Shown here: piece by piece, positions 1 through 64,000 of the stretch | Position numbering within the stretch: the first letter of the stretch is position 1 | How the letters are laid out: each line of letters opens with the position of its first letter | Origin: Schizochytrium sp. TIO01 | Taxonomy: Eukaryota > Protista > Bigyra: Labyrinthulomycetes | Length of the DNA: 64,000 bases | Assembly (NCBI GenBank): GCA_004764695.1 | Contig: SMSO01000032.1 | Coordinates: 5,984,483-6,048,482 of the forward strand | Direction: 5' to 3' | Position numbers and translations under genes: made by a program | Notes under the pieces: generated by a model | What the model was told of the DNA's origin: nothing | The model's database searches: none | The model's input: only the letters and a program-made list of their open reading frames with translations

Positions 1-1266
1 AATGGTTACTCTCGTATTTACCACGCTTTAATTGAACTGGACGGATTTGATAATTGTAAAGATTCCATGATGAGTGACTTTTACGATCAATTTGCAAGTA
101 CTTCTTCTAGTACCCGCAAGCCACCTGAACAGGGATGTCTAGGTGCAACCCCTGAAACTTCAATTATGGACTGTGGCAAGTGGCATTCTAGGCGTTGTTC
201 GAACACAATTAATGTTCTGTACGAGGCTCGTGCACTTCAATGGTCTGCCTTCCACAACTCAATGCCTCAGTGTTCTGAGTGTCCTGGATTTATTGGTTGG
301 TGGCGTTCAGGAGCCACAGAAAGTCCGTATCAAAAGATTTTGGACATGACTGTTTTCCCTCAATGCCTTCCATTCATGGACACGACTGGCATTAAAACTG
401 ATCTAGGATTTGATATGAGTGATGCCTCTGCTTATGAAATAGATTACAATGAGGGTTTCACATGCGATAAGAATGGTTGTCGATTTACTGATGTGCTCGA
501 GGTTGATTTATCATTTGTAACAGAGGCCGTTTCTTCACGCGTATGTGCTAGTTCTGGCGACTGGTTGGCCACCAGTACAACCAGCACACTTGACATTTGC
601 CGCGAAACTTGTTATTCTGAAACCTACAGCACTTGTGCATCATTTAGTTACAACACCAATACAAAGTCATGTAAAATGTATGCATCTTGCACAGAGATTA
701 CAAGTGTTGGTGCGAGTTCTGATGATACGATCTATATTGCAAAGCCCCACTTGACTAACTCGGACGCGACCTGGGATGACCCTGCTGATTATGTCGATGT
801 TTCATCGCCTACCCCTTTCCCCACCAGCCCTACCCCTGCACCGACTTCACCTACATCTTCCCCGACTTCTCCCACACGGTCTCCCACGACCCCCTCACCT
901 ACGTCTGCACCTACAACTCCCTCACCTACCAACCCGGGTGAAACCAGAAGCCCTACCCAAAGGCCCACACCAAAGCCTACAAGCACAAGTTCCCCTACCT
1001 TCTCTCCCACCGCCCCCACAACAGGTGCCCCGACTTTCCTTACAATGCGGCCTACCACGTCTCCCACTGCGGCCTCCACAACAATTTTCGAGAATTCAAT
1101 GTTTTATATTATTGTGGGAGTGTCTCTGTTTGTCATTATCATATGCTGTTGCTTGGTCGCATGTTGCTGTCTCCGCTCACGCTCACCAACCGCCCCATCT
1201 GCTCCTTCCGCTTCAGTATACCCCGCGTATCGATCATTGGGATCAGCTCCCCCCCTAAATCTTTGA
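1..1266 (+). CDS. 5'-partial type I membrane glycoprotein: Cys-rich ectodomain (possible C-type-lectin-like end, PAN/Apple-like module), Thr/Pro mucin stalk, TM helix, Cys cluster
   Basis: Frame is open from base 1 to TGA at 1266. CRETCYSETYSTCASFSYNTNTKSCKMY has PAN/Apple-like Cys spacing; SPT/PT repeats; hydrophobic FYIIVGVSLFVIIICCCLVACCC. Confidence 0.8.
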   Translation, partial: NGYSRIYHALIELDGFDNCKDSMMSDFYDQFASTSSSTRKPPEQGCLGATPETSIMDCGKWHSRRCSNTINVLYEARALQWSAFHNSMPQCSECPGFIGWWRSGATESPYQKILDMTVFPQCLPFMDTTGIKTDLGFDMSDASAYEIDYNEGFTCDKNGCRFTDVLEVDLSFVTEAVSSRVCASSGDWLATSTTSTLDICRETCYSETYSTCASFSYNTNTKSCKMYASCTEITSVGASSDDTIYIAKPHLTNSDATWDDPADYVDVSSPTPFPTSPTPAPTSPTSSPTSPTRSPTTPSPTSAPTTPSPTNPGETRSPTQRPTPKPTSTSSPTFSPTAPTTGAPTFLTMRPTTSPTAASTTIFENSMFYIIVGVSLFVIIICCCLVACCCLRSRSPTAPSAPSASVYPAYRSLGSAPPLNL

Positions 1267-1287
1267 ATCAATTAAATAGAGTTCATA

Positions 1288-1743
1288 TTATCTTCTTAAT
1301 GAGACTAATCGTTCACCAAGCGCATTGTTTAGAAGAATTGCCATCTTATTCGCACATTCATCAGACAAAGCCGTATTATCATCCAGGATATGAAATGGGT
1401 CGAACATTTCGAACAATTTTTCGTTTAGAAATAGAAAATCGGTCGTGATTTTCATCATGTACTCAACATACTCTATAAGCATTTCACGCGAAACAATGTT
1501 ATTCTTCAATTCGAAATGAAATGTGTTCGCAAGTTTTTCAAACGATTCCTCTTGGTGGCTTAGAAATAAAAAGTACTCGAAAATGGCGAACAAAACCATT
1601 TTCTCAGAAATCAAAGCTTCGAGCGAAGTTGCATTCAAGTGTTTACGATATTTCATGCATAATAGAATCAGATCATCAAGCACTTCGTGGTTCTTGACAA
1701 ATCTAAGCCATGCAAATAGAAACACATTCATTGCTTCGTCCAT
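1288..1743 (-). CDS. Hypothetical protein, 151 aa
   Basis: ATG ORF tiling tightly between neighbours, preceded on its strand by a (CCAAAA)n tract; no recognised motif. Confidence 0.6.
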   Translation of the reverse strand: MDEAMNVFLFAWLRFVKNHEVLDDLILLCMKYRKHLNATSLEALISEKMVLFAIFEYFLFLSHQEESFEKLANTFHFELKNNIVSREMLIEYVEYMMKITTDFLFLNEKLFEMFDPFHILDDNTALSDECANKMAILLNNALGERLVSLRR

Positions 1744-1780
1744 ATTGATGCAGCTAGTAAATGCAAAGTGTCTAACTTAA

Positions 1781-1858
1781 GTTTTGGTTTTGGTTTTGGT
1801 TTTGGTTTTGGTTTTGGTTTTGGCTTCGGTTTTGGTTTTGGTTTTGGTTTTGGTTTTG
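1781..1858. repeat. (GGTTTT)n / (CCAAAA)n hexamer tandem repeat between divergent genes
   Basis: Directly read: about 13 units with one GGCTTC variant. Confidence 0.95.
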
Positions 1859-1935
1859 CTGTGTCTAGCACAAAATAAAACAATACATGAATCAAGTGCT
1901 CTGCGGATTATTGATAGTAAATACCATAATACATC

Positions 1936-2445
1936 ATGACAATCATTGAGGAACAGATTGAGAAGGTGGCGGAAGATTCTGTGACAGAAGCAAAAGAACT
2001 AGGTGATCCTACCGAGGAACATCCGAAGAACATTGAGGAGAGTGACACAAATACAAATTCTCCAAATGAAGAGCCAGAAGCAAAAGAACTAGGTGATTCT
2101 ACTGAGGAACACACGGAGAACATTGACACAAATACAAGTTCTTCAAGTGAAGAGCCAGAAGCATTTGCGCAAAAGCATACTTGTAAAATAGTGTGCAATG
2201 TGGAAGGGAATGATGAAACCTTTTATCTAACTACTCTTCCAAGATTTGCAATCCTTTCTGGAAATTTATGGAAACCATTAGATCCTAAGTTTTACATTAA
2301 GAGAATTTTCGAGGAACAGGAATCTACCTCAGACCATGGTTACAACGGGTGGATTGTTTTTGATCGGACTACCAAAGCAATCCTATGCTCAGTTGATACC
2401 GAAGGAAACGAGCAGGAAATTATTACATTTGATCCAAAGCCCTAA
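1936..2445 (+). CDS. Hypothetical acidic protein with an internal ~90-bp duplication
   Basis: EAKELGD(P/S)TEEH...DTNT...EEP occurs twice; DNA CAGAAGCAAAAGAACTAGGTGAT at 1985 and 2075. Confidence 0.7.
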   Translation: MTIIEEQIEKVAEDSVTEAKELGDPTEEHPKNIEESDTNTNSPNEEPEAKELGDSTEEHTENIDTNTSSSSEEPEAFAQKHTCKIVCNVEGNDETFYLTTLPRFAILSGNLWKPLDPKFYIKRIFEEQESTSDHGYNGWIVFDRTTKAILCSVDTEGNEQEIITFDPKP

Positions 2446-2682
2446 GTATCTTTTATAATTATGAAGAGACAATTTACTTCGGGATAACAAATAGAATTAC
2501 TCTTTTAACACTTGCCAAAAGCTATTCGATGTCCGAATTCCCAGACTTTGTCGTGCGTTGTACGCGTCAACAGAAGCTCTGCGGAACATCGGTGAAACTG
2601 ATCTTCACCGTTCTACACTCGTTGACTTATCTAACCTTCCTTTTCACACGGTTGCCGAAAAGGAAGCACGGGAGAACAATTT

Positions 2683-4365
2683 TTAATCAGGGTATCCTCC
2701 AGGTGCCCACCATAACTTTTGTCCTAGATAATTATTTACTAGTGTCTCCCCATCGTTATAACTAATGATAGCCGATGGGATAGTTGGCACATCCTCATTA
2801 CCATAATATGTTGGATTGAAAATCGAATTCGTTGCATTAATCAATCTTATAACAACTGCTACTGCACCCTTAGCCTCTGCTAGCTTTACTTTATCAAAGA
2901 AGTCACAGCCGCCCCGTTTGACCACCACAATCTTCCCACTAAACCCGTTTTTCTGACCACTACTATCACATAATGTTTCATCACCATTTGGTAGTATAGT
3001 TTGTGCATAAACTCCCTCTACACCGGGGGTGATTTCTGGCCCGAAGGAACTTGATGCGAAATCAAAACATGTGTCCTCCGCTGAACACATTTTCACAGAC
3101 TGATAGAGTGGGCTCAATGTCGGTTGAGGTGTTGGTGTCCATATCTCCCCTGCTCGTTGTACTCGAACCACAGATAAAATATTAAGCTCAAACCAATCAG
3201 GATCATCACTCGTTCCTTTGCTAGAGAATGCTGTTAGTTCATCTAATGCGGCTTGTTTGTCAAAATTATACTTTTGTAAATATGTAGCCATGACACCTGA
3301 AACAAGTGGTGCTGCCATACTCGTTCCAGACATAACCGCTGTCCCACCAGACTTGTAAGTTGATGTGATTGCCTGGCCTGGGGCCCAAACGTCAACACAC
3401 GAACCATAATTGGAAAATGATGCCCCATAATCATTACCAGCACTATCCCTCGCAAGCGCACCAACATTGATAACTCCATTTGCGGTTCCAGGTGAAGAAC
3501 AACATGCATCCTCAGCGTCATTTCCAGCTGCTACGACAACAATATTTCCAGCCTCAATCACGTCTTCTACTAGAGAATTTATACTTTTCGAGTAATCAGA
3601 ACCCACTGACAAATTAACCACATTGGTCTTATCTGAACCGTAGGTTTGTTCAATTACCCACTGAAGTCCGCCAATGAGATTCGATGACGGAAATGTTATA
3701 GATGCACCTCCAACTTTCACAGCAATACCTGTTGCCCCTCGCGCAACGCCATATGTATCAGCTAATGCTGTTCCAGCAACATGTGTACCGTGACCATTCT
3801 CATCCGTAGTAACATTACTATAAGACCAACCGAACGAAACCCGTCCACCAAAAGATCCGTGATCAATATAAACACCAGTATCTACAATATAGATCACAAC
3901 ACCGCTACCATCATATTCTAAATCCCAATTAAGGTTATCCAACGGCTGCTGAAATTGATCAATTCGATCCAAATTTGACAGAATATGTGTCTGTACTACT
4001 TGGTCGGCATGAATTTCTTCTATCCAGTAAAATTGATCGAGTAGGGAATTTGCATCTAAATAATCAGACGAAACACTAATGAAACAGTTCATTCTCGATT
4101 TCAATTGTCCAATGACTCGGGTATTTAAGCTACCTTCAAAATAGTTTTCAAATTCTTGATAAGCTACGTCACACTGGGTAGCCTTGTTCACCTCTATGAT
4201 CCACATTAGAGAATCATTATTTTGCTCATCAATCGCCTGGTTTCCAACAGAAAGTTCCTCACTTGTTGTTTGTGTAGAACATAAGAGTATCAACAATACC
4301 CCTATCGATATTGAAGCCTTCCAGAACATCTGACTTTGACTTTTGAAATTATACTTCTTATTCAT
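2683..4365 (-). CDS. Secreted subtilisin (peptidase S8, proteinase K-like) with C-terminal PA domain
   Basis: Signal-like hydrophobic stretch; catalytic motifs IVDTG, NGHGTHVAG, GTSMAAP and oxyanion AAGND; PA motif GKIVVVKRGGCDFFDKVKLAEAKGAVAVVI. Confidence 0.95.
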   Translation of the reverse strand: MNKKYNFKSQSQMFWKASISIGVLLILLCSTQTTSEELSVGNQAIDEQNNDSLMWIIEVNKATQCDVAYQEFENYFEGSLNTRVIGQLKSRMNCFISVSSDYLDANSLLDQFYWIEEIHADQVVQTHILSNLDRIDQFQQPLDNLNWDLEYDGSGVVIYIVDTGVYIDHGSFGGRVSFGWSYSNVTTDENGHGTHVAGTALADTYGVARGATGIAVKVGGASITFPSSNLIGGLQWVIEQTYGSDKTNVVNLSVGSDYSKSINSLVEDVIEAGNIVVVAAGNDAEDACCSSPGTANGVINVGALARDSAGNDYGASFSNYGSCVDVWAPGQAITSTYKSGGTAVMSGTSMAAPLVSGVMATYLQKYNFDKQAALDELTAFSSKGTSDDPDWFELNILSVVRVQRAGEIWTPTPQPTLSPLYQSVKMCSAEDTCFDFASSSFGPEITPGVEGVYAQTILPNGDETLCDSSGQKNGFSGKIVVVKRGGCDFFDKVKLAEAKGAVAVVIRLINATNSIFNPTYYGNEDVPTIPSAIISYNDGETLVNNYLGQKLWWAPGGYPD

Positions 4366-4396
4366 ACATATCTAAAATATTTTTTAATATCAACTT

Positions 4397-5422
4397 CTAT
4401 ATAAGATCCATAATAGAATCGACTTTCTCTTGACCCATGAGTTTAACTGACGCATTATATAATTGCTTCAATGCAAGCTTTCTAGTAGCGTAGCCTCGAA
4501 TAGCTTCGAACTTCTTGTCCAAAGGATGGACCTCTTCTGAGTTACACTTACGTTTCTTTTGAGACGGAACTTCATCATTATCGAGAGCAAGATTTAATTT
4601 ATCGTCAAGGTTGAGTCTTTTTGCATGATACTTAAGAGAGTATACTACGTTGTTGAGACGAGCATAACCCAGAAGATTTTCATCATTGAAACCCTGAATC
4701 GTACACATAACCGTTAGGTTGTTGGCCTCAGCTTGAGTTGCGTACTTTTCGTATATAGCCTTTAGGTGCTCTTTTTCGAGTTTATGAAGCTCCGGGTTGC
4801 TAATATCGCCCACGAATGATAACTTAAACGTCTTAAAACGAGGTAGATGTTCCAAAACGAGGCTGACAATCCTATCGTAAGAAGGACCATTAGTCACATA
4901 GATAGGATAAACATGTATGACAAGATTCTCAACCTGTTCCGGAAGATTCTCAAAGAGACCAAATAAATCACCAGCGCGAAGATTGCCAATCTCAAGTGAA
5001 CGAAGTTTTGGGAAGTCAATGAGAACTTCAAACTTACGTAGATCATAGCCAAACACCTCTTTGTGTAAAATCGTCAAATATTCAAGCTCAAGAGACACTG
5101 AATCGTCGAGTATCTTCCAGATCGAGGGCATATCTACTTCAATGCCCCTCAACCGAAGGTGGCACGTGTGTACCTTACTGGTAGAGAACTTTTTAATAAT
5201 TTTTCTCAAGCTCTTTGTCGAAGAGTATCCATCTTGTCTAGGACAAATGTCAATAGTGCGAATGTGGTATACCTTTCGAAAATGGAGATCTAGTCTACCT
5301 TTGATTTCATACAAGCTTATAAATTCAGGTATACAAAATACGCTATTCTCCTCATCATCAAGTCCAGAAATTATTTCATTTATAAGGGACTCAGCCTCAT
5401 CTTCTTCCGACATACCCCACAT
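4397..5422 (-). CDS. Tandem paralog 1 of a ~342 aa family: LRR/RNI-like repeats plus basic NLS-like motif
   Basis: LEYLTI, FPKLRSLEIGNL and LPRFKTFKLSF LRR-like segments; QKKRKC; clear paralogy with the next two ORFs. Confidence 0.8.
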   Translation of the reverse strand: MWGMSEEDEAESLINEIISGLDDEENSVFCIPEFISLYEIKGRLDLHFRKVYHIRTIDICPRQDGYSSTKSLRKIIKKFSTSKVHTCHLRLRGIEVDMPSIWKILDDSVSLELEYLTILHKEVFGYDLRKFEVLIDFPKLRSLEIGNLRAGDLFGLFENLPEQVENLVIHVYPIYVTNGPSYDRIVSLVLEHLPRFKTFKLSFVGDISNPELHKLEKEHLKAIYEKYATQAEANNLTVMCTIQGFNDENLLGYARLNNVVYSLKYHAKRLNLDDKLNLALDNDEVPSQKKRKCNSEEVHPLDKKFEAIRGYATRKLALKQLYNASVKLMGQEKVDSIMDLI

Positions 5423-5474
5423 TGGTGTTTGGTGTTTGGTGTTTGGTGATTGGTGTTTGGTGTTTGGTGATTAG
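5423..5474. repeat. (TGGTGTT)n heptamer tract directly upstream of paralog 1 start
   Basis: Directly read; equals (CCAAACA)n on the coding strand. Confidence 0.9.
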
Positions 5475-5535
5475 CTAATGATGTAAAGTAAAAATGTTGA
5501 TTTATTCCATTATTTAAACATCTTCCAGGAATATT

Positions 5536-6567
5536 CTAGAAACGGTTCAAGATTGAATCGGCTTTATCTTGACCCATGAGTTTTACGGACGCATCGTATA
5601 CTTGCTTCAATGCAACCTTCCTTGTAGCGTAGCCTCGAATAGCTTCAAACTTCTTGTCCACAGGATGGACCTCTTGTAAGTTACACTTACGTTTCTTTGG
5701 AGACGGAGCTTCATCCTCGTAGTCTCTATCTAGAGCAAGACTCAATTCTCCGTCAAGTTTTAATCCTTTTGCCTCCTCCATAAAACTATCGACTACGTGA
5801 TTGAGACGAACATAGCCCAATAGATTTTCATCCTCTAAACCTTGAATGGTGCACATGGATGTCAGGTTGTTGGTCTCAGCTTGGGTTGCGTATTTTTCGT
5901 ATAGAGCCTCTAGTGATTCTTTTTCGAGTTTAAGAGGCGCTGAGTCGCTAGTCTCCCCCGCGAACGATAACTTAAACGTCTTAAAACGAGGTAGATGTTT
6001 CAAAACGAGGCTGACAATCTGATCGTAAGAAGGACCATAAGTCGTGTTGAGTGCGTGAACATGAACGACAAGATTCTCAACTTGCCTCGGAAGATTCTCA
6101 AAGAGACCACGTAAAGAATCAGCGAGAAGATCGCCAATCTCAAGTGAACGAAGCTTTGTGAAGCGTTTGAGAACTTCGAACTTACGTATATCAAAGTAAA
6201 ACACATTTTCGTGCATAATACTCAGTTTTGTGAGAGAGTTACCCCACACTGCACTGATTGTTTGCCAAATTAATAGCATCTCCACATCCAAACCTTCCAA
6301 TTGTAGGCGACAATCAAGCACCGGGCTATGTCTAAACTTTTTGATTATATAGATCAATTCAATAGTCACATCGCGACTATCTCTCCGAGGATCAATATTG
6401 AAGGTGCGAATATGCTCTATGGGTTCAAGACACATATTCAATTCTTTTTTGAATTCGTATAGATAGATGACATTGGTTATACCAAAATAGGTCATTTCTT
6501 TATCATCAAGATCGTCAAGGAGTTCATAGACATGATCTTCAACCTCATCTGCCGTCAACTCAGCCAT
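5536..6567 (-). CDS. Tandem paralog 2 (LRR-like, NLS-like PSPKKRKC)
   Basis: 343 aa; C-terminal half nearly identical to paralog 3. Confidence 0.8.
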   Translation of the reverse strand: MAELTADEVEDHVYELLDDLDDKEMTYFGITNVIYLYEFKKELNMCLEPIEHIRTFNIDPRRDSRDVTIELIYIIKKFRHSPVLDCRLQLEGLDVEMLLIWQTISAVWGNSLTKLSIMHENVFYFDIRKFEVLKRFTKLRSLEIGDLLADSLRGLFENLPRQVENLVVHVHALNTTYGPSYDQIVSLVLKHLPRFKTFKLSFAGETSDSAPLKLEKESLEALYEKYATQAETNNLTSMCTIQGLEDENLLGYVRLNHVVDSFMEEAKGLKLDGELSLALDRDYEDEAPSPKKRKCNLQEVHPVDKKFEAIRGYATRKVALKQVYDASVKLMGQDKADSILNRF

Positions 6568-6589
6568 TTTTATTGGCGAAGAATGTTCT

Positions 6590-6718
6590 TGGTGTTTGGT
6601 GTTTGGTGATTGGTGTTTGGTGTTTGGTGTTTGGTGTTTGGTGTTTGGTGTTTGCCGTTTGGTGTTTGGTGTTTGGTGTTTGGTGATTGGTGATTAGTGA
6701 TTAGTGATTGGTGATTAG
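6590..6718. repeat. Long (TGGTGTT/TGGTGAT)n heptamer tract upstream of paralog 2
   Basis: Directly read. Confidence 0.9.
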
Positions 6719-6779
6719 TTAATGATGTAAAGTAAAAATGTTGATTTATTCCATTATTTAAACATCTTCCAGGAATATT

Positions 6780-7811
6780 CTAGAAACGGTTCAAGATTGA
6801 ATCGGCTTTATCTTGACCCATGAGTTTTACGGACGCATCGTATACTTGCTTCAATGCAACCTTCCTTGTAGCGTAGCCTCGAATAGCTTCAAACTTCTTG
6901 TCCATAGGATGGACCTCTTGTAAGTTACACTTACGTTTCTTTGGGGACGGAGCTTCATCCTCGTAGTCTCTATCTAGAGCAAGATTCAACTCTCCGTCAA
7001 GTTTTAATCTTTTTGCCTCCTCCATAAAACTACCGACTACGTGATTGAGACGAACATAGCCCAATAGATTTTCATCCTCGAAACCTTGAATGGTGCACGC
7101 ACTTGTCAGGTTGTTGGTCTCAGCTTGGGTTGCGTATTTTTCGTATAGAGCCTCTAGTGATTCTTTTTCAAGTTTAAGAGGCACTGGGTCACTAGTCTTC
7201 CCCACGAACGATAACTTAAACGTCTTAAAACGAGGTAGATGTTTCAAAACGAGGCTGACAATATGATCGTAAGAAGGACCACAAGTTGTGTTGGGTACGT
7301 GAACATGAACGACAAGATTCTTAACCTGTCTCGGAAGATTCTCAAAGAAACCACATAAAGAATTAGCGAGAAGATCGCCAATCTCAAGTGAACGAAGTTT
7401 TGTGAAGTGTTTGAGAAGTTCAAACTCACGTAGATCATGGCCAAACACCTCTTCGTGCAAAATAGTCAAATATTCAAGCTTAGAAGAGAATGAATCTTTG
7501 AGTATATTACGGATCGTGGGCATATATAATCCAAGGCCTCTCAGCTGAAGGTGACATGTATGTACCTTACAGGGGAAGAATTTTTTCAGAATTTTTCCCA
7601 AGCACCTTGTCGGAGAGCATCCAACTCGCCTAGGATCAATCTCAATAGTGCGGATGTGGTCTATTCTTTGGAAATGGAAATCTAGTCTACGCTTGATTTC
7701 ATACAAGCTTATACATTCCGGTATACAAAATACGCTATTCTCCTCATCATCAAGTCCAAAAATTATTTCATCTATAAAGGACTCAGCCTCATCTTCCGTT
7801 AGATCCCACAT
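6780..7811 (-). CDS. Tandem paralog 3 (LRR-like, NLS-like PSPKKRKC), mosaic of paralogs 1 and 2
   Basis: N-terminus matches paralog 1 (GLDDEENSVFCIPE); C-terminus matches paralog 2 (KLMGQDKADSILNRF). Confidence 0.8.
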   Translation of the reverse strand: MWDLTEDEAESFIDEIIFGLDDEENSVFCIPECISLYEIKRRLDFHFQRIDHIRTIEIDPRRVGCSPTRCLGKILKKFFPCKVHTCHLQLRGLGLYMPTIRNILKDSFSSKLEYLTILHEEVFGHDLREFELLKHFTKLRSLEIGDLLANSLCGFFENLPRQVKNLVVHVHVPNTTCGPSYDHIVSLVLKHLPRFKTFKLSFVGKTSDPVPLKLEKESLEALYEKYATQAETNNLTSACTIQGFEDENLLGYVRLNHVVGSFMEEAKRLKLDGELNLALDRDYEDEAPSPKKRKCNLQEVHPMDKKFEAIRGYATRKVALKQVYDASVKLMGQDKADSILNRF

Positions 7812-7851
7812 TGGTGTTTGGTGTTTGGTGTTTGGTGATTGGTGTTCGGTG
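7812..7851. repeat. (TGGTGTT)n heptamer tract directly upstream of paralog 3 start
   Basis: Directly read. Confidence 0.9.
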
Positions 7852-7976
7852 CTTTAAAATAATTTCAAGGGTTATACCAGGAACATTCAAAGAACATTCT
7901 AGAAAAAAATCACAAAAGTATATGCTTTACATACATATCAAATATACATTATTTAAAATACATAATGTAATTCTGA

Positions 7977-8519
7977 ATGGGGATCTATGACAAATCATTA
8001 CTCGTGCGTCGCCACCGGGAACTCTCATCATGTCCTGGATACACTGCTACCCCAGCCCCTACCAGGCGGAATACACCAACTGCTCAACCAACTACCCCTA
8101 TACCTACACGAAACCCTACCACAAAGAGTCCTACTACAAATTCACCTACATCAAAACCTACAACCCAAACTCCTACGACTTTCCATCCAACTTACAAACC
8201 AACTACACCTATTCCTACATCAAAGAGTCCGACGGCACAACCGACTAACTCTCCTACAACTGAACCAACTCTCCCGACGGGCTTTCCAACTAAATACCCG
8301 ACGTTCTATACAAGTAGTCCAAAACCAACGACGTCTGTAACATTTGAATCTACCAACTCCTATGAAGGACTAACGATCGGAATTGGTGTTGCTTGTGGTT
8401 TTTTGTTTCTAGTTCTATTCAGCTGTTTGTGCTATGTTTGTTCTAGAAGGAAACGTAGGTTGAATAACTACACTCGTGTTGGAAATACAATACAACACAC
8501 ATCTATGCCACTTTTGTAA
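7977..8519 (+). CDS. Small Thr/Pro-rich mucin-like membrane protein
   Basis: PT repeats, TM segment LTIGIGVACGFLFLVLFSCLCYVC, then basic stop-transfer RRKRR. Confidence 0.75.
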   Translation: MGIYDKSLLVRRHRELSSCPGYTATPAPTRRNTPTAQPTTPIPTRNPTTKSPTTNSPTSKPTTQTPTTFHPTYKPTTPIPTSKSPTAQPTNSPTTEPTLPTGFPTKYPTFYTSSPKPTTSVTFESTNSYEGLTIGIGVACGFLFLVLFSCLCYVCSRRKRRLNNYTRVGNTIQHTSMPLL

Positions 8520-8534
8520 AATAATGTGCAAGGT

Positions 8535-8603
8535 CCAAAACCAAAACCAAACCCAGAACCAAAACCAAACCCAGAACCAAAACCAAAACCAGGACCAAAA
8601 CCA
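8535..8603 (+). repeat. (CCAAAA/CCAGAA)n tract upstream of Cys-rich paralog A
   Basis: Directly read; it produces the spurious PKPKPNPE extension in the ORF track. Confidence 0.85.
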
Positions 8604-8621
8604 ACACTCTCGAGATCAATT

Positions 8622-9056
8622 ATGAAAGAAAATGAGTGTGAGTCGTGTCCGAATGATGTCCCACCAGGAACAATTCGTATTCCTTGTAATCTGTGCAATG
8701 GATATGTATGTGGCATATTGGACTGTGTCCTGGATGAAAAGGAAGGTTGTTGCCAGTGGTGTATCCGTTACAACCCTGAAATCCGAGATTTAAAAACATG
8801 TGCCTTTTGCGGTGAAGAATTCATTGATACAAAATGGATCAGGAAGGAATGCCCGGATTGCTCGACCGTTTTCAAATACCCGTATTGTTTTAACTGTGTA
8901 GAAGAGCCGACACAGTTTGATTGTAGGTGCTGTGGAAAGGCTATGAACAAAGTTTGTGAAGCTTGTGATATGGACCTGGAAGCCTCTATATTTGAGTGTA
9001 CTTCAATGTGCAAACCTTGTTCAAGGACTAACCCCGATAAAAGACATAAACAGTAA
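8622..9056 (+). CDS. Cys-rich (multiple CxxC, zinc-binding-like) protein, paralog A, 144 aa
   Basis: Start reassigned to ATG 8622 because the N-terminus MKENECESCPND is shared with paralog B; many CxxC pairs. Confidence 0.75.
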   Translation: MKENECESCPNDVPPGTIRIPCNLCNGYVCGILDCVLDEKEGCCQWCIRYNPEIRDLKTCAFCGEEFIDTKWIRKECPDCSTVFKYPYCFNCVEEPTQFDCRCCGKAMNKVCEACDMDLEASIFECTSMCKPCSRTNPDKRHKQ

Positions 9057-9129
9057 CTTTTATTTTTTTATAGACATAGGTGTCCGACCCTTAGAATTGT
9101 CAGCAAATCCAAAACTCTTGAGTTCAACC

Positions 9130-9561
9130 ATGAAAGAAAATGAATGCGAGTCGTGCCCCAATGATCTCCCACCCGGAACGACCCGTATTCCCTGTAGTGG
9201 GTGCAACGGGTGTGTTTGTGGTATCTTAGATTGTGTCTTAGATGAATATTTTGGATTTTGTCGATGGTGCATTGATCGCTTTAAAGTAGTCGAATGTAAT
9301 AATTGTTTACAACCATTTCAAAATAGTCCTGCCGTTGAATGTGGAGAATGCTGCGCAACACAAGACCCATCAATATGTCAAGACTGTCTGGATAAGGCAA
9401 CTATATATACTTGTGGTTGTGGAAGAGGTTTGAACGACCTATGCATCGTGTGTAGTGTTAACACTCAAGTATGTCCTTGCTGCAATGAAATCAAGTGTCA
9501 TAAATGCTTTGACGGAGCCATGCACTACTCATGTAATAAATGTGCTACCCGTAACTCATAA
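9130..9561 (+). CDS. Cys-rich (multiple CxxC) protein, paralog B, 143 aa
   Basis: ATG 9130; MKENECESCPNDLPPGTTRIPC..CNG.VCGILDCVLDE shared with paralog A; conserved upstream ACTCTYGAGWTCAA. Confidence 0.75.
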   Translation: MKENECESCPNDLPPGTTRIPCSGCNGCVCGILDCVLDEYFGFCRWCIDRFKVVECNNCLQPFQNSPAVECGECCATQDPSICQDCLDKATIYTCGCGRGLNDLCIVCSVNTQVCPCCNEIKCHKCFDGAMHYSCNKCATRNS

Positions 9562-9715
9562 ATCATTATAAATATTAAGTAAAATTTTGACTTAAAAGAT
9601 AAATTATTCTTAGTATTATCCTCAATTGAGCACGGCTCGTAATGAAAATATATTTTGACAAACTTATTAAATTATTTATTCCAGTGGGAGTAGCTTGATG
9701 TTACAGAGAGACACC

Positions 9716-10070
9716 CACGTGAAGGTACTATATTCCCATCACGGTCCCAGTCTTCACGCGTGAAGGTACTATATTCCCATCACGGTACCATGTCTTCACG
9801 CGTGACGGTCCCAGTCTTCACGGCGTGGGTCCCAGTCTTCACGGCACGGTCCCAGTCTTCACGCGACCTTTCTACGGGTCGTAAAAATAAAAGGAAAAAC
9901 TTTTAAATTAAAAAAATTTCACGCCCCTCACAAGAATTTGAATTTCTTCCCAGTGGGGGTATGTGAGGGATGTGAGGGCGTGATGAAAGAATTAACGTGA
10001 ACACTTTAAGGTGGTAAAAAAATTAATTTTTCTTCACGCCCATATTAATTGTTAATAGTTGCGTGAAAAG
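9716..10070. repeat. Subterminal repeat array built on TTCACG(C): direct repeats, palindrome and inverted repeats
   Basis: 28-bp direct repeat at 9718 and 9759; GGTCCCAGTCTTCACG at 9743, 9807, 9828 and 9848 (variant at 9784); perfect palindrome CTTCACGCGTGAAG at 9752-9765; inverted pairs 9917-9932/9971-9983 and 10031-10039/10061-10070 in AT-rich spacers. Confidence 0.9.
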
Positions 10071-10084
10071 ACCTTAAGTTGGCC

Positions 10085-10160
10085 CTCCGTAGTAAAGTCG
10101 CGTAGGGCCGGGTCAGTAGTATGATAGGGGACTGCATGCGAAGCCCCGGTGTTGAATGTT
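10085..10160 (+). rRNA. 5S rRNA gene, 5'-truncated (approximately nt 44-119 only)
   Basis: TCCGTAGTAAAGTCGCGTAGGGCCGGGTCAGTAGTATGATAGGGGACTGCATGCGAAGCCCCGGTGTTGAATGT aligns without gaps to eukaryotic 5S nt 45-118. Helix V (GCCGGG/CCCGGT), loop E (TCAGTA/GAA) and helix IV (GTATG/CATGC, TAG-GGGA-CTG) all pair. The upstream 43 nt lack CATAC and the partners of helices I and II. Confidence 0.9.
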
Positions 10161-10203
10161 TTTTTCCTTTTTTTTTCTTTTTTTTTTTCCCGTTTTTCCC
10201 TTT
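10159..10203 (+). terminator. Oligo-dT RNA polymerase III terminator after the 5S fragment
   Basis: Several long T runs immediately after the 5S 3' end. Confidence 0.8.
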
Positions 10204-11405
10204 CGAACAACTAAAAAACAGGCAACATCATTGTGCAGAGTCTAAATCTCCTTGAACGCATGCTAATGATATACGTCAGCGAGCTTGTTCACTCGTGCAA
10301 GGCGCCTATTTTCATCGACTAAATCACTTGTACGCAGGGCAAAGTTTGCATTCCGATCACCATTTCGTATGCAAATCGACTAGACTGACAATGAGGTGGT
10401 CGCAGACGCTTCACCATAGCTTTCGCCAAGCCTCTGGGACTTGATACTTCAGACGAACCATTTGTGCTGTGCTCAGCTCCTGTGCAATATTTTAAATTAC
10501 ATTTGTCTCCTTCTACAAGTTTTTTTGCCTATTCGACAGTGTATCTGGAAAATAAACTAATGATTATCTTGGCCCCCAAAAGAAAAGTATTCCTATTAGG
10601 TGTCCTTTTAAATGCAAAGATTTTCTTTGCATTCTGCAATTGTATTGCAAGTTAGCGTGAGGCGTTCACCAAGAGATATCTTGTCCGAGTGGGATGTTGA
10701 ACGTTCTACTTATAGATACATACCTATGTACACACTTAGCTGTGATACTTCAATTGATTGTCAAGAGAACACTGCACTCGCATCCCTGCTCCTGAGCTTC
10801 GAGAGGTATAGAAAGCTAGCAATTTAAGGGTTCTGCCTGTCCAAAACAAATGAATAAAGTCTGATCATTTCCGAATCTTGTTCCTCCTTATCTCCCTTCT
10901 CTCCTTTGTTTTGTTCTCGGAAAGAAATAGGGACTCAATAAAATTAGTCCTCCATAACTGTGTTCTTGTTAAGAGGTGGATAATGATCTTGTGATAACAG
11001 CACTGCCCTCATCGTGTTTTGCTACCTCAAAATCTGTAGATAGGTAAGTAGACAGGACTCCAATCGGCCCAAGTTTGTTTGAAGACTTTTCACGGTTAGA
11101 AAACATCAAGAGAGGTCAAACACACAACCTCTGTCTCGTTGTAGCCTGCACCCTCCTTTATGCAGAGCTACAACAATATCATATCTAGTCTTTCGAAGTG
11201 TGCGAGAGGAAGGAGGACGAAATTGACGACGATCCAAACCCAAATTTGTTTATTATTGGGACGCTGTTATTCTTTTTTGCGCGTGTGTTGCCATATCCAC
11301 TGCAGAACCGGCCCAAACCCAAGAGAAACGTAGAACCAAAACAAGAAGAAGAAAACAAACGTACCAGACCCAGAAAACAAAATGGCTTGGCTACCGAATT
11401 TCTAA

Positions 11406-11822
11406 ATGGATTACGAAAAAGAAGAGGATGTTGGATTTCATCAAGACAACATTGAATACTCTCTTGAGTTACTTAGTGAGACTGTCGTTCTATTTGCGTA
11501 CAAGTATGATAATGCCAAAGTGGCCATGTGCGTTTCCCCTGCTGCGCACGAGGTGCTCCCTATTGAAGAGTCTGATCTAGCCTTAATTGAAGAAGACGGG
11601 GATAGGGTTTACATTGCACCAGCCCGGCTGCGCGGCTTTCTAGGCGAAATTTGCCTCCCCGAGCTAGACATTGACTGTCTAGGAGACATCCAAAAGCAGG
11701 ACATTTCTTACGGCAATTATCTCTTTGATGTCACACTCTCTAGCACCTTGATTACCGGTGCGAACGATGGTGTCATTTTTGACGTGCGGCTCTCCAGAGA
11801 ACGAATGGAACCTTGGGTTTAA
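11406..11822 (+). CDS. Hypothetical acidic protein, 138 aa
   Basis: ATG ORF with globular-looking composition, A/C-rich leader and AT-rich trailer; no recognised motif. Confidence 0.55.
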   Translation: MDYEKEEDVGFHQDNIEYSLELLSETVVLFAYKYDNAKVAMCVSPAAHEVLPIEESDLALIEEDGDRVYIAPARLRGFLGEICLPELDIDCLGDIQKQDISYGNYLFDVTLSSTLITGANDGVIFDVRLSRERMEPWV

Positions 11823-11991
11823 TTTAATATATAACAAGGAAGCAAAAGAAATAAAAACAAAAAAACCAAACCGCTTTTATTCATTAAAAAATAGTCAAAT
11901 CAAGAAGAAGAACGAATAAATTTAAATATCTCTGCACTTCTTTCAACAACCAAGCAAAATCGACAAAAACAAAACAAAACAACAACAGAAA

Positions 11992-12732
11992 ATGACCAGC
12001 CTTGACTTGAGTGAACTAGCGCGAGAAGCAAGGAGTCGCTGCGAACTGCAAAACGGCCCCTTGATAACTTGGTTTTTACAGCGAGTAGCCCTGGAAACCG
12101 AAGAAAAAAACAGAACCAACCTCGTTGAAGCTTACAAGTTCGCAATGCATTATGATGGCGGCCTTTCCTTTTCGTTTCTCTGCAAACTTAACGCAATCAT
12201 CCTCGGCCAGCCCCACAGCAGCAGCAAATTGCGAAGTGCATCCGCATTCTCATTCAGGCGTCACCAAATTACCTGTGATTTGACGAGAATTCCTCTTGTT
12301 CATCCAACCCCTGGGCTTCTTGATCGCGCACTGAGGAATCTCATTATAAAATACCAAACCACACCTTTCTCGATCACAGGAAAGCAAGATGTAAAAGATA
12401 TAGAAGCCGCCGCATTGCAAGATGCTTTGCACGTTGCGACAGATTTTATAGCAAGGTTCCTGTTTCTCAAACCCTTTGCATTTGGCAATGGAAGGACCGC
12501 TCGTGTGCTCTTTTCGTGGTTACTTAACTCCTTTGTCCCGGGCCCAATTCCATTGCTTGGACCCTCCCAAGACTACGCCGAAGCGACTAAAGTAACAGCA
12601 GCAGCAGCAGCAGCAGTGGATCCGTTGGCATTGTTCGAAACTTGCCATCAATCCAAAGACAAGCAGCGGTTCAGTGAGTACACAAGTTCTGCAGTGGAAA
12701 ATCACTTGCGAGAGATCCTCTCCGTAACCTAA
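11992..12732 (+). CDS. Fic/Doc (Fido) domain protein with a non-canonical active-site motif
   Basis: FLFLKPFAFGNGRTARVLF versus canonical HPFx(D/E)GNGRxxR; preceding helical Fic-like segments (LCKLNAIIL, KLRS). Confidence 0.85.
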   Translation: MTSLDLSELAREARSRCELQNGPLITWFLQRVALETEEKNRTNLVEAYKFAMHYDGGLSFSFLCKLNAIILGQPHSSSKLRSASAFSFRRHQITCDLTRIPLVHPTPGLLDRALRNLIIKYQTTPFSITGKQDVKDIEAAALQDALHVATDFIARFLFLKPFAFGNGRTARVLFSWLLNSFVPGPIPLLGPSQDYAEATKVTAAAAAAVDPLALFETCHQSKDKQRFSEYTSSAVENHLREILSVT

Positions 12733-12835
12733 CTAAGTAGCATTTTATTATAAAATGGATTGGAAACAAAACAAACATTGATTATTTCTTCTTCTTCTTC
12801 TTTTCATGAGTTAGGGGTTATTAACTTGTGAGTGT

Positions 12836-14770
12836 TCAAAAAACTTGTTTGATTTTTTCGCCTTTCAAGAGCTTGACGAGGTTCTCCTTCTCAAGCCTTG
12901 CGCGGACTTGAAAGAACCGACCATCAAGGTCGTCGTATATCCCTGAATGACTGAAGTCGATAAAAATTGCCTTCTCAGGATCGTCCTTCGACTTCAGGAT
13001 GTTCGGAAGTCTCAGGTCGCCATGCAAAACACCACGCGCGTGTATCTTGTCTAGGGCATCCTTGACGCTTGTCTTGAACTCTTCAGTGAGAGAATCAAGA
13101 GATTCATACGAGAGTGGCTCACCTGCATAAGAGGTAGCAAAACCATACGGCAATCCATCAGTATCAGTAATGGAGCCATGGCCCAGGTATTTGGGAATAC
13201 AATCCCCCTGCAAGTCAGACAGGTTTGCGTAGACTTCAGCTTCAAAATCGATCTGGTTGAGACGCCAATCAGCATCTTCGTGATCGCCGAAATCGTCGTA
13301 TTTAACCACTGCTCGCTCGCCCATGATCTCACACTCAACTGCGCTACCTGTGTAGCAGTCAGAAATGTGCTTGCACTCGTAGAGATCACCCCAGGTGATG
13401 GGAGTGTCATGCTCTTTGTAAAGGAGGTTGTTCCGCCGCACCCCCCTTGCACCTCCTCTAAGTCCACCTCCCCCACCTCGATTCTGCGTTTGTAGCTGGT
13501 CTTGATCCCATTTACATTTCCTGGGAAGGTCGGTGTGAGGAACAGAACGACCATGCATCGTGCAACCTTCTGAGCCTGTGCACGACACCAAGATGCCTTT
13601 TCCTCTATCATCTAAAAATTGTGGCACTTCTCCCTTCAAAGCAATCATAGTAACTAAGGCAAGGAACTGTGGTATACTTAGTCCATATCGTGTCATAGAG
13701 TGTCTTCCTGGGAGCATCGGCGTTGTAGCAAGGTTACCTTCGCAATCTCGGAAGAAAGCTGCAGTGAACATATAGTTGGAGTAAACACCAACAAACTTGC
13801 CGGACTGGACCATATAGTTATACAACTGTCTAATTGGAGACACAGGGTGGTGTCTCTCGGAACCAGTGCATTCATCATGGTTTGCATCCGCACTACACCA
13901 GCGGTCAAAAAATTCATTGTTCGAAGAACCAAGACCCTTCAACTCACCAACAAGTGAAACATCGAACAGATGCGCTTGATCTTGTATGATAGTCCCAACA
14001 ACAAAGTCTGGCTTTAAAGCCTTGCGTCCATCCTTTACCGGGTAGTCCGACGTATAGCCGAGCTGGACACTTCCAGTTCCTTCTTCGACGGGCAAAACAC
14101 TGGTGACTGCTTGGAAAACTTGTGAAAAACAAAGCCCAATGGAACTCTCGGACCTAAGGAAAAGAGACTGCATTGAATGACAGAGTAGACTATCAACATT
14201 TAGACTCGTTGCTTCTTCCTGGAGCTTGCTCACAAATCCTTCATCGATACAGTGCTTCATGAATCTTCCGATGTCAACTTTGATGACGCTTGCAGGGGCA
14301 AAAATGTAGTTTTCGCTAATAACGGCGGTGCTCGATACAGTTTGCGAAACATGTTGAGGGATTCTAGGTAAAGCGCACCCAAGGGATTCCCAAACTGATC
14401 CGGAGAAGCGCGAAATGCTTTCTCCTTCTTCACCGCCTCCAGACTCAAATTCCTCAATCTTTCCCTCGGTTTTCTCGATTTTAACTCGGGCTTCCTTCAT
14501 ATCAGATGCTATGCGCAGAGCTCCAAGGATCTGATCTTCTTCATCGCAACCATCAAAATTGTGTTCGATGTCTTCCTTCTCAATTTTATCTGCGAGATAT
14601 CTTTCGAGCTCCTTACGTGCACCCATCGTGGTAATTTCCCTTTTCAGCTCTCGGAATTCATCTTCAAGTTTTTCAAGTCTAGCCTGTTCAGTTTTTAGAC
14701 GGTCATGATAGAGGGCAAGTCGGTTAAGCATCCCCGCGTTGTCAGTTCGCTGCGATGAGCGACTGCTCAT
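12836..14770 (-). CDS. Coiled-coil + PD-(D/E)XK nuclease-like + Cys cluster + protein kinase (Spok/Crinkler REase-kinase-like); start uncertain (ORF open to 14860)
   Basis: Coiled coil RLKTEQARLEKLEDEFRELKRE; KPDFVVG...VGELK...IRQLYNYM; kinase VVK, EAEVYANLSDLQGDCIPKYLG, HGDLRLPNIL, FIDFS. Confidence 0.85.
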   Translation of the reverse strand: MSSRSSQRTDNAGMLNRLALYHDRLKTEQARLEKLEDEFRELKREITTMGARKELERYLADKIEKEDIEHNFDGCDEEDQILGALRIASDMKEARVKIEKTEGKIEEFESGGGEEGESISRFSGSVWESLGCALPRIPQHVSQTVSSTAVISENYIFAPASVIKVDIGRFMKHCIDEGFVSKLQEEATSLNVDSLLCHSMQSLFLRSESSIGLCFSQVFQAVTSVLPVEEGTGSVQLGYTSDYPVKDGRKALKPDFVVGTIIQDQAHLFDVSLVGELKGLGSSNNEFFDRWCSADANHDECTGSERHHPVSPIRQLYNYMVQSGKFVGVYSNYMFTAAFFRDCEGNLATTPMLPGRHSMTRYGLSIPQFLALVTMIALKGEVPQFLDDRGKGILVSCTGSEGCTMHGRSVPHTDLPRKCKWDQDQLQTQNRGGGGGLRGGARGVRRNNLLYKEHDTPITWGDLYECKHISDCYTGSAVECEIMGERAVVKYDDFGDHEDADWRLNQIDFEAEVYANLSDLQGDCIPKYLGHGSITDTDGLPYGFATSYAGEPLSYESLDSLTEEFKTSVKDALDKIHARGVLHGDLRLPNILKSKDDPEKAIFIDFSHSGIYDDLDGRFFQVRARLEKENLVKLLKGEKIKQVF

Positions 14771-14787
14771 GCTAAGTCGGTTGCTTT

Positions 14788-15249
14788 TCACGCCTCCCGC
14801 CTTTCCAACACGTTGATCCCGAGTGGTCCCGTCCCCTTTCGCGTGAAGGGGCGCAGACAAGCCGTGCTTGGCTTTCTTTCTTGAGAGACGAGGAAGGGCA
14901 TTGCTTTCTCCTTTTCTTCTTCTTCTTCTTCTTCTTCTTCTTGCCTTGTTTCAAGCCCTTTCACACTCTTAACGATTTCACTAATGGACGGCCTATCAAT
15001 CGTGTTCGGGTTTTGCTTACCTTCAACAACTTGGAAAAGGGAGAGTGCCTGAGAGACTAAGAGTGCACACTCTGTCTTTGTTTCCTCCAGTGCTGCAGTG
15101 TCTGCAAGGACACGCAAGAGAGAGTGGCTTGCGGTTGTATACGCCGCGACCGCCCTTTTCTGACACAGAGGAACTTTGAATTCACTCTCTCGTACAATCT
15201 TCTGTGCTTTTTCGTCTCCTCTCACTGCAGCATCAATGGCCAGGGCCAA
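14788..15249 (-). CDS. Possible upstream coding segment or pseudogene (helical, poly-Glu) overlapping the kinase 5' end
   Basis: Coding-like ORF without a good ATG; (GAA)n tract; may be a frameshifted 5' part of the kinase gene. Confidence 0.3.
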   Translation of the reverse strand: MALAIDAAVRGDEKAQKIVRESEFKVPLCQKRAVAAYTTASHSLLRVLADTAALEETKTECALLVSQALSLFQVVEGKQNPNTIDRPSISEIVKSVKGLETRQEEEEEEEEEKEKAMPFLVSQERKPSTACLRPFTRKGTGPLGINVLERREA

Positions 15250-17968
15250 GGAAGGACTAATGGAAGGTCGAATTTCGTGCCTCGAGAACCTTCAATTTCG
15301 AAGCCAATTCACCAGTTTTCTCTTGCAAATTCCGAGAAACAGTCAACACTCTCTCAAAAGCACCAACGATAGACCTCGTTGAAGGTCTCCGTACGAGATT
15401 CGACGGCTTCTCGGGGCGCAGAGCCATCCTTGTTTTATCTTCTTCAACTCTGCACGTGCTGACAGAATTCCGGATTTACCTGCAACGAAAAACACCCACT
15501 TTCACTCAACAAGAGATTACATCCTAGATCTAGCCAGACCAACAGAGCTCAGAATAACACGCGACGTGCTCGATCGATAGAAATCCAAACGTGTCAATTA
15601 CGCGTGCTTCAATCTGAGAGGGACATTCGTTTTGCTTGAGCAAGCGTGATTGTCCTTTCCCCCTTTCAGCTTTACCAGAACCCGAAAGCGATCTTTCCAT
15701 TTGCGTACCTCAAAAATCTTTTAAGGGAAGAGAGATCGAAAATCTTTTACCTCGAAAGAAATGAAATGACAAAAGTAAAAGTTTTTCCAGGGGTGACATC
15801 TAAGATGGCCTACCGCAAATTTTCTTTCTCTCGACTTTATTGTTTTCGAGGGTACTTCCTTTTCGAAATGAGAATTTGCCCTCTCCTTGAACCCCCTTTC
15901 CCTACCATTCCCAGTTCTTGTTTCCCCTCATCCTGATTCATTTCATTTCTGATAAGACGTCTTCAAATTGGTGGGAGTGAGTGATCGGGCGATCTCAAAA
16001 GCAATTAATTGAAGAGAAGAAGCTTATGGTCAATGTCACACCTCAACACTTTTAATTATTATTTAAAACAAGAATTTGTTTTATTTAATTTAAAATCAAG
16101 TTTTAAATAAGGCTCGACCTTTTTCGACTAGACTACTTTTGAGTATAACTTTATAATTAAAATCTAATTCAAGTCCTTCATTCACTCCAAGCATGATTAT
16201 AAAGATTGAGTAGCGCATATTCTGAATGACGTTGCCGAATGAAGACTCTCCCTTTCACTGATTCTCTCTTTATTCTTTTATTCTTTTCTTTTTTTTTAAA
16301 GGGCGATTGTCAAAGGAGCCTGTACCAAACATCAGATCTGCGTTGCTACACATCAACTCGTTTTTACGAATTTTGCAGAAATTCTCAATCAAACTTAGGT
16401 CCTTTAAGTCACTAAATTAGAAGGTCAAAGTCCAGTCAACATAGACACTGTCAGTAAGTGTCCTTCGTGTTTAAATTCTAGAGCTTCAACCCGCCCACAT
16501 GACATGGCCATTAATTCACGAACACTGGCTTCATGAATTTGGTTGTACTTTTCGAGTCCTTGACTTTCAAAAGTCTTTCGTTCGTGACAAGTGCACGTCC
16601 GACAACTCATAAGTTCAAGGGCGCTGACGCTATTTGTGCGTTCGAGTTCCATTTGCCAGGGCCACTATCTTAATAAGCAATTGAGTGTTGAGCTCACTCA
16701 TTAGGTATTGCCCATGCTGCAACAGCTCTGCATACTCTACCAGAAGGCACATCAGGATTCCCAATTGGGTAGCTCAAGTCCCTCCCTCAAGTCCCTCCCT
16801 CGGGAGGAAAATGCACGAAAAGAAGACAAAGTCTTTACAGTTTGAAAAGTAAAGAAAACTATTTCCTATTGGCATAAAAGTTGTAAACATTGTTCCCTGT
16901 CTGCAGACATTCAAGTTTTCTTTCTTTCTTTTTTCTTTCCAAAATTTGCATTCAATCTCCCAGTGTTTTTGATAGGCCTTCCTTCCTACCTAATCTGAAA
17001 TTATGTTAAACCTCACGTTGAGTTTGGGGAATCTTACAAGCGGCAGATAAAAGAAAGCTACGACATCTCTTTTTTATTCTTTATTATTTTTTTAATTTAT
17101 AAAATTAAAACATTTTTCTCTCTTAAAGATACCCACTCGACGTCATCACAAGCAACAACACGGTGGAGAAAATGCGCATGGCATACACACACGCAACCTC
17201 TCGAGGAGTACTCTGCACTAGCGCACTATTGGTCGTCTAGAGAGGCTTTGTATAAAGATTGTCATTCTTGTTAGGCAGCCTTCAGAACAGAAGCATTTGG
17301 GGATAACGGCGAAGGCGCTCTCACTAGTCAGAGGTAACAAGTTAACATCTTTTAGTTTATAACGTACCTACTCCCTTTCCACGCTCTCACTTGTCAGAGT
17401 CAACTCCTTGGGTTGAAATATAACATCTTTTAGCTTTGCTCTTGCCGGGTAGTGCCATCTCGGGGTGATTGCTGTGGTTTGAGTTACTGCCTAATTCTTA
17501 ATAATAATAAAATATAAAAATATTTAGAACATAGAAAGAAAGCACCTCAGGCTGTAAAAAAGAAAAGAAAAAAAAGAGTACCTCATATAATGAGGTCCGA
17601 GTTATTAGGAGTGCCTAGTAGTATACTCTCGACTGGCCCCGCGTATTGTAGATTTAGTCGGAGAGATTAAGAGCATAAACTGACTGCAGTATGGTAAATC
17701 CAACATTTCACGATTTACATCAGCATATAGGCGTATATTATATACATTATACCTTTAATTTTATTTATTTATTTATATAGTTAAAAATAATAGTGTACCT
17801 TGTGAATAACATTTCAAACTAAAATCAATGTCTTATAAATTAATATATATTTTAATAATCATTCAAATTCAAGTTGATAAATTTCTTTTTTTTAAAAAAG
17901 AAATAGCTAGAACAATTTGTTGGCAGCACCTGCAGAAAGCAAACCCCAAATTAGCTTCAATTCAAGCC

Positions 17969-20017
17969 ATGAGGCGGTTTGTCACAATCAGCTCGCCTCC
18001 CCCCTTGCCCAGGACCTGGGTAGGGCATGTAAATACACGCTCCGCTAGCTCAACAGTATCGCCTCTCGATATCTTACGTCATCCGATATTTTTGCATTCT
18101 AGCGATGTGGCAGAGTTCGAGAACCTAAAGGCCAAACGCATATCCTGTACCAAAGATATTGCGAGACTTAAGACGAGGATTCTGGAGAATCCCTCCAATG
18201 AAGACTGTGCGCTCAGCCGAAGCGAGCTGCGTTCTGACCGGTCCGGAACTGAGAAAGGTATGGAAGAGCAACCTGAAGAGCACTCCAGACTTGAAAGAGA
18301 ATGCTTGGAATCTGCAATGGACTTATGTTCGCAGATTCGATGCGCCGAGAAAAGAGGTGCGCGTCTCGATATAAGACTCAGGTACATTCAGAAGGAAACA
18401 ATAGAAAACGAAATGGTCATGTATCGGAGGCTCTATGGTCTTCGTAGGGAAGAGGCTGCATATAATTCCTTGCATAATCATAAAACCTCAGTACTCCAGG
18501 CACTCTCCAGTGCAACTCCTGAGTTACCTCGCAAAGAGTTACAGGTAAAGTGCTCTACTGACACTTCTGCATACCGTGCATCACCCATGCATGTTCATAA
18601 ATTGGAGATGGAAACTTTACTAAACTACTGTCGTGATGCTGGGTACATCGAAACTTTACAGGCAAGGCAAACTACGATTTCGCTAGAATCCTCAATACAG
18701 TACTTCAAGGATATAGGTACCGCAGGTGCATCTTCAATAATCCCACATATGTCTATTCTCTTGGGAGCAGTACTTGAAATCCTTCAAGACGGAGGAATTG
18801 AGCAAGTCACCGACACATCAAACCACCGTTTTGGAGACTACACCGAAACACGGGGCCCAGTGGATTTTGCAATTGGTTTAGAACCCTATGTGGATCAATT
18901 TAAACCTTGGGTCATTGGTGCACTTGAAAGACCTGAATTCCATCACGTTGATCTTTCTGATGAATACTGCAATCATGACTGTCGTGATGTCGATTGCACG
19001 TCACAACGTCATTCGAGGTTCTCAGTGATTCGTAAATTGTACACTTGGATGCTATGCAACAAGTCTCTAGTAGGTATCTACTCGAACTACTTCGATACAG
19101 CTCTGTTCTTTCGTGATTGCGCTGGCAATCTGCTAATTACACCATCTGTTAAATGTGATGCCGTGGGGGATATTGACAGAAACTGTCTAAGTGCAGCACA
19201 ACTTCTGGCACTGGGTATTATGATCGCAAAAGAGAACCGCGTACCAGAATTTACAAACAGCGAAGGGACGCTCCTTACGCCCTGCTCTAGTGAGTGTAGA
19301 CATGAAAAGCTACCCATGGGCTGCGAGGCTGAAAACGATGTTTACAAGGAAATTAACCAGGATACCAACGATGACGATTATGTCTTCAGTCTCGAAGTAC
19401 CTGACACAGAGTTCTACGGGCTTCCCCCCTCTCCAGATAAAAAAATCCCACCTCGGTCTGATTGGACATCTTTGCACCAACTGAAAGACGAAAAGTTCCT
19501 TGGCTGGTTTCGTCACGATGGTGAACCGGGAAGGATTTCCCGCTGTAAAATTCCGCATGCAACTAAAGGTAATGTAGATGCTGTACTAAAGTTGCTCGAT
19601 ACTTTCAAGGAATCGTATTTCGTCGACCATCTCAGGTTCGAAGCTATCGTTTACGATTCCTTGCTTCCGCTTCAAGGCAAGTGTGTACCAGAGTTTCTTG
19701 GTCTTGGATTGTTTCAAGATGGGTTCATGTACGGGCTTGGTTTAAGTTTTGCAGGCGAGCACGTTACAGATGACGACCTTACGGATAAGTTTAAGGAAGA
19801 GGCGGTAGCCGCTCTCAAGTCGATTCACTCACTTGGTGTTTTACATGGCGATATAGATCGCGACAATATTATGTGCAATCATGAGAAAGGCAAGAAGCCA
19901 ATGTTTATCGGCTTTGGTGAGGCCAAATTTAAGGAGGATATGGGTCTTGATGACTTTGCAAAAAGGGCTGACTCGGAAATCAGCTACCTCAAGAGAGAAC
20001 TAGAACGTAAACAGTAA
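17969..20017 (+). CDS. Paralogous coiled-coil + degenerate PD-(D/E)XK + kinase-like protein with a possible mitochondrial presequence
   Basis: IRKLYTWMLCNKSLVGIYSNYFDTALFFRDCAGNL matches IRQLYNYMVQSGKFVGVYSNYMFTAAFFRDCEGNL; FEAIVYDSLLPLQGKCVPEFLG, HGDIDRDNIM; DFG replaced by GFG; ATG 17969 begins MRRFVTISS...TRSASS. Confidence 0.85.
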   Translation: MRRFVTISSPPPLPRTWVGHVNTRSASSTVSPLDILRHPIFLHSSDVAEFENLKAKRISCTKDIARLKTRILENPSNEDCALSRSELRSDRSGTEKGMEEQPEEHSRLERECLESAMDLCSQIRCAEKRGARLDIRLRYIQKETIENEMVMYRRLYGLRREEAAYNSLHNHKTSVLQALSSATPELPRKELQVKCSTDTSAYRASPMHVHKLEMETLLNYCRDAGYIETLQARQTTISLESSIQYFKDIGTAGASSIIPHMSILLGAVLEILQDGGIEQVTDTSNHRFGDYTETRGPVDFAIGLEPYVDQFKPWVIGALERPEFHHVDLSDEYCNHDCRDVDCTSQRHSRFSVIRKLYTWMLCNKSLVGIYSNYFDTALFFRDCAGNLLITPSVKCDAVGDIDRNCLSAAQLLALGIMIAKENRVPEFTNSEGTLLTPCSSECRHEKLPMGCEAENDVYKEINQDTNDDDYVFSLEVPDTEFYGLPPSPDKKIPPRSDWTSLHQLKDEKFLGWFRHDGEPGRISRCKIPHATKGNVDAVLKLLDTFKESYFVDHLRFEAIVYDSLLPLQGKCVPEFLGLGLFQDGFMYGLGLSFAGEHVTDDDLTDKFKEEAVAALKSIHSLGVLHGDIDRDNIMCNHEKGKKPMFIGFGEAKFKEDMGLDDFAKRADSEISYLKRELERKQ

Positions 20018-21431
20018 CTAAGACTTTGTCTTGTATTCGCGCGCTATGTCTCTTGAGTTTTTTGGCGATTCTAAATAACCTGTTTCAAGATAAGCATGTG
20101 CGAGAATCTCGAGTGAGTCAGAGATGCTCAAGGGAGGTGATGAGAGATAAATTTGGTCAGCTAGAGTTTGGCTATGACGATGAAGGTTCTAAGAAGGCTT
20201 TAAAAGGCGTGATAATATATGGCTTTGAATTAACAATTTGTTATCATTGGGATTGAGTTTAAAGCAAGCCTGGTTCATGTTGCAATTAGGAAACGAAGAC
20301 ATACTTGATCTGCTCTAGACACAATTGACGAGGTCAGGTTCACTCATCTCTTTGACCATCAATTTATATTCCACCATGCTTGATTGTAGGAATGTGTATG
20401 CGTACTTTTGGATTCGGGTTTCCCCTCCATGCACGACTGGTTGTTTTATTCTATTATGAGTAAGCTCTAAACCCATGACGTCTTACACAGAGATAACCTA
20501 CTGTCTTGCTCGCTAGTACCTTCGATTGTAGATCTTGGCAAAGAGCTATAATGTTTCAAGCCAAACCGGACAACACCTTGTAGGTACTACGTCAGTTTTG
20601 ACATTGCCTTTATTGGTCATACTCAAGGGTAAACTTCATTGAGCCTGAGTCGAATGAGATGAAAGTACAGCAATATGAAAAAAGAGTCCCTCTAAAGCTT
20701 TTCTTCTTTGAAGTAGACTTAGATTTTAACTCTCGCATGATGTGGAAAATCCCCACCGGGCGTTTTGGTTACGCGACTGTGTCCAGAAATGGCCCTATAG
20801 TACACTTTCCAATTTAAGACGTAGTACTTTCCAAAAGTTCTACATCTAAAGTTCCTTACCACTCCGTCGGGGTGTTGAATAGCTTTTTGACCCTTTCTTT
20901 AAACAGCACTAGAATGATAAAGCAACCCAAAGGTCGGACCTTTTACTACATGGGAACCTCAACAAAACGTGTGAATGCTTGTTGTCATTTTCATGCGCTT
21001 TCAACATTATAGAATCATCTACCATTAACCTGTATTTGAAAGATTAATTAAAATCGAAGCCATAACAAGTGGACTGATACAGGAAACTGGTTACCCTCAT
21101 ATACCAAGAGTTGCAAGTCCTTTGATTTTGTATCAACCATGTTATGAGAACCAGGCTCTCCAGGTCCTCGCGCGACGCATCTCCCTCCCCCCTTATCAAG
21201 TATCTATTGCTGCAAAGCATATGATACTTAACTTTGTGCAACCGATTTATGCTCTGCAATGCATTTGTTGCGATATGGAAGCATAGGTATCCGCGCGAAC
21301 TCCTTTGCTGAAGCACTAATCTTGAGAAAACGGAATGGCCGATGACCGATAAATGAAAATGATAATAATTAATTATTTAACAATATCTCTCATCGCCTAC
21401 CCTACGGTTGCATATATAACCCTTATTTCAA

Positions 21432-23605
21432 CTATTCCGGAGTGCATAGATATGGACCCAATAGGTTTGCTTGTGAAAAGAGGGCACCAATTTTCATTCG
21501 CATGTTTCCTAGCTGCTCCTGGGCTTGGCGTAGATAAACTTCTTTAGCACACAATGTACACCCAGCGCCTTCGTACTCAGCCTTTGCACTGTCAGCACAC
21601 AACCGCATCCTCTTTCCACTTGCTGGCAACGATAGAGCCTTAATAACAACTTGAACAGCCCCGAGTTCAGTATATGTTTGCTTGGTAGATTCTAAATTCT
21701 CCCGCGCATCTGCAATGCATTGATTAAGCTCAAGCTCTACATCGGGATAAATTCCAATATCAAGCTCAAAGTCGTCCCAGTCATATCTGTGTTTAGAGAA
21801 GCAGCGCTTCTGTTTCGTCAGTAAATTGGAACAATCATTGCAGAGGTCTTACCGTAGCACCTACATGAGTTCAGTTAGACTCCAATTGTCTCGAAGAGCC
21901 GAGATAAGCGCAGCTCCGCCCTCACCACCGATGTTATTATCTTCAAGACTGCAGAACCAACCAACCATTATTGTGTTTTTTGTGTATTTAGACATATTTC
22001 GAGCAATCAAACACATTAGTTAACCATTCAGAATTGAATATGAGATAATTCACAAAAGGCCAATTCCTACGTACTCTAAAGATCGTAGAGAAGTGTTTAC
22101 CCTTAGAGAAGCTGCCAATGCTATTGCACCTTGGTCGCCAATGTTATTGTCCAGAAGACTGTTGCAATAGGCACAGGAAAGTGTCAGAAAGACAATCATT
22201 AGTAAATAAAAAAGTTCACAAGTCGTGTAGCTCATTTCCAAAGAGTGTTTTTGAATCCAGATCAACGCACTTCAGGGATGTAAGAAATTGGTTTTCTTTT
22301 AATGCATCGGCAAGGGCTTTGCCTCCCTTGTAGCCAATGTTGTTATTTTCAAGACTGTGCAGAAACTCTCACTCAGTTAGTTACCCAGCCATACATATCC
22401 GGCCAAATAGATGTATTCTCAGCAGTACATTCATCATGTAGGACTAAACTTACTACAAAGACGTCAGCGACCTGTTCACTTTGAGAGCTGCACCAAGAGC
22501 TTCCCCACCTTCATGGCCAGTATTGTTATGGTCTAGACTGTGGTTAAGAATCGTATCCAAATATGAACAAAGTTTCATAAAGTTAGGCGATCATATTGGA
22601 ATGGCACGAGACAGGCATTCAAGCGACCATAACTATACATTTCAAGTAGGCTTCCTCTTCCATTGGAACTTACTTTAAATCTTTCAAGCAACAATTTTGT
22701 TTCAGAGCGTCTGCTATTGCCACTGCACCAGCTGCGCCTATTTCATTGTTTCGAAGACTAAATTACCCAACGCACGTCAGTCAATTCAAATTTCAATGCG
22801 ATGCATTAGTAACTGTGAATTATTGCACAGCACATGACCCGCAGTAGATGAATTTTCACGGGCCACACGACTTACTCTAGAGATTTTAAGACATTGTTTT
22901 CCTTTAGCGCTGTTGCTAAAGCATGACCACCTTTATTGCCGATTTTGTTACCTCTCAATCTTCAATTTGTACGTCATGAGAGAGAATCAGCCACGTTCAT
23001 ACAATGTAATTGGTTCATATATACATATATATTTAATGTGTGAGTGCAAATAAAATTCTCTATGGTAGGTAGTTCACCATTCGATTGCGTGCACAGCTGT
23101 TTTAGAAAACTTACTCAAGAGAAGTGATAACTGTGTTTACCCTCAGCTCCTCGGCTAGCGCAAGCACGCCATTGTCACCGATATTGTTATAGGACAGACT
23201 GCACGTTGATTTCGATGTGTTAATCGTTTTGCTTATTATAAGTCGCAGGGGTTCTTGCTGTTTTATACTAAATCATGTCAAGAAACTTACACCAGAGACT
23301 GTAAGTTGAGGCTGTTATTGATTGCCAAAGCAAGCACTGCCACCCCGTCGTCATTAAGATTATACCCATAAAGGCTATTGTTTGTTCGGCAGAACCAGAA
23401 AATTCGTTTGGGTTAGTCTCTCCCACCTTATCCCTTATTCCAAAGAGCGTGAAAAATCTCATCAGAACCTAAATGCACTAGTACCAGCTCAAACCAATGC
23501 ACAAAGATATGCGAACTTAATATAACAAAAAAAAACTTACTCAACTTCGGCTCTTCCATCACCGAGTAATTCAAGTGCCTTCGTGACTTGGGGGCTTTCC
23601 GACAT
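21432..23605 (-). CDS. Ribonuclease-inhibitor/NLRC3-type LRR protein, 10 exons, 363 aa
   Basis: Exons 23605-23541, 23374-23291, 23198-23115, 22959-22876, 22757-22674, 22537-22454, 22354-22271, 22158-22075, 21948-21865 and 21786-21432. All introns are GT-AG, phase 2. Each 84-bp exon encodes LxxNxIGxxGxxALAxALxxNxxLxxL. Spliced CDS is 1092 nt and open. Confidence 0.9.
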
Positions 23606-26600
23606 CTTCTCAAATACCTTTTTTGCGGGTCTGGCTGATTTGTTGTGATTTTATGCACTTCCTCAAAACAAGATTCCGTGCAATGTCTTGATACGAAGTC
23701 TTAAGGTGGAAAGTCGAGAGCGCAGAGTTACACAATTGATGCCAACGAAGCTCGGCGGTCGAGATCTGTTGGTGCAGAGCTATGCCACGTATATCATTCA
23801 ATTGACTTAACCTGACTTGACAGGCCTTTGGTTTCCCCTGTGATGTACGTAGACTCCACGAAGCGCAACGAAACACCCAAGAAGCGCAGGTGTATATCTC
23901 GCTATCCACACCTCTGGAAAAAGAATCTGCTCGTGCCTCCTCTCTACTAAGCTGCTCGCACTGTGCTGTTAGCCTTGACCTCAAGTAACACACGGAAACA
24001 GGCTGCGCTCCCTTGCCACAGCTAGCCGATGTTTGATTGTTTGGTTCAAATGCTCGCCTCCCCTTACTGTCCACCGCTTGCTAGCTCAACGTGTTCTCGC
24101 CAACTGCTGTCACTATCGCTATCTCCACGATCAAACAGACTTGGGTTCGTCAGTCTTCTTCTCCGCTGCGTCGCGTTTACTTTTTGCTCCCCTCGCTGCG
24201 GCGGCGGCCCAGCTTTTGCTCGCGAAAATTTCACTTTGAAAAAACACTGCTACCTATATGTATATTACTAACACTCTGAGTTGAGTTGGTGAACCATAAT
24301 TGTTTTTTCTTAGGTGGTGGGTAGGCTAGAGTAGGTTACGCATTACAACACCAAAACCAAAGTCTCTCAGTCAGCAGCAAAAAGATCTCACAACTACATG
24401 ACAATAGGTAGGTAGTACACATAAAGAAAAGTACTCGATGAACAAAACAACACCATCCTAAAAAAGTCTTTTGATTCGAGTAGATTGGGAGCAGCTGGCT
24501 ACCCTAGTAAACATTAGGATAGGCAGCTAGCTGCTCATACCCTTTTCCCTCCAGTTTTCACCCACTTCGCAGATGGATACCTAACCTTTATTATTATTAT
24601 CATTATTTTCATTTTATTTTAAAAAATGGATTAAAAGAAGCAATTGTATCCAGTGTCCAGCATTAATCAGAACAACTGAAGAAACGTGGCAGAGCATAGG
24701 TCTTCTTTCCTTCATCACGCCGCACTTGCAGCCTGGAGAGCATGCTACTATGCTTTCCGAGGCACTTTCTAGCCTGAGCTACCTCGGTGAGCTCAGAAAG
24801 AGTCCCGTGATCGTGCTGGCTCCTCCAAGCGGTAACCTAGCTAATTGCGCTTTCCCGTAGAGTCCGCGGCTGTCGTGACCGCCCTCGGCCTATAAGTACG
24901 CATATGTAACAGCATTAACTATTCCCAAGAAGCGGCTAGTTTTCATTGGCTGAAAGGATACCCAAACTTGTATATATGTATATATTGCATCGTAACTTGA
25001 AACATGAGTCAACATGGTTTTCGGCGAGGCTGTGTCCACAAAGATACTGTGGAGCTAGCACACCCCATTCATTCGTGTGTACCTCTAGAGATTGGTACTA
25101 CCACCTCATGGCTCAGAGCCAGGACAGCGGACCCTAGGTCCGATCAAGGTACAAACAAACTGCAAATGTATTCATTCAACATGAAAGTTGAACGCGCGCT
25201 GAGGAGGATCTCATCGCATGCACGCATTTACATATATATATATACACACACCCAACGTTGCACAGCTCTCCTTAGTCCTGAGGTCTTTACTAGAATGAAA
25301 GCCCAAATATTGTGCAGCGCTAGCCTAAGTTTCATCGCGGATTTATTCGAGCATATCTGCCATTGAGGCCACAACAGTCCACGTGTTGGTCGGATCCAAG
25401 ATTCTCCTTCCTATCAAGAGCAAGGTTATCTTTCCCTCCAGAGTAACTGAGACAAAGTCCCTAAAGATGTACATCGCTCGCTGAGTGAAAAAATAGTGCA
25501 AAGTCGGTCTTATCAATTTTTAATTAATTAAAAAATGATTAGAAAAATAAAAAAACTCAAGCCAAAACAATCACTCGCTGTCTAAGGTATCTAGATACCT
25601 AGCTAGCTAGTTACCACCTGTCGGTAACGAGTGATTGCTTAGCTTGCGTTTTTGAACTATGGCAAACGATTTCAACTCATTACCTCTTGTTAGCAAGCGC
25701 AACATGTCGACTAGTGAGAGTGTTTGGGTAAACAGAAATTCATATCAGTACACCTACCTAAGTAGGACTAGCCTGGGTTTTGTAAGTCTTATTCCCTTCT
25801 TCATGGTCACTCTCATGGGTAATTTGAGGTTTTACCAAACTTAAATTAAAGGGGTTGATAGAAAACACCTCCTCTGTCAAACAAGCGTGGATCATTCTTA
25901 ACGCACACCTTCTAAGCTTCAATCTTCTTAATAAAAATCTTTTTAAAAAACTCAAGCTTAAATGATTACTAAGATTGTTCTTCAAGTTTGAACAGAAGCT
26001 ACACTAACTAGCTTAGCTACTCCTATCAATCCTTTGCCCAGAGTCTCCGCCTCTAATTGAGAAAAAAACAAAGGCAAAACATTTACTTCATACGACGAGA
26101 TACGTTGGTTTTTACCCCCAGGTCAAAGAATGAATAGGAATACCTTTCAACTTAGGCTAGACGATCACCTCTGCTCTTGAAAAAGCAAACAAAAACAAGG
26201 CAAAAATATAAAACTGAGAATCTCTCAGAGTTAAAAATCAGTGGAGAGAACATGTCGCATTTTTATGAAGCACACCGTTAATGCGAATTCGTATTTACTG
26301 TGAATTCGTATTTACATAATACGAATCTAAAAGCTTAAAAACAAAGGGGGTGGAATATCTTTTAAATGAAACTCCGCGGGATGCCATGTACACCTATTTA
26401 CGAGAATGATAAAAGAGGAGGGGAAGAAGTAAAAACACCAAACAGCATGAGTACTTCTGTAGAAACAAATAATCATGTTTCTTCTCGTAGCAACCCAACT
26501 TCAGATTCATGAAAGCTACTAAGATTACCTTTCATGTTTTTCTGATTTCTTTTTTTTTTTTTTTGAGAGAAGCAAATAGCGTATATGTTCATTACTACAA

Positions 26601-27354
26601 ATTTTGGTATGAATTGCTTGTTTATCAATCAACTATTTTCCATGAAAATGGTTGGTGCTTTATATTCGACTACAATGTGCGAAAGCAAGGTTATTGGGTT
26701 TTGTTTCCATGCTGGAATTGACCGTATTAAGTCACTACGCAAATCAGGTTTTCTTACATTGTTTTGGCTCTGATCCTTTAGAAAAACAAAATATGGAACT
26801 GCCATTAGCGAATCTTATTTGAATGAAAGTGTTCTGAACAGACTTACTAAGACCAGATCCGATCAAAGTGCGAATTACTGCAACTCAGGTATTTCTATAA
26901 ATTTAAAGTTCAAAAGCATGTTAGCAGCTAAGGATTGATCTTTTCGATTATACTTGTTTGAACTGACTTACCTTGGTTATTTCGTTTTAGACCATTTCTC
27001 ACTCTAGGCAGCAGTCCTCCAATGGATTGTAATTTGCCTATATTCGTGTTCTGGTAATGAGAAAAAAGTGGTAGTTCTACTTAGAGTACTGACTATGCCT
27101 TATGTAAGGTGGTAGAATTCACATATCCGTTGTTCAAAGTACATAGGAATCAAAGAGTCTAACAGGTTAAGCCTAGCAGTTGGGGAGTTCATATGTGTGC
27201 AGGGCCTGATTGTGTCGCCCAGCAGAACTGGTGCACAACCAAAACCAAATGAAAAGAGTAAAGGAGGCTACGTATGAAGCTTTGAAGCTCAAGACAGTGT
27301 TGCTGGCATCGTACCTGCTTGGCTTGCACTAGCCTTGTTGAACAAACTTAAGCC

Positions 27355-28260
27355 ATGGTACGCTTCCTTTTGTTTTGGGCAGTAGCTTGCATTTTCATAG
27401 AGAGAAGTAATGCATCATCAGACGTTTTTGCAGGATCCTATGTCGCGGTAAGAAACGAAGCTTGCGTTGACAGTTCTGGCTCTTCGCTGGATAGCGCACT
27501 ATATGATGCGACGGGCTCCCGGCGAGAGTGCTTTCAGCTTTGTGACAACGTCACACAGTGTGTTGCCTTACTCACCAGCGGAGTATCAAACCAAGACTCA
27601 ACATGCACGTTAAATTTTTTCGACGGAACTATACCACAAAACCTTCCAAAGCTTTATGGTGTTGAGCCTGACATCTACAACTCATCAACTGCTGAGTCAC
27701 TGTCGTCCGATTATTCTTATGCTTATACTCAAGAGCTTGAAAGTAATCTGGTTTGTTATATGAAATTGACTAATGCACCTACGTCTTCCCAAACGGCGAG
27801 CCCAACACAAGGTCCAACACAAGGTCCAACAACACCTCCTCTAACAATGGAGCCCACGCAAACCCCTACAAAGGAGCCCACACAGTATCCTACGGCAGGA
27901 CCAACACAACAGCCAACGACACATCCAACAACTATTATAATAACTTCCTCGCCAACTACAGAGCCGACACCTCCCCCTACATTGCATCCGACAACTGCTG
28001 TAATATCAACTTCCTCGCCGACGTTATCTCCCACGACAGATTTGAAAACCTCAGCTCCATCAAAAGCACCTACAAGAACTCCAACAATTGCTCCTACAAC
28101 AGCATCTCCAACCGGACCAACCACTGCTTCTCCAACGACCGCCTCGCCCACGGCTGCCTCGTCACTTGTACAAATCAGCTCGGCATCAAGGAGCAGCCGA
28201 CGCATCGACTACACCTCTGCGTTGCTTGCGCTTGCGCTTGCACTTGCCTATTTCATTTAG
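27355..28260 (+). CDS. Secreted, probably GPI-anchored mucin-like surface protein with a PAN/Apple-like N-terminal module
   Basis: Signal peptide MVRFLLFWAVACIFI; ECFQLCDNVTQCVA...CTL; PT-rich stalk; hydrophobic C-terminus ALLALALALAYFI after small residues. Confidence 0.85.
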   Translation: MVRFLLFWAVACIFIERSNASSDVFAGSYVAVRNEACVDSSGSSLDSALYDATGSRRECFQLCDNVTQCVALLTSGVSNQDSTCTLNFFDGTIPQNLPKLYGVEPDIYNSSTAESLSSDYSYAYTQELESNLVCYMKLTNAPTSSQTASPTQGPTQGPTTPPLTMEPTQTPTKEPTQYPTAGPTQQPTTHPTTIIITSSPTTEPTPPPTLHPTTAVISTSSPTLSPTTDLKTSAPSKAPTRTPTIAPTTASPTGPTTASPTTASPTAASSLVQISSASRSSRRIDYTSALLALALALAYFI

Positions 28261-29096
28261 AAAAGCTACACATGAGATGGAAATATCTACCACCGTGACC
28301 ATTTTATGAAGACGATATCTTTGTCGAAATAGAATTTTATGCTAGTAGCTCCACCAAAGCTACAAGAGTATGTTCTATGTTCCTGTGACGATGATACCTC
28401 ATTTGTACACCTCCTTGTAACTCTTCAGCAAATCAAACAGTGGTTTTGACCTAAACTTGTTTTTGATCAAGCAAAGACGCCTCTGCAATGGAAAATGACA
28501 TATCTTAGAAAGAAGCATGCGGTGCCTACCTACCATGACATGATGATTATTATAAAGTGGATAAGCTGATTATATTTACTATTAGGCATGAATGAGTTCG
28601 TTCGTTGATCACTTTGGGTTCGCTCTATTAAAATTTCAAAACTTGCATTTCCTATGGTGACAAAGTGCGGCTGAGGCCCAATCGCGGGTTGAACACTAAC
28701 CCGCAGCTCGAAGACAATGATTAAATCACATCCTTGGATGGATGGCGAGCGCAAGAGGATGCATCTGGCAGAGATGATATCACAATCAGCGAGGGGTTTG
28801 AATTCATTTGAAGCATTTGAAATCCTTGATGTATTCCGAGTTCGTCGTGGGTGGTGCCACATTTATTGCATGGTCTTGAAGTGCAATCCTATCGGCAAGT
28901 GACCAGTTTTCACCAAGGGCAAGGGGCAAGCTCTGCTCTGCGAATGAGCGATTGTCAGTAGCTAACAGCACATCATTCGAGCTGTCTCGATTTTGATCCA
29001 TTTTGTCAACTTGTTGAGGTTTCAAATTTAGGGCAAAGGGATAATAACACAGTAGTTTTCACAGAGCCAAAGTGTAAGCTTGCGGTTAATCTCGGT

Positions 29097-29460
29097 AGCT
29101 CAGTAGTGCGCGCAAGCCTGGCCTGTTGAAGTTGATCCCTCTACTGATGTCTTTGTAGACGGTGGTGGCGTTTGGATCGGAATCCTGAAGGTCACCAATC
29201 TGGCATTTGAAATTCTCTGTTTGCTTGGCGGAGGCCACTCTGGCGTAGAAAATGGCGTGGTCAGTGCTGCATTGCTCGCGACCGTCGGAGCAAACCTCAG
29301 CCATAGGTGCACTCAACGTCATGACTTGCGTATATGCAATCGCCTCCAGGGAAGCAACCGAAGAGCACTTGATGAGACGCCAAACTTCTGCCCAAAGTAC
29401 TTTGACAATTTGAATTGAAGGTTCGCTTCACTTGAAGTGTTTGGGGCTTGGTGGTTCCAT
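29097..29460 (-). pseudogene. Degenerate IS607-family serine recombinase (TnpA) fragment
   Basis: IFYARVASAKQ...QIGDLQ...YKDISRGINFNRPGLRALL matches the IS607 resolvase pattern YARVSS.KQ...D..SG.NF.R.GL..LL. Upstream frameshifted KFGVSSSALR and LPGG resemble the MerR-like HTH. Catalytic Ser is Ala and the C-terminus is truncated. Confidence 0.8.
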
Positions 29461-30916
29461 TGGCCATTCCATATTCTTACCTAGCCTCCACTTCTTCACA
29501 ACTTCAAGGACCTTAATAATTATATTCTATCATTAATCTGGAATGGACAATGCCCTTTGGAGGTTATACAAGTTCTAACGTTTTCAGTCGCTCGCAATGT
29601 AGTACCTTAGGTATATGTACATAGCGAACCAGGCAGCTTTATCGGGCTAGTTTCTCGGAAACGGCCTGAGGTTGCTTTTCCACAACCAAACCTAAACTGT
29701 GAACGTCTCTCGCTTATCTGATGTCGCCAGGTGCCTCTTTCTAAGGGCCCGACATGTTGCTCAAACCATGCGTCATGTCTTCTTAGTGCTACTGGAACCT
29801 ACCTAGCACTTGGGCCGAGGCAGCAGAATCGTCTCTAGGACTTTTGTCTATCTGCTTGTTTCGAGCGAGACCTCGCGCACAAAAGTAGCGAGGCCTAAGG
29901 AGGTCTTAACGAGCATGGTAGCACAGATCGAGGAGATTCCAACTTTGAGACGCAAAATTTCTTCGTTGTCACCATTGGGAAGAATGACGAGCAGAGAAAT
30001 GATCGAACACTGCTTTTAAATTGTTTTAATAAAAATAAAAATATAGTAGTAAACTGAAAGTAAAACAGGCGAACGAACTTTGATCGAAACCGACTCTCGC
30101 AGGAGTCAACAGTAGCAAGACAAGTGACGCTATTGCCTCTGGATGAAGGCTTGCCTGCATTGGCTAAGGCTGCAATTCTAGTTTTCTGCCGCCGAATTTC
30201 AAGACCTGAGATCCAAGGTTGAGCATGTCAGTCAAAACGAAAACAGAGGACCAATCTACTAGTAGGTACTACCACTGCCCATCTAGCAATTGTTGCAGGT
30301 GTAGGGAAAGAGAGAAAGAAAGAAAGAAAGAAAGAAAGAAGAAGAGACTACTAGTAGTACCCCTGCTACGTATAATATTGTGCAACTATTAGGAGACCCG
30401 TCCTCTTGGTAATTACTATCAATCAAGCCTCCAGTAGGTTGTATACTAGTAATATGAAATGAGGAAATAATAGGACAGAAATAGAAAACTTTAAATTGGA
30501 GACTCTTAAGCTTTAGTATAGACATACTACGAGTACTGAGCGAACTGGTGGTCACGAAAACGCAATTCCTAAGAGAAACCAGGACCAACAGCCTCAGGAA
30601 CAGGAGCGGCAGTATCAGCTGCACCAGGGCCAGTGCCACTATAAGCCGCCAAAGCAGGCCCACCAAAGCGTAGGCAAAACCCAATAGAGTCACTTGCCGT
30701 GCATAACCGGCGACAGACTCACCATTTCTGACGGGAAGCTGCCTGAAGAACTTCACGGAGCCCTTTGACCGGTGACACGAGGAGAAGTCTGTTTGTCTGA
30801 CTGACCACTGACGGCTTGTTTGTTCGTGCTTGTCTGTGAAACAAAACCTTAAAACAAACAAACAAACAAAACAAGTTTTGTTGTTGACTCAACCCCAAAC
30901 AAAGAACACAACAAAA

Positions 30917-31924
30917 ATGTCCACCGCCACGAAGGAAAACAAGCCTGCCTCTGCAGTGCAAAACGGATGGTTCACCGAGTCAGAGGTGTTGTGGGCTGGC
31001 CAGCGCATGGCCCTTGAGGTTAAAGAGGTCCTCTATGAAGGCCGCTCTGAGCTGCAAGACATCCTCGTCTTCGAGTCTGCCTCGTATGGCAAAACTCTGG
31101 TGCTCGACAACGTCATCCAGCTTACGGAAAAGGACGAAGCTGCATACCAGGAGGCTATCACACATACTCCGCTTCAAGTTCACCCTTGCCCGAAGCGCGT
31201 TCTCATCATTGGCGGCGGCGACGGTGGTGTTGTCCGTGAGCTCTGCCGCCAATCCACGGTGGAGGAAATCATCCAGTGCGAGATTGACGCCGAGGTGAGC
31301 CGCGTGGCTAAAAAATACTTCGGCGACTCCATCGCCACAGGCTACGATGACCCGCGCGTTACCCTCTTGCATGAGGACGGTGCCAAGTTTCTTGAGAACA
31401 CCGACAAGGTCTTTGATGTGATTATCGTGGATTCAAGTGATCCGGTGGGACCGGCTGAGACTCTCTTCGAGGCAAGTTTCTTCGAAAAGGCACGCAACAA
31501 ACTCGACCCACAAGACGGCATTCTCTGCACTCAGGGAGAGTGCATTTGGCTCCACCTCGAATTGATCAGAGATGTTATGAAACGATGCGGAACTTTGTTT
31601 CCTACAGTTAATTATTGCTACAGTACCGTTCCGACATATCCGAGCGGTCAAATTGGCTACATTATCAGCTCGCGCAACCCTGCTGCGCAGCTCGACACCC
31701 CGTGTCGCCCCATTTCCTTGCCTCAGGCTCGCTACTACACCGAGGAGATTCACCGCGCCAGCTTTGTGCTTCCCAAATTCGCCGAAGATGTAATTGGCCC
31801 TGTTCGTAAGCAGGCTAGTGTTGCACGCCACCAGGTTCATGTGAACAGCTATGGTCTTGCTGCTATCCTCGGCGGCGCTGTACTCACTGGCGTATTCCTC
31901 TCCAAGCTTACCTCAGGACGCTAA
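30917..31924 (+). CDS. SRM: Spermidine synthase (aminopropyltransferase) with hydrophobic C-terminal tail
   Basis: GWFTE, GKTLVLDNVIQLTEKDE, RVLIIGGGDGGVVRE, DVIIVDSSDPVGPA, VPTYPSGQIG, YYTEEIHRASFVLP; ATG 30917 after an A/C-rich leader. Confidence 0.95.
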   Translation: MSTATKENKPASAVQNGWFTESEVLWAGQRMALEVKEVLYEGRSELQDILVFESASYGKTLVLDNVIQLTEKDEAAYQEAITHTPLQVHPCPKRVLIIGGGDGGVVRELCRQSTVEEIIQCEIDAEVSRVAKKYFGDSIATGYDDPRVTLLHEDGAKFLENTDKVFDVIIVDSSDPVGPAETLFEASFFEKARNKLDPQDGILCTQGECIWLHLELIRDVMKRCGTLFPTVNYCYSTVPTYPSGQIGYIISSRNPAAQLDTPCRPISLPQARYYTEEIHRASFVLPKFAEDVIGPVRKQASVARHQVHVNSYGLAAILGGAVLTGVFLSKLTSGR

Positions 31925-32020
31925 GCGAGTGAATGGAGATATGCGCGGTTGTTGTTGTTATTGCTGTTGCTACTGATGCTGCTCTTTTTATATTTGCTTC
32001 TCCTGGTCCTGATGCTGGAG

Positions 32021-32890
32021 CTATCCCATCGGCGTCCGTGATGGCGAAGGAGCTGACACTGGTGACGATGATGTTTTTGATGATGATGATGATTCAGAGG
32101 GTTTCCCCGCTAATAATTCAAGAAAGTCTTCTAGCACGCCTTCTTCGCGCCGCACCAGAAGTCGGCCCTGGTGCACAACCAGGTCGAGTTCGGTGCCTCG
32201 AAATTCGTATACGTTGTCCCTTACGCGTGAAACCTCAAAATTCAAGCCTCTTGCCGCGAATAGCTGTGCTAAGAACTGGACATGCTCCTCGACGACTTCC
32301 CAGTCATCCGTGGGCCCACGCTGCGAGTGAAGTTGCTGTCGCAGCATATAGTCCACCGCCACCCGGTTCTCTGCCTCTAGCTCTTGAACGCGCTGCTCCA
32401 GTTCACGCACGCGCCCCCGCAATGCGTGTGCCTCTACCTGCAGTGAACCTGCGCGTGACTTGGCTTGTTGCATTCCCTTCTGGCTCAGAGACAGCTCTTG
32501 CTCACCCCAGCGCAGCAGATCTGCCTGCAACTGCAGACCGTTTCCCCCGCGTGTCCAATTCTCCTTGTCCCCTCCAGTCTTGCAATTCTGATTTTGGTTT
32601 TGAAAATGGCTGCGTTCCTGTTGTGTTGCCTCCAAGACCAATTGGGTTTCGCGCATGCGAGAACGCCGCAGCTGCGTTTCGAGCTCCTTGACACGGGTCT
32701 GCCAGGCTAGCAGCGCCCTTTGCTGCGATTGGAGCATACGGTACAGGTCTACGCCGTCTACCTTGGCACTCTCTGTGCAGCCTTCTTCACCACCTCCCCC
32801 GCTCAACTCGCCAACGCTCAGGCGCCGCGAAGCGCCTCGCCGGTCGGGGCTTGTCGCGCCCGCCAAGGAGGACGCCAGGGACGAAGCCAT
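32021..32890 (-). CDS. Coiled-coil protein with possible GAR/GAS2-like C-terminal domain
   Basis: Heptad-rich LQSQQRALLAWQTRVKELE and LRGRVRELEQRVQELE; FEVSRVRDNVYEF...LLVRREEGVLEDFLELL resembles a GAR domain. Confidence 0.6.
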   Translation of the reverse strand: MASSLASSLAGATSPDRRGASRRLSVGELSGGGGEEGCTESAKVDGVDLYRMLQSQQRALLAWQTRVKELETQLRRSRMRETQLVLEATQQERSHFQNQNQNCKTGGDKENWTRGGNGLQLQADLLRWGEQELSLSQKGMQQAKSRAGSLQVEAHALRGRVRELEQRVQELEAENRVAVDYMLRQQLHSQRGPTDDWEVVEEHVQFLAQLFAARGLNFEVSRVRDNVYEFRGTELDLVVHQGRLLVRREEGVLEDFLELLAGKPSESSSSSKTSSSPVSAPSPSRTPMG

Positions 32891-33993
32891 GCCACCTGAC
32901 GCAATAGAACAGCAATCGCCAGCAGGAAAAGCAGGATCAGAGGCCCACGCTGTCCAGAAAGGACGTGGGAGCAGAAGGAGGAACCCGCTAAAGGCCGTGC
33001 ACGGCTTCGAAGCTTGCAGGTTTGCTTTGTTTTCGCAACTTGTGACTCCACCTACAGGTACGTACTAGGATGAGGGTCGGTTGTTTTCGGTTTTTAGTAG
33101 TTAGTTGGCTGATAGTACCTAATCTCCTGGCGTAGGATCAATTCTTTCTTTTGCTTATTATCTTAGAAATAAAAGGACTAACAACCTTGCTCATGAACAT
33201 CCTCCTCCTCCTCCTCCTGGGTTTCTTCTGAGCTCGGTTTTGCGTTGCCTGGCAAAGACGCTTACCTTACAGTATGTCGAGACAAGGCATACATGACATT
33301 AAGATAAATGAAAGATTGCCAGAGCCATTTTTAAAACCTCGTTTTCAACAACACTTGATTTACTTTTTCCCTACATCTACATCAGTTCTGTTATGAAATT
33401 TTTCCACCACCCACGCTGTGTACGTGGAGTGGAATAATCACAAGCTGCATATTCAGTTATCTCCAAGTCAGTCCTGAAACCCCTCCTTATAGAATTTGGG
33501 CTGACAACTTGAACATTATTTCGTTTTTTATTCTTATTTTCTTATTTTCTTATTTTCTTATTTTCTTATATATAAGGTCTATATATTTTTTTATTTACAA
33601 AGAAAAGAGATAAAAAAAGAAAAAAGAAAAAAAAAAAGCTTTAAAAGATTAGCGACAGACCCATCGTAACTAAAAACGCTTACTGATGTGAAATGTATGC
33701 ACCCTGTGTTGCTTGGCTTGATCAATTGACGGTACCATCCGTGAGATTACCTTGCTCACATTTCCATCACAAGACGAGGAAACAATAAAACATATGACCA
33801 TCGCCACTTTTTAAGTTGGTGTCCGAAAAAGAAGATTTTAAAAAGGCCCTGGAAGTGAAAGAAGAAGAAGGAAAAGAGGCCTGGCACCAGAGTTGTACTC
33901 TGGCCTCCAAATATAGCGGCCAAAACCTTATGTTGCACAAAGTCCACAGCCACAAGTGCAACATCTCGCAGCTTGTGGCTTTGGACCCCAACA

Positions 33994-35406
33994 ATGCGCT
34001 CAGCGACGGTCTGGGCTTCGATACTGTTAGCGTTCTGCTTCATCAGAGGCGCACATTGCAAGATAGACTGGACACCCTTACTCAACGAAGAACCTACTCT
34101 AAGCCTTTCGGAGTTAGACCCCATTCGCTTGCAACATGACTCAGATTGTGCAGCTCGACAATTAGCCCAGCGTATTGTAAAGCCACATGTTCGCAAGGCG
34201 AGCAAACCTCTCACTATAGTAATACTAGGTGCTGGTCCCATAGGGCTGCTGGCTGCTGTCACTCTTGCGTTACAGGGACACCATGTGCAGGTATATGAAA
34301 AGCGACAAGAATATTCAAGAGATATCTGGTTCGACATATACTCAGAGCCATGGAGCCAGGCCACCCAAAAGCTAGAAGATTTTGGTTTCTTCCAACTGGC
34401 ATCTGACAAGATTGACTACGAGCGACACCAACGTCAGCCAGAGTGGCGCGTAGATGTCACCACAGTACGCTGCAAAAGCCTTGAGGTTTTCATGATGGTC
34501 CTCGCATATGCCACTGGCGTTCAAATCTATTATGGAGAAGCTCTTACCATTGAGGAGGTAAAATCCAAGTATGCAGATCTCCTCGTGGATGCCTCAGGCT
34601 CCTCGGCCGCATGGGCGAAGGAAGCCCCGAGACTCTTCAAACAGACCCCTCTCCAGCTACGGTGGAATAATGAAACTTTCGAAGCGCCTGGCCATGGTGT
34701 ATACCAATGGACTTGGCTTGCCACCTTTGCGTCATGTGCTGCGGATATTCCTCAAAACGACCCCTTCTATATTGGCGCTGACCTAGCAGTTCATGAGATT
34801 GTTGCTACATACCGCCGTGAGTTTGCTCAGACATGTGAAGTACAAGTACTTTTTCGTCAAAATGTTCAGGATGAAGAAACTGCACTAGCCATCATTCATG
34901 AACGGGTTCTCCCTCACTTTACCGATGGCCCACCCCTGTCCTCTCAAGTCTTGAAATTAGAAATTACTCACCGTGTACATTCGAAGGACACCATCCTCAC
35001 ACTTCCGGGAGATGAAAGACCCCTCTTGGTGCTTGGAGATGCCAGTGTTCCAGCCTACTACCGCCTTGGCATCGGTCTAACTGCCGGCTTCGAGCAAATT
35101 GCACAACTTGGAGATAATGATCTTCTGAAAAATCCTCCACTCTTGCAAGCCAGTCTTCAGCGTATACAGGCTGATCATGCACAATTCCAAGCAACTATAA
35201 TGGCTATAGAGACTTTATGCCCCAGCTCATTTATTGGTTTTGATTTGGCTGCAAGTAACATGCACCAAGCTGCTATTCTCTATCGCTATAGGCACGCAGA
35301 TTTCCATGTTGTGCCAATCCAGGATTGCTTTTCTTACCTGACTAGTAAGGAATACACTGCCAATGCAATATATTCGTCATTCACCTCAGAAGCAACATGT
35401 GAATAA
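33994..35406 (+). CDS. FAD-dependent oxidoreductase/monooxygenase with signal peptide
   Basis: Rossmann motif IVILGAGPIGLLAA...VYEKR; LLVDASG and VLGDA FAD motifs; N-terminus MRSATVWASILLAFCFIRGAHC. Confidence 0.8.
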   Translation: MRSATVWASILLAFCFIRGAHCKIDWTPLLNEEPTLSLSELDPIRLQHDSDCAARQLAQRIVKPHVRKASKPLTIVILGAGPIGLLAAVTLALQGHHVQVYEKRQEYSRDIWFDIYSEPWSQATQKLEDFGFFQLASDKIDYERHQRQPEWRVDVTTVRCKSLEVFMMVLAYATGVQIYYGEALTIEEVKSKYADLLVDASGSSAAWAKEAPRLFKQTPLQLRWNNETFEAPGHGVYQWTWLATFASCAADIPQNDPFYIGADLAVHEIVATYRREFAQTCEVQVLFRQNVQDEETALAIIHERVLPHFTDGPPLSSQVLKLEITHRVHSKDTILTLPGDERPLLVLGDASVPAYYRLGIGLTAGFEQIAQLGDNDLLKNPPLLQASLQRIQADHAQFQATIMAIETLCPSSFIGFDLAASNMHQAAILYRYRHADFHVVPIQDCFSYLTSKEYTANAIYSSFTSEATCE

Positions 35407-35410
35407 ATCT

Positions 35411-35482
35411 GGGGGATTAGCTCAGCGGTAGAGTGGCGGATTCCAGATCCGTAGGCCAGGAGTTCAAATCTCTTATCCCTCA
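35411..35482 (+). tRNA. tRNA-Trp(CCA) copy 1
   Basis: 72-nt cloverleaf: acceptor GGGGGAT/ATCCCTC, anticodon arm GCGGA-TTCCAGA-TCCGT, T-arm AGGAG-TTCAAAT-CTCTT; followed by a T run. Confidence 0.95.
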
Positions 35483-35571
35483 TCCTTTTTTTCCTATTTT
35501 TTAAATTCAGAAATACCTTGTTTGAATCATTATAAATGCTTGGTGTCATCGTCCATCATACAGTGGTATAT

Positions 35572-35643
35572 GGGGGATTAGCTCAGCGGTAGAGTGGCGG
35601 ATTCCAGATCCGTAGGCCAGGAGTTCAAATCTCTTATCCCTCA
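35572..35643 (+). tRNA. tRNA-Trp(CCA) copy 2
   Basis: Identical to copy 1; T-run terminator. Confidence 0.95.
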
Positions 35644-35732
35644 TTCTTTTTTTCCCATTCTCCCACTTTTTTTCTTTAGTCCAAGCAGACTGTGTCTCTT
35701 TTATTATTCTGACATCGTTCGTCTAATAACGT

Positions 35733-35804
35733 GGGGGATTAGCTCAGCGGTAGAGTGGCGGATTCCAGATCCGTAGGTCAGGAGTTCAAATCTCTTATCC
35801 CTCA
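35733..35804 (+). tRNA. tRNA-Trp(CCA) copy 3
   Basis: One C>T difference in the variable loop (AGGTC); T-run terminator. Confidence 0.95.
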
Positions 35805-36435
35805 TTTATTTTTTTCCAACAGCTCTGCTTTTCTGCTTTCTTTTTTTTACTATTTTTTTTTCGCTTCTTTTTTCCCTCAATCCTCAATAATGTTTAACTT
35901 GAGATGGCTGGGCATTAATGTGCCTTTATTTTAACAGTGCCTTAAAAATTAAATGATGTGCTTAGATAGGTAGCGCAAAAGGATACCTCCGGCGGCGTGG
36001 AGATCACGATTGCCTTCATGTTGTGATATCGTCTCGGCAGATGACTAGTTTATACCACTAGCAGGGGAAAGCTTGACTTTGTGAATGATATGTTGTTGGT
36101 TTCATCATAAGCTCCAGCGTTTTCATTGGGACTGAAGTCTTAAAATTTTAATTAATTAATTTTAATTTTCAATTTTTTAAAATAGAACATGATAATCACA
36201 ATTATATTATACTGATGATATTTTCTGGATAATAAAATTAAAAATTATATAGCCTAATTCATAAAAATAAACAAAAAAACAAATGAAGTTTTGTGAAACC
36301 TTTACTTAGCTGAAACAAACATTCTTGAGACTGCTGAGAAGACATTTTCTATTTAAAGTAAGATTTGGAATGTAGAGTCATGATGGCCACAGACTTATTT
36401 GTAATCTTAGTGTCATATAGCTTCAGTTGTGAAAT

Positions 36436-36507
36436 GGGGGATTAGCTCAGCGGTAGAGTGGCGGATTCCAGATCCGTAGGCCAGGAGTTCAAATCTCTTA
36501 TCCCTCA
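36436..36507 (+). tRNA. tRNA-Trp(CCA) copy 4
   Basis: Identical to copy 1; T-run terminator. Confidence 0.95.
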
Positions 36508-37038
36508 TATTTTTTTTTCTGTTTCTCAGATTATCGATTTTTTTTTAATTTTATTTTTTTATAAATCGATTTTTTTTTTTTTCAAACTAACTAAATCGTC
36601 ATAAATAAAGACAACAGACATTGTGGTTTGCGATCGAGCTCTATTTTTATCCAATCAAATAGGACTGTTCTTTTGGATTCCGATTTCTCTGAAAAATGAT
36701 AGAAAGTTAATCAGTAATAGTAAAAGTTGTTAAACCCGTCTTACTCCAATAAAAAAAAACTAACAAAAATAAAATAAAAGATAGATCACAATAGGACAAT
36801 CTACAGGGTGATTAATCTCACTATTCTCGTCGCGTCGATTTCTTTTGAGTACAGTGAAAATCAAGTCAAAGCATACCTAACCATCTAATCAAACCTGTTT
36901 CATTTCCTAGGCATCAATAGCAGTATCAGTGGTTGTTTTCGAATACTACTTTAAGCTGGAGCTGGAGCGTATCTAACTTAGAATATTTATAAGTAAAAGT
37001 TGGAGCGCATCGTCCAAGCAATTAGTAGCTTCCAATCT

Positions 37039-37110
37039 GGGGGATTAGCTCAGCGGTAGAGTGGCGGATTCCAGATCCGTAGGCCAGGAGTTCAAATCTC
37101 TTATCCCTCA
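37039..37110 (+). tRNA. tRNA-Trp(CCA) copy 5
   Basis: Identical to copy 1; long T-run terminator. Confidence 0.95.
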
Positions 37111-37391
37111 TTAATTTTTTTCCGCTTTTTTTTTTTTTTTTTCCTTTTTTAGGTATTCTTCTACCAGTAGAGCTAGAGCTAGAGGATACCCAAGGAATGC
37201 TTGTATATTGATTATTTAATATACTATATTTCAAAGTTAGAGATAGTTAAGAGGTCCATAATGCAAAACAAGGATCTCATTATGTCGGACATGGGTCCCA
37301 ATGAGGGACGTGATCTTATTTTAAGAAGGGAGTAACCATGGCATAACCAGGTAGCAAAACCTGATCTTTGGAAAATCGCCAGACGTGAATA

Positions 37392-38675
37392 ATGGCAAAG
37401 CGCGTGGAAAGAATTGTGCAACACTTGCACCTGCAACAATGCATTGGAGAGATGGAGAATCGACAAGTTGATGAACAAGCTGAGCATAAGATGAGATACT
37501 ATACGCGTAAACCCATCAAAATTGTCTTTGCTGATAAGACAGCTGCAGATGAGCGCTACGGCGGGAGCGGAGATGTCGCGATTCTTGAGGGAGAGCTACT
37601 TGAGCCACAACACGCCCCTCGGTCTACTTCTGTGTTTATCTTCATGCATCCCAGTGGTATCCAAAATCTTCTACCCATGCCAGTAGCGATGGCACGAGCG
37701 GGTCTACATGTTTTTACGTGCTGCAGCCGGTATCCAAACAATGACTCTTGTTTGATAATGGAAAAGGTAGCAATTGACCTTGGTGCATGTGTTCGCTACG
37801 CCAAGGTTACTCTTGGCTACACCAAAGTAATCCTTTGTGGATGGAGTGGAGGTGGCTCGTTATCTTCGTTCTATCAGGCTCAGGCTGAACACCCTACGAT
37901 CTCCTCCACCCCTGCAGGTGACGATGTGGACCTAACAAAAGCTGATTTAATACCTGCAGACGGTCTTTGCATTCTTGCTGCCCACAGTAGTCGTGCCAAA
38001 ATTTTTACAGAATGGCTTGACCCAAGTGTTCAGGATGAAACTGACCCCTCCAAACGCGACCCTGAGCTTGACATTTTTAATCCCCAGAACCCCAACAAGC
38101 CGCCTTATTCAAAGGATTTCGTTGAACGTTACAGACAGGCGCAAATCGACCGCAATCGTCGTATCACCGATTGGGTGAAGAGAAAACTGAAGACACTTGA
38201 GCAGGCAGCACGAGAAGATCCGCAAGACTGGCGCCGGGCTCAACGAGATATAGCATTCACAGTGCACTGTACACAAGCAGACTTACGTCGTCTCGACACA
38301 ACATTAGACCCTAATGGTCGCGACTCAACAGATATTGGAGTCTTAGCTGCTGAGAATCACTCTCCAGTTGGCCTAGCACGATTTACAACACTTCGAAGTT
38401 GGCTATCACAGTGGAGCTTTGATGATACCAACGCGGATGGCCCACGGAGCCTTGCTTTAGTGAAGGCCCCGGTGCTTGTTATGGCGAATAGCGCAGATCA
38501 TTTAGTGCCTTTGAGCCATCCCCAAGCGATGTATGATGCAATTGGTCATAATGATAAGACCTTTCTCAAAATTGAGGGTGCTACCCATTACTACTTTGGT
38601 CAAAAAGAACTTATGGTTTCTGCCATTGGTAGAATCAAAACGTGGCTACAGGCGCATGATCTCCTTGAGCAATAG
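37392..38675 (+). CDS. Alpha/beta-hydrolase with an N-terminal PTS2 peroxisomal signal
   Basis: Nucleophile elbow GWSGGG, acid in NSADHLV, His in GATHYY; N-terminal RVERIVQHL fits R-(L/V/I)-x5-H-L. Confidence 0.85.
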   Translation: MAKRVERIVQHLHLQQCIGEMENRQVDEQAEHKMRYYTRKPIKIVFADKTAADERYGGSGDVAILEGELLEPQHAPRSTSVFIFMHPSGIQNLLPMPVAMARAGLHVFTCCSRYPNNDSCLIMEKVAIDLGACVRYAKVTLGYTKVILCGWSGGGSLSSFYQAQAEHPTISSTPAGDDVDLTKADLIPADGLCILAAHSSRAKIFTEWLDPSVQDETDPSKRDPELDIFNPQNPNKPPYSKDFVERYRQAQIDRNRRITDWVKRKLKTLEQAAREDPQDWRRAQRDIAFTVHCTQADLRRLDTTLDPNGRDSTDIGVLAAENHSPVGLARFTTLRSWLSQWSFDDTNADGPRSLALVKAPVLVMANSADHLVPLSHPQAMYDAIGHNDKTFLKIEGATHYYFGQKELMVSAIGRIKTWLQAHDLLEQ

Positions 38676-38970
38676 TTACACGTTCTCTCCTCTCTTCATG
38701 ATCCAAAACATTGGCTTTCCCCTTGGTATATAGATGAAACTATCCAAATCGACGCTTCGTTCTTGGTTCGCAAAACCACCTTTTGTTCCCCTTCAGCTCC
38801 AAGATATAAAAACACACTAAACTTAATCTCTTGCTTATTGTTTGTCATTTAAACATGATATTTGATCATAAAATAGGTTTGTCTTACATGATCGAAGTAG
38901 GATTTCTCTGCAATATACCAGGACCCATCTTGCAGATAAAGGCTAAACAAAAGCCGTCTTCTCAAGATGG

Positions 38971-41900
38971 TCATCGCAAGTAGTTTGCCAACAGCTTCCT
39001 CTTGTACTTCCAAGCTTCAGCCTTTGAGGCTCCGAGCTGTACATGTAGCGCACGCACCTCTTCCTGAAGAGCTTCGGTTTCCATATTACGCATAAATTCG
39101 CCTAAACGCGGACCACCATGCTGAGAAAACCCATGCAGGCGTAGTTTGCTCCACGCCTTTGCTTTACAAATAGCATCGCATCTCTGCTTGACAGTAATAA
39201 TACGCTGAATTGCCAATCCTGCAGCAAAGCGCCAGTCATCACTTGGTTTAATTCCGTGCAAGTCTTGCCTTTGCTTGACATGCCACGAGGTGCCTCGACG
39301 AGCTTCAGGGACAAATATTGAAATCAATATCCCATCAAACTCCTGGCCAAACTTTTTGTACGCATGTTCCCGCTTCAAAAGACCACGGTGAAAAGTCCTT
39401 GGGTCAACTTTGCCATTTGTATTTACTTCAAGTGTATTCACAAAGCGGTCTACTTCATTGAAATAACGAGTCTCCTTCACACGGCGGCGGAGCTTTCTGC
39501 GTAATTCTCCCGGATATAAGGGTTCTTTCTGGTAAAAGTCATGCCGTACAGGATCTACACCAAGACCCTCCGCAGTACGTGAATGCCACTTTGAAAACGC
39601 GCGCGCCAAGGCGCGTTGCAACACTTTACTCCACACAACAGCCACACGAGCCCCAGCCGCAGTCTGGTCAATCGCGGCACCGTAAACCTCCACCAACTCT
39701 TCAGCTCGATCACGTGCCAAAGCTTGTGACCAAATTCGAAAGGAGCGACTAAGTTCAACTTGCCTCATTTTATTGAAGATGCTGTCAAGGAAAATCACCG
39801 CCCCCCTGCGTCGCGTTTGTATGGTCCAGGCTTTGTGAACCTCATCAGCTTCTTCAAGCGCTTCTGTGGAGCGATCTCGTTCTTCTTGCCGTCCCTTTTC
39901 AACTGCCTCTTCGAGAGATGCCTGGTGAGCGTCTTTGAGTTTCGTCAGAGCCTCCACATGACTTTCGCTCTGCGCTCGCAGCCTTGCTTGCAATTGTTCC
40001 TCCAAAAGTTGGCTCTGGTTGAAAAACTTTTCACGTTGCTCATCAAGACAAGTCTTATAGTGCTCCTTCGCAGAACAAAGGGCGGACGCAAGTTCCATAG
40101 CTTGTGCTCGCCTCACTTCAGAAAGATCATCTTCATGTTTTTGTTTCAGTAGCGCAATAGTCTGGTCCCGAGTATGTCTCAACTCAAGAGCATCCTGACA
40201 AGCCTCATCTCGAGTCGCTTCGGCAGACCGTAATTGTTTACGGAGCTCCTCAACGTGCAAAGACAATGTAGAAGCCTCCTCCTCAGCTTCAGCGAGCCGA
40301 TCCTCGGCATCGCGAAACTTTCCCAAGGCTTCCTGTACTTGCTGATGGCTGTTGTAGAATTGATCGGGGCTTTTGCGCCGCGGTGACTGACTTTCAGTAC
40401 GAGATCGGGATAGTTCATTTTCCAGAGTTTTACATCGCTGAGTAAGCCTAGCAATACTCAATTTCGCGTCCAGCAGCTCACTTCGAGAGAACTCAATACC
40501 TCTAGGGGCATTCTTGCCCGCGAGAGGAACCCGACCTGTGTTGATGGTCTCCTTCATTTCTTTCTCAGCATCCTCACCGCTGTCCTCACTTTTCGTTATA
40601 CAGGCTTGGTGAAGTTGACGAGTCAAAGCTGCTCGTTCAATTCGGTCTCGTTCCATTTGTGTCGAATACTGCTCCCTAACCTTGTCCAATTCATCGCGAA
40701 GTCGGTCGCGCTCCGTCTCAGACTTACTCAACTCTTCTCGATACCTATTACTCTCCGAGAGTGCAACCTTCAGGAAGGCCAGAGACCGGTCGTCAGAATC
40801 TGTTGCGCGGGCATCTTCAAGTTCGCGCAATAGACGTTGCCGTGCTTTCTCTGCCAGAGCTAAGCGCTCTTCGAGTTGAAAGTTTTTGGTGTCTTTCCCT
40901 GGCCTAAACTGTTCTTGCTCCATAGGCACAGATACCAAGGGACTTGCTGAAAGAACTTCATCCACTGTTTCCTTGAACTGTCCGCTGTTATGAACATCAT
41001 TTTGCTCCATCTTGAATTTTGAATCATAAGCTTGCACTTTAGATGCTGAACCGTTAGGCGTAATACTCCAATCTTGGAACTGTTTGATGTCTGCGAGTTT
41101 AGCCCTCTGCCAGGCCAAGTATTTTGCTTCTGATTTTTTCTCTTCTGATTTCTCCTCTGACTCCTCTTTTTCCTCGATCTGACTCGATGGTAATGACTGA
41201 TTTTCGTTTTGATAAACGGGGCTGTCTTCTTCCTGGTGAGTATCTTCTCGCTTGCTTGCTCTGCTATTCTGCATGTCTTCTCCCTCGTCGACGTGCAACT
41301 CACTTTTGTTTCCAGCACCAGCTTGGCGCCAGTGCTCCTTCTGGGTAGAGCTATGTTCACCCACGTAATTTGTGTCTTCTACCTCCTCGTCTTCCGGCGG
41401 AGTCATTGGCGAAACACGTCCTGAGGTAACTTTGGGTGGTTGCGGAAGTGGCGATAGTCCATTTACCCCCCTAGACGTCGGTGATGGCGAAGATGGGGAA
41501 TACTTTGCCCATGAATTCGATTGTGTATTTGAATTTGCTGCAGATAACGGTTCTGAAGGTCCCGGTGATGCTTCTGTTGCTGGCTTTTTGTTTAACATTT
41601 CACTTAGGTCGTCCAGCACTGGGACTGTAATAGGCCTTGGCTCTTCGCGCTTCACAAGATTGATATTTGGCAATGCCGCCTTCGGGGTCTTTGCAACTTC
41701 ATTCCTGGGGGACCCGAAATGTGCCTCCGACTCGCGCTTCATGTCCTTGGCCGTTTCCATTTCCTGAGTTCGCTTCTCTCGAAATCTCTTTGCTTGTAAA
41801 CTCCCGTACTCTGCTAGCGAGAGACTTCCCTGTTTGGGGTCTCGCAAGATAACTTCTGCATTGTTCGAATTTTTCACACCGTCAATGTGGTCATACCCAT

Positions 41901-42648
41901 CTTCGAGAGGGATTTCAAATGAGAAAGATTTTCGCATAGATTTCGAGGACCGACAAGAGGCTGGTGTTCGAGGTCTACTTGTGGGAGATACAGGTACTGC
42001 GGCATGCTCCTCTGTGATGGCGTCGCCGTTGGGCCCAGTGCTGCCTCGCAGGCGTACCGACATCCCGCGCACCACGCGTTCGAGAAAAGCCGGGTAATCC
42101 TTGAGCTTAATACGCATTTTACGGGCCTGTTTATGGCATTCGGTCAGCGTCGGAATGTCTGGATACGTTAGCCCCGAAGGGCCATCTGCGTAGCGTTCCC
42201 TTGTCACGTCTTCAACAACAAACTGATACAATGCCGTGAAAAGCTTCGTGCGGTCTTCGTCTGCCTCCATGGTTACACGAACCCATTCGTGCTCCATGCC
42301 TCGCGAAAGCAAGTGGCCCAAGTGGCAATTGACCACGCCGTGGTACCTCCACTGCAGCTGCACAGTTACAGGCTTTACCCAGCAAGAGTGGCCAGACTCG
42401 CGGTGGAGATAATACACGCGTCCATAGCTGTCTTTAGTCTCCTCCCAACCGTGTGGAATTCCGCCTTCCAGGGTCGACGTGCGACCTCGCGGAGATAACG
42501 AGGCGTTCATGTGTTCAAAGTGCCGCACCTGCTCGTTTTGGTGGTCTAGGAGCCTTTCTCGCGTTGTCAAGCCACCGTCCTTGCGCCGAGGACTTCGTAA
42601 CCTCGTCATTGGTCTGGCAGCTCGGCCACCTTGAGAAGCGAGTGGCAT
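38971..42648 (-). CDS. Large WW-domain and coiled-coil protein
   Basis: WW domain IPHGWEETKDSYGRVYYLHRESGHSCWVKP; long heptad regions; first ATG at 42648 in an ORF of more than 1200 codons. Confidence 0.85.
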   Translation of the reverse strand: MPLASQGGRAARPMTRLRSPRRKDGGLTTRERLLDHQNEQVRHFEHMNASLSPRGRTSTLEGGIPHGWEETKDSYGRVYYLHRESGHSCWVKPVTVQLQWRYHGVVNCHLGHLLSRGMEHEWVRVTMEADEDRTKLFTALYQFVVEDVTRERYADGPSGLTYPDIPTLTECHKQARKMRIKLKDYPAFLERVVRGMSVRLRGSTGPNGDAITEEHAAVPVSPTSRPRTPASCRSSKSMRKSFSFEIPLEDGYDHIDGVKNSNNAEVILRDPKQGSLSLAEYGSLQAKRFREKRTQEMETAKDMKRESEAHFGSPRNEVAKTPKAALPNINLVKREEPRPITVPVLDDLSEMLNKKPATEASPGPSEPLSAANSNTQSNSWAKYSPSSPSPTSRGVNGLSPLPQPPKVTSGRVSPMTPPEDEEVEDTNYVGEHSSTQKEHWRQAGAGNKSELHVDEGEDMQNSRASKREDTHQEEDSPVYQNENQSLPSSQIEEKEESEEKSEEKKSEAKYLAWQRAKLADIKQFQDWSITPNGSASKVQAYDSKFKMEQNDVHNSGQFKETVDEVLSASPLVSVPMEQEQFRPGKDTKNFQLEERLALAEKARQRLLRELEDARATDSDDRSLAFLKVALSESNRYREELSKSETERDRLRDELDKVREQYSTQMERDRIERAALTRQLHQACITKSEDSGEDAEKEMKETINTGRVPLAGKNAPRGIEFSRSELLDAKLSIARLTQRCKTLENELSRSRTESQSPRRKSPDQFYNSHQQVQEALGKFRDAEDRLAEAEEEASTLSLHVEELRKQLRSAEATRDEACQDALELRHTRDQTIALLKQKHEDDLSEVRRAQAMELASALCSAKEHYKTCLDEQREKFFNQSQLLEEQLQARLRAQSESHVEALTKLKDAHQASLEEAVEKGRQEERDRSTEALEEADEVHKAWTIQTRRRGAVIFLDSIFNKMRQVELSRSFRIWSQALARDRAEELVEVYGAAIDQTAAGARVAVVWSKVLQRALARAFSKWHSRTAEGLGVDPVRHDFYQKEPLYPGELRRKLRRRVKETRYFNEVDRFVNTLEVNTNGKVDPRTFHRGLLKREHAYKKFGQEFDGILISIFVPEARRGTSWHVKQRQDLHGIKPSDDWRFAAGLAIQRIITVKQRCDAICKAKAWSKLRLHGFSQHGGPRLGEFMRNMETEALQEEVRALHVQLGASKAEAWKYKRKLLANYLR

Positions 42649-44349
42649 TTGAATGCAGTGCTCCCCAGCTCTAGATGCTTGTAAAGAAGCAGTGACAGAG
42701 GATATAACCCAAATTAACAAACAGAGGTCCGGAAACTTGCAGAAGCACTAAGCGGGGAACTATACGTAAGGAACCGAGAAATGGATCCCTTTCTTTAAGA
42801 AACCAAACAAGATGGACGCCTTCCTCCCTTTCTCAGCAGATCAGCTTGGCGTTAAGAAGGTCGAACGGGTGGATTGGTCTTGGTGACTTTGATTGCGATT
42901 TTCAATACACGTGAGACTTCTCAAGAATCACCCAGGTGTGCGTGCTCAAGAGGCGAAGGGGTGGTAGTGTAGACTTATCCTTCAGGTGACCAGCTTGACT
43001 CCGTGCTCGGGTGGAAGATTTACGAGTGATCGGCAACACCGACGGCGATAACAATTACTCCCTCGATGAAACGAACTATCGTATTTGATTGCACTCACTG
43101 GTGCCTCTACCGCTAGCAATGGCTTTGACGCTGCTCTAAACTAGATAGGGGTGAGGCGACAGACTAGACGAGACTCCAGTGAGCAAGTGCGGCTTACGGA
43201 AAAGCTCGCGTGGGCGGACCAGCTCACTATTACTACTACCGACGCAGCTTCCAACTACTCGCAGCAGCGGTCTGCATAAATAACCTCAGCCCTCGCCCTC
43301 GCCCTCGCCGCCACGCCCACCAGCAGGCAGTCTCGTTCCTCACGTGGCAACAGCGAATTGCATATACCATAAGCCTGCACAGGCATACATTTCACCGCTC
43401 AACATTAATGAACCCAGCCTCTCCTCCCTCTTCAATACCTACAAATAATTATAAACATTTGGGCCCAACATGGTGCGCACGCGATGCTAGCCGTTAGCTC
43501 CCAAACTGGGTTGCTCACGTTCCTAAAGTTCCAACCTTTACGACCCTTCCCATTCCCTGCGTTCCCCTCCTCCCCCCTCCCTCATGTTCCAAATGTTCTA
43601 GGCACAAAGATCGTGCCCACTACTACTACTCCTACTACTCCTCCTACTATTCCTACTACTCCTACTAAAACAGAGAAGATCGTTTTTGGGATCCCTTTCT
43701 TTCACGTCTGACTCCTAGTGTGTTCTTATCGTTAACTGCTAAGAGGTTACGTATGCAAGCAGTCCTACTACGTGTGCCTAGCAAGCTTAGCCAGAGTGCG
43801 TGCCTTTGAGGTCTTTCTTTGGTCTATCTTTCTCCAGATCTCTCTCTCTGCCTCTCTCTCCACATCAGCGGACTCGACGCAGCGCCGGGTCTTGCGCGGG
43901 CGGGCCCTGCAGGTGCATGCCCTCTCTCCGCGCCCGCCCCGGCACGGCTCGCCTGCGCCTGGCACGGGCCTCCGCAGCGCTGCGAGCGGGTCTGTCTGAT
44001 CATGATGGCGAAGCAGGTTGGGATACAAATTGATTGCTTGCGCTTCTTCAGTTCCTCTTCCTCAGCGGCGGCTCTAGGACTCCCTAATGGCTCCTAGGCA
44101 GGCGACTCCTACCGCCGCTGGTAGCTGAGGGGCTAGCCATCCGCCAGGTAGCAGGCGCCTAGCCAGCTGCTAGGGGCTAGTGCGAGGATATCCTCGCGTT
44201 AGCGACCATCGTTGTGATCCTGGCCCTGTAGGGGTCGGCTAGCCGGTTCCGTAGGAGTTGTTTGGGAGCTGTGCAGGGCACTCCTGGGGTTGCGGGTAGG
44301 TGGGTGCTAGAGACACAAAGAATTCAAAGAGAGAGGTACAAAGGAGGAA

Positions 44350-44383
44350 GAAGAGAGAAAGAAAGAAAGAAAGAAAGAGATGG

Positions 44384-44427
<44 letters not shown>

Positions 44428-44504
44428 CATTGATTGATTCATTGATTCATTGATTCATTCTTTCATTCTTTCATTCTTTCATTGATTCTTTCATTGATTC
44501 TTTC

Positions 44505-44535
<31 letters not shown>

Positions 44536-44725
44536 CATTCATTGATTCATTCATCGATTCATTGATTGATTCCTTCGTTTCTAACAGATGGAGGATCTTC
44601 CTATGGGCTCTTAGGAAGAAAGCAGACAGAGAAAGAATAAGTAAGTGAGTGAATCTGTTTTTGTTTTTGTTTTTGTTTTTGTATTTGTATTTGTTTTGCA
44701 TTGTTGTTGTTGTTGTTGTTGTTGT
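44350..44725. repeat. Compound microsatellite (GAAA)n/(GATT)n/(ATTC)n/(TTTTTG)n/(TTG)n
   Basis: Directly read. Confidence 0.9.
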
Positions 44726-44973
44726 TATGAGTGGGAAATAAAGAGAGCACGAATTTGGATGTTGGGGTGATGAGATAGATTGATTGCTAATCGATGGGAA
44801 ACTGAGGAACAAATTCCATTCTCCAGAACAGAGCGAGCAAAACCCGAATCGCGGCTCCCGAGCAGGCAGCGGCGGATTGGCGTCTTGGGAAGAGGTAGCT
44901 AGCTGGTCGCGCGGTGCCCGGCGGTTCGCGGAGGTCTGACTGACTGACGCCTTGCAGTCTCGACGATCCAAAG

Positions 44974-46782
44974 ATGCGCAGCCAGAACGGTAGTATCGCG
45001 GCAAGGGCCGGAAAGGCCTGGGTGGGACTCGTCCTCACGAGAGAAGGACTTACAGCGCCATGTGCAGCCCCTTCGCTGGCCACGATCGGCCTACGCGGAG
45101 GTCGCGGAGGCATTCGCCAGGCACGCTGGTTCTCGGGATCTTCTGCTGGGCAGTGGGAGCGTAGTGGCATGGTTCTGGACGGTGATGTGCAAGCCGGCTC
45201 AGAGGCTTACGAGACAAACCGCAAGGCTATGCGAGCGGAGATCGACCGCCTCCAGACGCTCCTGGACAAAGCCCGCGAGGGAGGTGGACCCAAGGCTCGC
45301 AAGAAGCACACCGATCGTGGCAAACTCCCTGTGCGTGAGCGAATTGACAAGCTCGTCGATGCAGGATCACCATTCCTTGAGCTCTCCCCGCTTGCAGGAC
45401 ACGAACTCTACGATGGTATCGACGTGCCAGCAGGTAGTATTGTGACCGGAATTGGCCAGGTCCGTGGTGTACCTTGTATGATTGTGGCGAATGATGCCAC
45501 TGTCAAGGGCGGTACATACTTCCCCATTACGGTAAAGAAGCACCTCCGAGCACAGGAAATCGCCATGGAAAACAAGCTTCCCTGCATTTACCTTGTTGAT
45601 AGCGGTGGCGCCTATCTTCCTATGCAGAGTGAGGTGTTTCCTGATGCCGACCACTTTGGACGCATCTTCTACAACCAGGCCCGCATGTCAGGCATGGGTA
45701 TTCCTCAGATTGCATCCGTTATGGGCTCATGTACCGCCGGCGGTGCTTACGTGCCAGCCATGTGTGACGAATCAATCATCGTGCGTGGTACAGGTACCAT
45801 CTTTCTTGGAGGCCCTCCTCTTGTTCGCGCTGCCACCGGCGAAATTATCGACGCCGAGTCCCTTGGTGGTGCAGACTTACACTCCCGCGAGTCTGGTGTC
45901 ACAGACCATCTCGCCGAGAATGACCACCACGCTATTGAGATCGCTCGCGATATTGTTGGCAATCTCAACCTTGAGGGCCGTATCTACAAGCCGGCCGTTG
46001 CTCCCGAGGAACCTCTCTTTGATGTCAACGAGATGGACGGAATCCTTCCTGCTGATGCGCGTCAGAGTTTTGACATTCGCAAGGTGATTGCCCGCGTGGT
46101 TGACGGCTCGCGCTTTTCCGAATTTAAAGCCAACTACGGCACCACCCTTGTTTGTGGCTTTGCCAAAATTCAGGGCCAGAATGTTGGTATTGTCGCCAAC
46201 AATGGTATTCTCTTTTCTGAGTCTGCCCTCAAGGGAGCACACTTTGTGGAACTTTGCTGCCAGCGCCGCACCCCCATTATCTTCTTGCAAAATATCACCG
46301 GATTCATGGTTGGTAGCAAATATGAGGCTGAAGGTATCGCCAAGAATGGCGCTAAACTTGTCACTGCAGTCTCTTGTGCAAACGTGCCCAAGATTACCTG
46401 CATCATCGGCAACTCCTACGGTGCTGGTAACTATGGCATGTGTGGCCGTGCCTATGGCCCGCGTATGGTCTTCATGTGGCCTAATGCCAAGATTGCCGTG
46501 ATGGGTGGAGAGCAGGCTGGTACTGTCTTGGCTCAGGTTGCTAAGGATAACTACGAAAAAGCTGGCAAAGAACTTTCTGCGGAGGAAGAGGCACGTATTA
46601 AGGATCCCATTCTTAAGCAGTTCGAGCGGGAGTCTCATTCTACCTATTCCTCTGCTCGTCTCTGGGATGATGGCGTCATTGAGCCTTCGCAAACCCGTAA
46701 TGTTTTGTCCTATGCACTTCACGCTGTAACTGCCTACGAGGAGCCCCAAGCTTCGACTAAGTTCGGTGTTTTCCGTATGTAA
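44974..46782 (+). CDS. MCCC2: 3-methylcrotonoyl-CoA carboxylase beta (carboxyltransferase) subunit, mitochondrial
   Basis: [70 protein letters not shown]-terminal FGVFRM; Arg-rich presequence. Confidence 0.97.
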
Positions 46783-47882
46783 GCGCGCTCGATTGAGTGG
46801 ACCATGCTTGGTTCAGAGGAACTTATAGTCTATCTACAAGGAAATACTTGCATCGATGCCAACCGTTTCATTACATCACGTTTCTTAGATGCATGGTGTC
46901 CGGAGAAATTTCTCTTCTTCACCTGCATTTTTTTCTTCCTATTTGCGTCTTTTAAAATAACATCTGTCATTTCCAATGCCTCTCTTTCTTTCGATTCCTT
47001 CCCTCTGAATACTTGCATCTTTCAGTCGCCATTAAGTCTTTGGAACACGCGCTTTACTTCTAAAGACAGTCTGCTGGAGTCCTCCATCTGAAAAGAAAAA
47101 AAAATTGAGATTAGCAATGATTCTGTGTAAGCATTGGTCTTCTCTATTTGCTTGCGATCAAGTTACACGGTGATTCAAGTTAAACCAACCGAGTCGAAGT
47201 CATCGGGGAGTCCCGGTGTTTTGTTTTGAAAAAGGGTAGGTGGTTTATTACATATCCTACGTATTCTTTGATTACTAAACCGTTGTCAGGAAGCTCTTCA
47301 CGCAAAGACATTTTTTGTTTTTTTAGTAAAATGATGAATCAGATTACCTGTTCCTTACTGATGCCTTTTGATTTTAGAAAAACTGGAGGAGAAGGTGGCT
47401 CTTTATGAGCAAGAACGTACTTTTTATTTTTTTATTTTTTTATTTTTTTACAAAGAAAGCTACTTTCAGAGACGATTCATTATCGTAGAATGAAGAAAGC
47501 AATAATTGAATTCTGATAAGTTTATATCCAACAAAGTTGAAACCATCGAAGCAACAAATATACTGAATCGAAAGAAAGCCAGAGTCACAAATACGATTGA
47601 CACGATCCATTAGTGACTTTCGTTGAACAAGATTATATGAGAAAAGGGACACTCACATCGAAAGAAAAAAAAAAGAGTAACGGAGACAAGAACGGGTCAT
47701 TGCAAGCTCGCACTAAAAACATGTTTTTTGATTCAAATATGTAATTATCGTCATCATTCTGAGGTGTCTCCACGATTAGACAACTGTATTATGAGTTGTC
47801 GAAATACATCGTCAAACAATTCAACTAGTCTGTGAAATGCTGCTGCTGTTGTTGCTACAAATCATGAAATACGAATCTTCAT

Positions 47883-50531
47883 CTACCGACCACCGGTGGA
47901 CGAGGAAGCTGCTGAAGACGACGACGAGGAGGAGGTGGTGTGATCGCAAATGGAACCAATGTGATAGTTGCGATGCGTAGTGGAACCGGTCTTGTCGCTG
48001 TACAAAGCAGAGATTGACCGCAAACTCCGCTCAATGTATTCTTCAGGCAGTCCCTGCATTTTTGCGCCCTTGATAACACAGTTGCGGTACTGTCTCGAAG
48101 GCTTGTAACGCTTGTACTTGTGTTGGATGTCGTCACCGGCGGTCAAACTTGCAACCTTGTAAGTAATGCAAGTGTGTTCGTTACCACGCGCATCACGAAC
48201 GCGGACCCTTACAGGCTTTAACGAACTTGTTTCGCTGCTTGCCAGGTTGTGACGGTCCAAAACCTCTCGCTGAGAGCGGTCGATCCTGTAAACAACACCA
48301 AAAACTGCGCCTGATTGCACAGGGATAAGATCAGCCACTCCACTCTTCCATGCACGCTTTGATAGGTATGAGTAGTCATACGTAAAGCCCTCAAGTCTAG
48401 CTACAGCAACCTTGACGGCGCTTGTAATACCACTCACATACAGTACGTCAAATAGCATATCGGGGCCATACGCAAAGTACAAAAAGTGTTCATCGTCATT
48501 CACACTCATTTGACTCATAGAGGCTCCGCCACGGGCATACTTCAGTGCTGTCTGAACATCCTCTTGGGAACCAGGCATCTCCTCAGATAAATGCTTAGAG
48601 GATGACTGACGGGACGAAAGGGAGGAAGAAGAGGCTCCGCTAGCTGCACTCATTTGCGCAAAGCGCTTTGACATTTCATAATCTCGGCGGTCCTTTTCAG
48701 AAAGTTCCATGTCTTCGCCAGGGTTGAAGCCGCGAAGCTTTGACTCAGGGATAGCAGCATCATCCGTTTCAGGAAGGCCACCATCGTCATCTCCTTCATC
48801 AGCATCTGCGACGTCATCATCTTCAGCCTCCTCGACACGGTCAGGATCGTCGTTCGCGGTGTCGTCTTCGTCAGCATCTTCGTCTTCATCTGCAGATGCG
48901 CTGTCATCATCCACATCTTCCTCTTCATCCATTTCCTCTTCATCGTCGTCACTGCGCTCTTCGCGAGGCTCCTCATCCTCCTCTTCATCCTCGTCCTCAC
49001 CACCTCTGGGAATGGCCTCCTCTTCCTCGTCGTCATCACTTGAAGCAGAGTTGCCACTACTAGAGGTGGCGGCTTCTTCTGCGCCGTTGCAGAATGCAGA
49101 GGGTCTGCGGAACTCACCGAGCAAGTGTTTGGCAAGCGCCACAATACCCTGCGCAACATCCTTTGAGTCACCAACGATATCTTCTTCAGGGACAATGATA
49201 GCCTTCTTATCGCTTGACTTACTGCTCGACTTGCGGCTTTTCTTACCCGCAGGAGGAAGCGGCTTTGCAACGCCAAAGGTATACGAGAGACTGAGACCAA
49301 GTTGGTTCTGCGCCCAGCTAATCGACAAATCAGTTGGGTGAGACTTGCTGCTATGTTTACTTGGCTTTGCTTGCATCACAGTCGAGTATGTCTTGGTTGA
49401 GCTCATTTTTTCTGCAATTTGTTGGCCAACCTTGACTTGCTCATCCAATGCATTACTGCGGATGCATGTCTTGTTAAGAGGGTATGTCACGAGGCCTGAG
49501 CAGCACTGAACGGTTACAAATGCGGAAAGCCCATCGTCCTTGAGAGAGTTCAGGTACTCGCGTACAGCCTTGGGCTCAGACTGCGAGAAGCTCGCCCAGT
49601 CGTCGCGAAAGTCGACACCCTTGACTGAACTGTGTCGGCGAATTGGCGCACGGTTCTTCATGTAGTTGCGTGCATCGTGCGACTTGGATTTGAAGGTGTA
49701 GGCCATGCCATCCGGGTTAAGAACAGGGATCACATGGAGTTTAAGAGACTTGAGGACATTCGTCACATCATCATTAATACCATACAAGAGTGTTAAACGG
49801 CTGACAATGTACGAAAGATACATTGGCACACTCCACTCCGAGCCGTGCTCCGAACCAAGGATAACAATATGGCGATCTCCCTTGCCAAGAACATAGACAT
49901 CCAGGTTGCGCTTTTCATAGGTCTGGCCGATTGATTGGGCACTGATGATACCCACCTCATGATACTTGTCAACGTAGGATTGGAGAAAATCATGAACCTC
50001 ATCCTCACCCTTGTAAGCTTGAAAGAAGCTTGTAAAATCAGACTTCATATCGGCTTGACGGGCTTGCTGCTCTGCGCGGAGCGAGGCTGCCTCAGACTCA
50101 GCCTCAGAGCTGCTACCTCCACCCATGCCACGGCTGCTGCCGCCATCCTCATCTTCTTCTTCCTCGTCACCATCAGCGTCGGCATCAGAATCCTCCTCTT
50201 CCTCTTCCTCTCCATCATCATCAAGGCCGCCGCCGCCGCCGCCACCACTATCATCACTGTCATCATCATCGTCATCGAAGGAGCCAAGGGCACCTCCAGA
50301 TATGGCCATACCACCTCCAAAAGCACCGCGCTCGTTCGCTGTAACAAGTTCCGACTCCATACCACCGTCAGAAAAAGTGACCGCAGCGAAGAGCAAAAGA
50401 GCTACAATACCAACAAAGTACATAAGCCTTGTTCTGCCAGCTTGCGTAGACGTGTCAAATTGTTTTCGGACCTTGACAGAAAAGAAAATTAAGACCTGAG
50501 TCTTGAACCTTGAGAATGCATCGCCCGCCAT
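47883..50531 (-). CDS. Type II membrane protein: M14 carboxypeptidase-like domain + acidic linkers + gamma-glutamylcyclotransferase (GGCT/AIG2)-like domain
   Basis: TM LMYFVGIVALLLFAAVTF; M14 IGQTYEKRNL, EHGSEW, IPVLNPDG; GGCT-like YFAYGPDM, GVADLIP..GAVFGVVYRI, PSRQY...GA...GLPEEY. Confidence 0.8.
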   Translation of the reverse strand: MAGDAFSRFKTQVLIFFSVKVRKQFDTSTQAGRTRLMYFVGIVALLLFAAVTFSDGGMESELVTANERGAFGGGMAISGGALGSFDDDDDDSDDSGGGGGGGLDDDGEEEEEEDSDADADGDEEEEDEDGGSSRGMGGGSSSEAESEAASLRAEQQARQADMKSDFTSFFQAYKGEDEVHDFLQSYVDKYHEVGIISAQSIGQTYEKRNLDVYVLGKGDRHIVILGSEHGSEWSVPMYLSYIVSRLTLLYGINDDVTNVLKSLKLHVIPVLNPDGMAYTFKSKSHDARNYMKNRAPIRRHSSVKGVDFRDDWASFSQSEPKAVREYLNSLKDDGLSAFVTVQCCSGLVTYPLNKTCIRSNALDEQVKVGQQIAEKMSSTKTYSTVMQAKPSKHSSKSHPTDLSISWAQNQLGLSLSYTFGVAKPLPPAGKKSRKSSSKSSDKKAIIVPEEDIVGDSKDVAQGIVALAKHLLGEFRRPSAFCNGAEEAATSSSGNSASSDDDEEEEAIPRGGEDEDEEEDEEPREERSDDDEEEMDEEEDVDDDSASADEDEDADEDDTANDDPDRVEEAEDDDVADADEGDDDGGLPETDDAAIPESKLRGFNPGEDMELSEKDRRDYEMSKRFAQMSAASGASSSSLSSRQSSSKHLSEEMPGSQEDVQTALKYARGGASMSQMSVNDDEHFLYFAYGPDMLFDVLYVSGITSAVKVAVARLEGFTYDYSYLSKRAWKSGVADLIPVQSGAVFGVVYRIDRSQREVLDRHNLASSETSSLKPVRVRVRDARGNEHTCITYKVASLTAGDDIQHKYKRYKPSRQYRNCVIKGAKMQGLPEEYIERSLRSISALYSDKTGSTTHRNYHIGSICDHTTSSSSSSSAASSSTGGR

Positions 50532-52189
50532 CTTGGAGTTTGCTTGCTGTTCTTATACTACTGGATGGAAGCTAAAACTGTGTGATGTCCAGCAAGTCTA
50601 CGCCCAATTATTGTGATATTCCACCCCAATTTTTTCTGACTGCGCTTGACAAAGTATGTACTTAAATCAATGATCTTTGGGTGTCCACGTGTGCCCTCTC
50701 TAGGTACTTCTTAGATAGGCGGTTTTCAAGCCGGTATTAAACTGTCACAGAATCGCCTCCAAGCCAAATGCCTGTACCGACTTCCCCCCCAAAATACTTT
50801 TGACACTCTTGCGAACAAATTCCTATGCGTTGGCCTCACCACTCGGCTTGGCTTTTCTAAACTCCACCCTTAGGCACGCACAAAAGTTTGAAAGCAACGC
50901 ACCGCAAGCGTAGCTAAGCAAAAGCGTCTCTTTCTGCAGTACTAAAACAATAAGGCCAAACTACAGCTAGCCGGCGAGGTGGAGACCCAGCCCAGTCAGA
51001 GCAAGAAGTCCGCTATAGTTCGGACTCAGACGTCGAGTCTAGGCGGTTCTTGCTCGCGGAAGAGGCCCCTGCCGCCTCACGCAGAACCGCCGCGCCTCCG
51101 CGCGATGCGAGTCAAGCTGCGAAAGGCGAGAAGCGGTCTTCTGTCAATGCCGGATGAACGAGGATTGATTGATTGACTCCTCCTCTCTTTGCATTTCTTT
51201 CTTTCCTTTTTTCCACCATATTATCCCTATCATAACCAAATCAAACGCTCTGCTTTTAAAGGCATCGTCATGTAACTTGAACTTGAATTTAATTTATTCA
51301 ATTACTTTAAAATAAAATATAAATACAGTACTATGATGATATATATGATACATGAAATATTGTCTGTTCTATGTAATGATTGTGTTTACAAGGAAAACTA
51401 ATCATCATCGTAATGCCATCGATAGAAAAGAAACGAGAGAAAACAAAGGGATTGGAAGTCAACCATTCGAATTTGACCCAATGCGCGTGCCGAGTTCATC
51501 CAGCAGGCGTGCGTCTCCAGCGGAAGTCACCATCCCAAACTGCCAAAGCGAGCACCGCACACATCAAACGAAATGCTTCGAGCATACGCTGCACCAGAAG
51601 GCATTGGGAGAGGAGATGCTAAGAAATGCGGACAAGCACAACATCGATGTCGAAGACCCTGTCAAGCAAAATGTGCGTCATAAAGGGGTCCTGGAGTTCT
51701 GCACTCTTGCCGAGCGAGTCGACGCCGGTCGCACGGCGCACGGAGGAGGCGTTCCCGGGGACGTGGGTGTGCGCTAAACTAGGCTGTGGGGAATGGACAG
51801 CGAACACGCACCTTTTTAATGGAGGGTCACAGGGGACCGCGGCGCTGTTAGTGATAGTGCTATCACAATTACAGTAAGAGATGATGTGGAATGCTGCGAG
51901 AAGAGCGTAGCCAAGGTTCGCGCGAGGCGAGGAGAACAGAAAAGGGATCAACAAAGCAAGACGCGCTCAGGAGGTAGCTGCAACGAGGGGTTTTCTGTAA
52001 ACCAAAACAAAAAATCAGGACACTATTTTTTTTTGTTTGGTGACCAAGGAAGGAAACGTCAGCCGGCTTACAAGGGTGCTTGCTTCATTGGAGGCGTGAG
52101 GCAGCTGGATAGCCCCAAACACGAGAGACACGTACAAACCGAGTGTGGCCGCTGAATCCTCATCAAGATTTTCCACATAAAGCAAGATT

Positions 52190-53116
52190 ATGTCCACGTT
52201 GACAGCCACCTTAAGCTCAAAGAGCTCAGGACATGCGTCTGTTTCCTCGGTTTCGTCTTCTTCAACTTCAGGATCATCACGATTGGCGAAAAATTCGAGT
52301 TCATCAAAGAAGACTGTCTCTACATCCAATAGTAAAAAAATCGAGTCGGATAGCAAAAGCAAAGTTTCAATTACTAGCTCAGCAACGAGTGTGACTGCTA
52401 AGACTAAAAATGCGACGAAGAAAACCGGCAAGAAGAAAAAGGAAAAGGATGAAACAAGTGCTGAAAAGCGAATGGGGCTGGTGGAAGGCAAGTACGATGG
52501 TCCAGAAAACGAGGATGCAATGCGCCATGGGCAAGGTCAGCTAGACTGGAGCGACGGAGCATACTTCAAAGGCGAGTTTGTTGAAGGTCTACGTCGCGGC
52601 CAAGGCATATATACTACAGAAAAGGGAAAACATACCTATGAAGGTGAATGGCGAGACTCAAAGAAATTCGGAAGGGGCACAGAAACATGGGCAAATGGAG
52701 ACAAATATATTGGCGAGTTCAAAAACAATATGTTTCATGGAAAAGGTGTCTTGGCGACACGGTCTACGCGCTACGAGGGAGAGTGGGCCAGCGGGCGTCG
52801 TCATGGGCGAGGTCGCATGGAATGGAAATCATCTGGTGATACATATGATGGAGATTGGCAGGATGGCCGTATGCACGGACAAGGCAAATATACGCGAGGT
52901 AGTGATGGGGCAATATATCAAGGTGAATGGGCAAAAGGAGCTCGCCACGGCAAAGGCGCTCAGACTAAGACAAACGGAGAAAAGTACGATGGCGATTGGC
53001 AGGACAACCAACCTCATGGAGAAGGTATCATGCGTTTTACAAATGGACGCTGGCGGCGCGCTCGGTTTGAACATGGTGAACGCAAAGCTTGGCTTGGAGA
53101 AGAAAGGATAGGATAA
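52190..53116 (+). CDS. MORN-repeat protein
   Basis: Repeated YxGEWxxGxxHGxG units after a Ser/Lys-rich N-terminus. Confidence 0.92.
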   Translation: MSTLTATLSSKSSGHASVSSVSSSSTSGSSRLAKNSSSSKKTVSTSNSKKIESDSKSKVSITSSATSVTAKTKNATKKTGKKKKEKDETSAEKRMGLVEGKYDGPENEDAMRHGQGQLDWSDGAYFKGEFVEGLRRGQGIYTTEKGKHTYEGEWRDSKKFGRGTETWANGDKYIGEFKNNMFHGKGVLATRSTRYEGEWASGRRHGRGRMEWKSSGDTYDGDWQDGRMHGQGKYTRGSDGAIYQGEWAKGARHGKGAQTKTNGEKYDGDWQDNQPHGEGIMRFTNGRWRRARFEHGERKAWLGEERIG

Positions 53117-54025
53117 ATCCAGTTTATAACAATGCATCTTGCATCATGTGGGCGTACTTCTGATCTGAGTGAATAAATATTATTCTGCACAGGGAAAGAA
53201 AATTTAAACAACTGAGGCTAATTTAGCAAGAATGTATTTCAAAAGTAGCAATGGGTTGTGCTTCAACACAGCCCAAAGATAAGGTAAATTCCTTTATTGA
53301 TTTTATGTACAACCCCGGCACCAAACAACACGTTTACATTGGTATGTGTTGTGAGATGTTTTCTTTCCAACAGCAGGAAGCACCATTCCTACGAATAGTT
53401 TGTCACTTGCATATCGTTATGGCACAGCTTCAAATAATCACTCAAGCATCTTACCATTTTTCTCCATCATCAGCATCTTCACTGCAATACGATAAGTCTT
53501 CACTACGAGGAAAAAGAGGTGAAAAGGTGTTTGAGAAGAGTAAATCGTCGTGCTCTTTGTCTCAATCCACTCAACACTACCCCATATTCCTCTTGCCCTC
53601 CAAAGTGAAAAGACCTAGCACCATTACGAGGCTCCATTTAGCTCGTTTTTAAGAAAACTAGCTCATAGATATTTCAATAACAAAAGCACCCTAATCTAAA
53701 AGAATAAAACCAGAGTCTTTTGCATAGTTCCTCGTTTTTTCCCGTAAATGAGTTCGCATCCACGAAGCGTTCCTGTTCGAGTCTATATTAACCTTTCTGT
53801 GTGCTTCATAGGCGGTTACTGAAGTGAATTTAGACGCATTTGATTGCTCAATGTCTTCTAATTTTCGACATTGCACATTTCATGGCTAGTTTCATTTAAA
53901 GTTAGCATCAGGATGATCTGACCAGATTGAAAATCAGCATTCCAAGTACGCGCCTCGTGATGTCATGTGATGTCATGCGATGTTATGAGACGTCAGCTTC
54001 TTCCTCCTGAATGGAAAAGCCGGAA

Positions 54026-55180
54026 TTACCGAGCGGTCAATGCACCGCTCTCGCCAGCTTCATTAGACTGCTCTTGTTGCAGCTCGTGGTCAGAACGAAG
54101 AAGTCTCGCAGTGAGCGACTCGCCACGGCCCGCCATGAGGCGTGGCGTTGCAAGAGGCGGTGGAAAGCTGTCTGATGAGGCATCTTCTGCAAGTAAGTCA
54201 CGGCGCGAGCCGCGGGGGTTGATAGATGAGGAGTTTTGGAAGTTGGTATTCGCGCGACGTTTTACTGTCAACATCAGCACAACGAGAGCAGGAATGAGTT
54301 CGAAAATAGAGTAACTCAGCGCATCAAAGGCATGCGTGCCAATTTTCGAAGGATAGCCAAATCGATCATCAAAGACCGTGAGCGCCGCAACGCAGTATAC
54401 AGCGTGCAGTAAAAGCGTGGAACCACAAACGATGCATAAAATGATGACACGACGCAGGATCATTTTCCGGCCAGGAAACTCCTGCCCACCCAGTGATAGG
54501 ACCTTCGAGCGGAGTTGAGAAAATACACGGTAGCCATAGTAGATCATCACCACGGACGAGATTAAATACGCACCACCTAGCAGACAATCCATATAGAAGT
54601 GAAGCAAACGATAACGAGCTTCGATGAGCGATATGAGAGCAATCGCAACATAAATGGTGTAGAGAAGCACATTTGCCACAACAAAGCCAGGCCGCAGGGA
54701 CGCGTACGAGATGCCCCATGCAGCGTAGTAAAGCTGCGCCCAGAACATGGTTAGCAGCGAGTACATGCTCATGAAGAGCATGTCAGGAACGCCGTGGATC
54801 ATAGAGATCGCCCAGCATGCAAGGTGTTGGCACTCATCAAGACGAGGTAGGCCCATAGCAAGCTCAACAATGATGCTCATGCTTCTGCAAAAGAGTGCGA
54901 CTGCAAGCAATAGGTGGAACCATTTGCGCATCTCCCAACCAGGGCTTGCGTTCGTGAGGTCTGGTTCGCGCGAGAGCTGGCGTCGATTACGCACATTCTC
55001 TACAATGCACCACAGACTCACGCATACGAAGCATGCAAGAACAGCGAAGAGCCAAGGCTTGCCCTCAGGGACCTGCTGGGTATCCACATTCAGCGATCCA
55101 GATGCACTTGAAGATAAAAATTCTGCAGCTCCAGAAGTGACGTTGTACACGCTGCCGCGAAGCCCTGACAAAGAGTCCAT
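54026..55180 (-). CDS. TOM1/THH1/TOM3-like (tobamovirus multiplication 1-like) multipass membrane protein
   Basis: About seven hydrophobic segments; GWEMRKWFHLL, PDMLFMSMYSLLTMFWAQLYY and ELIPALVVL match the family pattern. Confidence 0.8.
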   Translation of the reverse strand: MDSLSGLRGSVYNVTSGAAEFLSSSASGSLNVDTQQVPEGKPWLFAVLACFVCVSLWCIVENVRNRRQLSREPDLTNASPGWEMRKWFHLLLAVALFCRSMSIIVELAMGLPRLDECQHLACWAISMIHGVPDMLFMSMYSLLTMFWAQLYYAAWGISYASLRPGFVVANVLLYTIYVAIALISLIEARYRLLHFYMDCLLGGAYLISSVVMIYYGYRVFSQLRSKVLSLGGQEFPGRKMILRRVIILCIVCGSTLLLHAVYCVAALTVFDDRFGYPSKIGTHAFDALSYSIFELIPALVVLMLTVKRRANTNFQNSSSINPRGSRRDLLAEDASSDSFPPPLATPRLMAGRGESLTARLLRSDHELQQEQSNEAGESGALTAR

Positions 55181-55626
55181 CTTCAGAGGCAGAGGATTTG
55201 CAGCACTTTCACTGATCCTCGATAGGAATGTTAGATCTCAGTCACTTCAGATTTCAAACGTCGTAGATAGATCAACAGGTTGCTGGGCTTTGGCACCGAT
55301 GCAATAGAAGAGAACGCCTCAAGAGGGTTGGACGCACCGAGCGCCTCTTTAGGATGTAAGGTTAAAGCGATGGCCGGATGGATAGCTGGACTCCAGCACT
55401 GTTTGAGACAGGCGACAGAGAGAGGCGGAGCGGAAGCAATAGGAGGAGTACGGTACCGCAGGCAAGGCAGACGCAGGTACCCGCCTGCAGCGTCCGCCGC
55501 ATATGAGGAATGTAGAGAATGCACAGGCCAAGCTAGGCCAAGGAGCAAGGTAAAGCAAAGCCAGCAGTGGTACCTACGTACCTACAGAGAAGAAATCAAA
55601 AAGAAAGAAAAAAGAAAGAAACAATA

Positions 55627-55688
55627 ATGAACGAACGAACGAACGAATGAATAAATGAATGAATAAATGAATGAATAAATGAATGAAT
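55627..55688. repeat. (GAAC)n/(GAAT)n microsatellite
   Basis: Directly read. Confidence 0.85.
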
Positions 55689-58600
55689 CATGAGTAAATT
55701 AAAGAAAAACAGAAGGGCCTACACAGTGTTAGGCCTACTTAGAAGTCAAAAGAAACTCAACAGAGAGGGAAATGACCCTGAGAAGTGCTCGTGCAATTAA
55801 AAAGATTGCTCGTCACCAAGAGCGACTCCTACCAGTATTCCCTAGATCAGGCGAGGGTGCCTCAAAGTCTCAGAAATCGAAATCAGGCTAACTGCTCCTA
55901 ACGCAGTACTACGAGACCCCAAGGAGGAGTCAGTCTCTCAGTCAGTTATTAACTGAAGTAATAGCACAAGACAATTAGAGTTCGTTTCAAAAGCAGCTCA
56001 ATCATGCATTTCAGAGTCATGAGCTGAGGCTGGCATCGTGAATTGTTGCGTTCCGACGTGTGACCAAACCGTGGCATCGTTGTCCCATAGCATGGATCAC
56101 GATGTTAAGATCCTCGTTGACATTAATAGAGGGTGCCATCGACTTTGCAGGCCTTCGCCAGTGTTTTGACCACCAATCTTCTGCCAAATGTCAACGTGCA
56201 ACCTGAGCTTCAAACACACACGGCGGCGTTGAATTGGTGATCAATGTTATTGGGGATCCTGTCGAGACCTTCTTCAAGGGTTATGTCTAGATTTAACGAA
56301 TTGCTGATAATACGATCACAAAACAGTTATTAGTTTTTGTGAGTATCCGAATGGCGAACTCTCGCAATAACTCCCAGTCAAAAGGACCAATTGGTGAATA
56401 CACTAGCACCAATTTGATTCGATTCTTCAAAGGAGGGAATCCTCAAGTTTTTAATCAGCTAAAAGAGTCTCGCGGGAATTGAAAAAGGATCTCTCAATCA
56501 AGATCACCGGCATACAAATGAGAAAAATAACGAGTGTCCGGAAGGTTGAGTTCTTAGATGTCAACCAAGTAAACGTTGAAATACATTAAGGAGAGGACAA
56601 CTCTGTTTCTAGCTGATGAAGATAGAACTAATATAAAGGCAACGAACAGTATATCCATCTTCGGGTGTAAAAAATACGGAGTTTACCCACTTCAAGACAA
56701 GCTGATCAATGTTTCGAAAACTAAATCGAAAAGGATCACAAACAAAAACCAACAAGTGCTCGATCTGATTAAAATTGATAGGCCGCTCGCTATCACTGAA
56801 TTCATGAATTCATGAATGAAAATCTAAATGCATACTAAATAAATCAAGTGATCAATCATCTCATCTTTTCCTTCATTAGCTCCAGTTGCATGAGTTCTTT
56901 GCAGCATAGTCCTCACTCAGATGGGGAGAAATGTTACGGCTTCGTACAGTCTACGATAGGTGGTTGTTGCGTGTACGCACTCCTTGTTGCCCACCTATGT
57001 CGATAAACAAATCTCAGAAAATCAGCCTTTGAACAGCAAACAGTAGCCAAAGGTTGCCTCTTAGCAAACTAGCTATGTCGCGCGGTTTGAGGAGAGCGTT
57101 CTTTGATGCCTTGTTTTAAAAGTTAAGCCTGCAACGTAAGTCCAGAAAGTCCACAACCTGAGCTATCTTGGACAACCAAATTTCACGGCCTTACGCTACA
57201 TAGTAGACCTGGCTGTTCTTTGCATGTTCTGCCTCTTGTTCGTTCACCTTCGCTTCAAGCCAACCAAAAGAAAAGAATACCTCTGTGCATAATTCGACCA
57301 ACGTAATGACTGATTGTTCTAGCGTGAGATTTTAGCCAAGTTGCTGAAAGATCATAAACATGAGTTGCCTCTGACTACTGAGAGCCTCTGAGAGCCACCA
57401 AAGCTATTTAAACCACCGTAACGAGTGATTGTCTTGGCTTGGTTTTTCGCACAAGTGGCTAAAAGATTTTATTTTGAGGAAAGTGCCACCAAAGCAAAGC
57501 ACGTTCCCCTCACTTCTCAGGCCTACTAAGACATAGCTAGGTACTATTACGCACATCTCTTCCTACCCGCAACATAGCCACAACTAGTACCATTCGTTCT
57601 CCGTGGAACCACAGGACCCCGGAGTTTCATGGCGAAACTAGATAGACTTTGCAATCCTCAGTGTAACCGCCCTCTGAGCCAGGGTTTTTCTCCATTTAAA
57701 AATATGATCCCCACCGCTGAGCACTGCGACCAAACAACTTCAGTGTGGTGAGTGGGGAGGAACCTTTTTTCCGCGGGTTCCAGAGCCTGTTTTGTGAGGG
57801 GCCATCTGGAAAGCGCGCCCAGTGGAGACTGGGTGAGGAGGGCCGTTCTCACGAGGCCCAGTGTGCACAGAGGTGGCACCTCAGGGACGAAGATAGATAG
57901 ATCTCTCGAGGAGTCTGCCAGCTCAGATGCCCAGCGCATGCTCTCAGACAGGCAGGCAGGCAGGCAGACAGACTCTCTCGGCCGTCGCTGCGCCGCCTTT
58001 GCCCTCAGGCTCGGCCGCCGCAGCTCCTTCCGCTGCAGAAGCTCAAGACCCGGCTTGAGCTCGAGGTCCCAAACATCACATCACATATTAGATAAACAGA
58101 GAGAGAGAGAGAGATGGATGGCCCTAAGGGACTTCTATAGTATTCGATAGAAGGCATCCGCATTTCAATGTTTCTTTTTCTCCCTAAGTAATGTAGAGGG
58201 GCACGTGTGACTATGTGCCGTTAAGAGGGCCTTAGCTGTAGATAGTTCAGAAGGGGCCTCCTATTGGGTTAGGAGGGGATTAGGGACTGCTAGCGTTGGG
58301 AGGAGGAGGAGAAAGAGAGAGGGAGAGAGGGTAAACATCTGTAGAGGCGCAGAGGGAGGGAGAGAAAGGGAGAGGAGATTCCCTCTGGGGGAAGGAGGAG
58401 GTGTGGGCCAGTGGGGCTTGGAGGAGACAGAATAGGTCCGGCAGAGGACCGTACGGAAAGAGGGAGCCTGAGGCAGACAGAGGCAGGAAAAAAAAAAGGG
58501 CAAGAGAGAACAGCTGCGTACCAGTAGCCTAGCGCGTACCTACCGCATACTGCCGCCCTAACCCCCCTATCTACCTGTCTAGGTAGTAGTGGTGATGTTC

Positions 58601-58798
58601 TTGTTTCTTCTGTGCGGGACCAAGTCACCTAGGGATGCCTACCCGACTGCTAAGCCCTCCATAGCGCTAGGAGGGCCGTAGTGAGTGGTAGGGGCAAGTA
58701 CGAATATTAGAACACCAGAGAAGGAAGGAAAAAGACACAGAGGGGCAGGGAGTAATGCTTAGGCGGCGGTAGGAGGTCTTAGTAGGGAAGTTTGGTTT

Positions 58799-58811
58799 GA
58801 AAGAAGAAAGA

Positions 58812-58843
<32 letters not shown>

Positions 58844-58974
58844 AAGAAAGAGAGAGAAAGAAAGAGAAAGAAAGAGAGAGAGAGAAAAGAAAAGAACGCC
58901 TAATAAGAATGTATAGTACTGATTTGAATTGAATTGAATTGAATTGAATTGAATTGAATTGAATTGAATTGAAC
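58799..58974. repeat. (AG/AAAG)n and (GAATT)n microsatellites
   Basis: Directly read. Confidence 0.9.
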
Positions 58975-59790
58975 TGATTTGATGGAATAAAGGAAAGAGG
59001 ACAAATGAACAAACAACGAGAGAAGAAAGAGCCTCCGCCGCCCTCGGGTCCCGGCAACGAAGAGCAGCAGAGGCGGGTGGAGCGTGACAGTGACACGCAC
59101 GCACAGCAGCGAGGCAGCAGAGGCGGCGAGAAGGGAGGCCGGCGAAGAGCAGGTAGGCCGAGAGGTCGGCGCAGCGGGCCAAGAGACGAGGAGCAACAGC
59201 CCTCTCGTTCGAACTGTTTGTTTGTTTATCGTTCTTTTCTCTGTTGTTTCTTTGTTTCTTTGTTTCTTTGTTTCTTTCTTTGTTTGTTTATCGTTCTTTT
59301 CTCTGTAGTTTGTTTGTTTGTTTATCGTTCTTTGGTCTCAGGCAGACCTCCTTCGCCTTCGCAGCGGCGTCTCCAGACAGACAGACAGACAGCAGACAGC
59401 CAGCAGCAGACAGCAGCGCCTCGCCTCGCGCCGTGCGTCCGGTCGCGCAGCAAAAGAGCCCCTCTCTCCAGCCGCCTCGGTTCTTGCCCAGCTCGCAGGC
59501 TGAGCGAGGAGAAGATAGGGAGGCCATCTCTGTGGATCGATAGATAGACAGAGACAACAAACAAACAAACAAACAAACAACAAACAACAAACAGCTAACT
59601 AACTAACTAGCTGAGTAAAAGGCAAGTAAGCAGACAGATAGTAGATAGCTCTACTATCCGTCCACTCGGTCGCCAACCAGCAAGAGCTCCAGCAGCCAGC
59701 TAGCCAGCTAGCTCCAGCCAGGTGGGCGGTTCTCGCGACAGAAGGTCTGCGCGAGCAGCAGTAGCGACAGCAGCAAGTCGGCCCTCGCAG

Positions 59791-60106
59791 GTCGGCTGAG
59801 ATCAAGATTAGCACCACGTCGGGTTCCAGCCAAGAGCAGCGCCTGCCGGCCTTTTTCCCGCGCGTGGACAGGCAAAAGAAGTGCAAAGCCGTCGCGGAGA
59901 CCTTCTTTAAGTGCTTCGACGAACACGGGCAGCAGCAGCCAGGGTCTCGCGACCCCGAGGCTGGGCTGGCCGTGTTCACCAAGTGTGACAAGGAGCTCCA
60001 GGCCTACTCCTCGTGCATGGTCAAGCAGGGCGCCGACAAGGACGTTAAGCTTACCCGTGCCCCAGAAGCATACCTCGAGCAGATCCGTAGCCGCAAGGAA
60101 GAGTAA
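59791..60106 (+). CDS. Twin Cx9C (CHCH-like) small protein, 3' exon; start codon not resolved
   Basis: CKAVAETFFKC and CDKELQAYSSC; no in-frame ATG after the upstream TAG at 59762; candidate acceptor CAG at 59788-59790. Confidence 0.65.
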
Positions 60107-60196
60107 AAAGCCTAATTTATCAAGCAAGCAAGCAAGAAAGCAAATCCATCCAGTAAGAAGCCATTAGTTTCGTCCGGCAAGTAGATATAGACCACC

Positions 60197-63100
60197 ATGA
60201 AGCGATCCAGTTCAGACGTCAACACCCCCGGCGACGACGCAGGAGGATCCGCGGCTAAGCGCCCTGCGCTCGAACCCGGCACGATCGTCAATGTGGCTGG
60301 TATCCCAATCTCGGGAAGAGACGCAGGAGCATCGGCAGCGGTCTCGCTTGGGGGCGCAGGCGCAAAGGGATCTGGAGCTGATTCCTCGCATGGTCTCGCA
60401 GGAGCATCAACCTCCACTGTGACCGGAGCAGGAAGTCGTGATGCAACCTCAAACTCAGGTGCAGCGGCGTCACACACTGGTGCTTCTTCAACCATTTCAA
60501 CCACGGCCTCACAAGGATCCGTTGCAAGCAGAATCTCAGGACTCGGTGGTACTTCCATCGCAGGCGGGCTTGGAGCTTCTGCTGGGTCTGCGAGCGATGC
60601 AGCCAAGGGTCTGAAGAGTGCTTCCAACGTAGGCACTATGGGATCCGCAGGATCCGGGATTTCTGGACTCGGTGGGCTTGGAAGCAACGCGACCGGGGAC
60701 AGCAAGAGTGGAGCTGATGGCAAAGCTGGGGGCGCCTCAGGTAGAGGTGTTCTTGGAGGTGCCGCCGGCAAAGCTGACAGCGGTCCTGGTAAGAACACCG
60801 GCGGGGGAATGGGTTCCGGACTGGCTGGAGGAGCTGGCAAAGCTCGCGCTGGAGGCGCCCAAGGATCTGCTGATGCAAAATCCAAGGGTAACTTTAGCGG
60901 CGGTGCAGGTAACAATGCCAACTCCGGGACCGGTGCTGGCCAGAAACGCAAACAGTCTAAACCCGTTGACAATTTGAAGAAGGAAGTCAACACCACTGGT
61001 GGACGCAATGCTGGTAACAAGGGTGATGCAGGCGGAGTGGGTAAGGGCGGAAACAAGCAGCAACAACATAATTCCGCCAATACTGGACGTCTCATGAGCA
61101 GCCTCGGCAATATTGGAATCGGTCAGATGCCTCCAAACTTCCCTGCCAACGTTTCTCCTAACCTGCAAAAGCTGATGAAGGGCAACAGCCACGGTGCAGG
61201 CGCAATGAAAATGTCCAGTGTGCCAAACCCTTTGCGTATCGGCAACCCAAATATGATGGGCGGCGCGGAGGCCCCCGGTGGCATGAACATGGGCCAAGCA
61301 CCTCCCAGCGCCTCCGCCGCTGCCGGGCAGAAACAGCTTGGAGTCGAGGATGCTCTGGCGTACCTTGACAAGGTTAAGCAACAATTTCAAGATAAGCCTG
61401 AGGTGTACAACCAGTTCCTCGAGATCATGAAGAACTTCAAGTCCCAGACCATTGATACTCCGGGTGTCATTCAACACGTTTGCGAACTCTTCAAAGGTCA
61501 TGATAATCTGATTCTTGGTTTTAACACCTTCTTGCCACCCGGCTTCAAGATCGAAATCCCTGGACGTGGAGCCCCTGGCATGGCTGGCGGTGTTATGCTT
61601 CCTGGTGGTATGCAACTCGGAGGAGCTGCTGCCGCTGGCGTGCCCAACCTCGGTTCTGGCCCCGTCATGGTTAGCGGACCCGGGGCGACTCCTGTGCCTG
61701 CCACCGCAGCTGGCGCTGCTGCAGCGGCCGCTACTGGTGGTGGTGGCAGCGGCACCGGTAATGCCGCTGGTAATGGACGAGCTAAGAATGCCCGCGGAGG
61801 CGCTCGCGCAGGTGGCGCAGGTGGTCGCAACGCTGGTAACGCCAGTGGCCCTACTGCTGCTGCTGCTGTTGCTGCTCCCGCCGCTGCACCCAAGGTCATG
61901 CCGGCGCACGCCATTCGTCCTGCTGCAACTCCTGCCGTTGATGTGAAGCCTCCTGCTGGTGTCCCCATGGTTGTTGATGATAACGCCGGCAATGCCGCTG
62001 CTCAGGGGCAGCCTGTGGAGTTCGATCACGCTATCAACTACGTGACCAAAATTAAGAAGCGCTTCTCAGAAGAAACCGATACTTATAAGTCGTTCCTCGA
62101 CATTTTGCACAGTTACCAAAACGAACAACGATCTATCAAGGAGGTCCTGGAACAAGTTTCCAACCTGTTCAAGGACCACCCTGATCTTCTCAAGGAGTTC
62201 ACCTACTTTTTGCCTGATGCCGTTCGAGAGTCTGCCAAGAGCGAGTTGGTACGCCGTGCCGCCAAGGCACAAAAGGCAAGCCAACGTGCAAAGGAAAAGA
62301 ACTCTCGCCGTAAGGAGAAGAAGGGCTTGCCCTCGACTGATAGCGACCAGGACGAGATGCGGGTACCTCAACTCGAACGCAACTTGCTTGGGCGTATTAA
62401 GGCTGCTCTTGGTACTCGTGAACTTTGGGGTGAATTCCTGAAGTGTCTTGACCTCTTCGCTCAAGAGCTCATCTCCAGAGCAGAGCTCATCTCCCTGGTC
62501 AGTGACATTCTCGGTGAGCGCGCCGATCTTCTCGAAGAGTTTGACCGTTTGCTCGCCTCCCGCGGAGCTACCGACGACCCTGTCGAGAGCGCCTGGTTTT
62601 CAATGCCCTTGGCTGATATTGACTTTGACAATTGTCGCAGTTGCACGCCCTCTTACCGTGGCCTTCCTGCCGCTTTCCCCAAGGCTCCCTGCTCCGAGAG
62701 AACCGCTCTGTGCCGCTCTGTCTTGAATGATACCTGGGTCTCTGTACCTTTTGGTTCTGAAGATGCAGGTTCTAAGGGATTCCGCCGCAGCCCAAATGAA
62801 GATGCGCTTTTCCGTGCTGAGGATGACCATTACGAGGTTGACCTCGTTATTGACTCCAACCTTGCAGCAATTCGTGCTCTTGAGCCTTTGGCTCAGGAAA
62901 TCAAATCTCTTGGATTGCAGCACGGTGATAGCACCAAATTTCGTTACCGTCTTGAGAAGCGTTCTCTCTCAGTTATCCACCTCAAGGCGATTGCTCGTAT
63001 CTATGGTGACCATGGCACTGAAATTCTTGAACTGTTGCGTCGCAACCCAGCTGGTGCGATCCCAGTCATTCTCCGTCGGTTGAAGGAAAAGCACGAGGAG

Positions 63101-64000
63101 TGGTGCCGCGATCGTCTTGAGCTTAGCAAGCAATGGAGGGAGCAGATGGAGCGGAACTACTTAAAGTCACTTGACCATCGCTCTTTTTACTTCAAACAAA
63201 GTGAGAAACGCGCACACACCCAAAAGGTTCTTCTCGGGGAACTTCGTGAGGCACATAACGCTAAGGTCAAGTATGATGCGGACCCTACAAAGGCAGCTTC
63301 CTCGATCATGGCTTCGGCCCAGCGCCCTTCTGGCACTGTAGACATGGAGTTCCCCGATCCGGTTGTTCACCAGCATGCTTGGGGCATTATCTCCCTCAAA
63401 GTTGAGCGCATTTGTGAAAAGACGGTGGCCCAAAAGATTGCAGCTTTCTACAACTATGCTTTTAACCCGCTCTTCCTTCTCCCACTTACATGGCTCAGCG
63501 CTGGTACTCCAATTACGGAGACTCTTAATGTGAACAAGTACCTCAGTGTTACCCCTGCCCCACGTCGTCGCGAGGATGCTCTCCCGGAAGGCACTAAAGT
63601 CCAGACACCGTTTGGACCTGGCACTGTTGGAGATTATTCCGTGAAATCGGGATTCTACACCATTGCGCTTCGCTTTGGTGTGGGCTACTTGCGTCCTGGC
63701 GATGTCTTTAAGGCTGTTGATCCTAATGAAGAGGAAGACAAGTCACCGCTTGTTGCGAGCTTCACCAAGCCTGTTACCATGGACGATGCCGCTGCTCTGG
63801 ACAGTGCTACCAAGGGCAACACTCCTTCTGCTGAGCCTCGTGATGTCTTTACCACAACGCAGGCATACTGCCTCTTGCGTCTTTATCATATGTTGTACAG
63901 TCGGTTGCTCCGCATTAAGGAATTGTGTGAAACCCGCGAAACGCTGCGACGTGTTAAGCCCATGCAGACAGACGATGATGATGCCATGGCAGTCGACAAG
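60197..64000 (+). CDS. SIN3: SIN3 paired amphipathic helix co-repressor, 3'-partial (absent from the ORF track because no stop lies in the window)
   Basis: ACCACCATG at 60197; in-frame PAH1 VEDALAYLDKVKQQF...GFNTFLPPG; PAH2 PVEFDHAINYVTKIKKRF...EFTYFLP; HDAC-interaction region CTPSYRGLP...VLNDTWVSVP...KSLDHRSFYFKQ. Confidence 0.97.
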   Translation, partial: MKRSSSDVNTPGDDAGGSAAKRPALEPGTIVNVAGIPISGRDAGASAAVSLGGAGAKGSGADSSHGLAGASTSTVTGAGSRDATSNSGAAASHTGASSTISTTASQGSVASRISGLGGTSIAGGLGASAGSASDAAKGLKSASNVGTMGSAGSGISGLGGLGSNATGDSKSGADGKAGGASGRGVLGGAAGKADSGPGKNTGGGMGSGLAGGAGKARAGGAQGSADAKSKGNFSGGAGNNANSGTGAGQKRKQSKPVDNLKKEVNTTGGRNAGNKGDAGGVGKGGNKQQQHNSANTGRLMSSLGNIGIGQMPPNFPANVSPNLQKLMKGNSHGAGAMKMSSVPNPLRIGNPNMMGGAEAPGGMNMGQAPPSASAAAGQKQLGVEDALAYLDKVKQQFQDKPEVYNQFLEIMKNFKSQTIDTPGVIQHVCELFKGHDNLILGFNTFLPPGFKIEIPGRGAPGMAGGVMLPGGMQLGGAAAAGVPNLGSGPVMVSGPGATPVPATAAGAAAAAATGGGGSGTGNAAGNGRAKNARGGARAGGAGGRNAGNASGPTAAAAVAAPAAAPKVMPAHAIRPAATPAVDVKPPAGVPMVVDDNAGNAAAQGQPVEFDHAINYVTKIKKRFSEETDTYKSFLDILHSYQNEQRSIKEVLEQVSNLFKDHPDLLKEFTYFLPDAVRESAKSELVRRAAKAQKASQRAKEKNSRRKEKKGLPSTDSDQDEMRVPQLERNLLGRIKAALGTRELWGEFLKCLDLFAQELISRAELISLVSDILGERADLLEEFDRLLASRGATDDPVESAWFSMPLADIDFDNCRSCTPSYRGLPAAFPKAPCSERTALCRSVLNDTWVSVPFGSEDAGSKGFRRSPNEDALFRAEDDHYEVDLVIDSNLAAIRALEPLAQEIKSLGLQHGDSTKFRYRLEKRSLSVIHLKAIARIYGDHGTEILELLRRNPAGAIPVILRRLKEKHEEWCRDRLELSKQWREQMERNYLKSLDHRSFYFKQSEKRAHTQKVLLGELREAHNAKVKYDADPTKAASSIMASAQRPSGTVDMEFPDPVVHQHAWGIISLKVERICEKTVAQKIAAFYNYAFNPLFLLPLTWLSAGTPITETLNVNKYLSVTPAPRRREDALPEGTKVQTPFGPGTVGDYSVKSGFYTIALRFGVGYLRPGDVFKAVDPNEEEDKSPLVASFTKPVTMDDAAALDSATKGNTPSAEPRDVFTTTQAYCLLRLYHMLYSRLLRIKELCETRETLRRVKPMQTDDDDAMAVDK

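Follow-up and report, generated by a model that had tools for sequence, protein, structure and literature searches.

A mirusvirus-like element that ends within a 5S rRNA gene: a candidate site of targeted integration in a thraustochytrid genome

How does a large, gene-dense element come to end midway through a 5S rRNA gene? The question is raised by a 64-kb stretch of DNA from Schizochytrium sp. TIO01 (contig SMSO01000032.1), the whole of which is called the window here. A sequence-only reading of the window had noted a 5S gene truncated at about position 10085 and proposed that a large DNA virus or giant element had been inserted there. The features at the break are the following.

10085-10160, forward strand: 5S rRNA nt 44-119 (covariance match, register alignment and pair counts)
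10159-10190, forward strand: T-runs of the Pol III terminator (sequence)
10070-10099, unstranded: junction, with 5S nt 43/44 at 10084/10085 and a 6/7 dyad (10070-10076 / 10093-10099) centred on it

The covariance search suggested by the earlier reading (cmscan, RF00001) gave a match at 10045-10160 on the forward strand with 32.5 bits (E 1.3e-4). The gathering score is 38, which the match does not reach because its 5' part fails; at that threshold nothing is reported. As references for the register we used two kinds of intact 5S genes on metagenome contigs (L001 and L005). In ungapped alignment the window sequence is identical to these at 48/63 and 40/63 positions over nt 44-106, and at 10/43 and 12/43 positions over nt 1-43, a stretch in which the two intact kinds share 30 of 43 positions with each other. 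The 5S homology begins at nt 44, that is at 10085, with an ambiguity of 1-2 bases caused by a C run (10083-10085). All pairs of helix IV (8/8) and helix V (5/5) are kept, 13/13 together, with changes on both sides relative to the intact genes, loop E is conserved, and the T-run follows. The truncation, the replacement of the first ~43 nt and the position of the break in loop C upstream of box A, all claimed by the sequence-only reading, were thus borne out.

Since helix III keeps 1 of its 6 pairs and the identity over nt 1-43 is as low as 10-12/43, 10085-10160 is a 5S fragment and not a gene, judged by its sequence: the intact 5' domain (helices I-III) is absent. An intact but divergent 5S is ruled out by the failing helix III and 5' invariants, and an evenly decayed pseudogene by the perfect 3' part. 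The 43 replacing bases can be paired as helix I (7/9 in register) and as helix II (8/8, the register being moved by 4 nt, out of 17 shifts tried), but this residual pairing is chance or mimicry and makes no working 5S. We relied on pair counts because the fragment does not stand out by its folding energy (z -0.4, against 0.0 for the same part of an intact 5S). The fragment retains the whole of what we take, by the usual numbering, to be the internal Pol III control region, i.e. box A, intermediate element and box C. The 6/7 dyad is centred exactly on the break; it was spotted after the fact and is weak alone.

A search with exact 11-mers found no second piece of this 5S, nor its 5' half, elsewhere in the 64-kb window. 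Pattern scans found no broken 5S gene among 12 loci in JGI metagenomes (0/12; all were intact, of two kinds, and none came from the host of the window), and 5S pattern scans of IMG/VR gave 0 matches. On ten of the metagenome contigs (L001-L004, L006-L010 and L012) a eukaryotic rDNA spacer links 28S, U6 snRNA and 5S, with U6 and 5S on opposite strands.

The block to the left of the break carries the following genes.

1-1266, forward strand: C-terminal part of a membrane-anchored protein with PAN domain and Pro/Thr stalk (Pfam PF00024, E 2.9e-6; positional counterpart of AurliV-2 ORF478)
1288-1743, reverse strand: 151-aa ORF, orthologue of AurliV-2 ORF574 (16 differences in 151 residues by eye)
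1936-2445, forward strand: 169-aa acidic ORF, orthologue of AurliV-2 ORF479 (near-identical by eye; coordinate offset)
2683-4365, reverse strand: S8 subtilase with PA domain, orthologue of AurliV-2 ORF910 (PF00082 and PF02225; ~23 differences in 400 residues compared)
4397-7811, reverse strand: three tandem ~343-aa paralogues (4397-5422, 5536-6567, 6780-7811), counterparts of AurliV-2 ORF757/908/907 in changed order
7977-8519, forward strand: Pro/Thr-rich membrane protein, equal to AurliV-2 ORF145 (0 differences in 180 residues by eye)
8622-9561, forward strand: two Cys-rich paralogues (8622-9056, 9130-9561), the last genes in common with AurliV-2, where antisense ORF567 is listed

AurliV-2 (LE-Chr15) is the integrated mirusvirus of Aurantiochytrium limacinum MYA-1381 and belongs to the putative order Soporavirales (bioRxiv 10.1101/2023.06.15.545109; PMC12606086). 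We compared the window with its published ORF table (Supplementary Data 2 of PMC12606086), the proteins by eye and the coordinates by script. Positions 1-9561 are collinear with the right end of AurliV-2 gene for gene, in order, strand and spacing, and 16 anchor coordinates differ from those of AurliV-2 by offsets of 290,323-290,436. The proteins of the element are 89-100% identical in amino acids to those of AurliV-2 by eye. The incomplete first gene is matched to ORF478 by position alone: its end coordinate and the 22-bp gap to the next ORF agree with ORF478/ORF574. Judged by this collinearity, positions 1-10084 are the right end of a close but distinct relative of AurliV-2, so that the large DNA virus guessed at before can be given a name. 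It is probably a different viral strain, because the order of the paralogues differs.

The right end of AurliV-2, as its table presents it, is built differently from that of the window element, because ORF148 (300262-300768), which the window element lacks, spans the projected junction point (~300,455) and the published limits of AurliV-2 are 24,468-309,267 (bioRxiv 10.1101/2023.06.15.545109; PMC12606086). In the window an end-like array of repeats separates the last gene in common from the break, ~0.5 kb further on, in a genome of ~270 kb.

The composition of the block agrees in part with its earlier description as gene-dense and AT-rich: it is gene-dense, and its GC content of 40.7% is only mildly below the 43% of the adjoining DNA. 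The GpC observed/expected ratio is 0.81 in the block and 1.05-1.22 to the right, where none of the 26 2-kb tiles falls below 0.9. Exact database entries exist for 0/10 element proteins and for 3/10 right-side proteins; since the latter number is so low as well, the absence of the element proteins is weak evidence by itself. Protein scans of IMG/VR found no relative of the block. The best database matches of the subtilase have 39-41% identity, and none of the 80 loci with a relative of it has another gene in common with the block; the S8+PA subtilase family is common to several virus groups. The best of these loci (L013) is an unrelated nucleocytovirus-type contig, in which an S8+PA subtilase (9575-11449) lies beside a capsid-like gene region. 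The 343-aa paralogues share 59-72% identity with each other, the one at 5536-6567 differs from ORF907 at 17 of 343 residues by eye, and a search of three collections with one paralogue found no homologue. They have a C-terminal basic motif, PKKRK, that resembles a nuclear localisation signal, and a weak LRR-like lead in Atlas. The Cys-rich paralogues matched no family in Pfam or PHROGs, and no homologue of them was found. Upstream of divergent viral genes are two GGTTTT/AAAACC arrays (1780-1858 and 8535-8608), oppositely oriented, and each 343-aa paralogue has TTGGTG(T/A) arrays upstream of it; both may be telomere-like or promoter-like viral repeats.

The DNA to the right of the break forms one further feature.

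10161-64000, unstranded: host flank, in which Fic and kinase-like genes are followed by housekeeping genes and five tRNA-Trp genes (domain and tRNA searches)

The Sin3 protein at the right end of the window has its best named match in Mucochytrium quahogii (66%), a carboxylase subunit encoded at 44974 falls into a 90% cluster with Hondaea, and three proteins of the flank are exact database matches. From these sequences we infer that the host is an Aurantiochytrium limacinum-like thraustochytrid (~46% GC), putatively of the same species as the host of AurliV-2. The genes at 11.4-28 kb (Fic and kinase-like) are not exact database entries and are host-like in GpC content. Two of the kinase-like genes (12836-14770 and 17828-20017), next to the Fic gene (11992-12732), resemble by eye AurliV-2 ORF915, a meiotic-drive-suppressor-type kinase listed as the highly expressed kinase of the virus (PMC12606086); the family is possibly shared by host and virus. 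Five tRNA-Trp(CCA) genes lie at 35410-37111, three of them at 161-bp spacing. No spacer repeats with a period of 350-530 bp occur in the window, and LORE-TEARS-type spacer repeats are thereby ruled out.

In A. limacinum most chromosome ends have a 5S gene nearby, which points away from the telomere and in many cases borders on unique sequence; AurliV-2 is found at a left chromosome end, between rDNA sets (bioRxiv 10.1101/2023.06.15.545109). The order in the window is virus, 5S and unique host DNA, and it looks like that of a subtelomeric 5S with the virus on its telomere side; AurliV-2 is oriented in the same way.

Between the last shared gene and the break the element carries a number of repeats.

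9716-9870, unstranded: terminal tandem array of a 41-bp unit (x2.1) and a 21-bp unit (x4), each with TTCACG (TRF, repeat search)
9845-9877, reverse strand: inverted near-copy of 5S nt 46-77 (24/33 columns, one gap), running into the 21-bp unit
9917-10080, unstranded: two imperfect dyads (9917-9988; 10020-10080, the latter with AT-rich centre and TTCACGC/GCGTGAA arms; repeat search)

Of the 36 copies of TTCACG in the window, 11 lie within the 369 bp of 9716-10084, where 0.14 are expected, and the units are likely to be protein-binding sites. The inverted segment is most similar to 5S over nt 46-62 (15/17 at 9861-9877). Its local score is reached by 2/240 other tiles of the window, 25/5000 shuffled 5S sequences and 2/2000 shuffled ends (p ~0.001-0.008), which is suggestive of a likeness beyond chance but not certain. 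The symmetry patterns at and near the break were recognised post hoc. Four single matches to the 21-bp unit in IMG/VR showed no further likeness and were set aside as chance.

The sequence-only reading had also proposed to look for a recombinase and viral hallmark genes in the element. None was found by Pfam and PHROGs among the 10 ORFs in the 10 kb of it that the window covers, and hallmarks such as the HK97-fold capsid protein, terminase, portal and PolB would lie outside it; a tyrosine-recombinase-like gene is, however, present in its published relatives. AurliV-1 has an expressed gene, ORF726 (792 aa, 220546-222924), with a homologue in Hondaea; in FoldSeek it matches an NDC10_II protein (E 2.1e-5) and FLP recombinase (E 1.7e-2; PMC12606086). 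The recombinase match is weak. Upstream of ORF726 the ORF table (Supplementary Data 1 of PMC12606086) leaves a 340-bp ORF-free gap, a candidate attP. In AurliV-2 the corresponding protein would be ORF16 (805 aa, 32803-35220, forward strand), whose listed sequence has by eye the motifs TTGLR, a lysine ~25 residues on and WTARRG, in a layout like that of ORF726. We take this layout to be the tyrosine-recombinase pattern. The dense gene block at the left end of AurliV-2, opposite to the end seen in the window, starts with ORF16, which reads inward; the row of ORF16 in the table carries no recombinase annotation (PMC12606086). Five kb outside it lies a lone kinase gene, ORF13 (PMC12606086), which may be viral because the Hondaea entries matched by it and by a viral protease have accession numbers close together; ORF16 therefore need not be the first gene. 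Thus, both A. limacinum mirusviruses seem, by these motifs and matches, to encode a predicted tyrosine-recombinase-like protein of ~800 aa, to which the available text of PMC12606086 makes no reference.

On balance we lean towards the explanation that 1-10084 reached 5S nt 44 when a circular viral genome was integrated site-specifically into a 5S gene of a subtelomere, through a predicted virus-encoded tyrosine recombinase, on the pattern of prophages, phaeoviruses and Starships. The attachment site of the circle would then contain the TTCACG array, adjacent to the recombinase gene, which would come to lie at the other end of the integrated element. A crossover in loop C would split the 5S gene, leaving nt 44-119 with promoter and terminator at the window junction, and the far end, on the telomere side, would have nt 1-43 or a reconstituted gene. 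The array would be bound by the recombinase or by a helper that also reads the similar sequence in 5S DNA, and the multicopy subtelomeric 5S genes would offer many harmless landing sites. 5S genes have an internal Pol III promoter and, since it is whole here, a chimeric Pol III RNA of ~120 nt, starting near 10042, is predicted. A break so soon after the last gene in common and, at once, within a gene of 119 bp would otherwise take two coincidences, which we count in favour of targeted integration. The evidence for this reading comes from one junction, at one end of one element, in assembly sequence.

The published proposal is that mirusviruses enter by subtelomeric recombination, by analogy with herpesviruses, and no integrase is named in the available text (bioRxiv 10.1101/2023.06.15.545109; PMC12606086). 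Carried over to the window, it would have the virus enter at a chromosome end, after which a deletion or ectopic exchange fused the virus end into the innermost 5S gene, with loss of ORF148, the spacer repeats and an rDNA unit. We regard this as unlikely, but as a serious contender. It has been proposed in print for AurliV-2, chromosome ends are recombinogenic and already carry 5S genes (bioRxiv 10.1101/2023.06.15.545109), and it fits with both the lack of spacer repeats in the window and the ORF table of AurliV-2, which has ORF148 and ~8.5 kb more before the stated limit. The deletion would nevertheless have to begin at most 0.5 kb from the last shared viral gene and to end in a 119-bp gene, and neither the inverted segment that resembles 5S nor the recombinase-like genes are explained. 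Moreover, protein divergence of up to 11% and the changed order of the paralogues oppose a recent shared insertion. Because the viral proteins differ by so much and in paralogue order, and three host proteins match exactly, the insertion is, as far as these comparisons go, likely to be separate from that of AurliV-2.

A variant that would still be targeted to 5S has the circular virus itself carry 5S nt 44-119. A crossover anywhere in the shared stretch, by homologous recombination or an integrase, would then rebuild a whole 5S gene at the far end, and 43/44 would be a viral feature and not the cut site. Prophages restore tRNA genes in the same way, 5S-like sequence is already found at the virus end, and AurliV-2 starts beside subtelomeric rDNA; yet the episomal AurliV-1 has no predicted rRNA genes (although a partial gene could escape prediction; bioRxiv 10.1101/2023.06.15.545109) and the 5S piece was not found in IMG/VR, and we consider the variant improbable. 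Least probable, and by our estimate very much so, is a chimeric assembly in which an episomal virus, or one placed elsewhere, was joined to the host contig at a 5S repeat. 5S genes are indeed multicopy repeats, and episomal mirusviruses are described as co-occurring in such cultures. A misjoin driven by a repeat, however, needs that repeat on both sides and would not make nt 44 coincide with an end-like array and the final viral gene, and the sequence is clean on both sides, with long intact ORFs.

The preferred reading, targeted integration, can be extended to the group as a whole, in a form that we hold to be nearly, but not quite, an even bet. Thraustochytrid mirusviruses would be temperate viruses, in which a so far unrecognised tyrosine recombinase of ~800 aa shuttles the genome between episome and chromosome, with dozens of subtelomeric 5S genes of the host as attB, cut at nt 43/44, and in which the virus end mimics the site by carrying the internal promoter of 5S inverted and amplified; AurliV-2, between its rDNA sets, would be one such insertion and no herpesvirus-like telomere accident. 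The junction suggests that these viruses are likely to insert at 5S genes by their own predicted recombinase and not by chance exchange of chromosome ends.

No report of a mirusvirus integrase or 5S target was found in the available literature, including PMC10827195, PMC12911909, PMC12768974, PMC10946416, PMC12747079 and two 2026 preprints, with subscription journals sparsely covered and mostly by the starts of abstracts; the available main text of PMC12606086 has 0 mentions of "5S r", "recombinase" and "integrase". The junction supplies a base-level target and a candidate enzyme for the chromosomal entry of mirusviruses, and it is open to a cheap test, considering that the host is a cultured model and long reads are public. 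If true, a relative of tailed phages and herpesviruses in eukaryotes would have a prophage-like integration system, 5S genes would have been used as landing sites on a further independent occasion, and a tool for large-cargo insertion in an industrial DHA-producing protist might be within reach.

Prophages and islands in tRNA or 5S genes likewise leave a partial RNA gene at one end; these are bacterial, and the gene is usually restored. AurliV-2 has the same terminal genes as the window element, in the same order, strands and spacing, and is likewise chromosomal and beside rDNA-type sequence. It has spacer repeats and rDNA to its right, where the window element has unique host DNA, and the base-level junction inside 5S has no described equivalent in the available text on AurliV-2 (bioRxiv 10.1101/2023.06.15.545109; PMC12606086). 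The phaeoviruses of brown algae are also large latent DNA viruses of eukaryotes, thought to integrate via a tyrosine recombinase with attP/attB, and have inverted repeats beside the site, to which the dyads seen post hoc at the window junction may correspond; they belong to the Nucleocytoviricota and not to the Mirusviricota, and their attB is described as only a CC or CG dinucleotide, with no RNA gene involved (PMC12993054). The giant Starships of the families Enterprise, Arwing and Voyager have a tyrosine recombinase at one end and insert inside the 5S coding region, which accounts for 23% of 222 sites, at no fewer than 5 target positions (at least 5; PMC11162782). Starships are fungal transposons without capsid genes that have a DUF3435 captain as their first gene and make short direct repeats, whereas the window element is related to a virus and sits in a stramenopile, and no such repeats are definable at its junction. 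The thraustochytrid host and the mirusvirus-type gene content rule out that it is a Starship; at most, it works like one.

Follow-up and report, generated by a model that had tools for sequence, protein, structure and literature searches.

The window considered here (the whole stretch of DNA analysed, 64,000 nucleotides) contains a point at which an element adjoins a 5S rRNA gene, as was already stated in a preliminary description of this DNA. This locus raises the question of how the element came to end inside a 5S gene, and whether a short inverted match some 210 bp within the element has any part in it. It is fairly probable that an AurliV-2-type mirusvirus was integrated site-specifically into a 5S gene by a predicted virus-encoded tyrosine recombinase, that the junction is the resulting attachment site on the right, and that the short match is a worn duplicate of this junction. 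Taken alone, the flagged 17-mer is much less important than the junction itself. The features discussed are collected in Table 1.

Table 1. Features at the end of the viral element and in the adjoining 5S rRNA gene (window positions).
Feature	Position	Strand	Basis or remark
Last genes of an AurliV-2-type mirusvirus	1..9561	.	ORFs, Pfam, AurliV-2 synteny; mean GC ~0.41
Repeat array, 20-41 bp repeats with 10 TCACG motifs in both orientations	9718..9865	.	Strain gain/loss site
Gapped inner inverted likeness to the junction, 24/32 with one gap	9846..9877	-	20 of 3000 shuffles
Flagged 17-mer, matching the junction in inverted form at 15/17 (4 viral + 13 5S bases), without outer dyad arms	9861..9877	-	Shuffles
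Five further TCACG motifs, four of them as two inverted pairs	9918..10067	.	Candidate arm or accessory binding sites
Junction dyad, viral arm GGCCCTCCG	10081..10089	+	Arm comparison
Virus-5S junction, left limit of the sequence common to intact 5S genes	10090..10091	+	Loose ends, depth jump
Host 5S rRNA gene, 3' 70 nt, with whole internal promoter (box A, IE, box C), then T tract	10091..10160	+	Rfam RF00001
Junction dyad, 5S arm CGTAGGGCC	10101..10109	-	8/9 against viral arm

The Viral Side of the Window

The open reading frames (ORFs) of window positions 1-9561 were compared by eye with the last ORFs of AurliV-2 in the accessible part of Supplementary Data 2 of PMC12606086. The order was found to be identical and the translations near-identical, with nine window ORFs having as their counterparts, in order, AurliV-2 ORFs 478, 574, 479, 910, 757, 908, 907, 145, and 567. 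ORF and Pfam analysis of this region revealed a PAN-domain protein, a subtilase with a PA domain, three paralogues of 341-343 aa, a Pro/Thr-rich membrane protein, and two Cys-rich proteins. On the host side, one protein of the window was found to have a Hondaea protein as its 90% cluster partner. Based on the AurliV-2 gene order and this Hondaea-clustered protein, bases 1-10090 are identified, on sequence grounds, as the right terminus of an AurliV-2-type mirusvirus, the host being a thraustochytrid and most likely Aurantiochytrium. The mirusvirus hallmark genes (HK97 capsid, terminase, and portal) fall outside this window.

The terminal genes, their order, and the low GC are common to the window and to the AurliV-2 (LE-Chr15) mirusvirus of Aurantiochytrium limacinum, and each virus sits integrated in a part of the chromosome that carries 5S (Collier et al. 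bioRxiv 10.1101/2023.06.15.545109; PMC12606086). The AurliV-2 reference has an additional ORF (148) near the position of the window's repeat array (PMC12606086), and an internal rDNA array occupies the place of the host genes that follow the 5S gene in the window.

An Atlas search with the window proteins gave weak leads only, which were unnamed or F-box-like; the 341-343 aa paralogues were weakly F-box/LRR-like. These paralogues stand in tandem at 4397-7851, with an array of a 7-bp unit before each of the three. Homologue searches with the 343-aa and 143-aa proteins returned no relatives, 9 of 10 window proteins had no exact match in the protein collection, and when two viral proteins were used to scan for related loci, no candidate was confirmed (0 of 2 and 0 of 10). 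When the 5S halves and the virus end were used as short DNA patterns, no match was found in the viral or metagenome contig collections; one genome-contig match, in a bacterial MAG (L001), was taken as chance.

Position of the Virus-5S Junction

Public contigs from 7 of 24 listed runs, drawn from 6 studies, were compared with this region. Among the loose ends listed, ends lying before 10091 were found in 6 of the 7 runs (X2, X4, X6, X8, X11, and X13), and these carry the upstream part of intact 5S genes. Depth over 10091-10156 is higher by one to two orders of magnitude. Because of these loose ends and the depth jump, 5S sequence is shared with the window only from 10091 onwards; intact multi-copy 5S leaves the window to the left of this base, and therefore bases 10087-10090 (CCGT) are viral. 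The crossover point may lie some bases to the right of 10090/10091. Originally, the whole of 10087-10103 had been described as the 5S box A region. This is correct for 10091-10103, which begins at Rfam position 51, but not for the four viral bases, and the misreading arose because these resemble the Rfam consensus there.

Moreover, the 5'-truncated Rfam RF00001 model scores 39.6 bits vs. 32.5 bits for the full-length model, so the part upstream of the junction is not 5S. On the same scores, and on the lack of a 5S-like fold in the chimeric RNA, the possibility that the viral end rebuilds a full 5S gene, as in tRNA-type target restoration, was rejected. The first 5S base, 10091, is the 5' edge of box A, a region numbered +50 to +64. 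A 5S gene starts some 50 bp ahead of its box A (PMC12409998); no 5' portion of 5S was found within the 64-kb window.

Since the whole internal promoter is kept to the right of the junction, a chimeric Pol III transcript is possible. Such a transcript (10042-10160) could begin about 49 bases inside the virus; the chimeric virus-5S RNA has no 5S-like fold (z -1.04). Many variant 5S copies of 10091-10156, with 2-6 changes each, were also seen on unique contigs of the runs, some of them departing at 10092-10095. These copies are likely pseudogenes.

The Junction in Other Strains and in Diverged Virus Ends

Contigs of the virus end were found to reach 17-29 letters into the 5S gene, in identical register, in 4 of the 7 runs (X1, X6, X8, and X11, from 3 studies). 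Bridging of the junction was defined as 31 letters on each side, a length present in X8 record 28 alone; the shorter reach of the other contigs is as expected, because contigs there enter a repeat. The X2 contig ends at 10090, and the pieces listed for X4 and X13 fall short of the junction. The empty target also exists, as intact 5S copies are present as loose ends in the runs.

Most of the virus ends listed are 96-99% alike. X6 contains two different ends, one of which (record 21) departs by 19 substitutions and 2 gaps over its 137 viral bases and is about 85% alike. Of these substitutions, 18 are listed between 9987 and 10078 and the remaining one is probably at 9960, by inference. The changes listed for this end spare both the 12 terminal viral bases and the four TCACG cores within 9954-10090, and all 18 of its visible 5S bases are unchanged. 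That these 32 of 137 positions should be free of change has a probability of about 0.006, calculated by hand and post hoc. The terminal stretch 10079-10090 has no listed change in X1 record 2 either, and a third, more worn virus end, X8 record 28, also continues through 5S. As a single ancestral insertion may be common to the strains, and one of the runs may even be that from which the window comes, these rows cannot be counted as independent events.

The left end of the virus lies beyond the window. A circle junction, in which the two viral ends are joined, was not among the loose ends listed in the 7 runs, contigs being prone to drop rare forms. In X13, the virus-end contigs over 9660-9991 have a depth of 25-37, compared with 4-6 for unique contigs with variant 5S copies. 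This excess possibly reflects several copies or a free form, contig depth being no copy number.

The Inner 17-mer

The preliminary description had singled out 9861-9877 for its ungapped 15/17 match to the reverse complement of 10087-10103 and for its overlap with the last TCTTCACGCG repeat. Both statements hold: the repeat lies at 9856-9865, and the match has no ungapped extension. The shuffling proposed as a check likewise confirmed that a 15/17 match is rare at the local composition. With dinucleotide shuffles of 9679-10078 compared against the 17-mers of 10079-10158, it was reached in 6 of 5000 shuffles in either orientation and in 2 of 5000 in the inverted one; with the 17-mer fixed, it was reached in 1 of 20000. 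In the real 64 kb, 54 rows show 15/17 inverted within about 270 nt, most of them in simple or AT-rich repeats. Three loci of ordinary complexity (9861, 29458, and 59738) contain such a pair, which corresponds to about one per 20 kb. The gapped likeness pairs 9846-9877 with 10087-10117, and its extension alone was reached by 471 of 50000 shuffles.

The inner site is to be read as a likeness of the junction rather than of 5S. Its match to the 13 nt derived from 5S is 11/13, a level reached with the fixed 13-mer in 157 of 20000 shuffles and with any 13-mer of the 5S part in 177 of 1000 (542 of 3000 with gaps). The original view of the site as a copy of 5S is therefore not supported, as a 5S-only match of this quality is common and the significance comes from the four viral bases. 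The 17-mer corresponds exactly to the stretch between the outer six-base dyad arms, GGCCCT/AGGGCC.

Conservation of the 17-mer in homologous ends had been suggested as a further check. It was found intact in 6/6 near-identical ends for which all differences are listed (X1, X2, X4 record 21, X6 record 19, X8 record 27, and X13), and none of the 13 differences listed for X11, out of 14, falls within it. This constancy says little, because those ends differ at about 7 of 200 sites (~3.5%). A diverged end, X4 record 20, lay outside the comparison. In the diverged X8 record 28, however, the match falls from 11/13 to 9/13. Aligned by eye, a 30-letter loose end of this record agrees with 9865-9894 at 22/30; the central eight bases (TTTCTACG) are kept, and the surrounding 4-bp dyad shows one compensating change. 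In this one diverged end, the inner site is conserved no better than the bases on either side of it. No strand-changing joint at the inverted pair is listed in any of the 7 runs, one repeat joint having been dropped in X6, and no inverted form of the 210-bp end is found among the joints listed, where contigs hide rare forms.

Taken together, the flagged 17-mer probably arose as an inverted duplicate of the junction, or attachment core, and has become worn since. When the origins are judged individually, a relic of the core comes close to an even chance. A chance match to which the shared ACGCG contributed is considered rather doubtful, a working second site is somewhat more doubtful, and any other origin is improbable.

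The Junction Dyad and the TCACG Motifs

The two arms of the dyad that flanks the junction agree at 8/9 positions, which was equalled by 100 of 20078 viral positions and by 221 of 20000 shuffles. The dyad, which was found post hoc, is a modest one (0.5-1.1% of controls). The earlier proposal that one recombinase reads both viral and 5S sequence still offers the likeliest cause of the target choice, but the better candidate for its site is this junction dyad rather than the inner 17-mer.

TCACG motifs cluster towards the virus end, with 15 in 9701-10090 compared to 12 in 1-9700 and 73 in 10091-64000. Loose ends were found in the region of the repeat array, at 9716, 9743, and 9756, in X8, X11, and X13, where other sequence joins. 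The array varies and is probably present in further copies at other places in the virus. In X11, 2.2 kb of other sequence lies ahead of 9743, and the array coincides with gene gain or loss.

A Candidate Recombinase

In the accessible table of PMC12606086, AurliV-2 ORF 16 (805 aa) follows a 5-kb gap as the first gene of the virus; no function is annotated for it, and its Pfam column is blank. AurliV-1 ORF 726 was reported to have Foldseek matches to an NDC10_II protein (2e-5) and to Flp (0.017) (PMC12606086). By eye, this ORF is similar in look to ORF 16. In the first 400 residues of ORF 16, an L-T-T-G-L-R box followed further downstream by N-K can again be picked out by eye, and these resemble motifs of tyrosine recombinases. 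Judged from these residues, ORF 16 looks like a tyrosine recombinase. Both ORFs have about 800 aa and the look of the Flp/Crypton type.

A recombinase-subtilase gene fusion is named in the same table (PMC12606086); it was not evident from the names and Pfam columns of the best 120 of 626 longer subtilase relatives. Among the hits listed, searches with the window's own proteins reached no recombinase homologue. Elsewhere inside the virus there is a transposase/TnpB-like element, presumably of the IS607 type, which is unrelated to the junction. This element comprises AurliV-2 ORFs 388-389 (PMC12606086 table).

Proposed Integration and its Alternatives

Site-specific integration builds on what is directly observed: which virus the end belongs to, the base at which it is joined, the register that several strains and one diverged end have in common, and the presence of the dyad and of the motif cluster. 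A circular viral genome would recombine with a host 5S gene, the recombinase binding both dyad arms and cutting within the 7-11 bp between them. The viral arm would mimic the 5S arm in inverted form, like an att core, and the TCACG cluster could act as arm or accessory sites. The predicted enzyme would be AurliV-2 ORF 16, the first gene at the other virus end. The host has many 5S genes, which are subtelomeric, so that the loss of a single copy would be cheap for it and the provirus would end up subtelomeric, in agreement with the published location. AurliV-2 DNA has been reported in DNase-protected particles (PMC12606086). Packaged DNA requires either excision or replication out of the chromosome, which fits excision but is no proof of it. 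A more far-reaching version is held tentatively, at a little under an even chance: a Flp/Crypton-like recombinase encoded by the first gene would insert and excise the ~270-kb genome at one 5S base, the inverted inner core 210 bp inside and the TCACG motifs would set the direction, and thraustochytrid mirusviruses would be truly temperate.

The published view places AurliV-2 "between rDNA arrays" and invokes sub-telomeric recombination (10.1101/2023.06.15.545109; PMC12606086). Along these lines, the junction could descend from a single old accidental insertion, by repair or subtelomeric recombination as has been suggested for LE-Chr15, which was then inherited and copied between chromosome ends, leaving the dyad and the inner match as by-products. 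This would agree with the closeness of most listed ends (96-99%), with the multi-copy state of the flank to the right of the 5S gene, and with the lack of a named integrase in the accessible parts of the mirusvirus papers. However, the end that is only ~85% alike keeps its terminal 12 bases and motif cores and shows no change in the 18 bases of 5S that are visible. Moreover, the virus is reported to be intact, expressed, and packaged (PMC12606086), a recombinase-like gene heads the element, and the host genes to the right of the window's 5S gene, as opposed to the internal rDNA array of the reference, suggest another 5S locus. An accidental origin is therefore considered unlikely. Slightly less credible still is a role for the inner 17-mer as a second recombinase site in working order, bound by the same protein as the junction, which would help to shape the synapse or would allow inversion of the 210-bp end, as in a switch. 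Its excess over chance, its precise span of the 17 bases between the outer dyad arms, and the retention by eye of TTTCTACG and of a compensated 4-bp dyad in the diverged X8 end would suit such a role, but the site is without the outer GGCCCT/AGGGCC arms, it is down to 9/13 in that same end, and a strand-changing joint is seen in 0 of 7 runs among the joints listed.

The preliminary description had also named TFIIIA or TFIIIC as the protein that might recognise both sites, so that Pol III factors would bridge the virus end to the 5S gene and choose the target. The cut does lie at the 5' edge of the internal promoter, with the whole promoter on the 5S side, and there is a precedent in Ty1 and Ty3, which tether to Pol III factors. 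Tethered elements usually insert beside their target gene, however, rather than within the footprint of the factor. Furthermore, TFIIIA is weak on box A and requires the intermediate element (IE) and box C (PMC12409998), whereas the inner site offers 11/13 of box A and nothing significant beyond it, its IE/box C match being equalled by 2808 of 3000 shuffles. As box C is missing there, binding of TFIIIA at the inner site is unlikely, and target choice by Pol III factors is very improbable. The inner site was also rejected as a type 1 Pol III promoter.

Comparison With Known Systems

In lambda-type attP/attB systems and in the prophages of tRNA genes, a core dyad with spacing on the scale of 7 bp is combined with separate repeated arm sites and a conserved RNA gene as the target. 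These are similar to the core dyad, the candidate arm sites, and the RNA gene target at the window junction. Unlike in the prophages of tRNA genes, the viral end supplies no 5' half of 5S, and the target gene stays broken here.

Phaeoviruses integrate via a tyrosine recombinase and a dyad attP (PMC13236599). The proviruses of Ectocarpus phaeoviruses are alike in belonging to a giant virus, in having a tyrosine recombinase (here a predicted one) near one end, and in having an attP inverted repeat around a core, and the imperfect direct repeats at their right end can be likened to the virus end in the window (PMC13236599). Phaeoviruses, however, are Nucleocytoviricota which use a 2-5 bp CC core at many genomic sites (PMC13236599), while the virus described here belongs to Mirusviricota and apparently uses one fixed site in a conserved multi-copy gene.

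Starships target 5S rDNA via tyrosine recombinases and are, like the virus described here, very large, with a tyrosine recombinase (here a predicted one) as first gene and short end homology (PMC11162782; 10.1101/2022.08.04.502770). Their 5S target is internal (23% of 222 sites, at least 5 distinct targets), and the window junction is likewise internal to 5S. Starships are fungal transposons with DUF3435 captains, whereas here the element is a virion-forming stramenopile virus. Membership of the Starships was rejected, as the host is a thraustochytrid and not one of the Pezizomycotina and the Pfam column of ORF 16 is blank; the resemblance would be one of working only.

In their accessible parts, the AurliV-2 papers give no junction base, 5S target, or integrase (10.1101/2023.06.15.545109; PMC12606086). 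Integrase, recombinase, and 5S rRNA are unmentioned in the main text of PMC12606086, as are integrase and 5S in its supplements, to the extent that these are accessible. The accessible parts of four other papers (10.64898/2026.07.28.741200, PMC10827195, PMC12911909, and PMC12768974) name no mirusvirus integrase or 5S target, and at the level of titles and abstract openings, with subscription journals outside the scope, no report of either was found. Site-specific integration would, if true, provide the first integrase and att site for Mirusviricota, convergent with the fungal Starships on one target gene. It bears on how mirusviruses become latent or integrated, for which accidental subtelomeric recombination is the published view, and integration at a 5S site would explain a provirus that adjoins rDNA. 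In the mirusvirus papers covered, no culture model other than A. limacinum appears. With the base of the junction defined, and with a core dyad and a possible enzyme to start from, integration becomes testable by PCR and mutagenesis, and it is predicted that industrially used strains carry excisable proviruses in their 5S genes. A recombinase that places ~270 kb into a multi-copy 5S site would, if true, be a useful insertion tool.

The Right Flank

To the right of the 5S gene, the flank is multi-copy over at least 10200-11400. A Fic-domain gene at 11992-12732 resembles AurliV-1 ORF 638 by eye, and two kinase-like ORFs lie within 10200-20017. These genes are perhaps older viral or subtelomeric cargo. 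Further along the window, at 35410-37111, five near-identical tRNA-Trp(CCA) genes are clustered, the first three of which are 161 bp apart.
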